Notes: generated from the letters alone by a model not told the origin. A stretch of 64,000 nt of DNA from Desulfurococcaceae archaeon (GCA_038888155.1 JAWAJB010000002.1:32001-96000); one strand, 5' to 3'; positions 1 through 64,000 are shown, numbered from the stretch's first letter. Translations and numbers: made by a program.

Positions 1-745
1 ATAAGTAGTAACTTTTATTAAGCCTCTTAACTATGCCTGCCAATATTATTCCTTTCCTTAACGTCCTCTTGAAAGCTCTTACTCTGCTACTATTTAAGTG
101 GTTCACGTTCTCAACATATACGCGAACATTTTCCCTGCTAATTGGGCTCTCTTCAGCTACTCTATGAGGGTATATTAGTGGTCCATCAATAAGTAGAACG
201 GTGTTCTCCGCGTTGTTTATTTCGTTGAACTTCTCGAGAAGGCATTGTTCGATCATTAGCCTTAGCTCAACTAATAAGAAGTTCTTATTATAGCTGCTTG
301 TGTACGTCCCGCTAATTGGGTTTTTTATTGTTATGCTTTTTGCCTTTTCAAGCAATGTCGCAAATCCAGGGCCCAAATCTACCTCTGGGACTACAACAAT
401 ATGCCTGCACAAGGGCTCCTCTATCCCTAGAATAGCAGGAACGCTTGGGATATCTATACCCTGTCCATTAAATCTGTTAAATATGCTCCCAGCGCTAACA
501 GCTATAAAAACAAGGGAGGACGTTATTGTTCGTGAACTGCTGTCGAGACCAAAAACACCCGTAGCTGTTTTGACTCTCTTCACTTCGAAGGTCCTTATTG
601 CTGGTTTTTCGAGGACCTCAATCTGCTTTTTGGGAACTTCGTCGAGAACCTCTATTGGCCTAGTGGATTGATCCTCTCTAGTAATCTTTACTCCATCATA
701 CATGCCTCTCTTTAGTTCCTCGGCAAGGTGTACTAACTCCTTCAA
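1..745 (-). CDS. NurA-family 5'-3' nuclease (runs off window start, 3' truncated)
   Basis: Not in the ORF track. Manual translation of the minus strand from TTG at 745 is open to position 1 and has NurA motifs VFGLDSSSR, VLLIDGPL and AGIVKRL. Confidence 0.8.
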   Translation of the reverse strand, partial: MKELVHLAEELKRGMYDGVKITREDQSTRPIEVLDEVPKKQIEVLEKPAIRTFEVKRVKTATGVFGLDSSSRTITSSLVFIAVSAGSIFNRFNGQGIDIPSVPAILGIEEPLCRHIVVVPEVDLGPGFATLLEKAKSITIKNPISGTYTSSYNKNFLLVELRLMIEQCLLEKFNEINNAENTVLLIDGPLIYPHRVAEESPISRENVRVYVENVNHLNSSRVRAFKRTLRKGIILAGIVKRLNKSYYL

Positions 746-819
746 GTTTAAACCCTTTATGTAGATATATTTTTAGGTTTGTATCTGCTTACTCATGGTA
801 TCTACAAGGTGCTTATAAA

Positions 820-1839
820 GTGAACCAAGAGAAACGTAAACTATTAATACTCGGCGACTGGGATGCAGATGGTGTGGTTGCCTCAGCTTTGATTGTGTAT
901 AGTCAGGAATATGCAAAGAAGTACCCAATTGAGGGTGACGTACTCGTAGAAAAAGTACCGGTGGATCCTGACAGATTGAAGTACATTTTATCACAGGTTC
1001 AAGCTAATTACCAAACTATTATATTGCTAGACATACCTTATAGCGAAGTTCTCGGCAATATAGTTAAGATGCTAAAAGCGCATTTTGGGGCAACTCATGT
1101 AATCTTTATAGATCATCACATAGCCAGTGCTCAGAAGATCAACGAATTAAAAACTATAATGGATGAAACTATAGTTGATTCTAGAAAGCCAACTTCGGTA
1201 TTATTGTACAATGAATTGATTAAGAGAGGCATTAACGTACACGAAAAGCTAAGGGAGTTCGTCGAAGTAATAAAGTACATGGATGCAGGAAAAAAGATAC
1301 CAGATAGATTACTTAAGTTGTTCGAACTGGCTAAAATGATATCTAAAGCCCTAACAGCTGTGAGAAACGAAGAGCTTTGGCTAAAGATCATCAACTGGCT
1401 TGCCGATCCAACGCCCTCCCCAATGCCCCTAGACGAATCTGTGTGGAGCCTGGTGAAGAAAACAGTTGACGAGAGGGACAAGGAGATAAGAGAGGTCGCT
1501 ATGAGGCTTGCTGTCACAGCCGTTAAAATATGCGATTTCAGGTTTATAGATGCTAGGGCTGTTTGGAAAAAACGCGGCGCAACCGCACTGGCATCAAAGC
1601 TCTCTCTAATTTTAAAGGCGCCAGTTGTTATGATAGCTAGCACTAATAGAGGTTACTCCCTCTTAATAATAAAGGCCCCTGCTGGAAGGGCTTACCGAAT
1701 TGCCAAGTACCTTCTTGCTGAAGGAGTTGCAATGGATATAGCTGGACACCCCAACCTAGCTATTGTGAGAATACCTAAGGACATAGAGAAAAAAGATCTT
1801 ATCGGAGTTCTTTACAATGCAATCTACTACACATCTTAG
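820..1839 (+). CDS. DHH-family phosphoesterase
   Basis: GDWDADG, ILLDIP and FIDHH motifs; C-terminal AGHPN (DHHA1-like GGH variant). Confidence 0.85.
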   Translation: MNQEKRKLLILGDWDADGVVASALIVYSQEYAKKYPIEGDVLVEKVPVDPDRLKYILSQVQANYQTIILLDIPYSEVLGNIVKMLKAHFGATHVIFIDHHIASAQKINELKTIMDETIVDSRKPTSVLLYNELIKRGINVHEKLREFVEVIKYMDAGKKIPDRLLKLFELAKMISKALTAVRNEELWLKIINWLADPTPSPMPLDESVWSLVKKTVDERDKEIREVAMRLAVTAVKICDFRFIDARAVWKKRGATALASKLSLILKAPVVMIASTNRGYSLLIIKAPAGRAYRIAKYLLAEGVAMDIAGHPNLAIVRIPKDIEKKDLIGVLYNAIYYTS

Positions 1840-1858
1840 CCATGCCTAGGGTAGTTAT

Positions 1859-2899
1859 GTGTTGGAAATAAAGGTATTACAGGAATCTACTTTTATGCAC
1901 AAGCCTTTATCCGAGCACCCCGAAAACCACACTAGAATAATTAGGGTAATAAACGCTTTAAGCACATCTGGAATAAGTTTCAAAACCGAGTGCATTGAGT
2001 CATTTGATTTAAGTGAGTCAATTAAACTGGCTACTAGAGTGCATGCTAAGGGTTATGTAGATTACTTGTTGAAGCTCTCTCATAGGGCACCTCTAATCAT
2101 AGACGAAGATACATATATGTCCAAGGACAGCTTGAGATTAGCTCTAGGCACTCTATACGCGTCATACTACCTCGCCTTAAGTACAAAAAATACAGTATTT
2201 GTGGTTTCAAGACCTCCGGGGCATCACGCAGGGAAAGGAGGTAGAGCAATGGGCGCATCAACTTTAGGGTTCTGCCTATTGAATAACGCTGCTGGCGCAG
2301 TTGAGGGCTTTAGAGAGAGGGGAATCAGAAAAATTGCATTATTAGATTTCGATGCTCACCACGGTAACGGAACCATGGAAATATACTACAGCGAGAAAAT
2401 TCTTCAAGTCGATTTTCATCAAGACCCTGACACTTTAAGCCCGTGCACTGGCTACCCCGTAGATCGAGGATCTGGTAGTGGATTTGGCTACAAAGTTAAT
2501 ATCATATTGCCCCCAGGATCTGGCGATGACTTGTTTGAGCATATTTTAAATCAGGTAATAGCCTTAGTTGACGAATACACACCAGAGGCACTAGTAGTAT
2601 CTGCTGGCTTTGATGCCTATGAGAACGACGGCCTTGCAGATTTAAGGTTAACAGATATATCATACTACAAGTTGGGCAGTATTATCAAGCAGATGGGGGT
2701 ACCAACCATAATTGTTCTTGAAGGAGGATATGGCGTGGGCTTATTGCGAGGTTTAATTTCATTCACGGAGGGTGCCCTTGGCTTAAGTAGAGATTACATC
2801 CATTCTACGAGAACGCTTCCGCTGATATTTCAGAGAGCGAGTAGATTAGCTAATAAAGTCCTCGCAAGAGCTCATAGGAAAATAGCACGGGGTGTCTGA
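1859..2899 (+). CDS. Histone deacetylase / acetoin utilization (AcuC)-family deacetylase
   Basis: HPE, RPPGHHA, GFCLLNN, DFDAHHGNGT, SAGFDA and LEGGY motifs. Confidence 0.92.
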   Translation: MLEIKVLQESTFMHKPLSEHPENHTRIIRVINALSTSGISFKTECIESFDLSESIKLATRVHAKGYVDYLLKLSHRAPLIIDEDTYMSKDSLRLALGTLYASYYLALSTKNTVFVVSRPPGHHAGKGGRAMGASTLGFCLLNNAAGAVEGFRERGIRKIALLDFDAHHGNGTMEIYYSEKILQVDFHQDPDTLSPCTGYPVDRGSGSGFGYKVNIILPPGSGDDLFEHILNQVIALVDEYTPEALVVSAGFDAYENDGLADLRLTDISYYKLGSIIKQMGVPTIIVLEGGYGVGLLRGLISFTEGALGLSRDYIHSTRTLPLIFQRASRLANKVLARAHRKIARGV

Positions 2900-2902
2900 G
2901 CG

Positions 2903-3472
2903 ATTGAGAGAGAAGTTGAAGTAAAGCTATCCATTATAAATGTAAACAAGGCTAAGGAAGTGTTGATATCGATTGGGTGTACGCTAGTTCGAATTTGCAC
3001 CGAGATAGATGCTTACTATTCTCATCCGTGTAGAGATTTCGCGAAAACCGATGAAGCTTTAAGATTTAGAAGAAGGACCTGTAGTGATGGCTCAACAAAC
3101 TATATTATATCTTACAAAGGCCCAAGGCAACACACCAATATACAGGGGTTAAAGGTTCGCGAGGAACAGGAAATAGCCGTAGATGAGGAAGAGACGTGGC
3201 TGAAGCTGAGGAGCATATTTGAAAGACTTGGGTTCAAATTAGTAGCGTCATTTGCTAAGAATAGAGAGATGTACAGCGGGATAGATTTTGAAGCGTACTT
3301 GGATACTTTAATTGGAGTTGGCCACTTCATTGAAATCGAGGCAAAGAAGCGCGAGAGCAGGGAACTTTTAGAGAGACTGATGTTGCACTTCATGAGGACT
3401 CTAGGAGCGAGCGTAGTTGACAAAACCTATCTCGAAATATGTCTCGAAACTGGCAGTTGTACTACAAGCTGA
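2903..3472 (+). CDS. cyaB: CYTH-domain protein (class IV adenylate cyclase CyaB-like / triphosphate tunnel enzyme)
   Basis: DAYY.HP.RDF...DEALR.R, YKGP, REE.E and FIEIE motifs. The ExExK motif (EVEVK) lies upstream of the tracked GTG at 2960, so the start is placed at the in-frame ATT at 2903. Confidence 0.85.
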   Translation: MEREVEVKLSIINVNKAKEVLISIGCTLVRICTEIDAYYSHPCRDFAKTDEALRFRRRTCSDGSTNYIISYKGPRQHTNIQGLKVREEQEIAVDEEETWLKLRSIFERLGFKLVASFAKNREMYSGIDFEAYLDTLIGVGHFIEIEAKKRESRELLERLMLHFMRTLGASVVDKTYLEICLETGSCTTS

Positions 3473-3545
3473 GTTTTATTTCCCAGTCTTAGAATCGAGC
3501 ATTAATAATATGGGAAAACCTATGTAAACTCAGAACAGCCTAGGG

Positions 3546-4172
3546 ATGTTAGATTTGTACCAGTCGGGGGAATACGTCACTAGGATTATTTACGAGAAAA
3601 TAATAAGTGAACAAATGCGTAGGCTCAATGAGATCAAAGATCCAAGCATAATATATGTAACGGACCTCGTTTCCTGCACCCACAGATACCACATGAAAAA
3701 AGCATATCCCGAGCTATCTATCCTGTTTGAACCTGCAGCCATCTTAGGGGATATCGCCCATTGGGGGCTCGAGGAGCTACTCAGGTCTAAAAACTTAGAG
3801 GTCGAGGTTGAAGCATCTCGCTCGTTTAATGTAGACGGTAAAGTCTACCTAGTTAAAGGGAGAGTCGATGCGGTGGATAGAATTAGGGGCCTTGTCGTGG
3901 AGATTAAAACAGCTCGTAGCGCCGCTAATTTACCTAGAACGCATCACGTTAAGCAGTTAAATGTTTACCTAGAGATCCTAGGCCTAGAAGAGGGTGTACT
4001 GGTTTACATAACGCCCGAGAAGATCCTAGAGTACGTTGTTGTGAAGGAACACATTGACTTAGAGTCAGAGATAAGGGAACTTGTGAGGGATAGCTATCAC
4101 CCAAAATACGAGTGGGAGTGCCAATACTGCGTATACAAAAAGATGTGCCCTTACTCGGTTTACACTAAATAA
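3546..4172 (+). CDS. cas4: Solo Cas4-like PD-(D/E)xK nuclease with 4Fe-4S cysteines
   Basis: N-terminal Cys (DLVSC), GRVD, VEIKT, QLNVY and C-terminal CxxC-x5-C. No other cas genes or array in the window. Confidence 0.88.
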   Translation: MLDLYQSGEYVTRIIYEKIISEQMRRLNEIKDPSIIYVTDLVSCTHRYHMKKAYPELSILFEPAAILGDIAHWGLEELLRSKNLEVEVEASRSFNVDGKVYLVKGRVDAVDRIRGLVVEIKTARSAANLPRTHHVKQLNVYLEILGLEEGVLVYITPEKILEYVVVKEHIDLESEIRELVRDSYHPKYEWECQYCVYKKMCPYSVYTK

Positions 4173-4224
4173 GTGTTGGCGACATCCCAGGAAATTTAAT
4201 AGCTTTCCTTAGAACTGTATTACA

Positions 4225-4280
4225 TAAGTGATGAGCGCTCGGGTTAGCTGACTTATGATGAAGGTTTTGAGTGCTGAATG
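4225..4280 (+). ncRNA. C/D box methylation guide sRNA
   Basis: C box GTGATGA 4228-4234, 13-nt guide, D' CTGA 4248-4251, C' ATGATGA 4255-4261, 12-nt guide, D CTGA 4274-4277. AT-rich TATA-like element about 25 nt upstream; intergenic. Confidence 0.9.
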
Positions 4281-4513
4281 CGTGCTTTTACTCCAAAAAT
4301 ACTTTTTAATAACAGCTCGCGATCACTAGCATACTTTGGGCGCATGAAAATAGTGTTTTAGGTGCTAGCTGGGATCGCCACGACTCCAACTCTTCCGGAA
4401 TGAACTAGATGTAAGACTTCATCTTTTTGCCGATATCCAAGATGTTGGCCTGGGCAAGATTTGGCGATTTTTTAATTGGACCTCAAAGGGGATGTTATAT
4501 TGTTTTTAACTGT

Positions 4514-5350
4514 TTAGGTTAGCATATGATAATCTCTCGTAGGTACTTTTTTTACTTTTACTCGTTTGTAGACATCTGCACCTAGGAATTTGGCAGCATT
4601 GCCCATATAAATAGCTACTTCAAAGAAGCCCCATGAATTAATATAGCACGCCATCTCTCCCTTCGACACCTTGCAGAATGTAGTCTCATATATGCATGTG
4701 TAGTTCTTGTCGTCTAGGACAAGTTGCAATTTCGTCCCATAGGGGAGCTTAAGGGCTTCAATGTCTCGTGCCTTAATGTTCGTCATTACATTCCCATAAA
4801 TATCCACGTATAAAATACTGCCGGTTATGCTCCCCTCTTCTACGTTAATAGAAGGTTTTTCAACAGTGATCTTCAGCAGACTCTCGTACGCTATTTCAAC
4901 ACCTACATCCTCTAATGGTATGCCCCTACTAACCCATGCAGCAACAGGCGCGAAAATATCCCTCCCGTGAAACGTTTGAGATACCTCTGGCAGTCTGTAA
5001 TCTGAGTTAGATATATCGAAGGCCCTTTTTACGCCATCTCTTTCTGCTAGCAGAGTTAAGCACCCATTGTCGGGGCCTAACAATACATAACGCGTTGTTT
5101 CCAATAAGAGAGCTCTTCTAGTGGTACCCACGCTAGGATCAACTATAACAAGGAAGATTGTTCCGCGGGGAAAGTAGTCTGCGGATACGTTAAGCATTAC
5201 AGCCGCTTCGAGGACGTCATGCCTTGTAATGCCGTGGGTAATGTCAATGATTTCCGCGTCTTGGTTTATGGACTTAATTACCGCTTTGACAACACCGACG
5301 TACACGTCTCTGTATCCGTAGTCGGTCATTAAACCTATTAGCCTCCTCAA
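4514..5350 (-). CDS. SAM hydroxide adenosyltransferase (DUF62, chlorinase/fluorinase family)
   Basis: LMTDYG..D.YVG, VDPSVGT.RR, GPDNG, TFHGRDIFAP and YVDIYGNVMTN motifs. Confidence 0.93.
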   Translation of the reverse strand: MRRLIGLMTDYGYRDVYVGVVKAVIKSINQDAEIIDITHGITRHDVLEAAVMLNVSADYFPRGTIFLVIVDPSVGTTRRALLLETTRYVLLGPDNGCLTLLAERDGVKRAFDISNSDYRLPEVSQTFHGRDIFAPVAAWVSRGIPLEDVGVEIAYESLLKITVEKPSINVEEGSITGSILYVDIYGNVMTNIKARDIEALKLPYGTKLQLVLDDKNYTCIYETTFCKVSKGEMACYINSWGFFEVAIYMGNAAKFLGADVYKRVKVKKVPTRDYHMLT

Positions 5351-5400
5351 GTCATACCCCCATTCTTATGTTTAAATAGCACTATAGTAATTAACAGTAA

Positions 5401-5463
5401 GCGCCGGGGATGGATACGACGGGCGGCCTGATCAATGATGACTTAAATAATTTTCGACCCGGT
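5401..5463 (+). ncRNA. C/D box sRNA with guide for 16S rRNA C1402 (E. coli numbering)
   Basis: Guide CGACGGGCGG before CTGA (5428-5431) is antisense to the universal CCGCCCGUC. C' ATGATGA 5435-5441; terminal stem GCCGGG/CCCGGT; TTTAAATA about 25 nt upstream. The outer C and D boxes are degenerate. Confidence 0.8.
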
Positions 5464-5465
5464 AA

Positions 5466-5524
5466 ACCTACCGATGATTTACAGCGGATAATCTGACTTT
5501 GTGATGTTGAATAATTTATGAGGT
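5466..5524 (+). ncRNA. Second, tandem C/D box-like sRNA unit
   Basis: CCGATGA 5471-5477, CTGA 5493-5496, GTGATGT 5501-5507 and ATGA 5518-5521 at canonical spacing, flanked by ACCT/AGGT. Confidence 0.55.
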
Positions 5525-5592
5525 GTTGAATTGAAAACAGCAATATAAAGCCTCAACACTTTACAGTTGTGATTGGTACATAGGGGTTAGGC

Positions 5593-6507
5593 ATGTCTCT
5601 AAGTATATCCACTAGGAGTTTGCTGAAGAACACCTGGTTTCTCTCGAGCGAAGGGTTTAAACGGGGCTATTTATTCATATACGGCCCTAGAATTCAAGAT
5701 GCGGGCGAGGAGCCCGAACCTGAGTATGACTTATCGGAGTTGATTTACGACTTCGAAAGCGATGCAATTACTGTTCACGGATACAGCGTATTAGTTGATG
5801 TCGTTGAATTCATTACAAGGCACATTAGAGATGTTGACTTATCTGTATTCACTAGGCAGGAGATTAAGAAGCTAGCTGAAGTCGGTTTAGTTAACGCTTA
5901 CATGAATGGAGTAACCCTCCCAATTGCTAAGACAGATTATCCCGAGGCTTTACTTGATGTAGCCAGAGAAAATGGAATGAGAGTTGGCGTTTTAGCAGAG
6001 AGAGGGACGGTGGCAAGGAATCCATTTATATTACTTCTTGAAATTGACAGCGGATGGATTTATTATGAGGATAGAAAGGTAGGAGAGCATACATCTATTT
6101 GCAGGCCAGCTATTCATAGGGAGGACTGCCTGGTCTTAGATGCTAGGGGGTATGGAAACTTGACAACTGCCATTGAGGAGACCTATAGGTCTAGCTCTGA
6201 TCCGATTATTTCTTATAAGTTGCTAACAAATGCTTACAGCTTATGCGGTGTGGATACGGGATATGTCGAAAAAGGATCAGCCTCGGACCTGATTATATAT
6301 GACTTAAAAAACCCGCTTAAGACAGCCCCTATCAAGACACAGCAGCATATGTTCGCCGTTATTGCTAGGTCGCAACAACCGGATATAGTCCTAATTGGAG
6401 GGGATATATTCTACGACCATGGAGAAAACCTTGCAATCCCCATTGTCAAAGTAAATGAACTGGTGAGGAAAAAGCTCCTAAACCAAAAGAACTTAGGAGA
6501 TGTTTAA
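5593..6507 (+). CDS. Degenerate amidohydrolase-superfamily protein
   Basis: C-terminal GYVEKGSASDLIIYD...PDIVLIGG is typical of the amidohydrolase beta-sandwich. The N-terminal D.H.H metal motif is absent. Confidence 0.55.
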   Translation: MSLSISTRSLLKNTWFLSSEGFKRGYLFIYGPRIQDAGEEPEPEYDLSELIYDFESDAITVHGYSVLVDVVEFITRHIRDVDLSVFTRQEIKKLAEVGLVNAYMNGVTLPIAKTDYPEALLDVARENGMRVGVLAERGTVARNPFILLLEIDSGWIYYEDRKVGEHTSICRPAIHREDCLVLDARGYGNLTTAIEETYRSSSDPIISYKLLTNAYSLCGVDTGYVEKGSASDLIIYDLKNPLKTAPIKTQQHMFAVIARSQQPDIVLIGGDIFYDHGENLAIPIVKVNELVRKKLLNQKNLGDV

Positions 6508-6766
6508 CGCTCATAAAAAATCTCAATCGAGCCCTCTACTATTGCTAAATATACTCTCTTCTCATTTGATATAGTTAATTACCAGAAGAAAGCTCGCAAT
6601 TTTATTGCTAAAATCAAGGACTTAATTTAAGGGCTCAACTAATATTGCTCTAACTTTAGCTGGCGCTCCTCTGTGAAAGTATTCAATTAATCGTGGGAAA
6701 AGGTGCAGAAAAATACGAGGATCGAGCGATTTCGAATATAATTCGCGCGGTACCTCGCACAGTTGA

Positions 6767-6840
6767 TGGGCCCGCGGGGATTTGAACCCCGGACCTCCCG
6801 GTTATCAGCCGGGCGCTCCACCAAGCTGAGCTACGGGCCC
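6767..6840 (-). tRNA. tRNA-Ile (GAT), intronless
   Basis: Reverse complement GGGCCCGTAGCTCAGCTTGGTGGAGCGCCCGGCTGATAACCGGGAGGTCCGGGGTTCAAATCCCCGCGGGCCCA folds as a cloverleaf with anticodon GAT. Confidence 0.97.
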
Positions 6841-6965
6841 CTTTTCAGCAATATTTAGCTTAAGGCTTTTTAAACGCAAATTATTAAACAAATAAAGCAC
6901 TAAAGATCTTTAAATTTGTTATTGTTAAATACCTCTTCCGAGTTTTAATAACTTGGTGCATAATA

Positions 6966-8792
6966 GTGCACGGCTTCTGGGGAAAGGTATTATACATTAG
7001 CTTATCAAGGCAGCAGGCTAAGGAAATATCCCTAGACCCAGAGATCTACGCCGAGTACATTGGAGGGAGAGGGTTGGCCGTTAGACTCCTCTGGGATTTA
7101 AATCCAGCTGGAGTGGACCCTCTATCACCTTACAACCACTTAGTGATCTCCACAGGCCCCCTATCTTCAATGCCGATTCCCAGTAGCGGTAAGGCAGTAG
7201 TTGCATCTAAGAGCCCGTTAACAAACGGATATGGGGACGGAAACATTGGAACAAACGCTAGCTACCATCTTCGAAGAACTGGCTTCGACGCAATAGTTAT
7301 TACAGGATCCTTTAGGAAGCCTGGATATCTCTATATTGAGAACAATAAGGTGGAGTTTTACGGTGCAGAGCACTTATGGGGCTTAGATACATTCAGCGCC
7401 GAGGATAAGCTAGCTCAAGAACACGGTAAAAACGCAGGGTTCTTACTTATTGGTCCTGCTGGCGAAAACTGTGTTAGGTACGCCACGATAATGTCTCAGA
7501 GAGGGAGAAGTGGCGGCAGGCCTGGACTTGGGGCAGTAATGGGCAGTAAAAAGCTAAAGGCACTAGTAATTAAAGGGACATTGGACCCTACTGTGGCCAA
7601 CAGCGAAGAGCTTAGAAAGCTATCCGAGGAGGCCTATAAAAAAGTCACGGCGAGCGATAACTACGACTTTTGGATTAGACAGGGCACAATGGGCACAATA
7701 GTTTGGAGTCAGCAGAACAGTTGCTTGCCAACTATGAACTTTAGAGAGGGAATGTGGGAGAGCTATGAAACAATCAGTGGGGATTTAATGGAGAAACTAA
7801 AAGTAGCTAGAAGGGGGTGTCCTTACTGCAATATGGGCTGTAGCAATATTATAGTTGACGACTCAGCAGAAGAGAGCGAGCCAGACTATGAAAACGTAGC
7901 CATGCTCGGTAGCAATATATTGTTAAGTGACCTAAGAAGGGTAGCCGAGATTAATAAAATTGCCGATAAAATGGGTTTGGACACTATTAGCCTTGGAAAT
8001 GCGCTTGGCTTCTACATGGAGGCAAGCGAGCGGGGGCTTGTCTCAGAGAAGTTGGAGTGGGGAGATTACGGGGGAGTTAGGCGACTTGTATTGGACATAG
8101 CTCATAGGAGAGGTTTAGGTTCCTTCATTGCTGAAGGCGTAATGAGGATGTCCTTAAGCCTTCCCGAAGAAGCTCGCGACTTTGCTATTCACGTTAAAGG
8201 ACTAGAAGTATCTGCGTACGATTGTCACGCTGCGCCTGGCATGGCTCTAGCTTATGGCACCTCTCCTATAGGGGCGCATCACAAAGACGCATGGATTATA
8301 AGTTACGAGGCGCGAACTGACAGGCTTGGCTACACAAGAGAAAAAGTAGAGAGGTTGATCTACTTGCAGGACATTAGGGGCGGGATGTTTGAGTCGCTTA
8401 CAACGTGCAGATTACCTTGGGTAGAAGTAGGTTTAGATATTGAGTACTACCCAAGATTTCTCTCATATGTCACCGGACTCCCTTGGACAATCGATTACAT
8501 TAGGTTAGTCGCCAATAGAATATACTCTCTGATAAGAGCTTATTGGATAAGGGAGCACGGTCACTGGTACAGGGAGATGGACTACCCCCCCGCGAGGTGG
8601 TTTAAACACCCCCTTACGAAAGGACCTTATGCCGGACACAGGCTTGATTTTGGAAAAATCAACACTTTGCTTGACACATACTACGAATTAAGGGGATGGG
8701 ACAAGCGAGGCGTACCTAGAAAGGAGACGCTGAGTAAGTATAACTTAGAATTCACTGTACCTACCATTGAGAGCCTTGTTGGGTTTACTTAA
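6966..8792 (+). CDS. Tungsten-containing aldehyde:ferredoxin oxidoreductase family enzyme (AOR/FOR)
   Basis: YIGGRGL, KSPLT, GR.G.GAVMGSK.LKA, CxxCxxxC, EPDYE, D.MGLDTIS and YYELRGWD..GVP motifs. Confidence 0.93.
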   Translation: MHGFWGKVLYISLSRQQAKEISLDPEIYAEYIGGRGLAVRLLWDLNPAGVDPLSPYNHLVISTGPLSSMPIPSSGKAVVASKSPLTNGYGDGNIGTNASYHLRRTGFDAIVITGSFRKPGYLYIENNKVEFYGAEHLWGLDTFSAEDKLAQEHGKNAGFLLIGPAGENCVRYATIMSQRGRSGGRPGLGAVMGSKKLKALVIKGTLDPTVANSEELRKLSEEAYKKVTASDNYDFWIRQGTMGTIVWSQQNSCLPTMNFREGMWESYETISGDLMEKLKVARRGCPYCNMGCSNIIVDDSAEESEPDYENVAMLGSNILLSDLRRVAEINKIADKMGLDTISLGNALGFYMEASERGLVSEKLEWGDYGGVRRLVLDIAHRRGLGSFIAEGVMRMSLSLPEEARDFAIHVKGLEVSAYDCHAAPGMALAYGTSPIGAHHKDAWIISYEARTDRLGYTREKVERLIYLQDIRGGMFESLTTCRLPWVEVGLDIEYYPRFLSYVTGLPWTIDYIRLVANRIYSLIRAYWIREHGHWYREMDYPPARWFKHPLTKGPYAGHRLDFGKINTLLDTYYELRGWDKRGVPRKETLSKYNLEFTVPTIESLVGFT

Positions 8793-8840
8793 TTACTTTA
8801 ACTTTTTTTACATTAGCATTAAGAAAGGTAAGCTCTGAGT

Positions 8841-9227
8841 GTGTGTTACTTGAAGGTTAAAGGGGTTGTATTCTCGGGAATTGGCGAAGGAGCTCATTAC
8901 GTGAAACTTTATAGTGAAGGGCTCAAAAAGCTTCTCGGCGAGATGCCCTATCCGGGCACTCTGAATGTCATTTTGGAAAATTGTTTTAATAGTTTAGTGA
9001 GCAATATTACACCAATCGTTCTTCATCCTCCTAGCGAAAATCTGGGGGCCGTATATGTTTACTTAGGCTACCTATGCAAGCTAAAAGTGCTTGTTATTAG
9101 GCCATCCATAACGAAGCATGACTGTAGAGTAGTTGAGCTAGTTTCAAATGTTCATTTAAGAGGGTTACTCGGACTTAGAGATGGAAATGTCGTTGAATTA
9201 GAGATAGTTAATTGGAACCCTAACTGA
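8841..9227 (+). CDS. ribK: CTP-dependent riboflavin kinase
   Basis: GVVFSGIGEG..YV, PYPGTLNV and ELVS.V.LR..L.L.DG motifs. Confidence 0.9.
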   Translation: MCYLKVKGVVFSGIGEGAHYVKLYSEGLKKLLGEMPYPGTLNVILENCFNSLVSNITPIVLHPPSENLGAVYVYLGYLCKLKVLVIRPSITKHDCRVVELVSNVHLRGLLGLRDGNVVELEIVNWNPN

Positions 9228-10776
9228 GAGGCAAAAGAATCTTCTGTATGTACTCTACATAGGAGTTTATACCTAGGGTTAACTGCTCAGCCGCAGAGCC
9301 AAACACGCTAGAGAGCACTTGAGGTGAAAATAGCGTTGCAATCCCCAGTAGTACTATCAGCACAACCTCAATCAATAAGGATAAGTAAGCGTGGTTCATT
9401 TTTAGCTTAGTTAAGGGGACGAGCGGTGTCCCTAGCAGTACAGTATAAAGAAGCTTCATGTATGCTAGGAGACCAATAGCACTAGCCAAGATCATCGAAA
9501 TTGCCGCAATAGCGTTATACTCGAAGAGAGCTTGATAGAGAAGCAACTTAGCTAAGAATCCCGGCAGTGGGGGTATACCTGCGAGAGCCAAAACCGACAT
9601 TGTAAAAGCTGCGCCAGCTATTGGATACTTTAACCCGAGACCAGATAACTTCTCGAGATCTCTTGATCCGCTCACTTTAATGAAAACACCTGTGCTCATA
9701 AATAGAGTTGCTTTGGCAAGGGAATGAGCGCATACATAGTAGAGCGCTGCCTGTAAGCCTCCGTCAGAGCCGCATCCAACCCCCATAAACAGGAATCCTA
9801 AGTTCATAATGGTCGAGTAAGCTATTAGTCTCTTGACATCTCTCTGTGTGTTCATTAATAGCGACCCTACAATAGCAGATATGCACCCCATTATTATTGT
9901 AGTCAGCGAAATAATGGACTTAATAGCACTGACCGGAGCAGGCGGATTCCACATTGCGAGGTAGAGGAACTTGCAAAGTCCAATGAGCCCCGTGTTCACA
10001 ACTAGACCGCTGAGAAGAGCAGAAATAGGTGTAGGTGCCGCAGGATGAGCGTCTGGAAGCCAAAAGTGGTTGGGGAACACTCCGCTCTTTATACTGAAAG
10101 CCCACAATACAAGTACAGAAATAGCGCCCAGCTCTATGGTTTGCAGTACTCCCTGACTAGAAGATGCCCTTAAAGAGAAGTCAATAAAGTTAAGTGTGCC
10201 GTATGCGCTGTAAACTAATCCCATTGCGAGGAGATACAGCGTTGTCCCTAGGGAACCTATAAAGGCGTACTTGATGCCTGAAACTAAAGCATTTAATCTG
10301 CGTCGGTAGTACATGACTAACGCGTATGCTGAGACTCCAGTTACTTCAAGCATTACAAATAAGTTAAACATATCACAAGTGTACAGTACTCCAAGTATGC
10401 CCGATGCATTACCCAATAGAAGCACACAGTACCATGGATAGGACTCATCTGTGATATAGTTGATGCTGTAAATCGATATCGCAAACAGTATCATAGCAGA
10501 TACAGCGCCTACAAGTGCAGTGAACCGATCTGCGATGTAGGCTATTCCAACAGGTGGGGGCCAGCCTCCCGCCTTAAAGACTAGCGGGTGCTCATTATGA
10601 TAGGTCTCTATTGCTATTGCAGAGGATATGAAGGCAGTTAGTGCTAGAGCTGTAGAAGTATAGTACATAACTACAAGCCTGCTTCTCGACAACATATATA
10701 CCAATGGTATAGTGAAGGCCATTATGAGAGGAATGAACGGAGTTAAGCCTATGAGGACGCTAATCACTAGTCTCAC
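9220..10776 (-). CDS. mnhD: Mrp/Mnh Na+/H+ antiporter subunit D (MbhH-like)
   Basis: GGWPPPVGI, D.FNLFV.LE, KSGVFP.HFWLPDAHPAAP, KRLIAYS and GIPPLPGFLAK; multi-TM. Confidence 0.9.
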   Translation of the reverse strand: MRLVISVLIGLTPFIPLIMAFTIPLVYMLSRSRLVVMYYTSTALALTAFISSAIAIETYHNEHPLVFKAGGWPPPVGIAYIADRFTALVGAVSAMILFAISIYSINYITDESYPWYCVLLLGNASGILGVLYTCDMFNLFVMLEVTGVSAYALVMYYRRRLNALVSGIKYAFIGSLGTTLYLLAMGLVYSAYGTLNFIDFSLRASSSQGVLQTIELGAISVLVLWAFSIKSGVFPNHFWLPDAHPAAPTPISALLSGLVVNTGLIGLCKFLYLAMWNPPAPVSAIKSIISLTTIIMGCISAIVGSLLMNTQRDVKRLIAYSTIMNLGFLFMGVGCGSDGGLQAALYYVCAHSLAKATLFMSTGVFIKVSGSRDLEKLSGLGLKYPIAGAAFTMSVLALAGIPPLPGFLAKLLLYQALFEYNAIAAISMILASAIGLLAYMKLLYTVLLGTPLVPLTKLKMNHAYLSLLIEVVLIVLLGIATLFSPQVLSSVFGSAAEQLTLGINSYVEYIQKILLPLS

Positions 10777-11262
10777 CTACTCAAGAATTTTAAGAGCAAA
10801 CTTTTCAAATTCATCACTAATAATCTGCTTTGCCTCTAGCGGATCCACTGTTTTCACGTCAATCCAATTCACGTAAAAGTAGTCATCTTTTTCATCTACG
10901 ACAATTGTTCCAGGGGTATTAGTGATAGATCCCATTACTAGGAGCCTAGAGTACCTAGATTTAACATTCACAGGCACTTTTACTAGACCGGGCCTTAAAT
11001 CCATCGTGAAAATTCTCTTAATGACATCTGCGTGTGCCCTCAGCTCAATTATGGAGATGTATTTAATGAAGTAGTAAATTAGGTAAATCAACCTCATTGG
11101 TTCTCTAAGTTTACGCTCGTTTGTTATCAAGTACTTTGATGAGATGGCGCTGAGAATTATAGATACCGCAAGGCCTGTGAGCAAAGTATATGTAGATATT
11201 GACCCCACAAATACAACGTAAACAGAGAAAATAATGAAGGCCACTAAAATGTACCTCAACAC
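10777..11262 (-). CDS. mnhE: Mrp antiporter subunit E
   Basis: PGLVKVP and SITNTPGTIVVD motifs; operon context. Confidence 0.9.
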   Translation of the reverse strand: MLRYILVAFIIFSVYVVFVGSISTYTLLTGLAVSIILSAISSKYLITNERKLREPMRLIYLIYYFIKYISIIELRAHADVIKRIFTMDLRPGLVKVPVNVKSRYSRLLVMGSITNTPGTIVVDEKDDYFYVNWIDVKTVDPLEAKQIISDEFEKFALKILE

Positions 11263-11669
11263 TACTCTGTCACCTCTTCAGTTAGGGTTTCTACTAGTTG
11301 CTTAGCGTCAACAGTTCCGGACAACCTGTATGTTTGAATAATGCTAAACGCAATAAGGGCATTTACAGCGAGGCCTATGACAATGCCAGTGAGCACTAAT
11401 GCCTGCGGGAGAGGGTCTGAGGCGTGACTTACAAGGAATTCTTGGTCACTTTGGTCGAAGCTGCTGTATACAGGTGGGACTATAGGATGTGTGAATATGA
11501 ATCCCACCAATATTATCGAGACAAAAACAGTATCTGATAGGATTGTGAGTCCAATCAATTTCTTAACCAAGCTTCTTTTGTAAACAATGCCGTAAATTGA
11601 CAGCAAAGCGTTAATCAGTAAAGTAAATACCAGTAGAACATAGGTGTACTCTTCAAGCATAAATCCCAC
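11262..11669 (-). CDS. mnhC: Mrp antiporter subunit C
   Basis: DPLPQALVLTGIVIG motif. Confidence 0.92.
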   Translation of the reverse strand: MGFMLEEYTYVLLVFTLLINALLSIYGIVYKRSLVKKLIGLTILSDTVFVSIILVGFIFTHPIVPPVYSSFDQSDQEFLVSHASDPLPQALVLTGIVIGLAVNALIAFSIIQTYRLSGTVDAKQLVETLTEEVTE

Positions 11670-12399
11670 CTGTCGCCTCTCTGTAAAACTCCTCAGGTAC
11701 AGAAAGGTAGAGCGCTATGGCCGTGAAGCCCGATGAAACAGCTAGAAACTCCAGTACGTTATATATTGATATAGAACCGCTGAGCGTCAGACCAGCTACT
11801 TGAAATGGATAAAACCTCAGATTAGTTACTATCTCCAATCCTTTAGTTATGGGCAAGAGCGCAGTTAAGCCTATTCCAGTAAGGGCCAAACCTCTAATAG
11901 CCACTAGCTTAGTTGACGTAATACCTCTGTCAAGTACAGTCTGAATCGAGAAAACTGGAATAATGAGCATAGTGGATATAGCTAGCGCTGATCCCCCTGG
12001 GAATCCTCCTCCAGGTGTCAAATGACCATGTAGAGCTATAGCTACTGATATCGTAGCTATTAGTAGTGCGATCATCTTGGTGGATGTCCTAGCTAAAAGC
12101 GTTAGCCCAACTCCCACGCTCTTAGCTAGCTTTTTACTTGTTCCAAATAAAGATAGTCCACCAACTATGGCTAGATACAACACAGCGGTCTCGTAAATTG
12201 TATCTAGTCCACGATAGTCCCAAACAATCGCAGCAACAGCCTCAGGACTTCCAGCGCCGAGCAATGTATCTCGAACGTAAAACAGGCCAAGTTCGCGGTT
12301 GACTCTTGGAACTGCTATTTCCAAATACGCAGTAACAATTAGTGGAACTGTAGCCGCGGTTATCAGCAACATTATTGCGATGAACGTCCTAAGGGTCAT
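11653..12399 (-). CDS. mnhB: Mrp antiporter subunit B
   Basis: VAAIVWDYRGLDTIYE and HGHLTPGGGFPGG motifs. Confidence 0.9.
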   Translation of the reverse strand: MTLRTFIAIMLLITAATVPLIVTAYLEIAVPRVNRELGLFYVRDTLLGAGSPEAVAAIVWDYRGLDTIYETAVLYLAIVGGLSLFGTSKKLAKSVGVGLTLLARTSTKMIALLIATISVAIALHGHLTPGGGFPGGSALAISTMLIIPVFSIQTVLDRGITSTKLVAIRGLALTGIGLTALLPITKGLEIVTNLRFYPFQVAGLTLSGSISIYNVLEFLAVSSGFTAIALYLSVPEEFYREATGGIYA

Positions 12400-12653
12400 T
12401 TACCTGTCCCCTCAAATCTCTCTGTTTTGCTAACAACGTAAACAAGTATAGCAGAGTACAGACCTACCGAAACAGCGATGTATGTCATTAATATGTCAGG
12501 TGTAGCCATAGCTTGGAGTATTATGGCGTAGCTAATACTCTGTCCTGCAGAGAAAACCACAGCCTTAAGCAGGTCTTTCTCTGTTAAAGCCATGTATACA
12601 AATACTAGACCTAGCAGAGAGGCAAAGGATAAAATCAGTAGCGTGAGGATCAA
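12396..12653 (-). CDS. Mrp subunit B'/MbhD-like (DUF4040) small membrane protein
   Basis: KDLLKAV and ATPDI..T..AV.VG pattern; operon position. Confidence 0.82.
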   Translation of the reverse strand: MILTLLILSFASLLGLVFVYMALTEKDLLKAVVFSAGQSISYAIILQAMATPDILMTYIAVSVGLYSAILVYVVSKTERFEGTGK

Positions 12654-13009
12654 GCCTTATCATCCTCTCTGAGTGCATCCACTACAGGGCTCCACTGAAC
12701 GCTCCTTGACTTGTGGGCAGCATATGCGAGTACGTGGCTTCCTATGGGCGCTACTATGAGTAGCAATATAGCAGTGGCAAACGCGGCCCCCCCTATTGTA
12801 AATCTACCCGGGAGCTCTGGCAGACCTAACGACATTAAGGAGATCCCTATAAGTGGTATCACGGCCCCATAAATAGCCCCTATTGTTGCTGCATGAAGTC
12901 TAACGTAAAAATTAGGGAACCTCACCATGCCAATTGCAGCCAATAGGTCGAAAATACCACCGACAATAAACAATATTGATCCTACCCAGAATAATAGTGG
13001 CTCAATCAT
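12650..13009 (-). CDS. mnhG: Mrp antiporter subunit G
   Basis: IGMVRFPNFYVRLHAAT and AP.GSH.LA.AA motifs. Confidence 0.92.
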   Translation of the reverse strand: MIEPLLFWVGSILFIVGGIFDLLAAIGMVRFPNFYVRLHAATIGAIYGAVIPLIGISLMSLGLPELPGRFTIGGAAFATAILLLIVAPIGSHVLAYAAHKSRSVQWSPVVDALREDDKA

Positions 13010-13284
13010 ATGCCAACCTCCTTAGTAATGAGGTACTTAGAAATATACACGTCCAGAAGATATACCCAAAGCGCAAGCATTATAGGGGGAGCAATTAAGA
13101 ACCCAGTCCTATAGTAGAGAGATAGAGCCGCGAGAAACACAGCTAGATCATATGATACACAGTCAACGGCTAGCACCATATCTGGTATGGTGGGCCCTCT
13201 TAAAAGCCGAACCGCGTACAAGATAATAGCCGCTAGATATAGTGGCGCTCCAATAAGCACCACAATCTCGAGATACTCATACAT
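13006..13284 (-). CDS. mnhF: Mrp antiporter subunit F
   Basis: RLLRGPTIPDMVLAVD motif; ends SKYL. Confidence 0.9.
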   Translation of the reverse strand: MYEYLEIVVLIGAPLYLAAIILYAVRLLRGPTIPDMVLAVDCVSYDLAVFLAALSLYYRTGFLIAPPIMLALWVYLLDVYISKYLITKEVGI

Positions 13285-13550
13285 GGTTGTATAGCCCTGT
13301 ATCTTATAAAAAGCCCTAGGGCTTAAAAGCTTGGAAATCGTCTATAAGCATAGCTCACACTCGCGCTTGCGTTATTCTCCAACTTAAGATTTTTTGATGA
13401 CGCCTATTCACTCAATATACTTCTGTCCCTTGGCAGGTGAGGTAAATAAACTAATTTGTTTTTTAACCCCATGAAATGTAATAGGAAATATAGCCGGGGT
13501 ATACTACCTTTCGAGAATAAGCTAGGAACAGAATTTCCGGGTGCTCAATT

Positions 13551-13880
13551 ATGTCAGCGCAGAGGGCGAAATCTAGGAAAGTAGATAAAAAAGAGAGGGC
13601 CGAGGAATCGGTAAAAACAGGCGAAGGCGCCTCACTCCAAACAACGGTTAATTTACAAGAAGTAATTAAGAGAATCGAGGGCGAGGCAAGTAAGGGGACA
13701 GCAAAATACTACACTCCCTACACGCTAGCCCAAGCACAGAGCATTAAAATTAGCGACGCAAAGAGAGCACTAAAAGAAGCCTCTAATCTAGGTATACTGA
13801 GACTGCACGATGCAGGCAGGAGATCGCCAATATACATCCCTGTAGTTAAACAAAAGCAATCTAAAGAACACGAAAAATAA
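13551..13880 (+). CDS. rps25e: 30S ribosomal protein S25e
   Basis: Basic N-terminus; YYTPYTLA...IKISDAKRALKE...GIL...RRSPIYIP winged-helix pattern. Confidence 0.82.
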   Translation: MSAQRAKSRKVDKKERAEESVKTGEGASLQTTVNLQEVIKRIEGEASKGTAKYYTPYTLAQAQSIKISDAKRALKEASNLGILRLHDAGRRSPIYIPVVKQKQSKEHEK

Positions 13881-13904
13881 ATAAAGAGAACGATAGAGTC
13901 AAGA

Positions 13905-14960
13905 TTAGTGCGGCGGTCGTCCAGCCTGGATTAGGACGCCGGCCCCCCAAGCCGGAGATCCCGGGTTCAAATCCCGGCCGCCGCACGCTTCTAGTTTATT
14001 TTCCATTAAGGGGTAATGGCAGAAAACAAGATGCGTATCGCTTATCTTAATGCCTTCGGGTTCAGCCTTTCTGCAATTCTCTCTACTGAGTGGACATCTT
14101 GGATGCAATCTACATCCACTTGGCAACTCTAAGAGGCTTGGGACATCACCGTGTATCCTAATCTGTAGTGTTCCGTTTTTGCTGAAATACAATGATGGAG
14201 TAGAAGACAAGAGATGTAGCGTATACGGGTGTTTGGCTTCTTTTACTATTTCCTCAGTTTTTCCAACCTCCATTATCTTCCCTAAGTACATTACGACAAT
14301 CTTGTCGCTAACCAGCGCAGTTATCGGGAGGTCGTGGCTTATGAAGAGCATTGAGAAATTATATTTAGACTGAAGCTGTCTGAACAGGAGAGCTATTCTG
14401 GCTTTTATAGATGCATCGAGGGCTGATACACTTTCATCGGCGACAATGAACTCTGGCTTTACTGCTAGAGCCCTTGCTATAGCCACTCTCTGCTTCTGCC
14501 CGCCGCTAAGTTGATGTGGGTAGCGATTAAGCAATTCCTCGGTTAAGCCGACTTTGTAGAGCAAATCGATTACACTATCGCTAGAATTGCCTTCACCAGC
14601 TAGCTTTAGTGCTTCGAACAATGTTTGTTGAACAGTAAGCTTGGGGTTTAACGACGAGTCGGGGTTTTGAAAGATCATTTGAAACTTTCTACGATTTTCC
14701 TTGATGTAATCGCTTAGGGGTCTTTTTCTAACAGATATCTCTCCACTATCTGGCTTCTCTAGTCCTACAAGGAGCCTACCTAATGTAGACTTTCCCGAGC
14801 CCGACTCTCCAACACACCCCACAATTTCCTTATCGCGTATCTGCATGGATATGCCATCTAGAGCTTTTAAGTGGTGTCTCTTCATGGAAAGCGGGGACGA
14901 AGCCCTGTAGTATTTTTTAACGTTGGATACGTTAATGAAAACTCTATCAATTTCCTCCAT
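13905..14960 (-). CDS. oppF: Oligopeptide/dipeptide ABC transporter ATPase (OppF/DppF); C-terminus overlaps tRNA-Gly antisense
   Basis: GESGSGKS, LSGGQKQR, VADESVSALD, HPYT and CRLHPRCP motifs. Confidence 0.92.
   Translation of the reverse strand: MEEIDRVFINVSNVKKYYRASSPLSMKRHHLKALDGISMQIRDKEIVGCVGESGSGKSTLGRLLVGLEKPDSGEISVRKRPLSDYIKENRRKFQMIFQNPDSSLNPKLTVQQTLFEALKLAGEGNSSDSVIDLLYKVGLTEELLNRYPHQLSGGQKQRVAIARALAVKPEFIVADESVSALDASIKARIALLFRQLQSKYNFSMLFISHDLPITALVSDKIVVMYLGKIMEVGKTEEIVKEAKHPYTLHLLSSTPSLYFSKNGTLQIRIHGDVPSLLELPSGCRLHPRCPLSRENCRKAEPEGIKISDTHLVFCHYPLMENKLEACGGRDLNPGSPAWGAGVLIQAGRPPH
13910..13985 (+). tRNA. tRNA-Gly (CCC), intronless
   Basis: GCGGCGGTCGTCCAGCCTGGATTAGGACGCCGGCCCCCCAAGCCGGAGATCCCGGGTTCAAATCCCGGCCGCCGCA folds as a cloverleaf. 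Anticodon at 13946-13948; position 33 is C. Confidence 0.93.
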
Positions 14961-15942
14961 AATTTTTCACCCCAACCCTATGACATGCAACAACTCTGTC
15001 ATCGAGCCTCAAGGGGGAAGGCTCCTTAATGTCACAAAGCCCTTTAACGCAACTAGGGCAAACAATGTGAAATGGGCACCCGTTAAACGGTATTATAGCT
15101 GGGTTTTTGTCGAGTTCGTTTGATGTTGACTCAAGGGATAGTTTCGTTCCCCTCGGTATTGAATTAACTAGGTACTTAGTGTATGGGTGGTATGGACTCT
15201 CTACTATCTCTCCTGGTCTACCTATTTCTACGATCATTCCTCCGTACATTACAACGACAAGATCAGCAAAGTCGTATGCAACCCCTATGTCATGAGTAAT
15301 CATCATAATTGAAGAGCCTCGCTTGTTGATATCCCTTAGGAGGTCCAGAATTTCAGCCTGCACTGAGACGTCCAGAGACGAGGTAGGTTCGTCGGTGATA
15401 ATTAACTTAGGAGTCCTCGAGATAGCTATTGCAATCATTGCTCTTTGCTTCTGCCCGCCGCTTAGTTGATGGGGATAACTCCTAGCAATTCTAAGCGGGT
15501 CTGGGAGCTTGACTGTTTTGAGTAGCCCACCAATTTTCTCTTGGAGTTGCCCCTTAGCGAGCTTTTCGAGCTTCAAAGCCTCACTAACTTGGAAGCCAAT
15601 CGTGTAAACAGGGTTAAGGCTTGTTGAGGGGTTCTGAAAGACCATGGATATTTCTTTGCCCCTTATTTTGCTCAATAGCTTATCATCTGCTTTCAATAAG
15701 TCAATGTATTGTCCGTTAAACTTGTAGAGTGCAGTTCCCGAGTCTAGGACTAGGTTATCTGGCTCAAGTCTAACAATTAGTGAGGCAAGCGTTGACTTAC
15801 CAGACCCGGATTCTCCGACAACGACTATTTTTTCTCCACGAGTTATCTTAAGGTTTACGCTCCTCAGAACCTTAATTGAAGAGCTACCTACCACATACCG
15901 GGCACTAAGGTTTTTTATCTCTAGTAGGATTTCGCCGCTCAC
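14947..15942 (-). CDS. oppD: Oligopeptide/dipeptide ABC transporter ATPase (OppD/DppD)
   Basis: GESGSGKS, RGKEISMVFQNP..SLNP, LSGGQKQR, DEPT and HPYT motifs. Confidence 0.93.
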   Translation of the reverse strand: MSGEILLEIKNLSARYVVGSSSIKVLRSVNLKITRGEKIVVVGESGSGKSTLASLIVRLEPDNLVLDSGTALYKFNGQYIDLLKADDKLLSKIRGKEISMVFQNPSTSLNPVYTIGFQVSEALKLEKLAKGQLQEKIGGLLKTVKLPDPLRIARSYPHQLSGGQKQRAMIAIAISRTPKLIITDEPTSSLDVSVQAEILDLLRDINKRGSSIMMITHDIGVAYDFADLVVVMYGGMIVEIGRPGEIVESPYHPYTKYLVNSIPRGTKLSLESTSNELDKNPAIIPFNGCPFHIVCPSCVKGLCDIKEPSPLRLDDRVVACHRVGVKNYGGN

Positions 15943-16793
15943 TTCTTAGTCACCTCCCTTCTGCGTGGATCCATGTAATCGCTTAGGGCATTCCCCAGTA
16001 GGTTGAAGCCCAATATTGAGAGAACAATGAAAAATCCAACAGTCAGTATTATGTGAGGCGCAACTGTCATGTAGTTCTTTGCTGAGCCAATCATAGCGCC
16101 CCATTCAGGGATAGATGGGTCCAAACCGAGGCCAAGGAAGCCAAGGCTGGAGGCCGTTAATATTGCGAAGCCTATGTTAATTGTTCCGTTTCCAACGATG
16201 ATGGACATTATATTGGGCAGCATATGTCGAAACAGTATTTTTATCGTACTCAATCCGAGCAGCTTAGCTGCTATTATGTACTCAGCGTTCTTGAGCTGTA
16301 GGGTCACAGACCTTACAAGCCTTATGAACCCCGGTATCTGTCCGTAAGCTATAGCTACAACAATATTGATTACTGAGCCGCCCCAGAGCGCAACCATTAG
16401 TATGGCCAATAGCAGTCCCGGGATTGAGAGCATCATGTCTGTTAACCTAGAGATCAACATGTCTGTAATCCCCCCATAGTATCCGGCCATTAAACCGAGT
16501 AGACAGCCCAACGCAATAGCTAGTAGGGTGCTAAGTAGTGCAATTAAGAGAGTCAGCCTAGCTCCATATATAATTCTTGAGAGCAAATCCCTCCCAAGTT
16601 CATCAGTGCCCAGCAGATGCTCTGGACATGGGGGCATTCTTGCCTTAGACAAATCAAAAGTATACGGGCTGGAAGGTGCTAGCACTTCCGCGAAAACTGC
16701 AAATAGTACCATTAATGCTACAATAGCAAAGCCCATGAGCCCGCCTCTGCTCTTAAGGAGGATATAGCGTACAGCCTGACTCATGATTGTCAA
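15939..16793 (-). CDS. oppC: Peptide ABC transporter permease (OppC/DppC)
   Basis: HLLGTDELGRDLLSRIIYGAR, EYI.AA..LG and PEWG motifs. Confidence 0.93.
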   Translation of the reverse strand: MTIMSQAVRYILLKSRGGLMGFAIVALMVLFAVFAEVLAPSSPYTFDLSKARMPPCPEHLLGTDELGRDLLSRIIYGARLTLLIALLSTLLAIALGCLLGLMAGYYGGITDMLISRLTDMMLSIPGLLLAILMVALWGGSVINIVVAIAYGQIPGFIRLVRSVTLQLKNAEYIIAAKLLGLSTIKILFRHMLPNIMSIIVGNGTINIGFAILTASSLGFLGLGLDPSIPEWGAMIGSAKNYMTVAPHIILTVGFFIVLSILGFNLLGNALSDYMDPRRREVTKK

Positions 16794-17737
16794 GCCTCGA
16801 CTCTTATTCTGGGATCTAGTGCTGCGTAAAGCAAGTCGACGGCGAAGTTAATGACGTTGTAAATTAGGGCTAGGATGAAAACAGTGCCCTGGATGAGCGG
16901 GTAATCCCTTACCGAGATAGCGTCCACTAACAGCTTGCCCATACCGGGCCAAGCAAAAACCGTTTCAGTTACAACCGCTCCTCTTATGAGGGCCCCGAGC
17001 TGGAGTCCGATCATTGTCACAACGGGTATTAGAGAATTGCGAAGAACGTGAGCTACGAAAACTCTTCTTTGATGCAAACCTTTTGATAGTGCGGCCTTGA
17101 CATGATCAGCGTAGAGGTTCTCAACGACAGCGGCTCTAGTCGTCCTTATTATAGGAGCTGAAAGGGGTAGAGACATCGCTATCGTTGGTAGGATTAAGTG
17201 TTTTGGCTCTCCCAGTCCGCCAGCAGGTAACAACCTTAAGTTTACAGCAAATAGGTAGATTAGCAGTATTCCAGTCCAGAAAACGGGCAGGGCAGATCCA
17301 ATCGAGCTTAGAATTAACGCAACACTATCTATCCAACTGCCCCTCTTGAGTGCTGATAACACTCCTAGTGCGATGCCCATTAGCGTAGATGTAACTAGGC
17401 TCGTTACAGCTAGGATCACTGTGTTAGGGAGTTTGCTCATAATTTCCGCGATAACGGGTCTCTCTGATCGAATCGAAATACCGAAATCAAATCTAATCAA
17501 GCCGACTATATAGTTGTATAACTGCTCATAAAAAGGCTTGTCCAGTCCATACCTCTGTCTAATTTCTTCCACCACTTCTGGTGGGGCGTCAAACCCCGCT
17601 AGTAGTCGGGCGGGATCGCCAGGTGCAAGCCTTAAGAGCAAAAACATGATAACTCCTGCTGAAAAAACAACAAAAAACATAGATAGGAGTCGTTTAGCTA
17701 AAAAAGCTACGGCGCTCATATTTACTTCCCCGTCCAC
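16790..17737 (-). CDS. oppB: Peptide ABC transporter permease (OppB/DppB); likely start at 17719 (MSAV)
   Basis: LAPGDPA, YGLDKP, LRNSLIPVVT, ETVFAWPGMG and RDYPLIQG motifs. Confidence 0.93.
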   Translation of the reverse strand: MDGEVNMSAVAFLAKRLLSMFFVVFSAGVIMFLLLRLAPGDPARLLAGFDAPPEVVEEIRQRYGLDKPFYEQLYNYIVGLIRFDFGISIRSERPVIAEIMSKLPNTVILAVTSLVTSTLMGIALGVLSALKRGSWIDSVALILSSIGSALPVFWTGILLIYLFAVNLRLLPAGGLGEPKHLILPTIAMSLPLSAPIIRTTRAAVVENLYADHVKAALSKGLHQRRVFVAHVLRNSLIPVVTMIGLQLGALIRGAVVTETVFAWPGMGKLLVDAISVRDYPLIQGTVFILALIYNVINFAVDLLYAALDPRIRVEA

Positions 17738-19335
17738 TCGGCGAATGTTAGATCTATCATTTCATATGGGTACAGCACAACGTTCTTCAAGTCTTTACTA
17801 GACACTATTATGAAGTATTGGATGTGGAGGTATATGACTGGAGCTTCCTCCCAAAGTATTGCGTTGAGCTGTTTGTAGATGTTCTCTCGGATCGCTGGAT
17901 CAGCCGTAGACATACCCTCTTCAAGAAGTCGATCCACTAGGTCGTTTTTGTAGAAGTGTGTGTTAAAGCCGTTGGGTGCGATGAACTGCGAGTGGAACCT
18001 CTGGTACAGGTAGAAGTGCGGATCTGGCGTTGAGACTGCCCACCCAAGAACATACAGCTGAAGGGTAGTTTCATTTAGGGGTTTAAACAGCGAAGACACA
18101 TAGGTTGGCCAGTCAGCAATTGTTTTGAGCTCAACATCTACTCCTACCTGCCTTAAGTACTGAGCAACGGCATCGGCAATCTCTTTATCAAATAAGTACC
18201 TTCCTATAGGCGTCTGTAACGTAATTTTGAACCCATTCGGGTAACCTGCATCGGCAAGCAATCTCTTCGCCTTCTCGGGATTGTACTCGTATGGACCGAG
18301 CTTAACATAGCTCATTACGTTATCGGGAACAGGCGATGACATAACCTTTCCTAGGTTAAAGAGAACATTTTTCACTATTGCTTCTTTATCTACAGCGTAG
18401 TTTATTGCTTGTCTAACTCTTACGTCTTGTAGAGGACCGTATTGCGTATTAATGCCTATATACACAATCCTAGTTGATAGTGTCTTTAGCACGCTCACTT
18501 GAGGATTGTTTTCAAGACTTTGAATGTCAGCAGCTGGAGGTTGCATAATTAAATCCAATTCATTAGAGAGCAATTTGGCTAGCCTAGTCTGAGGATCAGG
18601 TATTACCTCGAATATCAGCGTATCAAAGTTTGGAGTTCCTCTCCAGTACTCCGAGTTCTTAACAAGCACTATTTTCTCTCCGCGCACCCACTCTTGGAAC
18701 TTGTATGGACCAGTGCCTATTCCTTTAGGTTCTTGGGATATTTTATCTCCAAGCTCTTGGGCTGACTTAGGAGATATAATATATGCACCGGTTAAAACCG
18801 ATATGAAGGGTCCAAACGGGTGCTTGAGTGTTACCGCAACAGTGTGTTCATCAATGACATCTACTCGATCTATAACTAGGTAGTTCGCTCTACCGGGAAC
18901 CCTTACATTGGGGTCGAGAATTCTCTCGAGCGTAAATTTCACAGCTGATGCGTTAAATGGGGTACCGTCGTGGAACTTTATGCCTTTTTTGAGCTTTATT
19001 GTGTACACGCGTCCATCGCTAGACACGTTGTAGCTTTCTGCGAGCCATGGTACGATCTCCCCTCTTTCATCTGCAATGAATAGCGGCTCGGATATAAACC
19101 TCACAATGTTGCTTATAGTTGTTGTGGTTTGTCCCGCTGGATCTAATGTGTCTGCATCAACACCTATGCCTATTCTCAAAGTTGTTTTTTTGGCGGTTTG
19201 TGAACCTGGGGAAAATGGATTAAATATGTAAAAAACTAATCCAACTGCAACTAACCCAACTATAATTATAGCTAACAAACCCTTGGCCCTACTCGAGCCT
19301 CCCACATTTTGTGGGTTATTTTCTTCTCCGAACAC
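17722..19335 (-). CDS. oppA: Peptide/nickel ABC transporter substrate-binding protein (family 5), N-terminal membrane anchor
   Basis: LDP, PWLAESY, KFHDGTPFNA, GTGPYK and VRQAINYAVDK motifs. Confidence 0.93.
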   Translation of the reverse strand: MFGEENNPQNVGGSSRAKGLLAIIIVGLVAVGLVFYIFNPFSPGSQTAKKTTLRIGIGVDADTLDPAGQTTTTISNIVRFISEPLFIADERGEIVPWLAESYNVSSDGRVYTIKLKKGIKFHDGTPFNASAVKFTLERILDPNVRVPGRANYLVIDRVDVIDEHTVAVTLKHPFGPFISVLTGAYIISPKSAQELGDKISQEPKGIGTGPYKFQEWVRGEKIVLVKNSEYWRGTPNFDTLIFEVIPDPQTRLAKLLSNELDLIMQPPAADIQSLENNPQVSVLKTLSTRIVYIGINTQYGPLQDVRVRQAINYAVDKEAIVKNVLFNLGKVMSSPVPDNVMSYVKLGPYEYNPEKAKRLLADAGYPNGFKITLQTPIGRYLFDKEIADAVAQYLRQVGVDVELKTIADWPTYVSSLFKPLNETTLQLYVLGWAVSTPDPHFYLYQRFHSQFIAPNGFNTHFYKNDLVDRLLEEGMSTADPAIRENIYKQLNAILWEEAPVIYLHIQYFIIVSSKDLKNVVLYPYEMIDLTFAEWTGK

Positions 19336-19445
19336 CTAACTCACCTTGGTACCTATTGTGGGACATACGCGCTAGTGGAAAGATGTATAAAGTAAAAACG
19401 AGATCGAGGGAAACAAATAATAGTTTATATAGAGAATAGGGTGGC

Positions 19446-19467
19446 GGGGGGTCTTAGTAGACCCCCC
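19446..19467. repeat. Perfect 9-bp GC-rich inverted repeat
   Basis: GGGGGGTCT-TAGT-AGACCCCCC, about 15 nt upstream of a TATATAAA (minus strand, 19431-19424) serving the ABC operon. Confidence 0.75.
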
Positions 19468-19517
19468 ATAAAATAATGTATGTAACAACAACAATAGCGA
19501 CTAAGAAAATAGCAGTG

Positions 19518-19814
19518 TTAGATGAGCGAAGGTGGATCGATCGGGAGAGGCGCAACTCCTTTAAAGCCGAGGCAGTGCGCCCCCAACGCAATACACCGGA
19601 TCCACCTATCAGCTCTTGACGCATTAAGTGCACCGTGCTTATTGAATATCTTCAAATCCACTCTTTGCTTGTTCTTTTCTTTTAGTAAGGAGGGGGTATT
19701 TAAACTTTTCTCTCCAATGGAAGCTTTTGTCCTTAAGGGATCTTCAATTAAATTGAGTAGCCTTAACACAAAACTTATAAAGTTTCTCTTGTAAAAATTA
19801 GCTTCAGCGTTCAT
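19518..19814 (-). pseudogene. N-terminal remnant of a fold-type II PLP enzyme (threonine synthase-like)
   Basis: NTPSLL...KIFNKHGALNASRADR...ALGAHCLGFKGV aligns by eye with GNTPL...I..K.E..NP..S.KDR...A...G...V. The catalytic Lys is lost and the gene is truncated. Confidence 0.5.
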
Positions 19815-19849
19815 TTGAGGAAAGCGCTATTTGCGTCTCTCACCCAGTG

Positions 19850-21069
19850 GCTCGGTAAGCGGTCTCTGAGCTTACAAGCCCTTCGATAGCCTTAATCAAC
19901 GATGATCTCACCGTTTGCGTGGGTAGATTTTGCATAGGATTTTTCCACCAATTTTTTTGTGTCTAAGTCTCCCGAATTGGCCGCATAAAGTGTTGCAGTT
20001 ATAACAACATTGATTAGAGCAGTGTGCGGTCTACTTAACATAGATATACTACTATTAGATCAGCTTTTTACATGGTGCTATTTAACCGATCTCTGAGCTC
20101 ATCTTAATGACATTCGCACTATTAACTGTGGTCGTTCTCAAGAACGTCTATGTAGTGTTCCCGACTTTGTCCTAGAATGGAAGGTCAAATACTGCTCGAT
20201 GGCAACAGACGCTATTCTCACATCTTTGTGAATATATTCCGGGGTAAATACCCCTCCATTCTCGAGGCAACATTGATCTTATACTCAATCATCATCGGAA
20301 CCTATTAGCGGCGTACTGTATGTGTTTAGATCTGGAGAAATACACAACATTGGCGTCGCTCTATGTACTAAATGCGATGTAATGATGGTAGCGCATTCTA
20401 AAGCTACATCGCGAGAGAGGAACCCTGTACTGTATAGTCAATTGATGAACTCACCCCCGTGTTACGAGGCAGTAATCTACTTTGGGTATTGACATAGATA
20501 TCTGTGGTTATTTTAGCATTTTACTTGTCCTTGAGATCTTTAAATAAAATATACAGTTCTCAGCCACACGTTAACATTTGACTAAGCGAAAACCATGCTT
20601 TGGCACGTTCGTTATTTCTTTGCGCTTCAACTAGCCCCTAATGCCCAGTAAGAATAGCCGCCCTTCTAACTTCATAGGCATAGGGAGCACCTGCTTCTAG
20701 AAAAGCTGTAATGCCGCGCTCTATCACGTTGAGCTGCGAAAGCGCAGAGACCAAGTATACGTCCTCGAGCTTTAAGAAGCTTTCATATGAAATAAGATAT
20801 GTCAGCTAAACACGAGGTATTGCCGTCTCCTGATCTGTAATTAATCCCCCCATTAGTATTTGTGTATTATGTGTGTGAGCATCTACAAAGCCATGGAGCA
20901 CGGCGGCACGTTCGTACCTTAAAACAACATCTAATCGGTATTTGCCTACAATATCTTCAGGTTGACCTAAAGCAGCAATTTTATTTCCGTTTATTGCAAT
21001 TGTACCAATATTCGATAACACCCATTGTGAATCAAGAGGCAATACGTACTTAGAAATTACCATACCCAT
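19850..21069 (-). pseudogene. Decayed amidohydrolase (MTA/SAH deaminase, AtzA/TRZ-like)
   Basis: The N-terminus GFVDAHTH continues past an in-frame TAG (20806-20808) as LTYLISYESFLKLEDVY...GITAFLEAGAP. Later fragments TTVNSANVI...EIG*IAPCKK/ADLIVV and PH...LYAANSGDLDT carry multiple stops and frameshifts. The left boundary is approximate. Confidence 0.8.
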
Positions 21070-21662
21070 TCAGACCAAACTTCTTTTCCCTTTTTCAATA
21101 AAAAACTTAAAACTATATAGGCTAATGCTAGTGCGGTTAACCATACTCATAGCTTCTACAACCTGTGGCGCAATGCCCCCGCAAAAACTGCTGTGTACAC
21201 CACTATGCACTTTCCCAAAGTAAAAATTCCAAGCCAGTGCCTGTTCCATACAGAATTTTTTGAGAAGTGACGTTTCTTCATGAAAATAAAGCAAAAACAC
21301 AGGCTTATTTAGTCCTCGGCCACGCCAATTAAGACGAAGCGCACGTCGAGGCAAAAGCACAAAGACTTTCCAGAGTTGTAAACATTGGAGCAGGCTTGTT
21401 CAGCCCTGAAAACATTAAATAACTTATCGCCGCGCAAAGATGAAAAAAGGGCTTAAAACCCCTCGCTCAGCGGCTACATAAATGCCTGCACTTTGTGCCA
21501 ATAAGGTTGTTTAAGAATAGGTTAAATTTTTAAAAGGAAATGTGTAATTAAGCTGTGTATTAACATTACAGCATGTAAATCAAATATAAATTTCCGAAAC
21601 ATCCATATCTACACGAGAATATAAGATACTTTTTAAATATATACCTCAGTTAGGTATACATC

Positions 21663-22301
21663 ATGAGTAAATTAGGAGTACTTAGAAGGCACACATTTAA
21701 TCCCCTCGGCCAGGGAGACCTGCTAGCTGCTCTTATACTCATAGGCGTTACCATTGTAGTTGGCATAGGCTTCTTGAGCTTAGTTTACCCCAGCGTTTCT
21801 GGATTAGTTGGGCAGAACGATCTAAGGACATTGCTGTATAACGAGCAAAGCGTACTTGTTGTATATAAAGAATACGAGAACTCCACTCATACGTGTATAG
21901 GAATTATTAGGCTGGAGCCTGAGAAAACTAGGTACTCATTAGCCCTCATTGCAGACGAGAGAATAGACGTCTTAGCTCGAGATATAAATGCCATTAGCTT
22001 TCCTCTCTCTCAATCATCTACCCCAGAGCCCAGCGGAGTAAGGACTATAACTGCTGACAGAGCATACCGTATTATTAGCGGGGAACACTGTCCGTGCTTC
22101 AAGGGCTTAAGCTACTTAAAGGTGGTTTACTTGCCCCAAGATGTTGCTGATAACTACTTGTCGAGGGGAATACCTGCCTTGACTTGTCTGTCTAAGGACA
22201 TCATTAGACAGTACGGCATCGATGTCACGCTCTACGTGTTTGTACAAGTAAATACGGATTTTTACGAGGTTGGAGAGGTGAACTTCAGTGTTGAGGAGTA
22301 G
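21663..22301 (+). CDS. Type IV pilin-like protein (minor)
   Basis: Basic leader, then LG/QGDLLAALILIGVTIVVGIG, a class III signal-like hydrophobic helix; pilus locus context. Confidence 0.65.
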   Translation: MSKLGVLRRHTFNPLGQGDLLAALILIGVTIVVGIGFLSLVYPSVSGLVGQNDLRTLLYNEQSVLVVYKEYENSTHTCIGIIRLEPEKTRYSLALIADERIDVLARDINAISFPLSQSSTPEPSGVRTITADRAYRIISGEHCPCFKGLSYLKVVYLPQDVADNYLSRGIPALTCLSKDIIRQYGIDVTLYVFVQVNTDFYEVGEVNFSVEE

Positions 22302-23481
22302 GAGAAGAATTAGAGCTCAAGCTGAGATTATAGGTGGAGTAATTGTAATAACGGCACTAATAATATCTATGGGCTTAGTGCTTACGAGCTTGGCTCGCTT
22401 ATCATCTACATCGGTTACGGGGATCTCTAAAAGAGCGCTATTCGAATCAGAGAAGTCCTTTGAGACAATCAACGTCGTGTATGAGGATAATACCTGTTAT
22501 GTGCAGAACGCCATAGGCTCATCAGTCAAGTTCGTGAGGATATGGTCTAACTCTACTCCAATAGACTTATTGGGCAACGGCTTCAACTTAATGCTACAGC
22601 CGGGCGAGAAGAGAAGCTTAGATGAACTCAAATCTCTTCTAGGCGTCGAGAGAATAGATCACGTAGTTACATCTAGGGGAAACGTTTTCCCCTTAGAATC
22701 CCTCTGCGTTGAGAGGAGACAACAACAAATATCATATTACTACTACTATTACTACTACGAGCAAACAGGGACTCCGTTTGGTAGCGAGAATATCTTAAAC
22801 AGCACGAAGGTATCTCGTGGATTAGAGAGCAGGTATATTTACGTAAACATCTCCTCGGGCTCAACCGTAACTCCCTATCCTGTTGTTTACAACTTCACAG
22901 GGAAATGGTACTGTAGTAGCCAAACTGATAGAGGAGTAATTAGTACACTAGTAATACGCGATAAAAATAACAACCTAATAGGCTCAGATGCCGACTATAC
23001 TACGATAAATGAGCTAATAATAATCAATGCCAATAATTGTAACAGCATAACTAGCCCTGCATTTGAATGGGGCTATAAAAACTTTGATGGAACGGTTACA
23101 TTCGTGTTCAAAAACCTTGTGAATGTAACGCCTAACGTTGACACAATAGCGTTGTACTTTAAGGTACTGGTTTTAGGTGCTGCAACAGGAGGAGTCTCAC
23201 AACAGCTGAGCACAATTACCTCTGCAACAATATACAATACAACGGTGTCTATATCCACGCCTGTCACTGCGACTACTGCCGGTGCAAGGGAGAACCTCGC
23301 CGTTATATTTGGACAGGCTATATTTCCAGTAAAGGCGTTTGGACTTCAGCTTCCAACTGGAGTTTATGATCTGAGGATAGAGTTAGGGTTGAAAGCTCAA
23401 AGCATTGACATCACTGGTGTACGGCTAGAGTACATAGCACTCGTTGGCGCCGATTTCGCAGGACCGTGGATTGGAGACTAA
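22288..23481 (+). CDS. Large minor pilin / adhesin-like protein
   Basis: RRRIRA/QAEIIGGVIVI class III signal; pilin domain ending VTSRGNVF; Tyr8 tract; beta-rich C-terminal domain with several N-x-S/T sequons. Confidence 0.72.
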   Translation: MLRSRRRIRAQAEIIGGVIVITALIISMGLVLTSLARLSSTSVTGISKRALFESEKSFETINVVYEDNTCYVQNAIGSSVKFVRIWSNSTPIDLLGNGFNLMLQPGEKRSLDELKSLLGVERIDHVVTSRGNVFPLESLCVERRQQQISYYYYYYYYEQTGTPFGSENILNSTKVSRGLESRYIYVNISSGSTVTPYPVVYNFTGKWYCSSQTDRGVISTLVIRDKNNNLIGSDADYTTINELIIINANNCNSITSPAFEWGYKNFDGTVTFVFKNLVNVTPNVDTIALYFKVLVLGAATGGVSQQLSTITSATIYNTTVSISTPVTATTAGARENLAVIFGQAIFPVKAFGLQLPTGVYDLRIELGLKAQSIDITGVRLEYIALVGADFAGPWIGD

Positions 23482-23495
23482 TAGTATTTTTGCTT

Positions 23496-24551
23496 CTATT
23501 TTTTCCCAAAGATCCTTGTGAATATTCCTCTGGATTTCGGCTTAAGAGCAAGTATAACCCAATTCCACTTAGTATCTGACTCTATCTGGACAAGAGGAAG
23601 ATATAAATTCGATTGATCAAAGCCCATCGATCCTAGAAGGGGGGATAGTGCTTTTGCCCCAGTTGTTGATAACTTCCACGAATCGACAACAGACAATTTA
23701 TCCCGGCTAAGTAAGTATACCCCTTCATTAGAGGCCACAGCTATGTTTTCACTTAGCGGTGAATCTCTGCCTTCCGATGCTAGGATTTTTGTTCCTGATG
23801 GCTTATCAACGGACTGAATTAATTTGCCTTTAGAGTCGAGCTTGGCTACTCTGTACCCGTCAACGGCGTAAATAAATCCATCGAGATCAACAGCTATCCC
23901 AGTTATTGTCCCTTTTACACTCGGTTTTATAGTATCAAGGAGTTTGAGGTTCTCGTCAAAGAGTTGTATATACCACTCTATCGAAGATCTTGTTCTTGTA
24001 AATCCGCCCGCGACAATGTATTTGTTTCCGCTACTGTAAGCTAAAGCGTAAGCCCCTGACTCCAAGATATCTGTCTCAAATTCAGCTCCATTAATTTTCG
24101 ACAGGTTTTCTGAATTGAGCTTAACGAAGCTAGCGCTTGTGCGAACTTCTGGTCCAAAAGACGTTCCTGCAATGTATATGTGTTTATCCACAAATAAACA
24201 TGAGAATGGCATTAAATAAGGATTTTCAAAGTCAGCTCTTTTAACAACTTGGAGATCCTTGTTAAAGGCAATTGCACTCCAAAATCCCTCTGTTGCGCCA
24301 AAAGCATATATGTAGTTCCCAGAGCTCCGACAAGTAAAGAGAGATGCAAAGTGATGTCCTTGATCATCAGCCCAAGAAGCCACTCTATCCCCATTTCTCG
24401 TATTAAAGGCTTCAGCCCTGTACCTCTTTATCCCTAGGCCTAAGGACTCGTCAAAGCCCACAGCGTAAACTCTATCCCCCGAGACGCATACGCTGTAAAC
24501 CCCATCTCTGTATTTGCTTATGTTGAGCTCTTTACGCCACGACTGCTCCAA
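23496..24551 (-). CDS. Predicted beta-propeller protein, no signal peptide, C-terminal amphipathic helix
   Basis: Repeated ~45-aa blades (RVYAVG, YIYAFG, HIYIAG, YIVAGG, FIYAVD); ends SRGIFTRIFGKK. Confidence 0.6.
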   Translation of the reverse strand: MEQSWRKELNISKYRDGVYSVCVSGDRVYAVGFDESLGLGIKRYRAEAFNTRNGDRVASWADDQGHHFASLFTCRSSGNYIYAFGATEGFWSAIAFNKDLQVVKRADFENPYLMPFSCLFVDKHIYIAGTSFGPEVRTSASFVKLNSENLSKINGAEFETDILESGAYALAYSSGNKYIVAGGFTRTRSSIEWYIQLFDENLKLLDTIKPSVKGTITGIAVDLDGFIYAVDGYRVAKLDSKGKLIQSVDKPSGTKILASEGRDSPLSENIAVASNEGVYLLSRDKLSVVDSWKLSTTGAKALSPLLGSMGFDQSNLYLPLVQIESDTKWNWVILALKPKSRGIFTRIFGKK

Positions 24552-24604
24552 ACCTCTCCACCACTACAAGTAAAATACATTTAAATTTTTGTTAAGCGCT
24601 CTTT

Positions 24605-25795
24605 TTATTTTATTATGGTTGCGCTGTAGGGGATCACTCCTAGAGCAGTTGCAACAAAGAGGACCACTTGGATAGCAGAGAAAAAGAAGGCTACATATTT
24701 GAATTTGTATGTGAACGCCCTGAATAACGCTATGCAAGCGTTTAAGTAGAGAAATGGCAGGACGTTAACGTAGTACCAATCCAGGGGTCCGGCTAAGACG
24801 TTAATTAGCGATAGCCAAGATAGCGCAACAACAGCGCTTAGCTTTTGATCACTAGCTCTCGTTAAGGCTAGGTATGTCGTGTACAACAAGCTTGGGATGA
24901 ACAAATACCAAAGAAACGAGCCCAGCCCAATCCCCACAACAACGAGGACTTTAGATGCAGGTGTAAAGGCTTGGTCCAGAATCTCAAATGAACCGTCAAC
25001 ACTAGTAATTACTGCATTCAACTCCCCAGCATACCTCCACAGCTCTACCCTGGTCAACAGCTTTAGGAGACCGTTCAAAGCTATAGGGAGCGAGAAGCCG
25101 TGTCTCCATGACATATACTTGTACATATCGATATGATGATTTATAATGGCATCAAGACCTAAAGAGAAATCAGCTGAATAAGTAGAAAAGTAAACTGCAA
25201 GCGCTATAAGCAGGTAATTTAAAGAGCCTCTATAACCTTTATCCCGGTAAGCAAGATAAACTGCCCCAAGGAGAACTGACAGCGCGCTTGCCTTTGATGC
25301 TAAACCGAGCCCCATAAATACCGCAGATAGGTAGCTCTTTCCTTTAAGGAGCAAGTATATGCCAAACAGAGAGAGGGATATCGCTATTGGGTCTAATAGG
25401 AGAAACCTAAAAGTATTAAAATACAGGGTGTCAAAAATTAGGAGAAAGGCTGGGAAGAAACAAACTTTTCCGTAGCCTAGTAAACCACAAATGCCATATA
25501 CGAAAAAAGACGAGGCAACACATGTAGCTATGTAAAGGAACCTTGAGAGAGTGATGATCGTGAAGATGCCAATTACATATTTAGCAAAGGGGGGGTGCTC
25601 AAAATTACACAAGAGTGGGGCCACTCCATTAACGTATTTTAAACCGCAGTCAATGTAAACGCGCTCATCGAGGTAGCTGGGTAGGGGGGGATTACTAGCG
25701 TTGATAATCACAAATGTGATGCAAAAAGATAAAAAAAGAATAATACTCTTTATAGATTTACGGGCACTAACGAGCTTGAACAGTTGTTGAAACAA
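24605..25795 (-). CDS. GT-C fold, PMT/GT39-like (dolichyl-phosphate-sugar protein glycosyltransferase-like) membrane protein
   Basis: TM1 followed by YLDERVY...NFEHPPFAKY; FLLLDP, GLGLASK; many TMs. The likely TTG start at 25795 overlaps the pilin gene end (track start 25843). Confidence 0.75.
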   Translation of the reverse strand: MFQQLFKLVSARKSIKSIILFLSFCITFVIINASNPPLPSYLDERVYIDCGLKYVNGVAPLLCNFEHPPFAKYVIGIFTIITLSRFLYIATCVASSFFVYGICGLLGYGKVCFFPAFLLIFDTLYFNTFRFLLLDPIAISLSLFGIYLLLKGKSYLSAVFMGLGLASKASALSVLLGAVYLAYRDKGYRGSLNYLLIALAVYFSTYSADFSLGLDAIINHHIDMYKYMSWRHGFSLPIALNGLLKLLTRVELWRYAGELNAVITSVDGSFEILDQAFTPASKVLVVVGIGLGSFLWYLFIPSLLYTTYLALTRASDQKLSAVVALSWLSLINVLAGPLDWYYVNVLPFLYLNACIALFRAFTYKFKYVAFFFSAIQVVLFVATALGVIPYSATIIK

Positions 25796-26177
25796 CGTTT
25801 CCTGCCCTTGTGTAGACTTTGATAAAGTAGTTCGTACCTGCACTGTAACCTGTTGAGGTGAGAGTTGCTGTGATTGTTGTTTCTTGTCCAGCTGGTATTG
25901 TCGTCGTATCAGTATATGTTTCTATTCCCACAATTTCAATCTTATAAATGACAGAAGTTGCCGATCCTTCATTCTTTATGTGAAGTTCAAGCGTAGGATT
26001 TTCTCCCGCTATAATGGAGCTGTCTGGATATATCCTAAGGCTCTCAGTTGCACCAACTGTTCCCCACCACCCCATTATCCAGCCCACTACTCCTATCGCA
26101 ATTACTAGCGTTACTGCCACAAGGATTACTACTGCTATTATCGGCTCAATACCCTTCATCTTACCTTCAGCGTTCAA
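25767..26177 (-). CDS. Major archaeal type IV pilin (likely start MKG at 26159)
   Basis: MKG/IEPIIAVVILVAVTLVIAIGVVGW is a canonical class III signal; Ig-like C-domain (IKNEGS ... IKVYT..GN). Confidence 0.9.
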   Translation of the reverse strand: MNAEGKMKGIEPIIAVVILVAVTLVIAIGVVGWIMGWWGTVGATESLRIYPDSSIIAGENPTLELHIKNEGSATSVIYKIEIVGIETYTDTTTIPAGQETTITATLTSTGYSAGTNYFIKVYTRAGNVVSTTVQAR

Positions 26178-26299
26178 AATACTTTACCACCATAATACAA
26201 TTATGTTCAACATTATTTTTAAACCCTTCGGTTAGAGATCGACATATTCCTTGTAATTTTTTACTCCTTTATCAGTCATACCTTTTTTTAATTTCAAAT

Positions 26300-26713
26300 T
26301 TACGCTTTAATTACTCTCTTAACAACGGGGTACAATGTGCCAGATTTAAGGTATATTTTCAAGGAGTAAGTAACCCCTTGCTCGTACTCTTCGCGCAGTT
26401 TTATTGGAGGCAATTCCTTTATCTCCCCCGGTCTCACGACTAATGACGGGCTTATATCAACGGTCTCCACTCCCTCTACTTCTACTTTATATATCTCTGC
26501 GCTTACTTCTCCCTCATTTACAGCCGTTAATCTCAGGAACCAGGCATTGTCGGCACTACTGAAATAAATCTCCACTTCAAGCACCTTGAGAACTTCAGAT
26601 CTCGAGGTCATTGAGTTATAAGTTGTTATAATCCACGCTGCGCCTGCCGAGGCCAGTGTTATCGCAACGGCAACCAATATGATTATAGAGAAAAGCCTGT
26701 TCACCTTACACAC
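26300..26713 (-). CDS. Pilin-like protein, paralogous to the major pilin
   Basis: IIILVAVAITLA, NEG...IYKVEV.GVET and Y..KIY...G shared with 25767-26177. No clear K/R-G cleavage site. Confidence 0.78.
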   Translation of the reverse strand: MCKVNRLFSIIILVAVAITLASAGAAWIITTYNSMTSRSEVLKVLEVEIYFSSADNAWFLRLTAVNEGEVSAEIYKVEVEGVETVDISPSLVVRPGEIKELPPIKLREEYEQGVTYSLKIYLKSGTLYPVVKRVIKA

Positions 26714-28550
26714 CTATGTACATAAAAGTAGCTGTTATTGTGCCAACTGTAACTAGCGTGAGAACAATTGCGTGGAAGAAGCCTGCAGCTATAGTTGTCT
26801 GCGATGCCTTCCCAGCTATTAGCCCCATAATGTAAGAGTTTATTAAGCTGCCAATGGCTAAGGCAAAGACGAGCGGAGTTACCGCTGTTAGAGGTATTCG
26901 GGCTAGCGAGAGGAGCATGTAGAGTATTACCATGGGCATAGATGCAAGGAGAGTAGCCCCTAAGTATGGCATTATCGCTTGAGCTCTCATCCTTCTTCGC
27001 GTCTCTTCCTCTAGCTCGCTCAACACCTGCGTGAACCTGGCGAGAGTGTCTATAACCTCAGGAGCCCCGCCCCCCACTACTATTGAGTCAGCTAAGAACC
27101 TAAACGACGCTACTACGAACCACTCTTTAATTCCGCGGAGTGCTTTCTTGAGCGCTTCCTCAAGGCTCAGCCCTATTGATAGGGCAGCTGCAGCCCTCTC
27201 GACAACTGGGGTTAGAGTTCTGTAGTTCCTCGATGAGGCGAGGACTATGCACCTCTCTGGGCTCAACCCAGTTTTCCTAGTCTCGCTAATATCCCTTAGG
27301 AAATCTGCCGCTGCTCCAATTAAGCCTTTTCGCCTTTTTACCAAGGATCGGTACTTAAGCGCAGGCGGTATTGAGGCAGTTACGAGCCCCGCAGAAATTG
27401 AGTACACAAGCGATTTAACCTCGCTTATACCCATCCTACCTTGAAGTGCGTTAACACTGCCAGTTACAATTAGCGCAAGCATGAACACGGCTACAGATAT
27501 AGGTAGCCAAGTGGCCATCGTAATATAGGCTTCCCAGTAGCCTACTGGCGTCCTAGGTTGGTTCAAGTGAATTGCAAACGCTATTATTAACCCCAGGGTA
27601 GGCAAAACAATGAAGTTGTACAAAGATGGAAGAGTTACGTCAATGTTTAGCGATGCTAGCTCGCCTGGAGTCCTCGTGGCCTGAGCTGCTGTTATCGCAG
27701 CTGACACCGCAAAGAATACGAATAAAGTTATCGATACTATAACTCCAAATATAGTGTAAACTTCGAGAAAGGACATTAGCCTACCAATTATACTCCTGAT
27801 CTCAGCAGTTCTGTACTCGAACAGCTCCCTTGTCCTTATCTCGAGGTAGTGGACAACGTCCCCTCCGCTTCTGAGGGTCGTAGTGTAGCCCAGCATTATG
27901 TCCCTGAATCTCGAGCTCGGGTGGGTCGACGCAACAACCTCTAGAGCTGTTATGGGGTCATCCCCCATCATTTTAATCCTTGTGAGGATCCTCCGCGCCT
28001 CTGTCCTAATGGCCTTGAAGACCTTGAGCTGAGCGGCTCTCTCAACCACTTTCTCAAGGCTGTAGCCGCCCCTAACCATAGTTGCTACGTACGCCATAAA
28101 GAAAGGCAGTTCGTTCTCAGTCTCTATTTTTCGCGAAGAGGCTGCTACGTATGGGCGCATGAGCCTCAAAGTGAAAACCATGATAGGTATAGTTGCAGCA
28201 GCTGCTATCCCTACTATGATCCACATTAGGTCTAGCGGAATAATTAAGTAAGTTAGGGTAAATCCAGCCACAGATAGTAGTGCGGCTACTACAATCATAG
28301 CTATTGTTTCGGCTCCGTATTTAACGGGGTGAACATTTAAGCCAGCCCTGGCGAATAGCCTGTCTAGCTCGAACATACTCGACAATCTTTTACCAAGCGG
28401 CTCGAAAAAAGCCAGCGAGAAAGCTGTAAAAGCATCTCTTGAAGATATCTCCGGCTCAACCTTGGCCGGAGCTTTTACCCCTTCTCTTTGTTGTTCCCCT
28501 TTTCTCTTCTTTTCTGAAAGCTTCTTCTTCGATCCGCTAAATCTCCCCAT
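26706..28550 (-). CDS. Type IV pilus membrane platform (TadC/T2SSF/ArlJ family, two domains)
   Basis: ENELPFFMAY...G.S and DFLRDISE....GLSPE repeats; multi-TM; directly downstream of the ATPase. Confidence 0.9.
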   Translation of the reverse strand: MGRFSGSKKKLSEKKRKGEQQREGVKAPAKVEPEISSRDAFTAFSLAFFEPLGKRLSSMFELDRLFARAGLNVHPVKYGAETIAMIVVAALLSVAGFTLTYLIIPLDLMWIIVGIAAAATIPIMVFTLRLMRPYVAASSRKIETENELPFFMAYVATMVRGGYSLEKVVERAAQLKVFKAIRTEARRILTRIKMMGDDPITALEVVASTHPSSRFRDIMLGYTTTLRSGGDVVHYLEIRTRELFEYRTAEIRSIIGRLMSFLEVYTIFGVIVSITLFVFFAVSAAITAAQATRTPGELASLNIDVTLPSLYNFIVLPTLGLIIAFAIHLNQPRTPVGYWEAYITMATWLPISVAVFMLALIVTGSVNALQGRMGISEVKSLVYSISAGLVTASIPPALKYRSLVKRRKGLIGAAADFLRDISETRKTGLSPERCIVLASSRNYRTLTPVVERAAAALSIGLSLEEALKKALRGIKEWFVVASFRFLADSIVVGGGAPEVIDTLARFTQVLSELEEETRRRMRAQAIMPYLGATLLASMPMVILYMLLSLARIPLTAVTPLVFALAIGSLINSYIMGLIAGKASQTTIAAGFFHAIVLTLVTVGTITATFMYIGV

Positions 28551-28551
28551 C

Positions 28552-30189
28552 CTACACAGCCTCTATTTTCCTCAGAACGCTAAGGGGATCTGTGTAGTAT
28601 GAGTAGACGTACATAGATACAGATTTATAGTCGCTAAGCCTCTTGCTGGCTAGCCACTGGAGGACTCTCTTGCGCCTCTCAATTTCCTCTAATAGGCTGT
28701 CCTCTCCAAGCCCAGTCAATTCCTTAATTTTCTTGAGAACTATGCTACTGCTTAGGTCCAGGTGGAAAACATCTTTAGTGGGATCCCATCGACCTACGTC
28801 TACGTAGTCCTCGTAGTCTCTTACCTCCCATATGTTTGTAACTCTTCTTCCAGGCCTTATCCTGCCCTTTTCGTCTCTTATCTGCACTCTTCTTATAACT
28901 AAGGCTATGTTCACGAGGGGGATATAGGATGGGGGGATATTCATGGGGGGTGAAGTAAGCCTCTTAACGGCGGCATCAATGCTTTCCGCGTGCAGAGTTG
29001 TTATGCCGCTGTGGCCAGTAGCAATAGCCTGAAACAGCACGTAGGCCTCTTCTCCTCTGACCTCGCCCACGACTATTACATCGGGTCTGTACCTCAAGGC
29101 TAGCTTGACTAAGTGGAATAAGGATATCTCGCCCACACCGCTACCAACATATGAAGGCCTTGACACTAGTTGAACCCAGTTTTCATGTGTCAACCTAAGC
29201 TCGGGTGTATCCTCAATAGTTACAAGCTTATACGTAGGCCTAAGTAGAGTAGCCATAGCGTTTAAAGTGGTAGTTTTCCCCGCCCCAGTCACGCCGAGAA
29301 CAAGAGTAGTTAACTTGTAGTCCATGGCTAGCCAGAAGTAAGCCGCTATCTCAGGCGATATGGTGTTGAACAATATTAGGTCCACTACAGTTAGCGGGGA
29401 TTCGCTAAATTTCCTTATTGTGAAGGTGGAGCCTGAAGTAGAGATCTCCTTTTTGAACGTTGCCGCCAACCTGTGGCCTCCAGGCAATATTGTATCTAGA
29501 ACGGGGTATGCTACAGATATGTGTTTACCGGCCATATGCGCTAGCTTGAAGATATACTCATCTAATTCCTCCTCGGAGTTAAATTCTATATTTGTTGGAA
29601 CAGATTCGTACTTCCTGTGCCAGACGTACACTGGCTTCTTGGGTCCATTGCACGATATATCCTCAATGTACCTGTCCCTGAAAACGGGATCTAAATTGCT
29701 GAAGCCAACTATTTCCCTTTCGATGTAATACATTATCTTGCTCCACGAGAGGCCTGGAGTCCTTGTGAACCTTATTTGAAATTCCCTCATGATCCTCCTA
29801 GAGGCCTTTTTAATTTCATTTGTAGCGTCAATGTCCAAGCTACTTATCGGTTTTAGCTCCCATACCAAGTGTTCGCGGATCTCCTTGAATATTTTCTCTT
29901 CTTCGGGAGTGAGCGAAATTTCCTGCACTTCATAGATGATCCTACCGCTGGGGTCTTCAACCAAGTTAACGTATGCGAATGGCTCGTATACGGGATAGCT
30001 CTCAATAACTCGGTAGCCAGGGTTAATGCTGTAAAGCACGTGAGTGAACCTTCTCTCTTTGGGGGCTTTCTCGATAACCTCGCTGACTAGCTCGCCCTGA
30101 GAATCTTTCTGCTCTTTTGCTGGTTTGCTCCTCTTGAAGAGCCTACTAAACAGGCCAGCTTTGCTAAGATCTTTACCCAAGATACTCAT
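28552..30189 (-). CDS. Type IV pilus assembly ATPase (VirB11/ArlI/TadA family)
   Basis: IEDISC, GVTGAGKTT, TIEDTPEL, RYRPDVIVVGEVRGEEA and TGHSGITTLHA motifs. Confidence 0.95.
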   Translation of the reverse strand: MSILGKDLSKAGLFSRLFKRSKPAKEQKDSQGELVSEVIEKAPKERRFTHVLYSINPGYRVIESYPVYEPFAYVNLVEDPSGRIIYEVQEISLTPEEEKIFKEIREHLVWELKPISSLDIDATNEIKKASRRIMREFQIRFTRTPGLSWSKIMYYIEREIVGFSNLDPVFRDRYIEDISCNGPKKPVYVWHRKYESVPTNIEFNSEEELDEYIFKLAHMAGKHISVAYPVLDTILPGGHRLAATFKKEISTSGSTFTIRKFSESPLTVVDLILFNTISPEIAAYFWLAMDYKLTTLVLGVTGAGKTTTLNAMATLLRPTYKLVTIEDTPELRLTHENWVQLVSRPSYVGSGVGEISLFHLVKLALRYRPDVIVVGEVRGEEAYVLFQAIATGHSGITTLHAESIDAAVKRLTSPPMNIPPSYIPLVNIALVIRRVQIRDEKGRIRPGRRVTNIWEVRDYEDYVDVGRWDPTKDVFHLDLSSSIVLKKIKELTGLGEDSLLEEIERRKRVLQWLASKRLSDYKSVSMYVYSYYTDPLSVLRKIEAV

Positions 30190-30393
30190 CCTTTTCTACT
30201 TAACGTGATTACCTGTATTTATAGATTAAGGACTCTAAAAACAGATTTCAGAGTTAATCCAAAAAGTATATAGTCATTCATTAACTTCAATTAAATTTTT
30301 TGTCTTTAGGGATTGATAAAAGAGTGAGCAGTTCAAAAATATATAAAAGTTTATGGACTTATTTAGTGTTATTGGTTACATTTAGGTGGCATA

Positions 30394-33069
30394 ATGCACT
30401 TTAATAAGAAACTGCGCGTTTGCGTCTCCCTTCTCTTAGTTGCAACAGTTATAATGGCGCTGGGACTGTCACAGGGGATAGCTTTCGCAGAATCCATGGG
30501 GCCAAAGGATATTGTGTATGGTTTCAGAGTTGATCTTTCCAAGATTGGGGTATTGCCTAAGTACGTATACTTGCTAGGCGAGAGCAGGGTTATGATCGTT
30601 GGATCGTTCGAGGGAGTAAACGGAGTTGGAGTCCTCAACATTTCTGACCCACACGCTGACCCAAAGCTTGAGGAGCTCTACCCTATTACGGGCCTTCCAA
30701 CTAGAGTAGCCACGGATGGTTATCCTACTACAAGAATAGCTGTAGGAAGCGACAAAGGCGAAGTACTTCTCTTCAAAGTTAATGAAGGGAGGATACTAAA
30801 GCACCTATACACTGTACTGGGGGCTGACTTTTACGTGGATAAATTGTCCCTAGCTAGGGATGCAACTGGAAACACAAAGATCATAGCGCTTGTGGCTGAA
30901 GGCGGAAGTAGAGGTTATCCTTGTATGAATTGCTATGTCTACGTCTTAGATGAAGAAGCTGATGGTTTGCTTCGAATTGGACCAAGGGTGGGTAACGTCA
31001 CGCCGACTTGTCCTGGGCTAGAGGACGTGCAGGTACTTGATGTTGTGCCTCTAGCAGTCTACGGAACAGGTAGCATACACTACGACGCCGCTAACGTAGC
31101 AATAATGTATATCCCTCAGATAATTCCGCTTGTCTTTGACGTAACATATATAGAGGAGGAGACAGGGGAGGCTAAAGGAATCCCTGGAGCTCTAGTAGGG
31201 GTGTCCCTGCTCTACAACAAGACAGGCGCTAGGGTAGTATATGGCGTAAATGCTGATAAGAGAGGCATAGCCCGAGTACCCATTCCCGCCGAAAGGGATA
31301 ATATAATAATTGTAAACTTAACTATTGCTGACATCTCAGGCACAGTGCGCTGGCACTACACTTACGTGTACAACTCGACAGCATTTAAGGAGATCCCCGC
31401 AGAGATTTACCTCCCTGCGGCAGTTCTCCCAAGTAAAAACGTTGACACAAGACCCGCCACGAAGGTTTACGGCGTGCCCCCCTTCCTTGCCTCGATAGTT
31501 GACTTCATTGACATTACAAAGGCTCCGTTTAGGTGCACTATGAGGACGCAAGTTGCTCTGTCGTTGAAACCTTCAGTTAATGATTTAACGCTAATGCGGG
31601 GCTCTACAGATGCAAGGATTAAAATAATGTACAATGATCCAGACGAAGGCATTCTTAACACTATTGTTGTCCTAATTACCCCGCCAGGAATCAGCCAGGT
31701 CTCGAGAGTAACTGACTACGTAGGGGGCAATGCTAGAATAGCGGTAGCTGGTACATACAGCGATGGTAGCTACATTATTGCCGGTCTATCTGACGGCAGA
31801 ATAAGGCTATACACATCTCAAGGCCAAAGCTATAGGCTTAAGCACATCTACGTAATGGGCTCGCCCCTAATTAACCTAGTGACTATACCGAACATTGAGA
31901 GGAATACATACGTAGCTATTTCATCTGGTGGCGTTGAAGTTATCAAGGTGGAGCCGTATCCCCTACCAATATACAGAAAATACCTATCTCTGTACCTCAC
32001 ATTGGGTGAATATATTAGTGGAGATGTATTAGCGGATTTATCAACTATAGCTTTGTTTAACTCAAATAGCTTAGTAGTAGTTAAAAACAGCGACAAGGCT
32101 GTGAGAGAAGACAAGGTGTTAACATTAGATGAAATAATATCCAAGGACATTGAAGTAGTAGTAAATACACCTGGTAAAGAAGAGTTGAGAGGAAGGGAAA
32201 TAACCCTTTCCTATCCGTGGGGCTTCACGAAATATGTTATTACTGGAAACAAATTCACTTTAAATAACATCCTGCCCGGCATTACTTATACTCTACATAT
32301 ACCATCGCCTGCGCCCTACATATACGACTGCGCAATGTCTTTCATACTACGGGAGAACAAGCTAGAAGTGCTCGAGTACTACAATTCAACTGTAAAAGTA
32401 GATCCTACGGGCTATAGGCTAACAATCAACATGTCCTATATAGCGTATTCAGTGATGCTGACAATAATGGACAAAATATCAGAGTCTAGGCTAGCCGGTC
32501 CTATCAACATATATGCCGACGGCAAAATTATAGCGGAGAACACTCGAAGCAACGAACATTCATTACAACTTGTTTACGGCTTCCACAACATTACGGTAGC
32601 CCCGGCAAAAGGCTTTGAGAATACGTATCAAGCATCAACTTTGTTAATTAACGTAGCGTCGGATACTTCTGTCGTTGTAACTTTAAATAGGAAAATGCAC
32701 AGCTTAATGCTAACAGTAGTAGAACAAGGCCAATCCATCAGCAATGTAGCTGTGTACATTTACAGCTTTGAGACTGGTAAGCTAGTCACCGTTCTTTCGA
32801 CAGACGCCGATGGAGTCGTAAGGACAACCATTCCGTATGGTGTCTACAGGATAGTATTTAGCCACGATAAATACAACGAAGAGGTGGTCGTGCTAGCAGT
32901 GGATAAAAGCGTGAGCGATACAATTTCGCTAACTCCTACCACGTACACTTTGATGTGGAGATATATCCCAATAGTCGGAGGCCTTATTGCCGTTGGTGTT
33001 GGCATATACATTGTCTTAAAGATAAGGGTCATCATAGCTAGGAGAATGCTTAAGGAGGAGATATTCTGA
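30394..33069 (+). CDS. Large cell-surface protein: signal peptide, propeller-like region, carboxypeptidase-regulatory/PEGA-like Ig repeats, C-terminal TM anchor
   Basis: N-terminal signal peptide; AVGSDKG and AGLSDGRI blades; TDADG...PYGVY.I repeat; C-terminal hydrophobic helix with basic tail. Confidence 0.7.
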   Translation: MHFNKKLRVCVSLLLVATVIMALGLSQGIAFAESMGPKDIVYGFRVDLSKIGVLPKYVYLLGESRVMIVGSFEGVNGVGVLNISDPHADPKLEELYPITGLPTRVATDGYPTTRIAVGSDKGEVLLFKVNEGRILKHLYTVLGADFYVDKLSLARDATGNTKIIALVAEGGSRGYPCMNCYVYVLDEEADGLLRIGPRVGNVTPTCPGLEDVQVLDVVPLAVYGTGSIHYDAANVAIMYIPQIIPLVFDVTYIEEETGEAKGIPGALVGVSLLYNKTGARVVYGVNADKRGIARVPIPAERDNIIIVNLTIADISGTVRWHYTYVYNSTAFKEIPAEIYLPAAVLPSKNVDTRPATKVYGVPPFLASIVDFIDITKAPFRCTMRTQVALSLKPSVNDLTLMRGSTDARIKIMYNDPDEGILNTIVVLITPPGISQVSRVTDYVGGNARIAVAGTYSDGSYIIAGLSDGRIRLYTSQGQSYRLKHIYVMGSPLINLVTIPNIERNTYVAISSGGVEVIKVEPYPLPIYRKYLSLYLTLGEYISGDVLADLSTIALFNSNSLVVVKNSDKAVREDKVLTLDEIISKDIEVVVNTPGKEELRGREITLSYPWGFTKYVITGNKFTLNNILPGITYTLHIPSPAPYIYDCAMSFILRENKLEVLEYYNSTVKVDPTGYRLTINMSYIAYSVMLTIMDKISESRLAGPINIYADGKIIAENTRSNEHSLQLVYGFHNITVAPAKGFENTYQASTLLINVASDTSVVVTLNRKMHSLMLTVVEQGQSISNVAVYIYSFETGKLVTVLSTDADGVVRTTIPYGVYRIVFSHDKYNEEVVVLAVDKSVSDTISLTPTTYTLMWRYIPIVGGLIAVGVGIYIVLKIRVIIARRMLKEEIF

Positions 33070-33134
33070 GGCAATCTCACTAGGGGAAATTAAAAATAAA
33101 TTTTTCAACTAAGATCGTTTTATTTTTGCTTAAA

Positions 33135-33563
33135 TTAAGCGAACTTAAGAATTACATTCTTTGGTAAATCATCAACGAAGACGACTATAATCCTTAACCC
33201 GCCATTGCCCACTCCGCTTAGAACCTCAAGATCCTTTCTGATAGCAGTTAGTGTGGTTATCTTGTTGTTTAGGGCCTCGACTGCTGTCTCAAGTGATGAA
33301 AGCTCCTGCTGTGGAAATGGGTTCACAAGTACTTTTACGCTACGCAGATCCACAATGTTCGTAGTTGTGCCCGCCGGCATTCCCAGCTTGCTCAGAACGC
33401 TTTTAAGTTTGGTCTCTTGCTCGCTCTTAACTCTCAGCTCCTCTATTCTCCTTAGAAGCTCTCCTAGTATTTTGCGGTAATCTGCTATTAAGTCGTCTAA
33501 GCTCTTCAGTAGCTCACCTACGCTTAGAAACTCCTTGGTAATTATAGACAACTTGATCTTCAC
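33135..33563 (-). CDS. Coiled-coil hypothetical protein (helix-hairpin-helix)
   Basis: Two long heptad helices flanking NIVDLRSVKVLVNP; gene-like composition. Confidence 0.7.
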   Translation of the reverse strand: MKIKLSIITKEFLSVGELLKSLDDLIADYRKILGELLRRIEELRVKSEQETKLKSVLSKLGMPAGTTTNIVDLRSVKVLVNPFPQQELSSLETAVEALNNKITTLTAIRKDLEVLSGVGNGGLRIIVVFVDDLPKNVILKFA

Positions 33564-33723
33564 CCCAAATTACTCAATCTTATGGTTATTAATATAAATT
33601 GTTTAGCCTATAAAAGTTTGCTGTTCTTTGTGAAGACCCTACATTATTACCCAAGCTAAGCAAATTCGGTTATTTGCTGTCCGCATTATTTTTAGGGCTT
33701 TTGTTTTTTTATTAATTTGAGGA

Positions 33724-34566
33724 ATGAGAGGGATGTTTATAGGAGCTATTAAGCCAGTCGAGTCGGGCAAAGCAAAGGATAAGACTCTGTCAAGTGTCAT
33801 AGCGGATTGTTTAGCTAAGAACTTCACGGGCTACGTGGCTTATAGAAATGAAAATGCGGGGCTGTCCTTGTACGTCCTAGTAATTGATGGCAATATTGAG
33901 GCATGTAGGTCTAGGGATAAGGACTCAATTCATGAGGGTGGAGATTGTATTGAAGTAGCTCTGAAATTCCTCGGCGACCGTGAAGGAGAGGTAGAGATTT
34001 TTAGCTCAGATAAGAAAATTGCATTGGTAGATCTTGCTTTGTTTCCTCGGTCTAGAGTTGAAGACAGTACAGTGCTTCTAAACAGCTTGGGCGTGGCAGT
34101 TAAGCCCGCTCATGAGGCGGAGAAGCCATCGATTGTTGGTGGGGAGATTACCCCTATTAGTGTGCCCTTGTCAGAGTTAAGCGCTAGGAAAGATTTCATT
34201 TCTGGGATTAAGTTCCTCGATGAATGCGTAGACCCAGTAATATTGTACAGCCTCTTAAAGCGTTCAACCCTATTTGAGTACGCCCAAGGAGAGTTGTCGT
34301 TAGGGGACATATTAAAGAAAGTAATCGATATCAAACAGAGAGAGAAGGCAATATATATTTACATAAGCGGCAGTGTTAATGGATCAGCTCTTAGGATTGT
34401 GTATGATAATAACGCAAATACATTAAATATAGAGCTCGTTGAGGAGGGAATTGCTAAATGCGGTAGATCAGCGATAAACGAGGTAGGTAGCTCACGCATT
34501 TTAAATACAAAGATATGGATTGTCTCGCGACCCCATCAGCCCGATAACTTATACGGCTTTCTCTAG
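33724..34566 (+). CDS. Hypothetical protein with DUF2226/PatA-N-like N-terminal domain
   Basis: L..NFTGYV......LYVLVIDGNI.A pattern; the family call is from recall only. Confidence 0.5.
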   Translation: MRGMFIGAIKPVESGKAKDKTLSSVIADCLAKNFTGYVAYRNENAGLSLYVLVIDGNIEACRSRDKDSIHEGGDCIEVALKFLGDREGEVEIFSSDKKIALVDLALFPRSRVEDSTVLLNSLGVAVKPAHEAEKPSIVGGEITPISVPLSELSARKDFISGIKFLDECVDPVILYSLLKRSTLFEYAQGELSLGDILKKVIDIKQREKAIYIYISGSVNGSALRIVYDNNANTLNIELVEEGIAKCGRSAINEVGSSRILNTKIWIVSRPHQPDNLYGFL

Positions 34567-34743
34567 CTCTACTCACGTGAGTAGAGATTCAGTGCCAATA
34601 AATACCTTTGGAGATAAAGCGGCGAGGTTAATAAAGCGGCCAAAAATTTCTTTGAAGTTGAGCAATGTAGCCCATCTTTTGTTCTTGACAGCCATTTCAT
34701 TGCGCGGTATTAAGGGGATTGATAGCTAACGCCTTAACAGCCT

Positions 34744-35271
34744 TTACCTAGGAGTGATGTTAAACCCGGCATCTATTATGGCCTTAGCGGCTATTCTAGC
34801 TGCTACCGCGATAACTTCGGAGCATTTATCTCTATTACCGCTTGATGAAAACTCCTCTCGCTCCTTTGGGTTCCTCAAATCGTAGTGCCTACCAAATAAT
34901 CTTACTTGTATGTCTCGGCATCTCACGCTACCGTATAAGTTCTTGAATTCATCGAAAACCTTGGTACCTACCTCTAATGCCTTGCTGTACTTTGGGGAGT
35001 CATTCGCAGGCTCGAGCCTGTCCCGGCCGAACACAAGGCTAACAGCCATAAGTGCCCCTAGTAGAGCACCGCAAACTTCGCCTCCCCTAGCTACGCCGCC
35101 AGCTAGTGCGGATGCTGCTTTAAAGGCCCCGCCGTCTTCTAGCCCCAAAGAGTCTTGGAGGGCCTTTAGCGACATTTGTGAGCATCCATGATACTTAATT
35201 CCCAGCTCTTTCGCGTAGGACTCAACTTTATCTAGATCTAGGATCGATTTATCGGCATCCAATAGACTCAC
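34744..35271 (-). CDS. C_GCAxxG_C_C family putative redox protein
   Basis: GCSQ, VCGALLG, GSVRCRD and KC motifs. Confidence 0.9.
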   Translation of the reverse strand: MSLLDADKSILDLDKVESYAKELGIKYHGCSQMSLKALQDSLGLEDGGAFKAASALAGGVARGGEVCGALLGALMAVSLVFGRDRLEPANDSPKYSKALEVGTKVFDEFKNLYGSVRCRDIQVRLFGRHYDLRNPKEREEFSSSGNRDKCSEVIAVAARIAAKAIIDAGFNITPR

Positions 35272-35696
35272 CGTGTAGTAAATCAGGAAATGAGCCTATA
35301 TTAATTAATGGTTTAGATAGGTCATTAGATAAAAAGTTGAAACATTTCACATAGTAATACACATCTCTAGTAAACTTGCTAAACTAAATGATGCACCTCG
35401 CTTAAGCGTGATCGATGTAAGCCATTCATTGGCACCTAGGGCTCTTTGTTGCCAGCAACTTCATTACCATTCTCATTAGGCTTGTTTAGCATGTAACACT
35501 TACCGCCTCTCTACTCAATTGAGGACGTGTTAAGGCTTGAAAAGACAATCGCTTAATTTAGCTCTTAGCTAAATTTTTTAGGATTTTATAAACTAATCCC
35601 TAGGAATTCCGCATACCGCGAAATTTAAGTATAGCTGACCCCTTTAAACTGCAGTGAAGATTAAATGAGCGAATATAAAAAACTACATAGTCTGGA

Positions 35697-36920
35697 CTAC
35701 TTCTCTACTATCTCTAGCCGCTTTATCTTAATGCCCCTCTTCTCTAACTCGCCCTGGAGCGCGCTAAGCGGCACATCTGTGCCCGGGAACAGTATCCCCC
35801 TCTTGCTTATATCCCCCCTTAAGATCATCTGCGCCCCAACGCTAGCAGTAAAGCCAGTTGTCCTCTGCATTGCAGTGAACCCAGTCTCGAGGTCCCTGTA
35901 GTCTAAGAGCTGGTAAACTACTCTAGCGTACTTGCCTCCCTTAACCCCTCGAGCGTCGACGCGAACTAGCGCTATGTCCCTCTCGCCCTCCTTTAGCTGC
36001 AGCTGGGGCTCGAGCAGAGCTGCTAGGAACTTCCTGGGGGATACAGAGGCGCTGTCTACCCTTATAGGCTCTTCGTCTAAGAAGTGAAGATCTACAAGTT
36101 TCTTCCAGAAATCGCAGTGTCCAGGCCACCTCATGCTGTATCGCCCTGCGAACTTCAGCTTGCCGAGCAACTCAAACCTCTCGGCGTACTCAGCTGCATC
36201 CCCATTAGGATAGGACTCTAGGATGCCCAGCTCTTCTACTTTCTCTTCGCGGCAGTATTCAGGGGAGAATATTTGATCCCCCGGCACGAGCTTTACTTTA
36301 CCTTCGTGTATAATACGCGCTGGTCTTACATACGCTCTGAGCACTCCCTCGAAGTGCCAAGTCACCTTGTACTTGAGCGGGTTAGTAGAAGCTGCTTGAG
36401 GGTCGGGGATCCCTGCCCCATAAGTATAGAGCTCATAAACTTCATCCAGCTCTTTAATGGCTTGACCTGTTAGAACTAGATCTATGCCCGGGTCTAGGCC
36501 GAACTCAGGCAAAGCAGTTACCTGTCTCTTCTTGGCTATCTCATCCAATCGCCTAACCTCTTCCCTGAGCGCAGAGTAGCGCGGCGGGTCTGTTATCGCA
36601 CTCGGATCAAGGGCGTACATAGTGCTTACTATGTGTTTTCCATTTTCAATAGCAAGCTTGATAAATGTAAAGGTGAACTGCGGCGGCGATAAATCCACTA
36701 CTATATCTGCTTTCTTAATTAGCTCACTAATTTTTTCTGTCTCCTTAAAATCTAGCTTAATAAATGTAGCTTTATCGACTCCTAAGCCCTTCACGTATCT
36801 CTCTGCGTCATCGCTAATGTCAACCGCTGTAACCTCGCCTATAATGTTGCTCTTGAGGAGGTCCCATAAAGCTGCTTTTCCCTGCTTTCCTACACCAAGT
36901 AGTAGAGCTTTATAGCCCAC
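35697..36920 (-). CDS. Saccharopine dehydrogenase / lysine 6-dehydrogenase family protein
   Basis: LLGVGKQG Rossmann motif, FGLDPGID, NPLKYKVTW, RWPGH and TAMQRTTGF. Confidence 0.88.
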   Translation of the reverse strand: MGYKALLLGVGKQGKAALWDLLKSNIIGEVTAVDISDDAERYVKGLGVDKATFIKLDFKETEKISELIKKADIVVDLSPPQFTFTFIKLAIENGKHIVSTMYALDPSAITDPPRYSALREEVRRLDEIAKKRQVTALPEFGLDPGIDLVLTGQAIKELDEVYELYTYGAGIPDPQAASTNPLKYKVTWHFEGVLRAYVRPARIIHEGKVKLVPGDQIFSPEYCREEKVEELGILESYPNGDAAEYAERFELLGKLKFAGRYSMRWPGHCDFWKKLVDLHFLDEEPIRVDSASVSPRKFLAALLEPQLQLKEGERDIALVRVDARGVKGGKYARVVYQLLDYRDLETGFTAMQRTTGFTASVGAQMILRGDISKRGILFPGTDVPLSALQGELEKRGIKIKRLEIVEK

Positions 36921-37125
36921 GGTTACACCTTGTGAGCATGTAAATTATACGCTGGTAAATATATTAAGCTTTATACCATCTGTCATAGCTTGTATTCATT
37001 GCCGACACACAGGATAAGAGAAGCACAAGAGAACAACTAGACCTCTTGGTGCTTTGTAGCACACTAAATTTCACTGGACTTTTTAACTACATAGCGCAAG
37101 GCTTGTGTTAAAGGCTTAAAGGAAA

Positions 37126-37857
37126 TTAAATGAGTAGTCTCTTCAAAACTAGCTCGACATGAGAACCTATATCAAGCTTTAGCAAGCTCGTGGGGTCTCC
37201 AGTGCACTCCTCTATTGCACTAGAGTAAGGAATGTAGCCTATGTAAATTAAATGAAGATCACGGGCTAGCGTCTCCAATGTGCCTTGACCCATGTTTTCA
37301 AGCAGAGCTAGCTTTTTGTAGTTTGCGTTCATAAGAATTTGAATGAGTCTATAAGTGGATTTGAGGGATAGAGAGGTAGGGTTAGATACAATTATGGGTG
37401 TTATAATCCCCCGTAATTTATAGATGATCTCTAAGTGCTCGTCGCCTATTCCCGGAGGAGTGTCGATAAATAGGGCATCTAGCTCCCCCCAGTTGATAAT
37501 AGATAGCGTTTCCCACAGCGCGTTTTTGGCCGCCTTTCCCCTAAGGGCTATTGGATTGTCGCCTGTGTAAGCCACTATCGAGAAGTAAAGCATATCCCTT
37601 AATTTGTATGGGGCAACTCCACGTTCTTCTTTGTACTTTAAATCGGAAGGCTTCACGCCAAGGACTATGTGCGTAGACGGGTTGACAAAGTCTAGATCTA
37701 GCAGCCCTACTCTAAAACCGAGATAAGATGAGTATAGCGAGAGCAATACAGATGTAGTTGTTTTACCGACGCCTCCCTTACTGCTAGTAACTAGGTAAAC
37801 TCTACGGGGCTCGCTGAGGCTTTTGATTGCCCTGAGCACCCTTGGATCCTCAGGCAT
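37126..37857 (-). CDS. Mrp/NBP35/MinD-type ATPase, probably the HypA partner (ATP-type HypB as in Thermococcales)
   Basis: SSKGGVGKTT, LDLDF, WGELD.L.IDTPPG and LENM motifs; overlaps hypA. Confidence 0.82.
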   Translation of the reverse strand: MPEDPRVLRAIKSLSEPRRVYLVTSSKGGVGKTTTSVLLSLYSSYLGFRVGLLDLDFVNPSTHIVLGVKPSDLKYKEERGVAPYKLRDMLYFSIVAYTGDNPIALRGKAAKNALWETLSIINWGELDALFIDTPPGIGDEHLEIIYKLRGIITPIIVSNPTSLSLKSTYRLIQILMNANYKKLALLENMGQGTLETLARDLHLIYIGYIPYSSAIEECTGDPTSLLKLDIGSHVELVLKRLLI

Positions 37858-38242
37858 AGGTCTCTACCTGTACCTCGGATAATCCCCTCCCCCTTACTAT
37901 CTCAAAGTCAATGCTATTGCAGTTTGGACACTTGAAGTACGCGTATACAGCTTCAGGTAAGAAGTGTATCGCTTCGCGTATATTCTCCTCTATCTCTTGG
38001 ATCTCAACTTTCCACTCGTACCTGCACGCATTGCACTTAAGTAGCAGAGGCTCATCGACTAATTCAACGTCCTCGATGTCTATACCCCTTTCCTTGCTCA
38101 GTTCTCTAATTGCAAATGCGAGTATGTCCTTGTCTATTGATTGAAGGGCCCCCAGCCTTATGGTCAACCTCTTTATTTTTTTCTCCTTTCTTTCATGAAC
38201 GAGGAGCACGATTCCCTCGGCCAAACTCCACTCGTGGACCAA
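37850..38242 (-). CDS. hypA: Hydrogenase nickel incorporation protein HypA
   Basis: MVHEWSLA, two CxxC motifs, EAIHFLPE insert. Confidence 0.95.
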   Translation of the reverse strand: MVHEWSLAEGIVLLVHERKEKKIKRLTIRLGALQSIDKDILAFAIRELSKERGIDIEDVELVDEPLLLKCNACRYEWKVEIQEIEENIREAIHFLPEAVYAYFKCPNCNSIDFEIVRGRGLSEVQVETYA

Positions 38243-38288
38243 CTCGATTTCACCAATCTATTTAAAGTACGCGCTTTTTGTTATAAAT

Positions 38289-39590
38289 ATGGGGTGTTAT
38301 AGCGTGTCGCAACAGGCGAAGAGTAGCCGCATTGAGGGTTTTTACAAGCTTCCACTAGAGGAAAGGCTGAAAATTGTAGCTGAATGGGCTGGGTTAACGC
38401 GGGATGAAGTTGATACCTTAGTAAAATTTGGGAGTTTACCGCGCGAAATAGGCGAGAGAATGATTGAAAATGTAGTGGGAAGTATGGCCTATCCTTTTGC
38501 GGTCGCAGTAAATTTCCTTATTAATGGAAAAGATTACCTCGTTCCTATGGTTATAGAGGAGACAAGCGTAGTAGCCGCAGCAAGCAACGCCGCAAGAATG
38601 CTCAGGCACGGCAGGGGCATATACGCCGAGGCAGGTCCACAGGAGATGATCGGCCAAGTACACTTGGTCAAGGTTAACGCGCCATACGCAAAAGTATCCC
38701 GTTTATTGGAGCAGAAAAAGGAAATACTTGATTACGCTACGCAGCAAGATCCCGTTTTAGTCAAATTAGGCGGCGGTCCAAGAGACCTCGAAATAAGGGT
38801 TGTTGAGACTAAGGGGGGGCCAGTTATAGTTGTTCACCTCATAGTAGACGTGAGAGACGCTATGGGGGCAAACACCGTTAACACAATGGTTGAGGCCATT
38901 GCACCGCTACTTGAGAAGATTACAGGGGGAGAGGCAAGGCTCAGGATTATATCAAATTACGCGACCAGGCGTCTAGTTAAAGCTTGGGCGAGAACGCCAG
39001 CTGAAAACGTTGGGGGAATGAATATAGCCAAGAGAATAGAGGAAGCATCTATACTCGCTGAAGCCGACCCGTATAGAGCTGTTACCCACAACAAGGGCAT
39101 TATGAACGGTATTATAGCCGTATCGCTAGCCACAGCCCAGGATCATAGGGCAATAGAGGCAGGCGCCCACGCGTATGCGTGTAGAACCGGTATATATAGG
39201 CCTTTAACTACTTGGGAAGTCGACGAAGAGGGATTCCTAAACGGATACTTAGAGTTACCATTGCAGATAGGTATTGTCGGAGGGGCAACGAGAGTTCACC
39301 CTGTAGCTAAAATCGCCTTAAAGATCCTGGGAGTTACAAGCGCAAAGGAACTAGCAGAAGTAATGGGAGCCGTTGGCTTAGCTCAAAACCTCGCTGCAGT
39401 AAGGGCGCTTGTCACCGAGGGAATTCAGCGTGGCCACATGAGGTTACATGCCAAGAACCTTGCTATCATGGCAGGGGCAAGCGGAGACCTCGTGGACAAG
39501 GTAGCTGAGAGAATGATTAGAGATGGAAGGATAAGATTTGACTACGCTAAGGAGTTACTGGAGAGAGCTCACAGAGGCGAGTCAATTTAA
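38289..39590 (+). CDS. mvaA: HMG-CoA reductase, class II
   Basis: MIENVVG, PMVIEETSVVAA, DAMGAN, THNKGIMNG, QNLAA and GIQRGHM.LH motifs. Confidence 0.95.
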   Translation: MGCYSVSQQAKSSRIEGFYKLPLEERLKIVAEWAGLTRDEVDTLVKFGSLPREIGERMIENVVGSMAYPFAVAVNFLINGKDYLVPMVIEETSVVAAASNAARMLRHGRGIYAEAGPQEMIGQVHLVKVNAPYAKVSRLLEQKKEILDYATQQDPVLVKLGGGPRDLEIRVVETKGGPVIVVHLIVDVRDAMGANTVNTMVEAIAPLLEKITGGEARLRIISNYATRRLVKAWARTPAENVGGMNIAKRIEEASILAEADPYRAVTHNKGIMNGIIAVSLATAQDHRAIEAGAHAYACRTGIYRPLTTWEVDEEGFLNGYLELPLQIGIVGGATRVHPVAKIALKILGVTSAKELAEVMGAVGLAQNLAAVRALVTEGIQRGHMRLHAKNLAIMAGASGDLVDKVAERMIRDGRIRFDYAKELLERAHRGESI

Positions 39591-39634
39591 CTGATCGAGC
39601 TGCGCGGTAATTAGCTGCTCTACGATAAATCAAC

Positions 39635-40648
39635 TCAAGTCGCAATTGTAATGGCTAAGGCTATTGTGCAAACAATTACCTGAAGAATGTTGATCACATT
39701 CACAACGTCTTTTTCATAGCACCTGCTTTTTATGGTTATTGACAGCTTTATAGCCCAGTGCGTTAAGCTATAGGACTTGCCGTAAGGGGGTAGCAAACTA
39801 CCATCTATTTGGGCTATACCGAAATTTTCTTTATATACCTTATTCAGAAGTCCCCGGACAAACAACAGTAACTCAACAAAGTACAGCGTAAACGTGTATA
39901 TGGCGAACTTCTCGAAGTTCCAGTATATGGCCAGTGAAGCGTAGAATGCGCCAATGCCATATGTGAATGCGTTGCCCGGGAAAACCTTAGCGGGATATTT
40001 GTTGTAGCGTAAGTAAAATATCAAAATTGAAGCCATAGTGGGAAGTATTATGTAGATAATGTCTGTAAACCCCTTTAACACAGACAATAGTGTAGCATAA
40101 AATAGAATGATCAACCCTTGGCGAGCCTCTAAGCCGTTGTAGCCGGCTATCATGTTAAATGCGTTACTTGCCCCCAGAACACCTACGGGCACAACTAAAG
40201 CTGAATACAATACTCCAAGGTCCAATACACCAAGCAATGGCAGCTCTACCACACTGTACCCTGCTTTGACAGCCATTAATGGGAGAGATATCGGGATAGT
40301 GAATAAGATCCTCTTAGCTGGGGAAATGCCTTTTTTCCAACCCAGGAAGTCATCGAAGTAACCTATGAGTCCAGCCAAGATAAGCGTGAGGGCTATTGAT
40401 AACTGCGGTATAGCATCAGACGCTCTGTCTAAGTAGTTATCTATGGCTATATAGAGGAGTATTCCAAAAGTTGACGCCAATATAACCCAAAGCCCCCCAG
40501 CTTCGGCTGCCGTGTAGTTTCCAGGCTTGTTCATATCTCTACCTACTAGCCCCATTTTAGGAGCTATCTTAGTCCACCAATCTAGTAAGAGAGTAGACAC
40601 TACTAAGCTGGATATTAACGGAAAAGCTACTTTGACAACATAACCTAT
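39635..40648 (-). CDS. aglH: UDP-GlcNAc:dolichol-phosphate GlcNAc-1-P transferase (MraY/GPT family, AglH-like)
   Basis: GRDMNK, AEAGG, GYFDD, NAFNMIAGYNGLE and NKYPAKVFPGN motifs. The frame extends upstream of the tracked GTG (40600) to ATA at 40648, which completes TM1. Confidence 0.85.
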   Translation of the reverse strand: MGYVVKVAFPLISSLVVSTLLLDWWTKIAPKMGLVGRDMNKPGNYTAAEAGGLWVILASTFGILLYIAIDNYLDRASDAIPQLSIALTLILAGLIGYFDDFLGWKKGISPAKRILFTIPISLPLMAVKAGYSVVELPLLGVLDLGVLYSALVVPVGVLGASNAFNMIAGYNGLEARQGLIILFYATLLSVLKGFTDIIYIILPTMASILIFYLRYNKYPAKVFPGNAFTYGIGAFYASLAIYWNFEKFAIYTFTLYFVELLLFVRGLLNKVYKENFGIAQIDGSLLPPYGKSYSLTHWAIKLSITIKSRCYEKDVVNVINILQVIVCTIALAITIAT

Positions 40649-41361
40649 CGTACTTCTTCACCCCTATCACACCACCTCGTATTGAAAATAGCGTAGATCT
40701 CCTGTGCTCTTTTATGACCTATACCCTCAACGCTCATTAAGTCCTGTATAGATGCGTTGGCCAGGTTTTTAATTGTATTAAATTTGTTGAGTAACCTTCT
40801 AGCTAGAACTGGTCCCACAATTCCCTCAGCTACATAAAGCACTCTATCCTCAATGTCATTCGGCTTCTTTTCAACCCTCATGCGCAAAAATTTCTTCTCT
40901 TCTGTGGGGCCTAAGCTCTTAGCCTTTGTAATAATCCACGCTACTGTCGCGTCTTTATGAGGTGTGTAAATCACTGGTAAGTTTAGATCAAGAATTAACG
41001 TGTCTAATACGCGCAAAACGCTTTGAATTCTCCAGCGGCGTTGTTCCTCTACCCTTTCGAGCGATCCCTCAAGCAATATTACTGCCTTGTGGCCGTCTTT
41101 CTCAGCTGACTCCCTAAGCAACCTACTTTGTTCCCACAACCTATTGTCTCTAATGCTGTTAACAAAGTCATTGACTGTTTTTCTCTCAATCAGCAAAGAG
41201 GACTTTCCGGGAGGCGCCAGCAAGAGGAAATCTCCTGCAGGTAGCTCCCTCAATGAAACCTTCAAGCCGTTTCTTGTAAAAATTAGCCTGAACTCTGGGT
41301 GGGAAGCATCTTCCCTACTATCGATGACAAGATCAACGGGGACAAGCAATTTGGTGGACAT
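40645..41361 (-). CDS. xpf: Crenarchaeal XPF/ERCC4 structure-specific nuclease with (HhH)2 domain
   Basis: IDSRE, GDF, IERKT..DF..SI.D.RL..Q and VEGIG.KRA motifs. Confidence 0.93.
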   Translation of the reverse strand: MSTKLLVPVDLVIDSREDASHPEFRLIFTRNGLKVSLRELPAGDFLLLAPPGKSSLLIERKTVNDFVNSIRDNRLWEQSRLLRESAEKDGHKAVILLEGSLERVEEQRRWRIQSVLRVLDTLILDLNLPVIYTPHKDATVAWIITKAKSLGPTEEKKFLRMRVEKKPNDIEDRVLYVAEGIVGPVLARRLLNKFNTIKNLANASIQDLMSVEGIGHKRAQEIYAIFNTRWCDRGEEVR

Positions 41362-41362
41362 T

Positions 41363-41842
41363 TTAAACCCTCTCCACTAGCTCTTTAGCCATTAAGTAAG
41401 CATCTCGGCATCCATAATACCCTCTAATAAAGCCTACAATCCTAAATCCAAATTTTAAGTACATTCTTATAGCTGGCTTGTTGCCGACCATTACCTCGAG
41501 AATGGCTCTTTTAGCGCCCCTCCTACAGCACTCTGATAGGCAGTCCTTTAAGAGAAGAGAGCCAAGACCTCTATTCCTGTATTCTGGCAGGATAGCAATT
41601 GATACAATGTGACATGTAGAGTTTTCAACGTCCGCTATGGAGTAGCCCACGATATTGCCTTCGCATAATATAGTTCTGAATATAGCCTTTCTCTCAACAT
41701 ACTCTAAGAAGACAAGCTCGCTGTACTGCATTTTTGGCTCAAAGCACAATCCCTCAATTGACATTATCTCTGATAAATTCTGCACGTTGAAATTTTTGAT
41801 CTCAACATTACTACACGGAGGGTGCTCTACCATAAACTTCAA
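41363..41842 (-). CDS. rimI: RimI/Ard1-type N-acetyltransferase (GNAT)
   Basis: HIVSIAI.PEYRNRGLG, LEV...N..AI.MY.KFGF and YY...DAYLM motifs. Confidence 0.88.
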   Translation of the reverse strand: MKFMVEHPPCSNVEIKNFNVQNLSEIMSIEGLCFEPKMQYSELVFLEYVERKAIFRTILCEGNIVGYSIADVENSTCHIVSIAILPEYRNRGLGSLLLKDCLSECCRRGAKRAILEVMVGNKPAIRMYLKFGFRIVGFIRGYYGCRDAYLMAKELVERV

Positions 41843-43468
41843 CTATATTTCTCGAGGTAGATAGTTCTCGAGAATGTATTCGGGCTTATCCCTGACTGTC
41901 CTCATTGCCCTTGGAATATAATTCAATAGCGCATCAGCTGTTATGCCGTCTTCTCCTATATCAATAGCAGCAAGATCGCCAGCAAGTCCGTGGACAAGTA
42001 CGCCCATTCTAGTTGCTTCACCTAACTCTCTTAGCCCCATTCCATAAAGAGCAGCTATAATGCCGTTAAGGATGTCCCCAGTCCCCGCTTTAGCCATGCC
42101 TGGATTGCCAGTCATGTTTATATATATGCATCCGCTCGGATATCCTATAAGAGAATGTGCTCCTTTCAGGACAATAAATGCGTTTAAGTCGCGAGAAGCT
42201 CTACGTATATAACATATGGGGTCCTCAAAGATATTTTCAGTAGGTTCATTAATCAACCTTGAGAACTCAGCTGGATGGGGCGTAAGCACTGTAGGTAAAC
42301 GCCTCTTTTTCAGTGTCTCTAAGTTCTTTGAAATTGCAGTAATGCCGTCTCCATCTATTATAACTGGCTTATCAATGGATTCTGCGAGGACTCTCATGAG
42401 CTCTAGAGTTTCCTCGTTCGTTGATACGCCAGGTCCAAGGACAACTATGTCAACGCTGTGCTCATTTATTAAATTAACTATTTTCTCGTAATTGCTAATT
42501 GCTAAAGTACCCTGGTCAGTTTCATCCATGGGGTGGTAAACTACTTGGCTGCACTTAGATGCGAGCACCGGAACAATACTTTTAGGAGTTGCCAGCCTCG
42601 AGTAGCCTCCGCCTGTTACTAGAAAGGAGTACGAAGTATAGTACGGGGCTCCGTAGTAGTAACTAGCTCCTGCAACAGATAGTAGTTTTCCAAACGTGCC
42701 CTTGTGTCCCCACTTAACGCGCTCTGGTAGAGAAATTGGACAGTTGATCTGCACTCTAATGTCGCTTGAGTCCCACAATTCAGGCGGATACGAGAGCCTA
42801 GAGACGTATAACTTACCACAGTATTGGTACCCTGGATAGAGGAGGTTCCCGTATTTCGGCATCCCAAAGGTTACTGTGTAATTTGATCGCACGGCAACTC
42901 CTCGAACTCTTCCATTATTACCATCTATACCTGATGGAATATCTACGCTTACCACTAACTTGCCAGAGCTATTAATTAACTCTATTACGTCCTTGTACAG
43001 CCCTGATACCTCCCCCCTCAATCCAATGCCTATTAGGCCAACTACGACAAGATCGCTCTTGCTAATGTAGCTTGAAAGCATCTCTAGGTCTTCTCTCCCT
43101 TTAACTACTTTTACGCTCAGTCCCAATCTTAGAACTATATCATACATTGTCTTGGCAGGTCCCCTATATTTTCCAGGATCACCTACTATGAATACATCAA
43201 CGCTAGAACCAGCCGCATAGATCCTCCTCGCCACTACGAGAGCATCTCCGCCGTTGTTGCCAGTCCCCGCTAGAACTAAGAATTTTTTCCCATGTATCCC
43301 CACTTCCTTTACTATCATATTGTAAACAGCTGATCCGGCGTCTTCCATCAGTATTAGATGATCAACCCCGAGCGAAGGTGCCAATTCATCAATTTTCTTG
43401 ATTTCGTCTACACTACAAGCTTTAATCTTACAGTTAAGCAAAACGGACCCCGTACCATGATAATTCAC
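41843..43468 (-). CDS. nnr: Bifunctional NAD(P)HX epimerase/dehydratase
   Basis: LMEDAG, GTGNNGGD, SVDIPSG, HKGTFG, LTPHPAEF and GTGDIL motifs. Confidence 0.94.
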   Translation of the reverse strand: MNYHGTGSVLLNCKIKACSVDEIKKIDELAPSLGVDHLILMEDAGSAVYNMIVKEVGIHGKKFLVLAGTGNNGGDALVVARRIYAAGSSVDVFIVGDPGKYRGPAKTMYDIVLRLGLSVKVVKGREDLEMLSSYISKSDLVVVGLIGIGLRGEVSGLYKDVIELINSSGKLVVSVDIPSGIDGNNGRVRGVAVRSNYTVTFGMPKYGNLLYPGYQYCGKLYVSRLSYPPELWDSSDIRVQINCPISLPERVKWGHKGTFGKLLSVAGASYYYGAPYYTSYSFLVTGGGYSRLATPKSIVPVLASKCSQVVYHPMDETDQGTLAISNYEKIVNLINEHSVDIVVLGPGVSTNEETLELMRVLAESIDKPVIIDGDGITAISKNLETLKKRRLPTVLTPHPAEFSRLINEPTENIFEDPICYIRRASRDLNAFIVLKGAHSLIGYPSGCIYINMTGNPGMAKAGTGDILNGIIAALYGMGLRELGEATRMGVLVHGLAGDLAAIDIGEDGITADALLNYIPRAMRTVRDKPEYILENYLPREI

Positions 43469-43560
43469 AGGCTAGTAAAAATCTTTAATTTCAATTAAGC
43501 TAGATGGTGCACTCTTATTTACCTTCATTTCCATCAAGGTAGACTTGTAAGGCGGTTAAA

Positions 43561-45054
43561 ATGCTCTTCCAGAACCCAACTATTAAGGAGATCTTAGAGA
43601 GATACCGCGCTATATGGAGTATAGATCATGCTCTGTCCTTGATGGGCTGGGATGCTGAAACATACATGCCGACTGAGGGGATTAAGGACAGAGCGTTGGC
43701 CCGAGCAGATTTAGCCCTTATACAACAAAGCCTCATCCTCAAACAGGAATTCTTAGAGCTAGTGGCTAAAGCCGATAAAATAGAAGATCTCAACGACTAT
43801 GAAAGAGGAACATTGAGGGTCTTAAATAGGATGATCAAGTTGGCAAAATCTTTACCCCCCTCGCTCGTTGCTGAGAGAGCAAAGATTACAGCCGAAGCTG
43901 TCATCGTATGGCGTGAAGCAAGGGCTAAGAACGACTTTGACATGTTTAGACCGTATCTCGAGAGGATCTTTGAAATATCTAAGAAAATTGCAGACTGTTT
44001 AACTTGGGAGAAGCATCCGTATGATGCACTGCTAGACCTATACGAAGAAGGTATAAAAACGGAGGACGTCAACGCGGTACTGGGCTCTTTACGCAATGAA
44101 CTTAAGTGGATTGTTCAAAAAGTGCTCTCTGAGGTTAGGTATCCCAGAGAACACCCATTAGAACGCACTAGGTATGATCCGTCTAAAATGCAAGATGTGA
44201 ACTTGAAGATCTTAGAGGCCTTGGGGTATCCTCAGGGAGTTAGGGGCAGATTAGACATATCAGCTCATCCGTTTACTGTAGATATGGGTATAAACGATGT
44301 GAGGATAACAACTAGGTACGAGGGCTTTGACTTCAAGAGATCAATGTTCTCCGTAGTTCACGAGTTCGGGCATGCTCTTTACAACCTCCAATTAGATCCG
44401 GCAATTTCGTATACCCCATTAGCTAGCGGTGTCAGTCTGGGTGTACACGAGGGACAGAGTAGATTTTGGGAAAACATTATTGGTAGAAGCATTGAGTTTG
44501 CCGAATTCGTTTACCAAATACTCAGAGAGAGCTTAGAGTTCGTATCTCGTTACAGCCCTGAGGATTTGTACTATTACTTTAACACAGTTAAGCCGAGCTT
44601 GATTCGAGTTGACGCAGATGAAGTAACTTACAACATTCACATAATAATTAGAACAGAACTAGAGAAGCTTATACTTGGGGGCGAAGTGAAAGTCTCAGAC
44701 CTCCCAGAGCTCTGGAGTACCTACATGGAAGAGTTGCTCGGCGTAAAGCCAAGCAGTCACGCAGAAGGGGTACTACAGGATATTCACTGGAGTCAGGGTA
44801 GCATTGGCTATTTCCCCACTTATACCCTCGGGAACATAGTGGCCGCTTCTATTAGAGATAACATCGCGAGGGACCTTAATCTAGGTGAAAGCGTCTTAAA
44901 TGGGAACTATAAAGTAATTCGCGAGTGGTTGAGAGAAAAGATACATAAGTATGGAGCAACCTATCCCCCAAAGGTTTTATTACAAAAAGCCCTTGGAGTA
45001 GGATATGAACCAGAAAACTTCATTAAATATATCATGAGTAAATACTTGGCGTAA
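43561..45054 (+). CDS. M32 thermostable carboxypeptidase
   Basis: HPF, VRITTRY, HEFGH, HEGQ, IRVDADE, QDIHW and GYFPTY motifs. Confidence 0.96.
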   Translation: MLFQNPTIKEILERYRAIWSIDHALSLMGWDAETYMPTEGIKDRALARADLALIQQSLILKQEFLELVAKADKIEDLNDYERGTLRVLNRMIKLAKSLPPSLVAERAKITAEAVIVWREARAKNDFDMFRPYLERIFEISKKIADCLTWEKHPYDALLDLYEEGIKTEDVNAVLGSLRNELKWIVQKVLSEVRYPREHPLERTRYDPSKMQDVNLKILEALGYPQGVRGRLDISAHPFTVDMGINDVRITTRYEGFDFKRSMFSVVHEFGHALYNLQLDPAISYTPLASGVSLGVHEGQSRFWENIIGRSIEFAEFVYQILRESLEFVSRYSPEDLYYYFNTVKPSLIRVDADEVTYNIHIIIRTELEKLILGGEVKVSDLPELWSTYMEELLGVKPSSHAEGVLQDIHWSQGSIGYFPTYTLGNIVAASIRDNIARDLNLGESVLNGNYKVIREWLREKIHKYGATYPPKVLLQKALGVGYEPENFIKYIMSKYLA

Positions 45055-45165
45055 ATCTAAGAGCCCATTATATGTAATTCATTTTTTGGCAAAGAAGTCT
45101 TTCGCTGTATTGCCCGAGGAACTACGTTAAAGCTTAAAAACTTATAAAATATAACAACTATCCCG

Positions 45166-45534
45166 GTGGTTCTGTTGGCGTGCTTTATCACACCGTTAAT
45201 TGCTGGGGCTGTTGTGGGGTTTATAAGTAAGTTTTGGAAAAAAGCAGACAAATTAAAGCTATATGTACTGGCGTACTTGCTGTTAGGAGGCTCGCTCGTA
45301 CTAGCTGTAGAACACGCATGGCATGGTGAAATAAGTCCCTACCCACCATTTTTAACTGCTATGAGGACACCCGAAGAAATGCCAGTAGTTCTAAACGAGA
45401 TTACCAATCTAGGAGGATCTATGACTCTTGCAGTTGTAGGCCTTTGGCTCGGCATATTAGCTACCTCGAAGAAATTGGAGATTAAAGCAAAAACCGCGAC
45501 GAGGATCTCAACTACACTCGAGCTAAAGGCATAA
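45166..45534 (+). CDS. Small 3-TM membrane protein with EHxWHGE motif (likely start TTG 45175, MACFITP)
   Basis: Hydrophobic helices; LLGG.L.L.VEHAWHGE...PPFLTA. Confidence 0.7.
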   Translation: MVLLACFITPLIAGAVVGFISKFWKKADKLKLYVLAYLLLGGSLVLAVEHAWHGEISPYPPFLTAMRTPEEMPVVLNEITNLGGSMTLAVVGLWLGILATSKKLEIKAKTATRISTTLELKA

Positions 45535-45545
45535 CGGCGAGCGAA

Positions 45546-45815
45546 ATGTGGTCAATAGCACTATTCGTACTTTCAATTATCTCGAGCGCGCTATGGTACA
45601 GGACAAGGTACACTAACAAATACAAGCTAAATATCCTTGCTTTAATATCTGGCGGCGCAACGCTTATGTTCTTCGTGGATGCAATATACACTTATCTCGA
45701 GGAAGGCACATTCATTGAGCTATCGCTGGATGCACTTACTTTAAGCTTGACTTTAGTGATATTCACAATAGCGCTGTGGATTATTGCGGCAATCCCTTGG
45801 AAGACAAGAAGGTAA
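45546..45815 (+). CDS. Small 3-TM membrane protein, distant paralog of the upstream gene
   Basis: KYKLNILALISGGATLMFFVD parallels KLKLYVLAYLLLGGSLVLAVE. Confidence 0.7.
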   Translation: MWSIALFVLSIISSALWYRTRYTNKYKLNILALISGGATLMFFVDAIYTYLEEGTFIELSLDALTLSLTLVIFTIALWIIAAIPWKTRR

Positions 45816-45900
45816 TCCTATAGGGCTGAATAACCATTTATTAGTTCTAATTGCAGAGTTTATTACTTATAAAACTAAAATAAATAATTATTTGGGATAG

Positions 45901-46359
45901 GTGCAATGTAAGTTGGGAATTTCCTATCCATATCTTGCAATACTATCAACCATAGCTTTTATTGTTGTTGTTACTAGTGTAACATTTCTCTACTTATATA
46001 TTATAGATCAGGCAAACAAAACACCAGTGCTTGGAGTCTACGCTGAGGCCTACTTAGATTCTCAGGATCATATAAATTTAGTTATCACAATAAGGCATGA
46101 GCGCGGTAGAGCTGTAGAGTTAAAGAAGGTAGTGTTGAATAGCGAGAACGGGACTTTAACTTTAACCGATTTCAGAGGCAACGAGAACATATCTTTAATT
46201 GGCTGCGCTGACGGGCTTATACCTACTGGAGGGGTGTGTAGACTGAGGTTAATTTTTCATGAAGGGTTCATGGAGAATACTACTTACAAGGGGGTAGTAT
46301 TTCTCACAGAGGGCACATATCCAATTGCCTTTACTCCCGTGAGATGGAATTTATCGTGA
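45901..46359 (+). CDS. Pilin-like protein
   Basis: KLG/ISYPYLAIL hydrophobic helix followed by an Ig-like domain; paralog of 53548-54024 (shared HERG). Confidence 0.7.
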   Translation: MQCKLGISYPYLAILSTIAFIVVVTSVTFLYLYIIDQANKTPVLGVYAEAYLDSQDHINLVITIRHERGRAVELKKVVLNSENGTLTLTDFRGNENISLIGCADGLIPTGGVCRLRLIFHEGFMENTTYKGVVFLTEGTYPIAFTPVRWNLS

Positions 46360-46456
46360 TTATCCTACTTCCTTTATGGTTTTAGCAGCCCACTTTTAGG
46401 TATATAAAGAAAGATAATTTTATGAAACAACATTGTAAATCATTAGAGGTGATGTA

Positions 46457-47134
46457 TTGAATAAATGGAAAACTAGAGTTTTCACTTGTCTGCGATGTGG
46501 TCGTTGTTGTTTCTTTGAAAAAACCGAGGATTGCCCAATAGTATTACCCTATGAGGCCCATTACTTGAAAGCGCTAGCCGAGCACATTGGCGTTGCAGGA
46601 CTTCAGTTTGAAGACATGGGGAATGGGTTTTATAGGTGGACAATCAACAGTTACTGCCCTTTCTACAGTAAAGCAGACAATGTCTGTAGGATAAATGAAG
46701 AAAAGCCACTCGCTTGCAAAATATTTCCGCTTCTTGTAAATACTACAACTTACGAGCTACTGGTCTCCTCGGCGTGTTCTTGGATTAAGGAGAACAAATG
46801 CCGACTTGCCGAATTCGCTAGAAACACGATGGGAACATTTCCCCTAGAGCTCAAGGCAGTAAGAGAGCTACTCTCCATAGTATTCGGGGCAAAGAATGGA
46901 GATGTAATATCAGCAATATTCACAGCCAAATCCACTGCTGATGCAATCAATATACTGGCAGACAAGTGCAAAGTCTTAAAGCTGAGAGAAAGCAACTACG
47001 TTAAGGGACTAGCCTTAATTATATTATCATGCTGCACTACTAAAAATATAGCAGATATACTGCAGTCCCTAGGCGAAAATTTAAAACCGCTTTACATAGG
47101 AGATCTACGCATAGGAAATATTGCCTCACAATAG
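46457..47134 (+). CDS. YkgJ-family CxxCxxCC cysteine-cluster protein with C-terminal extension
   Basis: FTCLRCGRCC, CPF and CRI...KPLACKIFP motifs. Confidence 0.88.
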   Translation: MNKWKTRVFTCLRCGRCCFFEKTEDCPIVLPYEAHYLKALAEHIGVAGLQFEDMGNGFYRWTINSYCPFYSKADNVCRINEEKPLACKIFPLLVNTTTYELLVSSACSWIKENKCRLAEFARNTMGTFPLELKAVRELLSIVFGAKNGDVISAIFTAKSTADAINILADKCKVLKLRESNYVKGLALIILSCCTTKNIADILQSLGENLKPLYIGDLRIGNIASQ

Positions 47135-47238
47135 GGCTACAGATGCGAAAGGCCTTTTAGCATTCTAAGCCCCAAATTCAATAAAAGCACTTGGCTTAAT
47201 AACGAGGCAACGTTTGTATCTGTGAGCTCGATGAACGC

Positions 47239-47260
47239 TATATAACCTTATATAACCTTA
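47239..47260 (+). promoter_or_regulatory. Tandem 10-nt direct repeat in the promoter region of the second pilus ATPase
   Basis: TATAACCTTA repeated twice exactly (47241-47260), about 50 nt upstream of the start; function inferred. Confidence 0.4.
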
Positions 47261-47309
47261 ATAAAATCCACATCGACTATCTATTTTTAGGAGAGATAGG
47301 GTAGGTACT

Positions 47310-48758
47310 TTGTCTGTGAAAATTGACATTAAGCTGCGTATCTTGGAGAAGCCGGGGAGAATAGATAATTGCATTGATCAGTACACCATTCCCCGTGCAG
47401 GACCTGCACTCTATCAAGTTTGCATAGCCGATAATATCTACATTGTGTATGATCACATCCTAACCGATTCTAAATACGTAGAGGATATATTGAAATTAGA
47501 GGAAGAGCTCTACGACACTATTGTCGGTGAGACCCCCCTCGCTGAGAAAATTAGCAAGATAAATGATCCTAGGTTGAGACATATCGTCGAGCGACAATTC
47601 ACTGGATACGGCGTACTTGAACCGTTCCTTATGGATCCCGATGTGGTCAATGTACATGTTATGTCAAATAAACCAATACAGATCATACATAGGGTTTACG
47701 ACAGGCTACAGACCAGTATAGTTCCGACTATTGAGGAAGTCGAAGAACTGGCAATGAGGCTTGCTTCATCTGCTGGGAAGCCCCTCTCCGAAGCCCTTCC
47801 TCTGGTTAGCTTCATCGAGCCAAGGTACGAGGCAAGAGTTACAGTTGTCTACAGATCAGATGTTACAATGAGGCGCAACATAACAGTAGATGTTAGAAAA
47901 TTGCCCGAGAACCCATGGACTCTTCTTAAGCTCATTAATCTCGGCTCTTTGAGTATTGAGGAGGCAGCCTTTCTCTGGTTGATGGTGAAGTACAGGGTTC
48001 CAATAGTAATAGTAGGGGAACTATTGACCGGCAAGACAACTCTAGCAACGGCATTACTCGCATTAGTTCCACCGGGTTCAAGGGTCATGACGGCTGAGGA
48101 CACCCCGGAGTTCAGAATTCCTGTGACGTACTGGACCAGGACTACCACGCGTGAATTTGGAGAATATAAAGTGACTTATTTCGATCTATTGAAGACAGGT
48201 GTTAGGCTCTCTTTAGATTACATTATTGTAGGGGAGATAAGGGGAGAGGAGGCCCGCGAGTGGGCGCACTCAATACTCCTTGGACATGGTGCGATTACGA
48301 CATTCCACGCAGAGAGCCCAGAGTCCGCCTTACTGCGCCTAATTTCTCCACCTATATCTGTGGATCCTCAGGTAATCAAGTTTCTTAACGTGTTTGTTAA
48401 GACTAACGTAGTCGAAAGAGAAGTTGGCAAAAGGGTATATAGACACGAAGTTTACATTATAGAAGAGAATAGGTCAATACCACTCTTCATTTATGATCCA
48501 GAGTCCGATAAAATAATCAGGAACCCAGAGATAGAAAATCCAATTATTGCTTTTAAGTTCATTGATAGAATTATTTTAGCCCATAAAGTAACTAGGCCAA
48601 GACTTTATAGGGAGTACAAAGCCATGGAAGAGGTCATTAAGGAGACATACAGAGAGGCACATCAGATAGATCCTACATTAAATATCCCTACATTTAGCGA
48701 GATCCCCAAGATACTCTATGAAAAACTGGAGAGTAAATTGGGGGCATCAGCGCGTTAG
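47310..48758 (+). CDS. Second, divergent type IV pilus/secretion ATPase
   Basis: GYGVLEPF..DP, GELLTGKTT, TAEDTPE, IIVGEIRGEEA and GHG..TTFHA motifs. Confidence 0.9.
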   Translation: MSVKIDIKLRILEKPGRIDNCIDQYTIPRAGPALYQVCIADNIYIVYDHILTDSKYVEDILKLEEELYDTIVGETPLAEKISKINDPRLRHIVERQFTGYGVLEPFLMDPDVVNVHVMSNKPIQIIHRVYDRLQTSIVPTIEEVEELAMRLASSAGKPLSEALPLVSFIEPRYEARVTVVYRSDVTMRRNITVDVRKLPENPWTLLKLINLGSLSIEEAAFLWLMVKYRVPIVIVGELLTGKTTLATALLALVPPGSRVMTAEDTPEFRIPVTYWTRTTTREFGEYKVTYFDLLKTGVRLSLDYIIVGEIRGEEAREWAHSILLGHGAITTFHAESPESALLRLISPPISVDPQVIKFLNVFVKTNVVEREVGKRVYRHEVYIIEENRSIPLFIYDPESDKIIRNPEIENPIIAFKFIDRIILAHKVTRPRLYREYKAMEEVIKETYREAHQIDPTLNIPTFSEIPKILYEKLESKLGASAR

Positions 48759-49050
48759 TTTAGTCTAAAAACAAAGTCAACCATGATTGAATTCTGGTAC
48801 CGGCTATTATTTATCATGTAGCTTGCGATAAAGCGTAAAACCAACGTTTAGGGTGCAGAGGGTTAATATGCTTACGGATTTATCAAACGAATTGCACTCA
48901 TCCCAGTAATTTCCTTTAAGCATATTTTCAATGTTATGTTTTCTCTTAAAGTAGGTATCACTAGTCTACGTTAATGTATATTTACTCGGTAAAGTAAAAT
49001 TATTAATCGAACCAGTTAACTTTGTTTTAACCTCAGTAATAGGTGTTAAA

Positions 49051-50859
49051 GTGTTGTTTAATAGGAGCCTCAATGAAATATGCACAGTGATACAAAGTAG
49101 GATCCCAGCCTTAGTAGGCTACATACTTTATATAGTGCTGATAGCCATCTTGGGGCTACATTATGCGCCTTTCTACGTTGTTCTAGTTATCTCTACGCCT
49201 TTTATTGTATTAGCTCTGCGTTTTGTCCAGGGGTACAGAAAAAAATCCCACGAGTTAATGATTAATAATTTACTTTACGCGGGTAGGGGTTTAAGCTCAA
49301 GGGGCATAGATAGGCTTTGTTCACTACTGCAATTCCTCCTTGCAACTACAATTCTAGCCATAGGCTTCGTAGCCTCGTACAGCACACTATTCGGATTCAG
49401 ACTAGATCATACCGTCGCTGTTTTGCTTCTAGGAGCTGCCACGTGGGCTATTTACTTTGCGCCTCAGCTACTTATAGGTTTCTGGGCATCTCAGAGAAAA
49501 GTAGAGATAGAAGCTGAGCTACCATATATCCTCATATTGTTTAGGGTAATGGCATCTCTTAGGCTACCTATATATGACATCTTTAATGTATTGGAAGAGA
49601 GCGTCGCACTGAAAGCCAGCTCCAAGGAGATGAAATTCGCTAGAAAGATTGCTACTCTGACATCGATGTCTTTTATTTCATCTGTAGACACGGTCTTTGG
49701 AAACCACCCATCGGAGAGAGTGAGAGAACTCCTTAGGAGAGTCGTACTTGCTGCTGTTTCCATGGGGGACATAAGAGAAGTCGTTGACAAGGTATTTGAT
49801 AATATCTACAATTGGTTTGAGGCAAAAGTCTCCGGGCTGTCCGAGAAGTTCACCATTATAGTTGGCTCGGCCCTGTTTGCATACATGTTTATACCCATAG
49901 TAGTAGCAGCCATTGCTCCTGTTATCAGTGGAAGCTTGATGAGCGCTTTAGTAGTTATTTTAAGCGTACAGATATTTATGTTCTTTCTGCTCTACGCTTT
50001 AATAACTAGTCTTTATCCCTCTAGCTTGGTAATAAAGGCACCAGCAAGATTATTTTATGCTTCAATATTGTCCTTCGCTCTTTCTTTCTCGATTGTGATC
50101 TATAATTTGTTCTCTTGTATAATTAACATACTCAGAATAGACGATTACATTGTGGCTTTAATGTTGCTTCTTTTGCTGTTACCCGCGCTAGTTCTATCTG
50201 AAGTCGAGTTAGCTCGCGTGAAGGTTTACGACAGCTTCGTGAGGATGGCCTCCGATGCACTATCGCTTGCTGCAACTACTGGTGAAAGCGCAACCTCTAC
50301 ACTAGATAGGTCATCTAGGAAGTACAATAAAGGAGTAACCATGCTGACTAGGAGAATTCTAGTGGGTTATACCTCAAGTGCTTTGAGGAAAGCGATCATT
50401 TCTCGGGCTCCTAGTTTATATTACTCATCGTTCCTAGATATATTAACTATCTCGCTTATTTATGGTTCAACACCAGATATGTTGAGGGCATTTTCTGCTA
50501 GCTTCGAAAAGCTGAACATCATAGTTAGTAGGGTTAAGGGCTTATCTAGGATGTTTGAGGCTATAATGATTGGGCTTTCTTCCATGATTGGGGGCTTCTT
50601 AGCGTACTTGGAGAATGTTTACAAGTATATTTACAGCTTAGTCCCACCCGTAGAGGGGGGATCGGTATTGGGTTTGCTCATATATGATCCCAAGATATAC
50701 AGCTTACTGAACGCAGTCTCTCTTCTGTCTATAATTTTCGTGTCGATGTTTGTAGGAAAAATTCGCGGCGGCTCGATTGTTTTTAGCTACAGGGCAATGG
50801 CATGCATGATTTTCGTCTACACCGCGTTCAGGTTTGTCTTCTCAAGGCTACTTATTTAG
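49051..50859 (+). CDS. Divergent TadC/T2SSF-like membrane platform protein
   Basis: RKVEIEAELPY and HPSERVRELL match the ENELPF and HPSSRFRD motifs of 26706-28550; multi-TM; follows the ATPase. Confidence 0.75.
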   Translation: MLFNRSLNEICTVIQSRIPALVGYILYIVLIAILGLHYAPFYVVLVISTPFIVLALRFVQGYRKKSHELMINNLLYAGRGLSSRGIDRLCSLLQFLLATTILAIGFVASYSTLFGFRLDHTVAVLLLGAATWAIYFAPQLLIGFWASQRKVEIEAELPYILILFRVMASLRLPIYDIFNVLEESVALKASSKEMKFARKIATLTSMSFISSVDTVFGNHPSERVRELLRRVVLAAVSMGDIREVVDKVFDNIYNWFEAKVSGLSEKFTIIVGSALFAYMFIPIVVAAIAPVISGSLMSALVVILSVQIFMFFLLYALITSLYPSSLVIKAPARLFYASILSFALSFSIVIYNLFSCIINILRIDDYIVALMLLLLLLPALVLSEVELARVKVYDSFVRMASDALSLAATTGESATSTLDRSSRKYNKGVTMLTRRILVGYTSSALRKAIISRAPSLYYSSFLDILTISLIYGSTPDMLRAFSASFEKLNIIVSRVKGLSRMFEAIMIGLSSMIGGFLAYLENVYKYIYSLVPPVEGGSVLGLLIYDPKIYSLLNAVSLLSIIFVSMFVGKIRGGSIVFSYRAMACMIFVYTAFRFVFSRLLI

Positions 50860-52263
50860 GTTGCCCTCTTTCTCCAAGTGGACGCTCTCTTTAATTAAAT
50901 CTATAGACTCCGCTATGCACTCCATTATCTCCTCTTTCCTGATTATGCTTGGTTCCTCAAATCTCCTAGCTATTAGCACTCTGTAGTCTGTAGCATTGTC
51001 GTTGTAAATACGCACAGTTTTAAGAGTCAGATCAGCGATTGAAGATTCGGCATCGCAAGTTGATTGATCAACACAATTCCCTATTCTAACCACCCCTACG
51101 CCAATGGACTTCAAAAACATAACTTCTTTATACAACTCCTTGAGGTGCGACACTTTATCTTGACTGTTTATTATGTGAGTTCCATGAAAAATCACGATAT
51201 CCGGTTTAACAGCTTGGATAAGCTCGAGCTCCCTCATTGCTAACTCGTGAATACTGTAGGCAAATGGGTTTATTGCTTTAAAAACAACGCGTTTATCTAA
51301 TAGCTCGATAGAGGCTTCTTGGCTAATGCCGCCTGCTTTAAATAGATCAACTAAAATGTCCTTGAGCAGATAAGGGGGGGTAATGTAGCTTATAGTAAGG
51401 ATTTTGTAGTTGTATTTAACTGCAAGAGCAAGGAGGTAGACGAGGACTTCTCTACCAAAAATAGTCTCAGGCGGATAGAGTACATTCACCAGGAACTCTT
51501 TATGTAGGTGTCCTATCTTCTCTTTAAATACTCGACAAACGTGGTCTATACGTGGACTTTCCCTGGGTAGATCCTCAAGCTTGGGCAAATTGTATATTAC
51601 TATGCCTCGTTTCTCCACAATCGAAAAAGGCACTTCTGCCACGTCTAAAGGCGCTCCTCGAATTTTCCGCATTTCTAGCAATCTGATCAACCGACGGTCC
51701 TCTACTCTGTGCTTCAACAGAAATATAGCGTCGACAACGAACTCAGCAAAGCCGACGCTTAGCTTCTCTTCCCCAGAAGCGAGCTCAGATATAAGAATAA
51801 GGAGCCCATTAATTGTAGATGATAAGTTGTAAAAGTAGTTAAGAAGCCAAGCCCTCTTGGCGAAGTCCTCTATTATCCCATCAAGTAGAGCAGTTACAGA
51901 GTCTATAACAACGATGTCAAAACCCTCCGACAAAATTCTATTAATTGAATCTAGGATACCATCGACAGGAAGAGATAAGGGGAGCTTTATAAACTTAAGC
52001 TCTCCCTTTAATTCCACATCCCGTAATTGTATCCCCAGTCTCTCCATATAGGAGAAAAACTTGTCTTTATCTTCGTAGAATGTAATGTATAGGCACTTCT
52101 TTCCTTTAAGGGTATTGTGGTAACATATGGTAGATGCAAGGGTAGTCTTACCAGAACCTGGATGTCCCGCTATTAACATCGTGTAAGGTGCCCTCATCTC
52201 ACCAACTAATTTATCTAAACCTTCTATGCCCGTAAAGAAAACTTTTTTCTGTGTCAAAGGCAA
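50848..52263 (-). CDS. KaiC/RAD55-like ATPase, two domains, second degenerate
   Basis: TGIEGLD, GHPGSGKTT, YITFYE, VVIDS and RLLEMRKIRG. The second domain lacks Walker A. Confidence 0.88.
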   Translation of the reverse strand: MPLTQKKVFFTGIEGLDKLVGEMRAPYTMLIAGHPGSGKTTLASTICYHNTLKGKKCLYITFYEDKDKFFSYMERLGIQLRDVELKGELKFIKLPLSLPVDGILDSINRILSEGFDIVVIDSVTALLDGIIEDFAKRAWLLNYFYNLSSTINGLLILISELASGEEKLSVGFAEFVVDAIFLLKHRVEDRRLIRLLEMRKIRGAPLDVAEVPFSIVEKRGIVIYNLPKLEDLPRESPRIDHVCRVFKEKIGHLHKEFLVNVLYPPETIFGREVLVYLLALAVKYNYKILTISYITPPYLLKDILVDLFKAGGISQEASIELLDKRVVFKAINPFAYSIHELAMRELELIQAVKPDIVIFHGTHIINSQDKVSHLKELYKEVMFLKSIGVGVVRIGNCVDQSTCDAESSIADLTLKTVRIYNDNATDYRVLIARRFEEPSIIRKEEIMECIAESIDLIKESVHLEKEGNLNK

Positions 52264-52345
52264 ACACCATTGATTAGTTCAAACGATCAAAACTGTCTTT
52301 TAAAATTTTGACAACAGCTTTAATACTTTATATACTTTTATTCTG

Positions 52346-52768
52346 TCACCCCGGTAGGGAGTCTTTGAGGGATTTCTTAATTAAGTCAGCAAAATCGCTG
52401 TCCCGTCCTGTTTTGACAAACTCTAGCAGCTGTTGCACTAGCTCGGGTTTTTTAAAGTACGCTGAAATGGGGCTTAGGAAAACTAGTGTAAATGCGTAAT
52501 CAGCAGACAACATGTCACCACGATAATGAGATAGGATAGTTAGGTATAGCTTGCTAGGAGATACGAGAAGCAAGCTTATGCAATCGGACCTATGCATTAC
52601 GTTACATAACATATTTAAAAAGTTCAGCATGCCCGGTATTTTCTTGGAGAGATATTCGTGCAAATATGTTTTGAGAGGCTCAAAACCATCAATGCTCATG
52701 TATCTCCACGTCTCGTCGAACAATTCTTCGAAAGGCATAAAATTCAAATAGGGAAAACCCATAAGCAA
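52346..52768 (-). CDS. Small alpha-helical protein upstream of KaiC-like gene (possible DUF3227/NitrOD5-like)
   Basis: LL..SP..LY..I...Y.G pattern and co-orientation with the KaiC-like gene; family call tentative. Confidence 0.5.
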   Translation of the reverse strand: MLMGFPYLNFMPFEELFDETWRYMSIDGFEPLKTYLHEYLSKKIPGMLNFLNMLCNVMHRSDCISLLLVSPSKLYLTILSHYRGDMLSADYAFTLVFLSPISAYFKKPELVQQLLEFVKTGRDSDFADLIKKSLKDSLPG

Positions 52769-52992
52769 ACCCGGTCTCTGCTTTAACTACTACTCGATTA
52801 TTCAATTATAAGGGTATAAAAAGTGCCATACTACGATGGATCAAACATATTTTAAATATAATTAAATAGAGACAATCACTTAGTTACACATATACAATTT
52901 TATTAAGAATGAAACTAATTTAGCTACATAAATTTAAGAGTAAATAATATATAAGCAGTTCGCACAATACTATTATATTAAAAGATGAGAGC

Positions 52993-53430
52993 ATGAACCC
53001 CAATAGAAAGAGACCTAAAGGGGATTTGAGTGCGCCTGTTTTAGCCATAATCGTTACAGTGGGCATTATTGCAGCTGGGCTAGTTCTTATGGCGTGGTTT
53101 TGGTGGTTTGCTCCCTCAGCCTCTCGGATGAGCGTCATCATAATTGTAGGGCAACCTGCACTTATTTATGGTGGAACGGCTGGTGGCAGTTATAATTACG
53201 TTCTATATATTTCGGTAAAGAACATCGGCAACACACAGGTAGAGGTACGAGACATTATACTTAATGGGACAAGCGCTATTAGTATCTACCCCTCTAGCAT
53301 TAAACTAGGTCAAGAAAGCACTATCATTGAGGCCGAATTTAAGTTTCTCCAGCCTATAAACGTCTCGTACGTTGACTGCGTATTATTAACCGACTCCGGT
53401 GCTTATACATTTAGAGCCATAGTGATCTAG
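52993..53430 (+). CDS. Type IV pilin-like protein
   Basis: RKRPKG/DLSAPVLAIIVTVGII leader; SVKNIGN and VLLTDSG.Y Ig-like pilin domain. Confidence 0.8.
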   Translation: MNPNRKRPKGDLSAPVLAIIVTVGIIAAGLVLMAWFWWFAPSASRMSVIIIVGQPALIYGGTAGGSYNYVLYISVKNIGNTQVEVRDIILNGTSAISIYPSSIKLGQESTIIEAEFKFLQPINVSYVDCVLLTDSGAYTFRAIVI

Positions 53431-53547
53431 ACTTTGTTAAGCACAATATATAAACTAACCTGGCTCTTAACTCTAAGTCGGTTATAAAGAATATCATGTA
53501 TATGGATGTAACATTTAGATTTTAATACTCAAGAGCATATAAGAAGG

Positions 53548-54024
53548 TTGGCCAAGCGAAGTGATAAATTGGGCATAGAGTATCCCACATTGTCTATTAT
53601 GGCAACCATAGTCTTCTGTATCGTAGTTTTCAATTTGCTATTTTCGTACTTATATGTAGTAAATGAAGTATCCAGGTTACCCAACATAAATGTTCACGTT
53701 AAAGCATTCATTGAAACGCACTCAAATACAACGAAGATAAAATTAGTAATTCAACACGAGCGCGGTAGCCAAACTGCAATAAACTACTTGGTCTTAAAAA
53801 CAGATTTTGGCGATCTCATAGTTTATTTGCCTTCCATGAGCAATGAAACCATCTTCGTTACTTCACTCGGGTTAGAGAATGGTACAACAATATTACCTGG
53901 CAGTACATCCTACATTTTAATCGAATCCGGAGGACGCCTATTCACAGAGAACAAAGACTACGGTGGATTGATTTTCCACGCTAAGGGGGTTGCAGCTTTC
54001 CGTTTTATTGCTGGAATTAGTTAG
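53548..54024 (+). CDS. Pilin-like protein
   Basis: KLG/IEYPTLSIMATI; paralog of 45901-46359. Confidence 0.7.
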   Translation: MAKRSDKLGIEYPTLSIMATIVFCIVVFNLLFSYLYVVNEVSRLPNINVHVKAFIETHSNTTKIKLVIQHERGSQTAINYLVLKTDFGDLIVYLPSMSNETIFVTSLGLENGTTILPGSTSYILIESGGRLFTENKDYGGLIFHAKGVAAFRFIAGIS

Positions 54025-54342
54025 GAGACCCCACTCAAATAGCACTATAAGCCTTGAGGATCTCTTTGATTCCCCAAATAAAATACAGAAGAAGCTCCTT
54101 CTTGGCAATTTAATTTATAAAGGTCTGGGCTACTAATGGGAAACGTTCTCTGTTAATTTCCATAAGCAATTAACTCACGCTCCCCCAATTTTTACGTTAA
54201 TTCAATTAATTTTCTCGCATTAAGCATGTGTTAATATAGAGGAACTGGCTCAAAATAAGCTCTAGTCTCTTCAATATTTGAAACTCGGCTAAGTCTGCCT
54301 TTAAAAGGTACCTGTTTAAAAACCATTGCACAAATTTATCTA

Positions 54343-55404
54343 TTGGGTGATACGTTGGACAATTTGTCCAAGCATGTTTATTCATTAATACTGTTTGCGA
54401 TGATATTTTGCGCTCTTACTTCAATTCAAGTGGCTAGCTCGGAGTTCGAGATAGAAATTGTGGACGCGCTTCAACGCCATGTCGAGATACGCTACCCCCT
54501 TAGAAGAGTTATATCGCTCGTGCCATCATTAACAGAGACCCTCGTTGCTTTGGATCTTGATGAATACCTAGTAGGCGTTGACTCTTTTTCTCTTAGCGAC
54601 TGGTTCATTAACACAAGTGAGAGGTTGAAGTCTCGTAACGCAGAAGAAGTGGGTGGATATTGGTGGAGCACTATAAGAGTTGAGAAAATTTTAGAGCTAA
54701 ATCCCGATTTAGTGCTCGCTGACAGCCTAGCCCACAAGCCCCTTTTAGAAGTATTTGAGAGATACAATATAACAGTTTTTTACTTTAGTAATGGTAGAAG
54801 CATTAGTGATGTGTACAGCAACATATACACAGTTGGCTTAATTTTCAATAAGACTGGCGAGGCCCAGAATTTAATAGAGGAGATAGAATATTCTCTTGAA
54901 GCCGCAAGGGAGAAATTAAAGCCATATATGGGGACAAAGGTAATCGTAGTTGTTGATTTCTGGCAGGGTATCTGGGTAGCAGGGAAAGCTACTTACTTAG
55001 ATGACCTTATCGCAAGGATGGGGTTAACGAACGTTGCGCCTGTATATGGCTGGAGTCCTGTTAGCGTTGAGGCCATTTCTAACTGGAACCCAGATGTAAT
55101 AATAATTGCTTGTCCATACGCTACCGAGGATACTGTAGCAAACTCTGGTCTATTAGATCTAAACAGGAAAATAGCTGTCTTAAATTCAACCGAAGTAGAC
55201 ATAATATCAAGACCGGGTCCTACCCTCCTACTAGCCCCTGCAATCCTACATAACTTAATAGCTAGAAATCAACCTTCCTCATTTGAGGTCAAGACGTCAT
55301 CGAACGTATCAATATTAGATACATATGTGAAGTTATTTGCGTTGGCTATTACGTGTGGAGCTATAGGATATTTTATTGGGTTGAAGAGGGGACCCAAACC
55401 TTGA
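54343..55404 (+). CDS. Cobalamin/iron-siderophore ABC transporter substrate-binding protein (BtuF-like)
   Basis: RVISLVPSLTE, EKILELNPDLV and SRPGP motifs; C-terminal TM anchor. Confidence 0.9.
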   Translation: MGDTLDNLSKHVYSLILFAMIFCALTSIQVASSEFEIEIVDALQRHVEIRYPLRRVISLVPSLTETLVALDLDEYLVGVDSFSLSDWFINTSERLKSRNAEEVGGYWWSTIRVEKILELNPDLVLADSLAHKPLLEVFERYNITVFYFSNGRSISDVYSNIYTVGLIFNKTGEAQNLIEEIEYSLEAAREKLKPYMGTKVIVVVDFWQGIWVAGKATYLDDLIARMGLTNVAPVYGWSPVSVEAISNWNPDVIIIACPYATEDTVANSGLLDLNRKIAVLNSTEVDIISRPGPTLLLAPAILHNLIARNQPSSFEVKTSSNVSILDTYVKLFALAITCGAIGYFIGLKRGPKP

Positions 55405-56357
55405 TTACAAAGAAAAAGCTAATTTTTTGTTTATTACTTCCCCCATTCACGCTTGCCTTAGTCTACATAACTGTTCACGCTTCTAATGTTCTTCAGGGAG
55501 GGAGCAGCTACGTTCACACCTATAGGCTTTACAGAGCTCTATACTCTTCATTGGCTGGGTGTATATTGGCAATAGCAGGCTGCATTTTACAGTCTGCACT
55601 TAGGAATCCACTTGTAGATCACCACGTCCTAGGGGTGGGTAGCGGGGCTCTCTTCGCATCATACATTTCAATCCTACTGTACAGCTATACCCCCCTTTTG
55701 GCAACTACATTTGCAATTATAGGAGGCCTAATCGCGCTTGCGTTAACAGTCATTATAGCCGAGGGGATTTCCGGTAGCGACGTGGCATATGTACTTTCGG
55801 GGATAAGCGTTACGAGTCTTTTTTCGGGCCTTTCAATTTTCCTATCTTATTACGTCACATCCAGGTACCCTTACGCCGGTTTAATGCTATCTGGCAGTTT
55901 TGTTTTATCTAGACCGGACTATGCACCGTATGTGTCAGCTGCACTAGTGCTGGCGCTATTTGGGTACACAGCTCTCTCCAAGAAACTTAACGTAATTCTC
56001 CTTGGTGATGATCACGCTACTCAACTAGGCGTTAAGCCAAGGCATGTAAGATTTTTTTCCGCATTAATTACGGGTTTGTCCTCGAGCATAATAGTAGCCA
56101 CTTTCGGTTTAATTGGATTTGTCGGGCTGATAACTCCTCATATATCTAGGTTCCTATCAAAGACTAGCGATAATAGAGTAATTGTGCCCATCGCATCATC
56201 GATAGGGGCTTTGTTATTATATGCTGCTGACTTATTTTCAAAGTACGTTGTGGCGCCAGTAGCTGGAGAGGTACCTGCGGGAGCGCTGGTTTCTCTAATT
56301 GGATCGCCATTCTTTCTCTTACTTGTTGTTAAGAGATTTAAGGGGAGAGTCCTTTGA
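55401..56357 (+). CDS. BtuC/FecCD-family ABC permease
   Basis: LQSALRNPLVD..LGV.SGA, LGDD.A..LGV, GLIGFVGLI.PH and GEVPAG motifs. TTG at 55401 preferred to the tracked 55353. Confidence 0.92.
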   Translation: MITKKKLIFCLLLPPFTLALVYITVHASNVLQGGSSYVHTYRLYRALYSSLAGCILAIAGCILQSALRNPLVDHHVLGVGSGALFASYISILLYSYTPLLATTFAIIGGLIALALTVIIAEGISGSDVAYVLSGISVTSLFSGLSIFLSYYVTSRYPYAGLMLSGSFVLSRPDYAPYVSAALVLALFGYTALSKKLNVILLGDDHATQLGVKPRHVRFFSALITGLSSSIIVATFGLIGFVGLITPHISRFLSKTSDNRVIVPIASSIGALLLYAADLFSKYVVAPVAGEVPAGALVSLIGSPFFLLLVVKRFKGRVL

Positions 56358-57148
56358 TCTCAACTGAAAAGCTAAGCGTTATATATAAATCGACGAAACT
56401 CGAAGCCCTCAAAGAGGCGTCTATTTATCTACCGAGAAATAATGTCACTTGCGTGATAGGTCCTAACGCCTCAGGCAAGACAACTCTCCTTAAAGCAATA
56501 GGGGATATCATCGACTATAAGGGGATGATTCTCATCAATAATCAAGATGTGAAGCGCTTGGGCAGGGCTTTGAGGAAAATGCTAGCTTATGCATCTACGG
56601 TTATAAAGGATGATCTCTTGGCAGTAAGGGTAAAAGATCTACTTCTTGCCTCAAGGTACCCTGTTTCTAGAGGCCTATTTGATACCGAAGAAGATTTAGA
56701 AGAAGTTCAAAGAGTGGCTAAGATAATGAGGGTAGAACATCTACTTGACAGGAAGATTGGTGAGCTAAGCTCGGGGGAGCTTCAGAGAGTAGTTGTGGCC
56801 GCAACACTAATTCGGAGACCAAGCATAGTTTTACTAGATGAGCCTGACAGCCACTTAGACATCGCAGCTAAGCCGTGGCTATCGAATCTGTTGAGAGATA
56901 TATCGAAGGAGTGCACTGTTGTAATTACCACGCATGACGTTATTTTTGCACTCAATACATGCGACTATTTCGTAGTCATCTCTAAGGGTAGGGTTATATT
57001 CCAAGGGTATTACGAGGAACTTGTTAAGAGCCCTGCCCCACTCGAGGATGCATATGGAGTTAAATTCATTAGCGCCCGCTCCGGCAGCCGCACTTTATTT
57101 GTTCCCCTATATATTGATCAGCCTACAGAGATTACTAAGCGAGGCTAG
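56354..57148 (+). CDS. BtuD/FecE-family ABC ATPase
   Basis: GPNASGKTT, LSSGELQR, LLDEP and THD motifs. Confidence 0.92.
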   Translation: MISTEKLSVIYKSTKLEALKEASIYLPRNNVTCVIGPNASGKTTLLKAIGDIIDYKGMILINNQDVKRLGRALRKMLAYASTVIKDDLLAVRVKDLLLASRYPVSRGLFDTEEDLEEVQRVAKIMRVEHLLDRKIGELSSGELQRVVVAATLIRRPSIVLLDEPDSHLDIAAKPWLSNLLRDISKECTVVITTHDVIFALNTCDYFVVISKGRVIFQGYYEELVKSPAPLEDAYGVKFISARSGSRTLFVPLYIDQPTEITKRG

Positions 57149-57715
57149 GAGTATGGAGTCATCGGTGTACTTTCTGTAATTCCTCCAGCACAACAATACA
57201 CCATTGGTCCCCTTGATCAGTCCAACAAGTTTTTGGTAGGGCTCAGATAGCTCAATCGGTAGGCCAGGATATTTAAGCTCTCGATCATACAACAAGCCTA
57301 TTGTCTCCACTTTGTTTGGATCCCCCGAAAATATTACTAAGTAATCCCTTAGAACTACTACTTTACTCTCAATTTTTTCAAGTAAGGCTGGATCGAAATA
57401 CCCGTAAAATACAGGTTTACTTTTTAACCAAGGCGCGTTGATTTCTACTATGTTAAAATACTCTAGTAACCCCAATAGGGATATGATGTGATCAGAAGAC
57501 TTGAGCTTATCAATAGCTTCTCGCACAAACCTCTCCCTGTACTCAAGTCTCTTTGATATAGCTGTCCTGCCCAAACCCTCCTTTAATAGTAAACCTATGC
57601 TGATGAGCTCTATGAGCTCCAACCCCATTTCCTTGGCCTCGTTCAAGACCTTCATTAGTTTTGCGCAGTCGATCAAGTCAACCACAAAACAACATACTAA
57701 AATAATTTGCCGCAC
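57107..57715 (-). CDS. HTH-containing hypothetical protein (DUF4443-like); true start probably downstream of 57715
   Basis: LGRTAISKRLEYRERFVR HTH-like segment; LRDYLV...LKYPG. Confidence 0.55.
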   Translation of the reverse strand: MRQIILVCCFVVDLIDCAKLMKVLNEAKEMGLELIELISIGLLLKEGLGRTAISKRLEYRERFVREAIDKLKSSDHIISLLGLLEYFNIVEINAPWLKSKPVFYGYFDPALLEKIESKVVVLRDYLVIFSGDPNKVETIGLLYDRELKYPGLPIELSEPYQKLVGLIKGTNGVLLCWRNYRKYTDDSILLASLSNLCRLINI

Positions 57716-57739
57716 TTAGATATATTTCTAGGGGTCTAT

Positions 57740-59089
57740 ATGCGTAGAGTTCCTGTAGCAATGAGCATAGCGGGGAGCGACTCAGGTGGCGGAGCCGGCA
57801 TACAAGCTGACTTAAAGACATTTAGCGCATTGGGAGTATACGGTACAATAGCTATAACTAGCATTACGGCCCAAAATACAAGGGAAGTAACAGCTGTGCA
57901 CGATCTACCTGGTCGATTTGTGTACGAACAAATAAAGACTGTTGTCGAGGACATTGGAGTTGACGCTGCAAAGACTGGGATGCTGAGTAACACAGATATA
58001 ATTAAGAACGTGGCTAGCGCGATAAGGGAATTTAAGATACCTTTAGTCGTAGACCCTGTTATGGTGGCAAAGTCTGGCGCTAAATTACTTCGTGATGATG
58101 CTGTCGAGGCATTGGTAACCGAGCTCTTCCCCTGTGCGTTGGTTGTAACTCCTAACGCCGTTGAAGCTGCGGCTTTAAGCGGGATGGCTGTTTCCTCGAT
58201 AGAGGACGCAGAAAGGGTGGCGAGAGTAATTGCAGAGAAGTATGGACCCAAGTCAGTCGTAGTAAAAGGAGGCCATTTAGGGCATGATAGGGCAGTAGAT
58301 GTCCTTTACTATAAAGGGAGCCTCTATCACTTTGAATCAAGTAGATTAGAGGGCTGTTTCCATGGCGGAGGGTGTAGCTATGCCGCTGCTATAGCAGGCT
58401 ATATTGCCAAGGGACTAGACGTAGTTGACGCTGTAGGTAAAGCCAAGGAATTTATTGTGTATGCAATAAGGCACGGCGTGAGGATAGGCAAGGGACACTG
58501 CCCGGTAAATCCAATGGCGTGGGTGGAAATTCCGGCAGAGAAGTATAGGACCTTGGAAAGCGTGAAGCAAGCCGTCAACCTCCTAATGGAAAATAATTTA
58601 CGCCTTTTGTCGTATATACCTGAAGCCGGTTTAAACATTGTTGAAGCCATTGATGCCAGATATGCCCTAGGTCTCGAAGATGTTGCTGGAGTGAAGGGGA
58701 GGGTAGTAAGAGTAGGCGAGAAACTTATACCCGCAGGCCCTATCGAATTCGGATTATCAAACAACCTATCTCGACTTGTCCTCGAAGTAATGAAATATAA
58801 GCCTGATTATAGGGCTGCTGCGAGCATCAAGTATAGCAAAAATCTAGTTGACCGAGCAATCGAAATGGGATACTCTGCTATTTCTATAGGCGGAGGTCTC
58901 GAGGATCTAGGGCTATCGGAAAATCAAAAGATCAGTTCTCCGTTGATCATCAAGGAAATCCTTCAAAGACACGGCGAAATACCCGACATAATTTATCACA
59001 CTGGAGAAATAGGTACCGAATCCATGCTCATAGTAATTGGCAGAAATGCGGTTGAAGCAATTAACAAGCTCCTCCGCGTGGTTCCTTAG
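57740..59089 (+). CDS. thiD: Bifunctional HMP/HMP-P kinase with C-terminal ThiN domain (ThiDN)
   Basis: IAGSDSGGGAGIQADLKT, TAQNT, KTGML, VDPVM, TPN..EA and HGGGC; C-terminal IPE.G.N..., GR and PDIIY..G..G.E.M. ATG at 57740. Confidence 0.92.
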   Translation: MRRVPVAMSIAGSDSGGGAGIQADLKTFSALGVYGTIAITSITAQNTREVTAVHDLPGRFVYEQIKTVVEDIGVDAAKTGMLSNTDIIKNVASAIREFKIPLVVDPVMVAKSGAKLLRDDAVEALVTELFPCALVVTPNAVEAAALSGMAVSSIEDAERVARVIAEKYGPKSVVVKGGHLGHDRAVDVLYYKGSLYHFESSRLEGCFHGGGCSYAAAIAGYIAKGLDVVDAVGKAKEFIVYAIRHGVRIGKGHCPVNPMAWVEIPAEKYRTLESVKQAVNLLMENNLRLLSYIPEAGLNIVEAIDARYALGLEDVAGVKGRVVRVGEKLIPAGPIEFGLSNNLSRLVLEVMKYKPDYRAAASIKYSKNLVDRAIEMGYSAISIGGGLEDLGLSENQKISSPLIIKEILQRHGEIPDIIYHTGEIGTESMLIVIGRNAVEAINKLLRVVP

Positions 59090-59114
59090 CTTTTTTTAAC
59101 ATTTTATCGTATAA

Positions 59115-59414
59115 ATGGATAAAGTGGGTGAAACCGTGAAGAAACTAACTATAGGCGATAAGCCGGTTCACAAACATGTAGGACTTGCGCTTATAATACT
59201 AGGTGTAGTGTTCATATTGCTTGCTGTTGCAGTAGCATATAATTCATTCTATAATTATAGGTTGCCTTTGGTTTCTGGTTCTGATCTCGAGTCGGTCATT
59301 ATCTCAATGATCAATGTTCTCGTGGAGATTGCAATTAGGCTGGGCTTCATCGGTATAATAGTTTGGGCCGGTGGTTTACTGCTGAAACATGGTGTTGCTG
59401 CAATAAGACCTTAG
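59115..59414 (+). CDS. Small 2-TM membrane protein
   Basis: Two hydrophobic helices; first of three co-oriented genes. Confidence 0.7.
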   Translation: MDKVGETVKKLTIGDKPVHKHVGLALIILGVVFILLAVAVAYNSFYNYRLPLVSGSDLESVIISMINVLVEIAIRLGFIGIIVWAGGLLLKHGVAAIRP

Positions 59415-59423
59415 GGGTATATC

Positions 59424-59795
59424 GTGTTCACACTGTTCAAATTCTGGTTTATACTAATGGCAATTGTTATTCCTCTAATGGTCGCAGCTCCGCTCATTGT
59501 GTTTATCGTTGATTTTGCAAGAAGCATCGAATGCCTCAGAGTCAGCAGTGAGGGCGTAAGATTTGTAGATCAGGAAATGGTAGAGGTAAAGCTCGTAGTA
59601 AATTATTGTTCTAGCGCACCAATTAAAAGGCTGACCTTAAATTTTGGGGGTACTAATGTTACATTTGATGACGTAAGAAAGGGGGCAGTAGAGAGAACTC
59701 TTATAATACCACTCAAAGATTTTCAGCGAGGAGTAAAGGAAATAACAGTCGACATTGCGGGCATATATAAGCTATTAGTTAGTTACGGTGGCTAG
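59424..59795 (+). CDS. Membrane-anchored small beta-rich protein
   Basis: N-terminal TM followed by a beta-strand pattern with a Cys pair. Confidence 0.65.
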   Translation: MFTLFKFWFILMAIVIPLMVAAPLIVFIVDFARSIECLRVSSEGVRFVDQEMVEVKLVVNYCSSAPIKRLTLNFGGTNVTFDDVRKGAVERTLIIPLKDFQRGVKEITVDIAGIYKLLVSYGG

Positions 59796-59798
59796 AAC

Positions 59799-60212
59799 TT
59801 GGCCACGCACATTCTAAAAAAGATAATACTAGCTTTTCTCAGTGCCTCAATTTTCTTTACACTGTTCTTGATCCTATCATTTGTAATCAGTTCTCTGCTT
59901 CAAGTGCCAATGTTGGATATTACTCGCGCTGATGTATTGCTGTACTTAGGGTTAGCTGTTTCTCTGAGCATAATAGCGTCAAACGTTAAATTGCCTATAG
60001 CGATTGTATTCGACGCAATTATTGCCTTGCTTTCTTTATTGCTAATTGTTGAGCTAATAGGAGCAGGGCACATTAGGAGTGCCGTTATCTCGGATAGCGC
60101 TAGATTAAATATTGTTTTAGATTGTAAGCCATTATTTGCTATTATGGTAAGCTTTGTTGCGTTTTATACTCTGTTAAAGATATTTAAGAGAATTGTTGAC
60201 TATGAGGATTAG
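59799..60212 (+). CDS. Small 4-TM membrane protein
   Basis: Hydrophobic profile; tight spacing with neighbours. Confidence 0.65.
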   Translation: MATHILKKIILAFLSASIFFTLFLILSFVISSLLQVPMLDITRADVLLYLGLAVSLSIIASNVKLPIAIVFDAIIALLSLLLIVELIGAGHIRSAVISDSARLNIVLDCKPLFAIMVSFVAFYTLLKIFKRIVDYED

Positions 60213-60279
60213 CTAACAGCCCTAATATCAGTAAAAATATCTTGGAAACATTTTTTACTAGCTTCCTCTTGTAAGATAT

Positions 60280-61272
60280 ATGGTGGTTGTTTTGAAAATA
60301 GGTATATACGGCTTTGGAGCAATTGGCAGATTATTATATAAGTACGCTATTAGTAGAGGGCACGAGGTTGTGTCAGTCGTCGACATTGACGAGAAATTCC
60401 TCGGGAAAGATGCGGGCGAAATATCTGGTATTGGGAGACAAGGCGTCTTGGTGTCGAGCTCTCTCACAGGAATAGAGGAAGCAGATGTTGTAATCCACGC
60501 AACAGGGTCATACCTAGATAAAGTATTTGATCAAATAGTCTCGCTTGTAGAGAGTGGCGTGAACGTGGTTTCTACGTGCGAGACGTTAGCCTACCCCTAC
60601 TACAGATATCCCGTTCTCTCCAAGAGATTAGATGAGCTGTCGAGGGGATACGGAGTAGTAGTTATTGGTACAGGCATAAATCCCGGTCTGTTAATGGACA
60701 CCCTTGTGGTCGCGGTTTCATCTTCTCTTCCCTCAGTAAAGAAGATCAAAGTGGTTAGGAGCCTCGACGCTGCCAAGCGGCGGGAGCCTTTTAGAAGAAA
60801 AATTGGAGTAGGCGAAAAACCAACAATTGTCAAGGAGAGGTTGTTGAAAGGCGAGTTAACGGGGCACGTAGGCTTCGCTGAATCTATTTACTTAATTGCC
60901 CAATCTGGTGATCTAGAGTTGTCCCATGTGGTGGAAGGGCAGGAGCCTGTTGAGGCGAGCGAAGTCGTGGAGTCAAGCAGTATAAGAGTTGAGAGGGGTC
61001 TTAACAAAGGCGTTATTGGGTATGGTGTCGGCTACGTTGGTGAAAATGAACTTATTAGGTTGGAGTTTCACGCATACGTGGGGGCACCCGAATACGAGGA
61101 GATAACAGTTGAAGGTAGAGATGCTACTGTTACGTGGAGAAGTTCAGGCACACCTGGAGATCTCGGGACAGTTTCGATGGTTCTCAACGTAGCCGAGAAA
61201 GTGTTGTATATACCTTATGGGCTAAGGCTAATGACGGAGTTACTACCATTTAGGATAAAGTTTGAGTTATAA
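60280..61272 (+). CDS. 2,4-diaminopentanoate dehydrogenase / amine dehydrogenase-like (DapB-like N-terminus) oxidoreductase
   Basis: YGFGAIG, NVVSTCE, GTGINPG.LMD, GHVGF.ES and PGD.GT motifs. Confidence 0.82.
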   Translation: MVVVLKIGIYGFGAIGRLLYKYAISRGHEVVSVVDIDEKFLGKDAGEISGIGRQGVLVSSSLTGIEEADVVIHATGSYLDKVFDQIVSLVESGVNVVSTCETLAYPYYRYPVLSKRLDELSRGYGVVVIGTGINPGLLMDTLVVAVSSSLPSVKKIKVVRSLDAAKRREPFRRKIGVGEKPTIVKERLLKGELTGHVGFAESIYLIAQSGDLELSHVVEGQEPVEASEVVESSSIRVERGLNKGVIGYGVGYVGENELIRLEFHAYVGAPEYEEITVEGRDATVTWRSSGTPGDLGTVSMVLNVAEKVLYIPYGLRLMTELLPFRIKFEL

Positions 61273-61279
61273 AAATGAA

Positions 61280-62410
61280 TTAAGCCTTAGTCCAGAATTC
61301 TTTTTTCCAGTCCGGTTTAATTACTCTTAACAATCCAATTGTTACTATTGGAACAAAGTAAACAGCGAAGAATACCCATGCCATAGTTCCATAGCCTTGA
61401 GCAACGAGAGTTACTAGGCCTACTTGTGCTGTGACGATTGAGACCACGAATATAGTAGCTGAGAGCAGAGCCTCGCCCCTCCTACCTAGGCTCTTGCCGT
61501 GTAGCTTTAATTGCGAGTCAACTCTTCTCACAATTGAGTAAACCATGCCCAGCGCTGTCTCTATTAGCGTGTAGAATATCCAGAAAACGTATATTGCGAG
61601 AGCCCATGGCACTCCAATTGCCTTTAGAATGTCGTATAGGGGCACGGTCCAATTTATTACCTCAGGGTAGAACGCCATGAAGCAAACCCAGAGCGCAACG
61701 GCTGCCCCGTATATAAGGGCAACGCCAATTATCGTTGCAACCAAACTTTCGAATTTACCTTTGTACCTGTCAATTGATTGAAGAGCAGGCATAACTACAC
61801 ATAGGTTGTACATAGTGTACTTGAAGCCGTCTATGATGGCTTCAGTTGGTGTTCCCTGGCTGATGCCGCTTGAGATATTGCTAAGAGCTATAGAGCCTCT
61901 ATTGTACAGTATCACGGCCCATATGATGGCGTACATCACATAAAGACCTATAGTGCCAACTATCCACCATGCCTCTATTGCTCTACGACCATAAAAGTGG
62001 AGGAGGGCTACTACAATTAAAACTATTACAGCGGACAACCAGTAGGGTATTCCAGCTAGATCGGACAGCATGTAGCCGGCAGCAGCTCCAACAATTGCAA
62101 TGACTATCCACGCAAGCACTATAAAGGCAATATCAAATATCCACCAGAATTTCCATAGGAATTGTTTAGCCCACGTCATGTAATCGTAAGCCTTAAAAAC
62201 TCGTGCAACCTCGAACGACGGTATTAAGGCAATTACCAGTGTAATTGCCCCTATCAAGATGGCTATCCAGCCTGTAGAGCCATATTTGGCGATAAACTCT
62301 ATAATTTCCCTCCCACTTCCGTACCCTCCTCCTATCCACACGCTTTGAATGATTATCGATGTTATGGCGGCGTACCAGATCCTCCTCCATATAGATGACT
62401 TATCGGGCAT
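61280..62410 (-). CDS. YkvI-like (APC superfamily) amino-acid permease
   Basis: IGGGYGSGREIIEF motif; about 10 TMs. Confidence 0.8.
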   Translation of the reverse strand: MPDKSSIWRRIWYAAITSIIIQSVWIGGGYGSGREIIEFIAKYGSTGWIAILIGAITLVIALIPSFEVARVFKAYDYMTWAKQFLWKFWWIFDIAFIVLAWIVIAIVGAAAGYMLSDLAGIPYWLSAVIVLIVVALLHFYGRRAIEAWWIVGTIGLYVMYAIIWAVILYNRGSIALSNISSGISQGTPTEAIIDGFKYTMYNLCVVMPALQSIDRYKGKFESLVATIIGVALIYGAAVALWVCFMAFYPEVINWTVPLYDILKAIGVPWALAIYVFWIFYTLIETALGMVYSIVRRVDSQLKLHGKSLGRRGEALLSATIFVVSIVTAQVGLVTLVAQGYGTMAWVFFAVYFVPIVTIGLLRVIKPDWKKEFWTKA

Positions 62411-62562
62411 ATAGACAGCCCCTCGTGGAATTTAAGTAAGGGCAGGTATATATATTTTATTAAGTCTTGAGGTAATAGATTCCCACAAATCTAGTACTCA
62501 AAAATATACGGATCGATTTAACGATATATGGAAAATAAAAAATTGAGACAGCTTAGAAAGAA

Positions 62563-63966
62563 CTACCATCCTCTTATGTAGCTAAGGACTTCATCGGGAA
62601 TATTACCAGCAATTGCATCCTTTATGGACTCATTAATTATTTCTAGCCCCCTCTCTAGTTCATCATCACGTATGTTCAAAGGTGGTGCAATCCTTAGTAC
62701 ATTGCCGTGTTTACCGAAAGTTATTAAGATTAGCCCCTTCTCCCATGCCCTCCAGCAGATCTTAAGCGCTAGTTCCCTAAATGGTTCCCTTGATTTCTTG
62801 CTTTTAACTATGTCTACTCCTATCATTAGGCCCTTTCCTCTGATATCTCCGACAATTTCTCCGGTCTTTGAGTCTTCCGCTATCTCGCCGAGCCTCTTCT
62901 TAACGTATTCACCGAGTTTTGATGCTCTATCAACGAGGTTTTCATTTTTAATAGTCTCAATCGTAGCTATAGCAGCCCTTGATGATACAGCGTGGCCTAA
63001 GTGAGTGAAAACAAATAGAGGCATTGGCGGTATGCTATCTGCTATCTCTCTCTTCATAACTACTGCTGAAATGGGCATTCCGCCACCTAGTGCCTTAGCA
63101 CTGACCAATATATCTGGTTCAATGCCGAAATGCTCTATTGCCCACCATTTGCCTGTTCTGCCCATACCTGCTTGAACTTCTTCATCTATTAAAACCATAT
63201 TGTTTCTCTGCGCCAAATCTCTTAGTCCTCGCATGAACTCAACTGGCGGGACTATTACTCCTGCATCGCCCTGAATTGGCTCTATAATTATGGCAGCTAC
63301 GTTTTCCTTGAGCTCATTCACTTTTTTCTCTACCTGCTTAAGTGCGACTGAAGCTAAATCCGATGGATTCTCGTATCCATCTATGCCCCAGGGGTTCCTA
63401 TAAGGATCTGGATAGTCTACGAAGTGTACATCCTTTAGGGGACCAATAGGTTCTTTGAGCATAGGATCCACAATGCCCGTAACTGATAATGCCCCATAGG
63501 TCATGCCATGGTAGGATCCATAGAATGAAATTATTGGAGTTCTTCTAGTATAAACTCTTGCTGCTTTCAAGGCATTGTCTACGGAGTCAGAGCCAGAAAA
63601 ACCGAAAGTCACTTTCTTCTTAAAAGAGCCTGGCGTTATCTCGGCAAGCAATTTAGCTAGCTTTACTGGTTGTTCTTCGTAAAAGTACGCGGGGGTGTAA
63701 TTGAGCAGCTCTTCGGCTTGGTTTTTAACGGCTTCAACTACTCGTTGGTTGCAGTGTCCAACGTTGTAAACAGCAGCGCTTGTCAGGAAATCAATATATT
63801 CATTACCATCGGCGTCCCATACGCGCGCGCCCTTTGCCTTAGTAACAACAAGGGGAAAGTACTTTAATGCCGAAGATGCTGGAATGTACTCTTCATCTAA
63901 GCTAACAATTCTCAAGTTATTTGTTAGCTTTTTACTAGTAAGTCTCGTAATTCCATCCCAGCGCAT
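62563..63966 (-). CDS. Class III PLP enzyme (GABA aminotransferase family), probable amino-acid racemase
   Basis: [46 protein letters not shown] and LRIAPPL motifs. Confidence 0.85.
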
Positions 63967-64000
63967 TGGTCAACACCCGTAGTATGAATTATAAAGTAAG

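Follow-up and report, generated by a model that had tools for sequence, protein, structure and literature searches.

Background

We take the tfpW gene of Pseudomonas aeruginosa to lie directly after pilA, and its product to be classed as a GT-C glycosyltransferase. As described in 10.1101/2020.04.19.049825, TfpW modifies the group IV P. aeruginosa pilins, as a pilin arabinosyltransferase that both transfers and polymerises D-arabinofuranose; it resembles the putative enzyme considered here (which we call the mini-PMT) in being a multi-pass membrane protein with an outer-facing loop 1 and in its substrate, type IV pilin subunits (for the mini-PMT, a proposed substrate), and it differs in being bacterial and in having an Emb-like proline-rich motif and a large periplasmic domain at its C-terminus. 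The mini-PMT is about 390 aa long and PMT-like, the outer domain being absent, and the two are likened by description; by analogy, TfpW is the bacterial counterpart of the archaeal cassette that we describe.

Two further groups of enzymes are close to the mini-PMT. The GT39 PMTs (fungal and animal, and actinobacterial Pmt) share with it the GT-C fold and a loop-1 Asp-Glu pair followed by HPP[LF]xK, whereas the mini-PMT is about half the size of a eukaryotic PMT, lacks a MIR domain, and bears a long beta hairpin and a Cys pair (C50/C63) of its own; PMTs act broadly, whereas the mini-PMT appears dedicated to one substrate gene. AglS of Haloferax volcanii, likewise likened by description, is archaeal, distantly PMT-like, a user of Dol-P-mannose and active on the outer face (PMC4973528); it extends an N-linked glycan, whereas the pilin paired with the mini-PMT is in many cases sequon-free (32 of 60 family pilins).

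On the substrate side, the adhesive pili of Saccharolobus islandicus and S. solfataricus belong to the same pilin fold class as the major pilin of our locus (pilin 2), as judged by Foldseek. Their pilins are reported to show O-linked density at Ser/Thr but not at Asn, with the transferase not known (PMC11178852, PMC7347861), and the Sulfolobus O-glycosyltransferase was still termed elusive in 2024 (PMC11607397); the background given in a preliminary description of our locus, namely that O-glycans occur on some crenarchaeal pili and that their transferase is not established, agrees with these sources. The S. islandicus and S. solfataricus pilins have 37% Ser/Thr and about 1.5% charged residues (PMC7347861), whereas pilin 2, by a count from its sequence, has 28% Ser/Thr in its globular part and is ordinarily charged.

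Gene order of the locus

The window (the whole stretch of 64,000 nt that was analysed, from a Desulfurococcaceae archaeon, GCA_038888155.1 JAWAJB010000002.1:32001-96000) contains, at 23496..30189, a minus-strand series in the order ATPase, TadC, pilin 1, pilin 2, GT-C membrane protein, beta-propeller. With their neighbours, the features are as follows.

28552..30189, minus strand: pilus assembly ATPase, FlaI/TadA-type, 545 aa (Pfam T2SSE 5.9e-33)
26706..28550, minus strand: TadC/UpsF-like polytopic platform protein, 614 aa (Pfam T2SSF 1.7e-18, two stretches)
26300..26713, minus strand: pilin 1, UpsA-like, 137 aa (NCBIfam UpsA 2.7e-07, under cut-off)
25767..26177, minus strand: pilin 2, GT-C-linked (NCBIfam arch_flag_Nterm 22.4 bits, cut-off 20; UpsA 3.1e-10)
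24605..25795 from a TTG start, or to 25843 from GTG, minus strand: mini-PMT, predicted GT-C glycosyltransferase, 396 aa (fold, motifs)
23496..24551, minus strand: SBBP/PQQ-like beta-propeller, 351 aa (weak Pfam Kelch_6/NHL/SBBP matches)
21663..23481, plus strand: two convergent pilin-like genes, 212 aa and 397 aa (class III-like N-termini in the translations)
30394..33069, plus strand: large surface protein, 891 aa, with a C-terminal membrane anchor, divergent from the ATPase gene (weak bMG3/CarboxypepD_reg matches)

This is the order given in the preliminary description, and it is confirmed by the Pfam and NCBIfam matches and, for the propeller, by structural match. Among NCBIfam models the ATPase matches FlaI (2.7e-111) and BasE (1.7e-85), both under the curated cut-offs, and the platform protein matches UpsF (6.5e-30, also under the cut-off). 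Together, the FlaI/TadA-type ATPase, TadC and pilins with class III signals and an Ig-like head correspond to an archaeal type IV pilus (Aap/Ups/bindosome-like, clade 4). The beta-propeller has no N-terminal hydrophobic segment; its Atlas model (pTM 0.87) has SBBP/PQQ_2 propellers as structural matches (TM 0.75-0.84).

Pilin 2 probably starts at the ATG at 26159, with a class III signal, MKG|IEP, and a mature form of 127 aa. Its AF2 model (pLDDT 91.5) has a helix at residues 2-32 and a beta sandwich, and is matched by Foldseek most closely to the P. arsenaticum pilus (6w8u, TMq 0.77), with further matches to Aap (8q30) and to the Saccharolobus adhesive pilins (S. islandicus 6nav, TMq 0.65; 6w8x, TMq 0.66).

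Conservation of the pilin 2 and GT-C pair

We retrieved 21 loci (labelled L below), of which 20 are archaeal and 17 include DNA upstream of the GT-C match. In 17/17 of the latter a pilin 2 orthologue (44-67% identity, with the KG|IEP site kept) lies directly upstream of the GT-C gene on the same strand, the likely gaps being -29 to +82 nt (157 nt in L007). Three of these pairs (L002, L010, L011) sit amid housekeeping genes, with ATPase and TadC genes absent from the roughly 7.4-7.6 kb of upstream DNA, indicating that the link of the GT-C gene is to the pilin and not to the assembly machinery. An enzyme gene kept beside the major pilin gene is what marks a pilin-dedicated glycosyltransferase cassette of the TfpW/TfpO-like kind; the cassette of pilin and mini-PMT is real and conserved, and its synteny is our strongest result.

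All of the loci belong to a single order-level group (Ignisphaera, Zestosphaera, Thermosphaera and Desulfurococcaceae/Desulfurococcales MAGs), and because they are related the 17/17 count is inflated. One could therefore suppose that adjacency reflects nothing but the shared ancestry of close genomes, with no functional link between the genes; we consider this very improbable, given that the pair is still adjacent at GT-C identities of 34-49% and in wholly different surroundings (operon versus housekeeping genes), with gaps that are short or genes that overlap.

The rest of the neighborhood is kept in part. TadC lies upstream of the cassette in 12/17 loci and ATPase orthologues (65-77% identity) in eight; pilin 1 orthologues are found in 10 loci, and a beta-propeller orthologue is directly 3' of the GT-C gene in six (L001, L003, L004, L009, L014, L016). 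In L006 and L007, homologues of the 212-aa and 397-aa pilin-like genes follow the GT-C gene immediately and in the same orientation; L012, L013 and L015 have four pilin-like genes that form an analogous set, and a homologue of the 891-aa protein occupies the same divergent position in eight loci (L004, L006, L008, L009, L014, L018, L019, L020).

The GT-C frame is open 5' of the pilin 2 stop (TAG at 25769-25767), with candidate starts at TTG 25795 (29-nt overlap with pilin 2) and GTG 25843 (77-nt overlap); the start codon is a predicted one. The preliminary description had placed it inside the last pilin codons, which the open frame and the 29-nt overlap at TTG uphold, but overlap is not a conserved trait (the genes of L002 overlap by 4 nt, and most other loci have gaps of 8-82 nt). 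The Atlas record of the protein begins at residue 29, which would delete most of helix 1 of our model. The GT-C gene is disrupted in 2/17 loci (frameshifts in L009, loss of the N-terminal part in L014), and the table entry for cultured Ignisphaera aggregans has no gene at the GT-C position (Table S4, PMC4858521), indicating that the enzyme is dispensable for possessing pilus genes.

Fold and family of the mini-PMT

The AF2 model of the GT-C protein (pLDDT 87.8, pTM 0.87) has a long beta hairpin at residues 250-287 and ends after the last membrane helix, with no large outer domain. Foldseek returned eight PDB matches at E<=0.001, seven of them GT-C enzymes (AglB, ArnT, Pmt4) and the eighth a GPI transamidase subunit (chain 8imx_U); OST and PimE match at weaker E-values. 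TMq is 0.65 for C. thermophilum Pmt4 and 0.56 for C. metallidurans ArnT, and the AglB match covers the membrane part only (TMt 0.24). As modelled, then, the 396-aa membrane protein has a GT-C fold.

The motifs reported earlier after the first membrane helix are present: loop 1 reads YLDE...NFEHPPFAKY (family form NFEHPPxxKY), and D43 E44 and E66-P69 (EHPP) are invariant in 33/33 aligned relatives, as are N64, K72 Y73, D122, R130, D135, K168 and H232. Among 35 more distant relatives of about 400 aa, D43, N64, E66, H67, P68, P69, K72 and K168 are kept in 35/35 and H232 in 34/35; E44 is replaced by Q in L020, and the pair C50 and C63 is specific to the clade. The Asp-Glu pair with HPP[LF]xK in loop 1 is, we assume, PMT-defining.

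The window protein itself matches no Pfam family even at E<=1 and no NCBIfam model, and so misses the curated PF02366 score while having this motif; at E<=1, its 33 relatives match PF02366 (PMT) in 21 cases (best 4e-08) and PMT_2 in three. By hhalign, each time against a single target sequence, the family aligns with the PMT+PMT_4TMC protein P0273 at 99% probability (E 6e-18), with another PMT+PMT_4TMC protein at 96.5% (E 9.5e-10), and with Escherichia coli K-12 ArnT at 1.8% (E 0.027). D43, E44, H67, P68, P69 and K72 align with the same motif in P0273, and the alignment crosses the PMT_4TMC region of P0273 (query 257-364 versus 641-750), while no PF16192 match is listed for any of the 33 relatives. 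The features of AglB/STT3 (GT66) are missing: the window protein and its 33 relatives have no STT3 Pfam match, the outer C-terminal domain is absent and TMt to AglB is low; the profile also gives no membership of ArnT/GT83, although the fold matches ArnT. The HMM and structure comparison with PMT, PMT_2 and AglB that had been proposed for 24605-25795 therefore points to a PMT-type GT-C enzyme, by profile much nearer to PMT/PMT_4TMC than to E. coli ArnT.

Lipid-linked acceptors are used by other small GT-Cs, among them PimE, ALG3 and PIG-M, and this counts against an O-glycosyltransferase reading of a protein that has no large outer domain. The acceptor might be a membrane lipid or an envelope polymer near the pilus base, or the protein might chiefly assist the pilin within the membrane, as a partner or chaperone, and have catalysis as a secondary role. 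The mini-PMT is small and without an outer domain, like its lipid-directed Foldseek matches (PimE, GPI mannosyltransferase I, ALG3/9/12), and PF02366 presumably also takes in the lipid A-modifying ArnT (InterPro), a point we count on the same side. A lipid enzyme would make strict pairing with one pilin, stand-alone pairs included, hard to account for, a purely structural role sits poorly with invariant residues of catalytic type, and the family falls near PMT/4TMC proteins and not ArnT by hhalign; we regard this explanation as unlikely.

Modelled contact between enzyme and pilin

A complex fold of the GT-C protein with mature pilin 2 scored 0.53 (runs 0.58, 0.40 and 0.53; best control 0.01). 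Of 157 solved complexes, 116 come up to the mark, against 2 of 215 mismatches; with a score of 0.60 or less, just 18 of those 157 do so, as do both of the passing mismatches. The runs share at least 64% of contacts, with partner pLDDT of at least 72. The model lends weak support to a contact between the two proteins; the controls may lack a membrane helix, so that part of the score could be generic helix packing, and a contact is equally expected for a chaperone.

Composition of the pilins

Pilin 2 has 27 Ser/Thr among the 97 residues past its N-terminal helix (28%) and no N-x-S/T sequon in this globular part, the sole N-x-T being NPT, so that the earlier count (27 in 98, sequon-free) holds on recounting. 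At 0.22, mature pilin 2 has the highest Ser/Thr fraction of the 58 window proteins (mean 0.122, sd 0.030), a real excess within the window; pilin 1 is lower (0.11-0.18, taking the full translated frames of its window copy and of 10 orthologues). The argument for O-glycosylation that the preliminary description had built on this composition proved weaker. Absence of a sequon in pilin 2 is not beyond chance, because 2855 of 10000 shuffles of the globular domain (about 29%) are also sequon-free, and the trait is not conserved, because 28/60 family pilins (and 8/18 locus orthologues) have one to four sequons each and 32/60 none. Family-wide there are 36 sequons versus 70.0 expected from composition (the sequences are related, and we attach no p-value). 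Family Ser/Thr content (60 pilins, median 22%, range 15-29%) is ordinary for archaeal pilins: according to PMC7347861, archaeal pilins and archaellins with no O-glycan density have about 20%, the heavily O-glycosylated Sulfolobus pilins 37%, and the P. arsenaticum pilin a single N-linked density only.

The same counts bear on whether the mini-PMT could be an extender of the AglS kind, adding a Dol-P-linked sugar on the outside to a protein-bound glycan (for example an N-glycan of the pilin or of sequon-rich neighbors) and not to Ser/Thr. Haloferax AglS, distantly PMT-related, adds mannose to a protein-bound N-glycan (PMC4973528), sequons occur in the 28 family pilins just mentioned, and the neighboring 397-aa and 891-aa proteins have six and eight (the 212-aa protein has two). 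Yet on the window copy and on the 32 family pilins that have none, a sugar cannot be N-linked; two of the three stand-alone pairs have sequon-free pilins (L002 and L011, with one sequon in L010), and the conserved partner is the pilin, the sequon-rich proteins being missing from all three of these loci. We judge an extender quite unlikely.

Proposed role and wider meaning

On balance, the 396-aa protein is probably a dedicated O-glycosyltransferase acting on the pilin encoded directly upstream. Of the preliminary proposal to this effect, the PMT-kind GT-C and the pairing with pilin 2 in 17/17 loci stand, and the compositional part does not carry over at its former strength. In favor are that synteny, the stand-alone pairs, the GT-C fold, the invariant residues, the PMT-near hhalign result, the sequon-free pilins and the highest Ser/Thr content in the window, with weak support from the complex fold and with the Saccharolobus pili and TfpW as precedents; against are Ser/Thr values near those of pilins with no O-glycan density and a closest structural match with an N-linked density only (PMC7347861), together with the sequons in 28/60 pilins, the AglS precedent, the two disrupted GT-C genes and E44Q in L020.

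We infer catalysis, donor, O-linkage and sites, taking the chemistry from the family. The prepilin would be inserted into the membrane through its N-terminal hydrophobic helix and bound by the enzyme within the same membrane; the first outer loop, with Asp-Glu and NFEHPPxxKY, would then move a monosaccharide from a dolichyl-phosphate sugar to hydroxyl groups of pilin Ser/Thr residues. Transfer would take place at the outer side of the membrane, either ahead of pilus assembly by the ATPase and TadC or while it is under way. The likeliest sites would be conserved hydroxyls just past the helix (T31, T35, S37) or other conserved surface Ser/Thr.

That pilin and enzyme are kept together in related genomes makes the mini-PMT of this hot-spring archaeon a good candidate for the enzyme that attaches O-linked sugars to archaeal pili. 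We put forward tentatively, as a possibility somewhat short of even, that no other archaeal protein O-glycosyltransferase has become identifiable before it, and that it is a PMT reduced to about 390 aa for which, because the prepilin is itself membrane-anchored beside the enzyme, an outer substrate-binding domain would be unneeded. The cassette may also exemplify a more general, undiscussed tendency of archaea to encode GT-C enzymes next to pilin genes: in Table S4 of PMC4858521, a predicted mannosyltransferase and a DUF2029 protein come after a pilin in Acidianus hospitalis, and PMT-like genes are next to pilins in Desulfurococcus, Methanobacterium and Methanocella. If this tendency is real, the same logic could point to the enzymes behind the O-glycosylated pili of Sulfolobales.

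Gene order and conservation of the pilin-enzyme pair

Gene calls along the minus strand from 23496 to 30189 returned the six genes in the order given in the preliminary description:

28552-30189, minus strand: FlaI/TadA-type ATPase (T2SSE 5.9e-33, FlaI model 2.7e-111)
26706-28550, minus strand: TadC/UpsF-like platform protein (T2SSF 1.7e-18)
26300-26713, minus strand: small UpsA-like pilin, the first of two
25767-26177, minus strand: small UpsA-like pilin, the second of two (pilin 2)
24605-25843, minus strand: multi-pass membrane protein of GT-C type (the enzyme; frame open from 25843 down to 24605)
23496-24551, minus strand: 351-aa beta-propeller protein (weak Kelch/NHL/SBBP Pfam matches only)

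Pilin 2 carries a class III signal (MKG|IEP) if its start is the ATG at 26159. Two putative start codons of the enzyme frame, TTG (25795) and GTG (25843), precede the pilin 2 TAG (25769-25767) and would make the two genes overlap by 29 or 77 nt, respectively. The Atlas record of the enzyme begins at residue 29, a start that would remove most of the first helix of our model.

The linkage of pilin 2 to the enzyme is real and conserved. One scan of species-representative genomes for the enzyme gave 21 loci, from which we set aside a distant actinobacterial match (L021, 26% identity) and three loci that begin at or inside the enzyme gene (L013, L015 and L016), leaving 17 that are informative. Each of them has a pilin 2 ortholog (44-67% identity) directly upstream of the enzyme gene on the same strand, and the synteny proposed at the outset is thereby borne out. 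The likely intergenic distances run from -4 to +82 nt (157 nt in L007), indicating that tight adjacency is general and overlap of the window type is not; the earlier statement that the enzyme gene starts inside the end of pilin 2 therefore holds for the window, with a putative start codon, and does not extend across the loci. TadC lies upstream of the pair in 12 loci, eight of which have both ATPase and TadC; the sequences of L003 and L012 begin at pilin 2. Housekeeping genes surround the pair at three loci (L002, L010 and L011), where 7.4-7.6 kb of upstream sequence contains no pilus assembly gene; the two genes thus keep together independently of the machinery. In two of the 17 loci (L009 and L014), both from Ignisphaera MAGs, the enzyme gene is disrupted, and MAG assembly errors may be the source. 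The gene at L009:5230-6372 needs two frame changes; that at L014:7640-9113 lacks the N-terminal part bearing DE/HPP and carries an insertion.

Several cases of adjacency between a pilin and a GT-C/PMT-like gene are listed, uncommented, in Table S4 of a 2016 survey of type IV pili in archaea (PMC4858521), the main text of which uses 'glycosyl' 0 times. In that table, a pilin of Acidianus hospitalis W1 (148590..148994) is followed after 11 nt by a same-strand 'predicted mannosyltransferase' of 12 helices, behind which lies a DUF2029 protein; Desulfurococcus fermentans has a PMT-like gene beside a pilin, and Methanobacterium and Methanocella show comparable arrangements. At the orthologous locus of the cultured Ignisphaera aggregans, the table leaves about 0.9 kb downstream of the second pilin empty of genes, and for Thermosphaera aggregans it shows no such cassette. 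The same table also places an unannotated 12-helix protein between two pilin genes in Ignicoccus hospitalis.

Recurrent neighbors of the cassette

The 'beta-propeller' label of the preliminary description is upheld by the Atlas model of the 351-aa protein (pTM 0.87), which matches SBBP and PQQ propellers (TM 0.75-0.84). In Atlas, some bacterial (Bacillota) proteins combine PMT_2 and a PQQ-type propeller in one fused chain. We did not adopt the idea, drawn from these fusions, that the propeller is the outer partner of the enzyme, because the protein (23496-24551) lacks a signal peptide or membrane segment and its gene follows the enzyme gene in only six related loci. A large anchored surface protein (30394-33069, eight sequons), divergent from the ATPase gene, recurs in eight loci, and sets of pilin-like genes with many sequons surround the cassette in several. 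Two sequon-rich pilin-like genes (21663-23481) are convergent with the operon in the window. The surface protein and the sequon-rich genes may correspond to what PMC4858521 (section 13) mentions as 'additional components' of clade 4A loci in Desulfurococcales.

The enzyme is a small, PMT-like GT-C protein

The window enzyme has no match to any Pfam or NCBIfam model. We found 54 close relatives, which come without exception from Desulfurococcaceae, Ignisphaera or Zestosphaera-type sources and are 37-54% identical to the window enzyme, except for one partial copy at 98%. In an alignment of 33 relatives the invariant residues are D43 E44, N64, E66 H67 P68 P69, K72 Y73, D122, R130, D135, K168 and H232; Pfam PMT is matched by 21 of these relatives (best 4e-08) and PMT_2 by three. 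A sequence search of 1.84 billion representatives returned 2267 matches at E<=0.001 (51 at E<=1e-30), and D43, N64, E66, H67, P68, P69, K72 and K168 are kept in 35/35 more distant relatives of ~400 aa. Two cysteines of outer loop 1, C50 and C63, are invariant in the pilin-linked clade (33/33) and present in only six of the 35 distant relatives.

The AF2 model of the enzyme is confident (pLDDT 87.8) and matches eight PDB chains at E<=0.001. Seven belong to GT-C enzymes, namely AglB of A. fulgidus, ArnT of C. metallidurans (TMq 0.56) and Pmt4 of C. thermophilum (TMq 0.65), and one to a subunit of the GPI transamidase; matches to OST and PimE have weaker E-values. The model also contains a long two-stranded beta hairpin (residues 250-266 and 269-287). 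Profile comparisons, which were made against single sequences and are therefore relative indications and no phylogeny, place the family close to two longer PMT + PMT_4TMC proteins (99%, E 6e-18; 96.5%, E 9.5e-10) and far from E. coli ArnT (1.8%, E 0.027). Against PDB sequences the family profile found nothing even at E<=10, and P0273, a longer relative of PMT type, found nothing at E<=0.01. Similar PMT/PMT_2 clusters of ~390-440 aa occur in Bathyarchaeota, Nitrososphaerota and Thermoproteota in Atlas. PMTs are the nearest known enzymes in chemistry; because the window protein fails the Pfam threshold, we label it PMT-like and not a member of GT39.

The enzyme has no outer domain, which is unusual for a protein-directed GT-C and could be explained by a membrane-anchored substrate; the same feature counts equally for the rival view that its acceptor is a lipid.

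Structure and composition of pilin 2

The model of mature pilin 2 (127 aa; pLDDT 91.5) combines a long helix, residues 2-32, with a beta sandwich, and its best structural matches are the pilus of P. arsenaticum (TMq 0.77), Aap of S. acidocaldarius, and the pili of S. islandicus and S. solfataricus. Its globular part has 27 Ser/Thr in 97 residues, and the Ser/Thr fraction of the mature protein (0.22) is the highest among 58 window proteins (mean 0.122, sd 0.030); the globular parts of 60 family pilins have a median fraction of 0.219 (range 0.148-0.287). According to PMC7347861, heavily O-glycosylated Sulfolobus and Saccharolobus pilins have about 37% Ser/Thr, and the P. arsenaticum pilin and archaeal flagellar/adhesion filaments have about 20%, with O-glycan density essentially absent. 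Given these benchmarks, the composition of pilin 2 is suggestive at most, and we rejected Ser/Thr richness as proof of O-glycosylation. Pilin 2 has no sequon; 29% of shuffled sequences are likewise sequon-free by chance and 28 of the 60 family pilins have at least one, and we therefore rejected 'sequon-free' as a hallmark. The initial argument from a Ser/Thr-rich, sequon-free pilin was thus accurate in its counts and overstated in its weight. Over the 60 related pilins the sequon total is about half of expectation (36 versus 70.0).

The lack of a sequon bears on another rival, in which the enzyme extends existing N-glycans, as the archaeal PMT-like enzyme AglS is able to do (PMC4973528). In those loci whose paired pilin lacks sequons, N-linkage is excluded for any sugar that it carries, which weighs against an AglS-like role.

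Candidate sites for modification, taken as hydroxyl residues conserved as Ser/Thr in at least 80% of the 60 sequences, are T31, T35, S37, S44, S63, T78, T84, T92, T114, S121 and T123, three of which lie just past the membrane helix. The suggested covariation of pilin Ser/Thr content with the enzyme comes down to anecdote: beside the two disrupted enzyme genes, the L014 pilin has the lowest globular fraction (0.16) and the L009 pilin has 0.25. The L009 ortholog (L009:4662-5174) also bears a Gln/Ser/Gly-rich C-terminal tail (QQQQQSGSSSGSPSGSS) absent from other orthologs.

Predicted contact and proposed role

Folded as a complex, the enzyme and mature pilin 2 scored 0.53 (runs 0.58, 0.40 and 0.53), the best of three controls scoring 0.01; at least 64% of contacts are shared between the runs, and the partner pLDDT is at least 72. 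Of 157 solved complexes, 116 passed the mark for this test, as did two of 215 mismatched pairs; passing scores of 0.60 or under came from only 18 of the 157 and from both mismatched pairs that passed. The models thus lend weak support to a contact, part of whose score may be generic because the controls may lack a membrane helix.

We consider the most likely role of the enzyme to be that of a dedicated pilin O-glycosyltransferase, at a confidence slightly above even. Fold, motifs, proximity to PMTs and gene pairing are direct results; catalysis, donor, linkage and sites are predicted from the family. The N-terminal helix of the prepilin would anchor it in the membrane that also contains the enzyme, whose outer loop 1 (DE + NFEHPPxxKY) would pass one sugar unit from a dolichyl-phosphate carrier to pilin Ser/Thr, presumably before assembly.

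The nearest analog in arrangement is P. aeruginosa TfpW, whose gene adjoins pilA. TfpW is described as transferring D-arabinofuranose onto P. aeruginosa group IV pilins (10.1101/2020.04.19.049825). O-linked sugars have been seen on crenarchaeal pili and threads, with no archaeal O-glycosyltransferase identified, and a 2024 structural paper calls that of Sulfolobus 'currently elusive' (PMC11607397). Our search of open-access literature found no paper discussing a pilin-linked GT-C/PMT in archaea.

Other genes in the window

The window also contains a second type IV pilus-like system (45901-54024), which includes a KaiC-like ATPase, and an HMG-CoA reductase gene beside a glycosyltransferase gene:

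47310-48758: ATPase of the second system (T2SSE 3.8e-21)
49051-50859: 602-aa polytopic TadC-like protein of the second system
45901-46359, 52993-53430 and 53548-54024: small pilin-like proteins of the second system, with class III-like N-termini and sequons
38289-39590: HMG-CoA reductase, adjoining the next gene
39635-40600: family 4 glycosyltransferase (Glycos_transf_4 2.3e-29)

The sequons of the second system include NGT and NVS in 52993-53430 and three counted in 53548-54024, and no GT-C gene adjoins its pilin-like genes. The Glycos_transf_4 family includes the initiating enzymes of dolichol-linked glycan synthesis; we saw no Dol-P-sugar synthase gene in the window.

If confirmed, the O-glycosyltransferase role would identify the class of enzyme behind O-glycosylation in archaea, reveal how small a PMT can become, and give a handle on pilus surface chemistry, which PMC7347861 ties to stability and virus attachment; the two-gene cassette of pilin and enzyme offers a direct, small test system.
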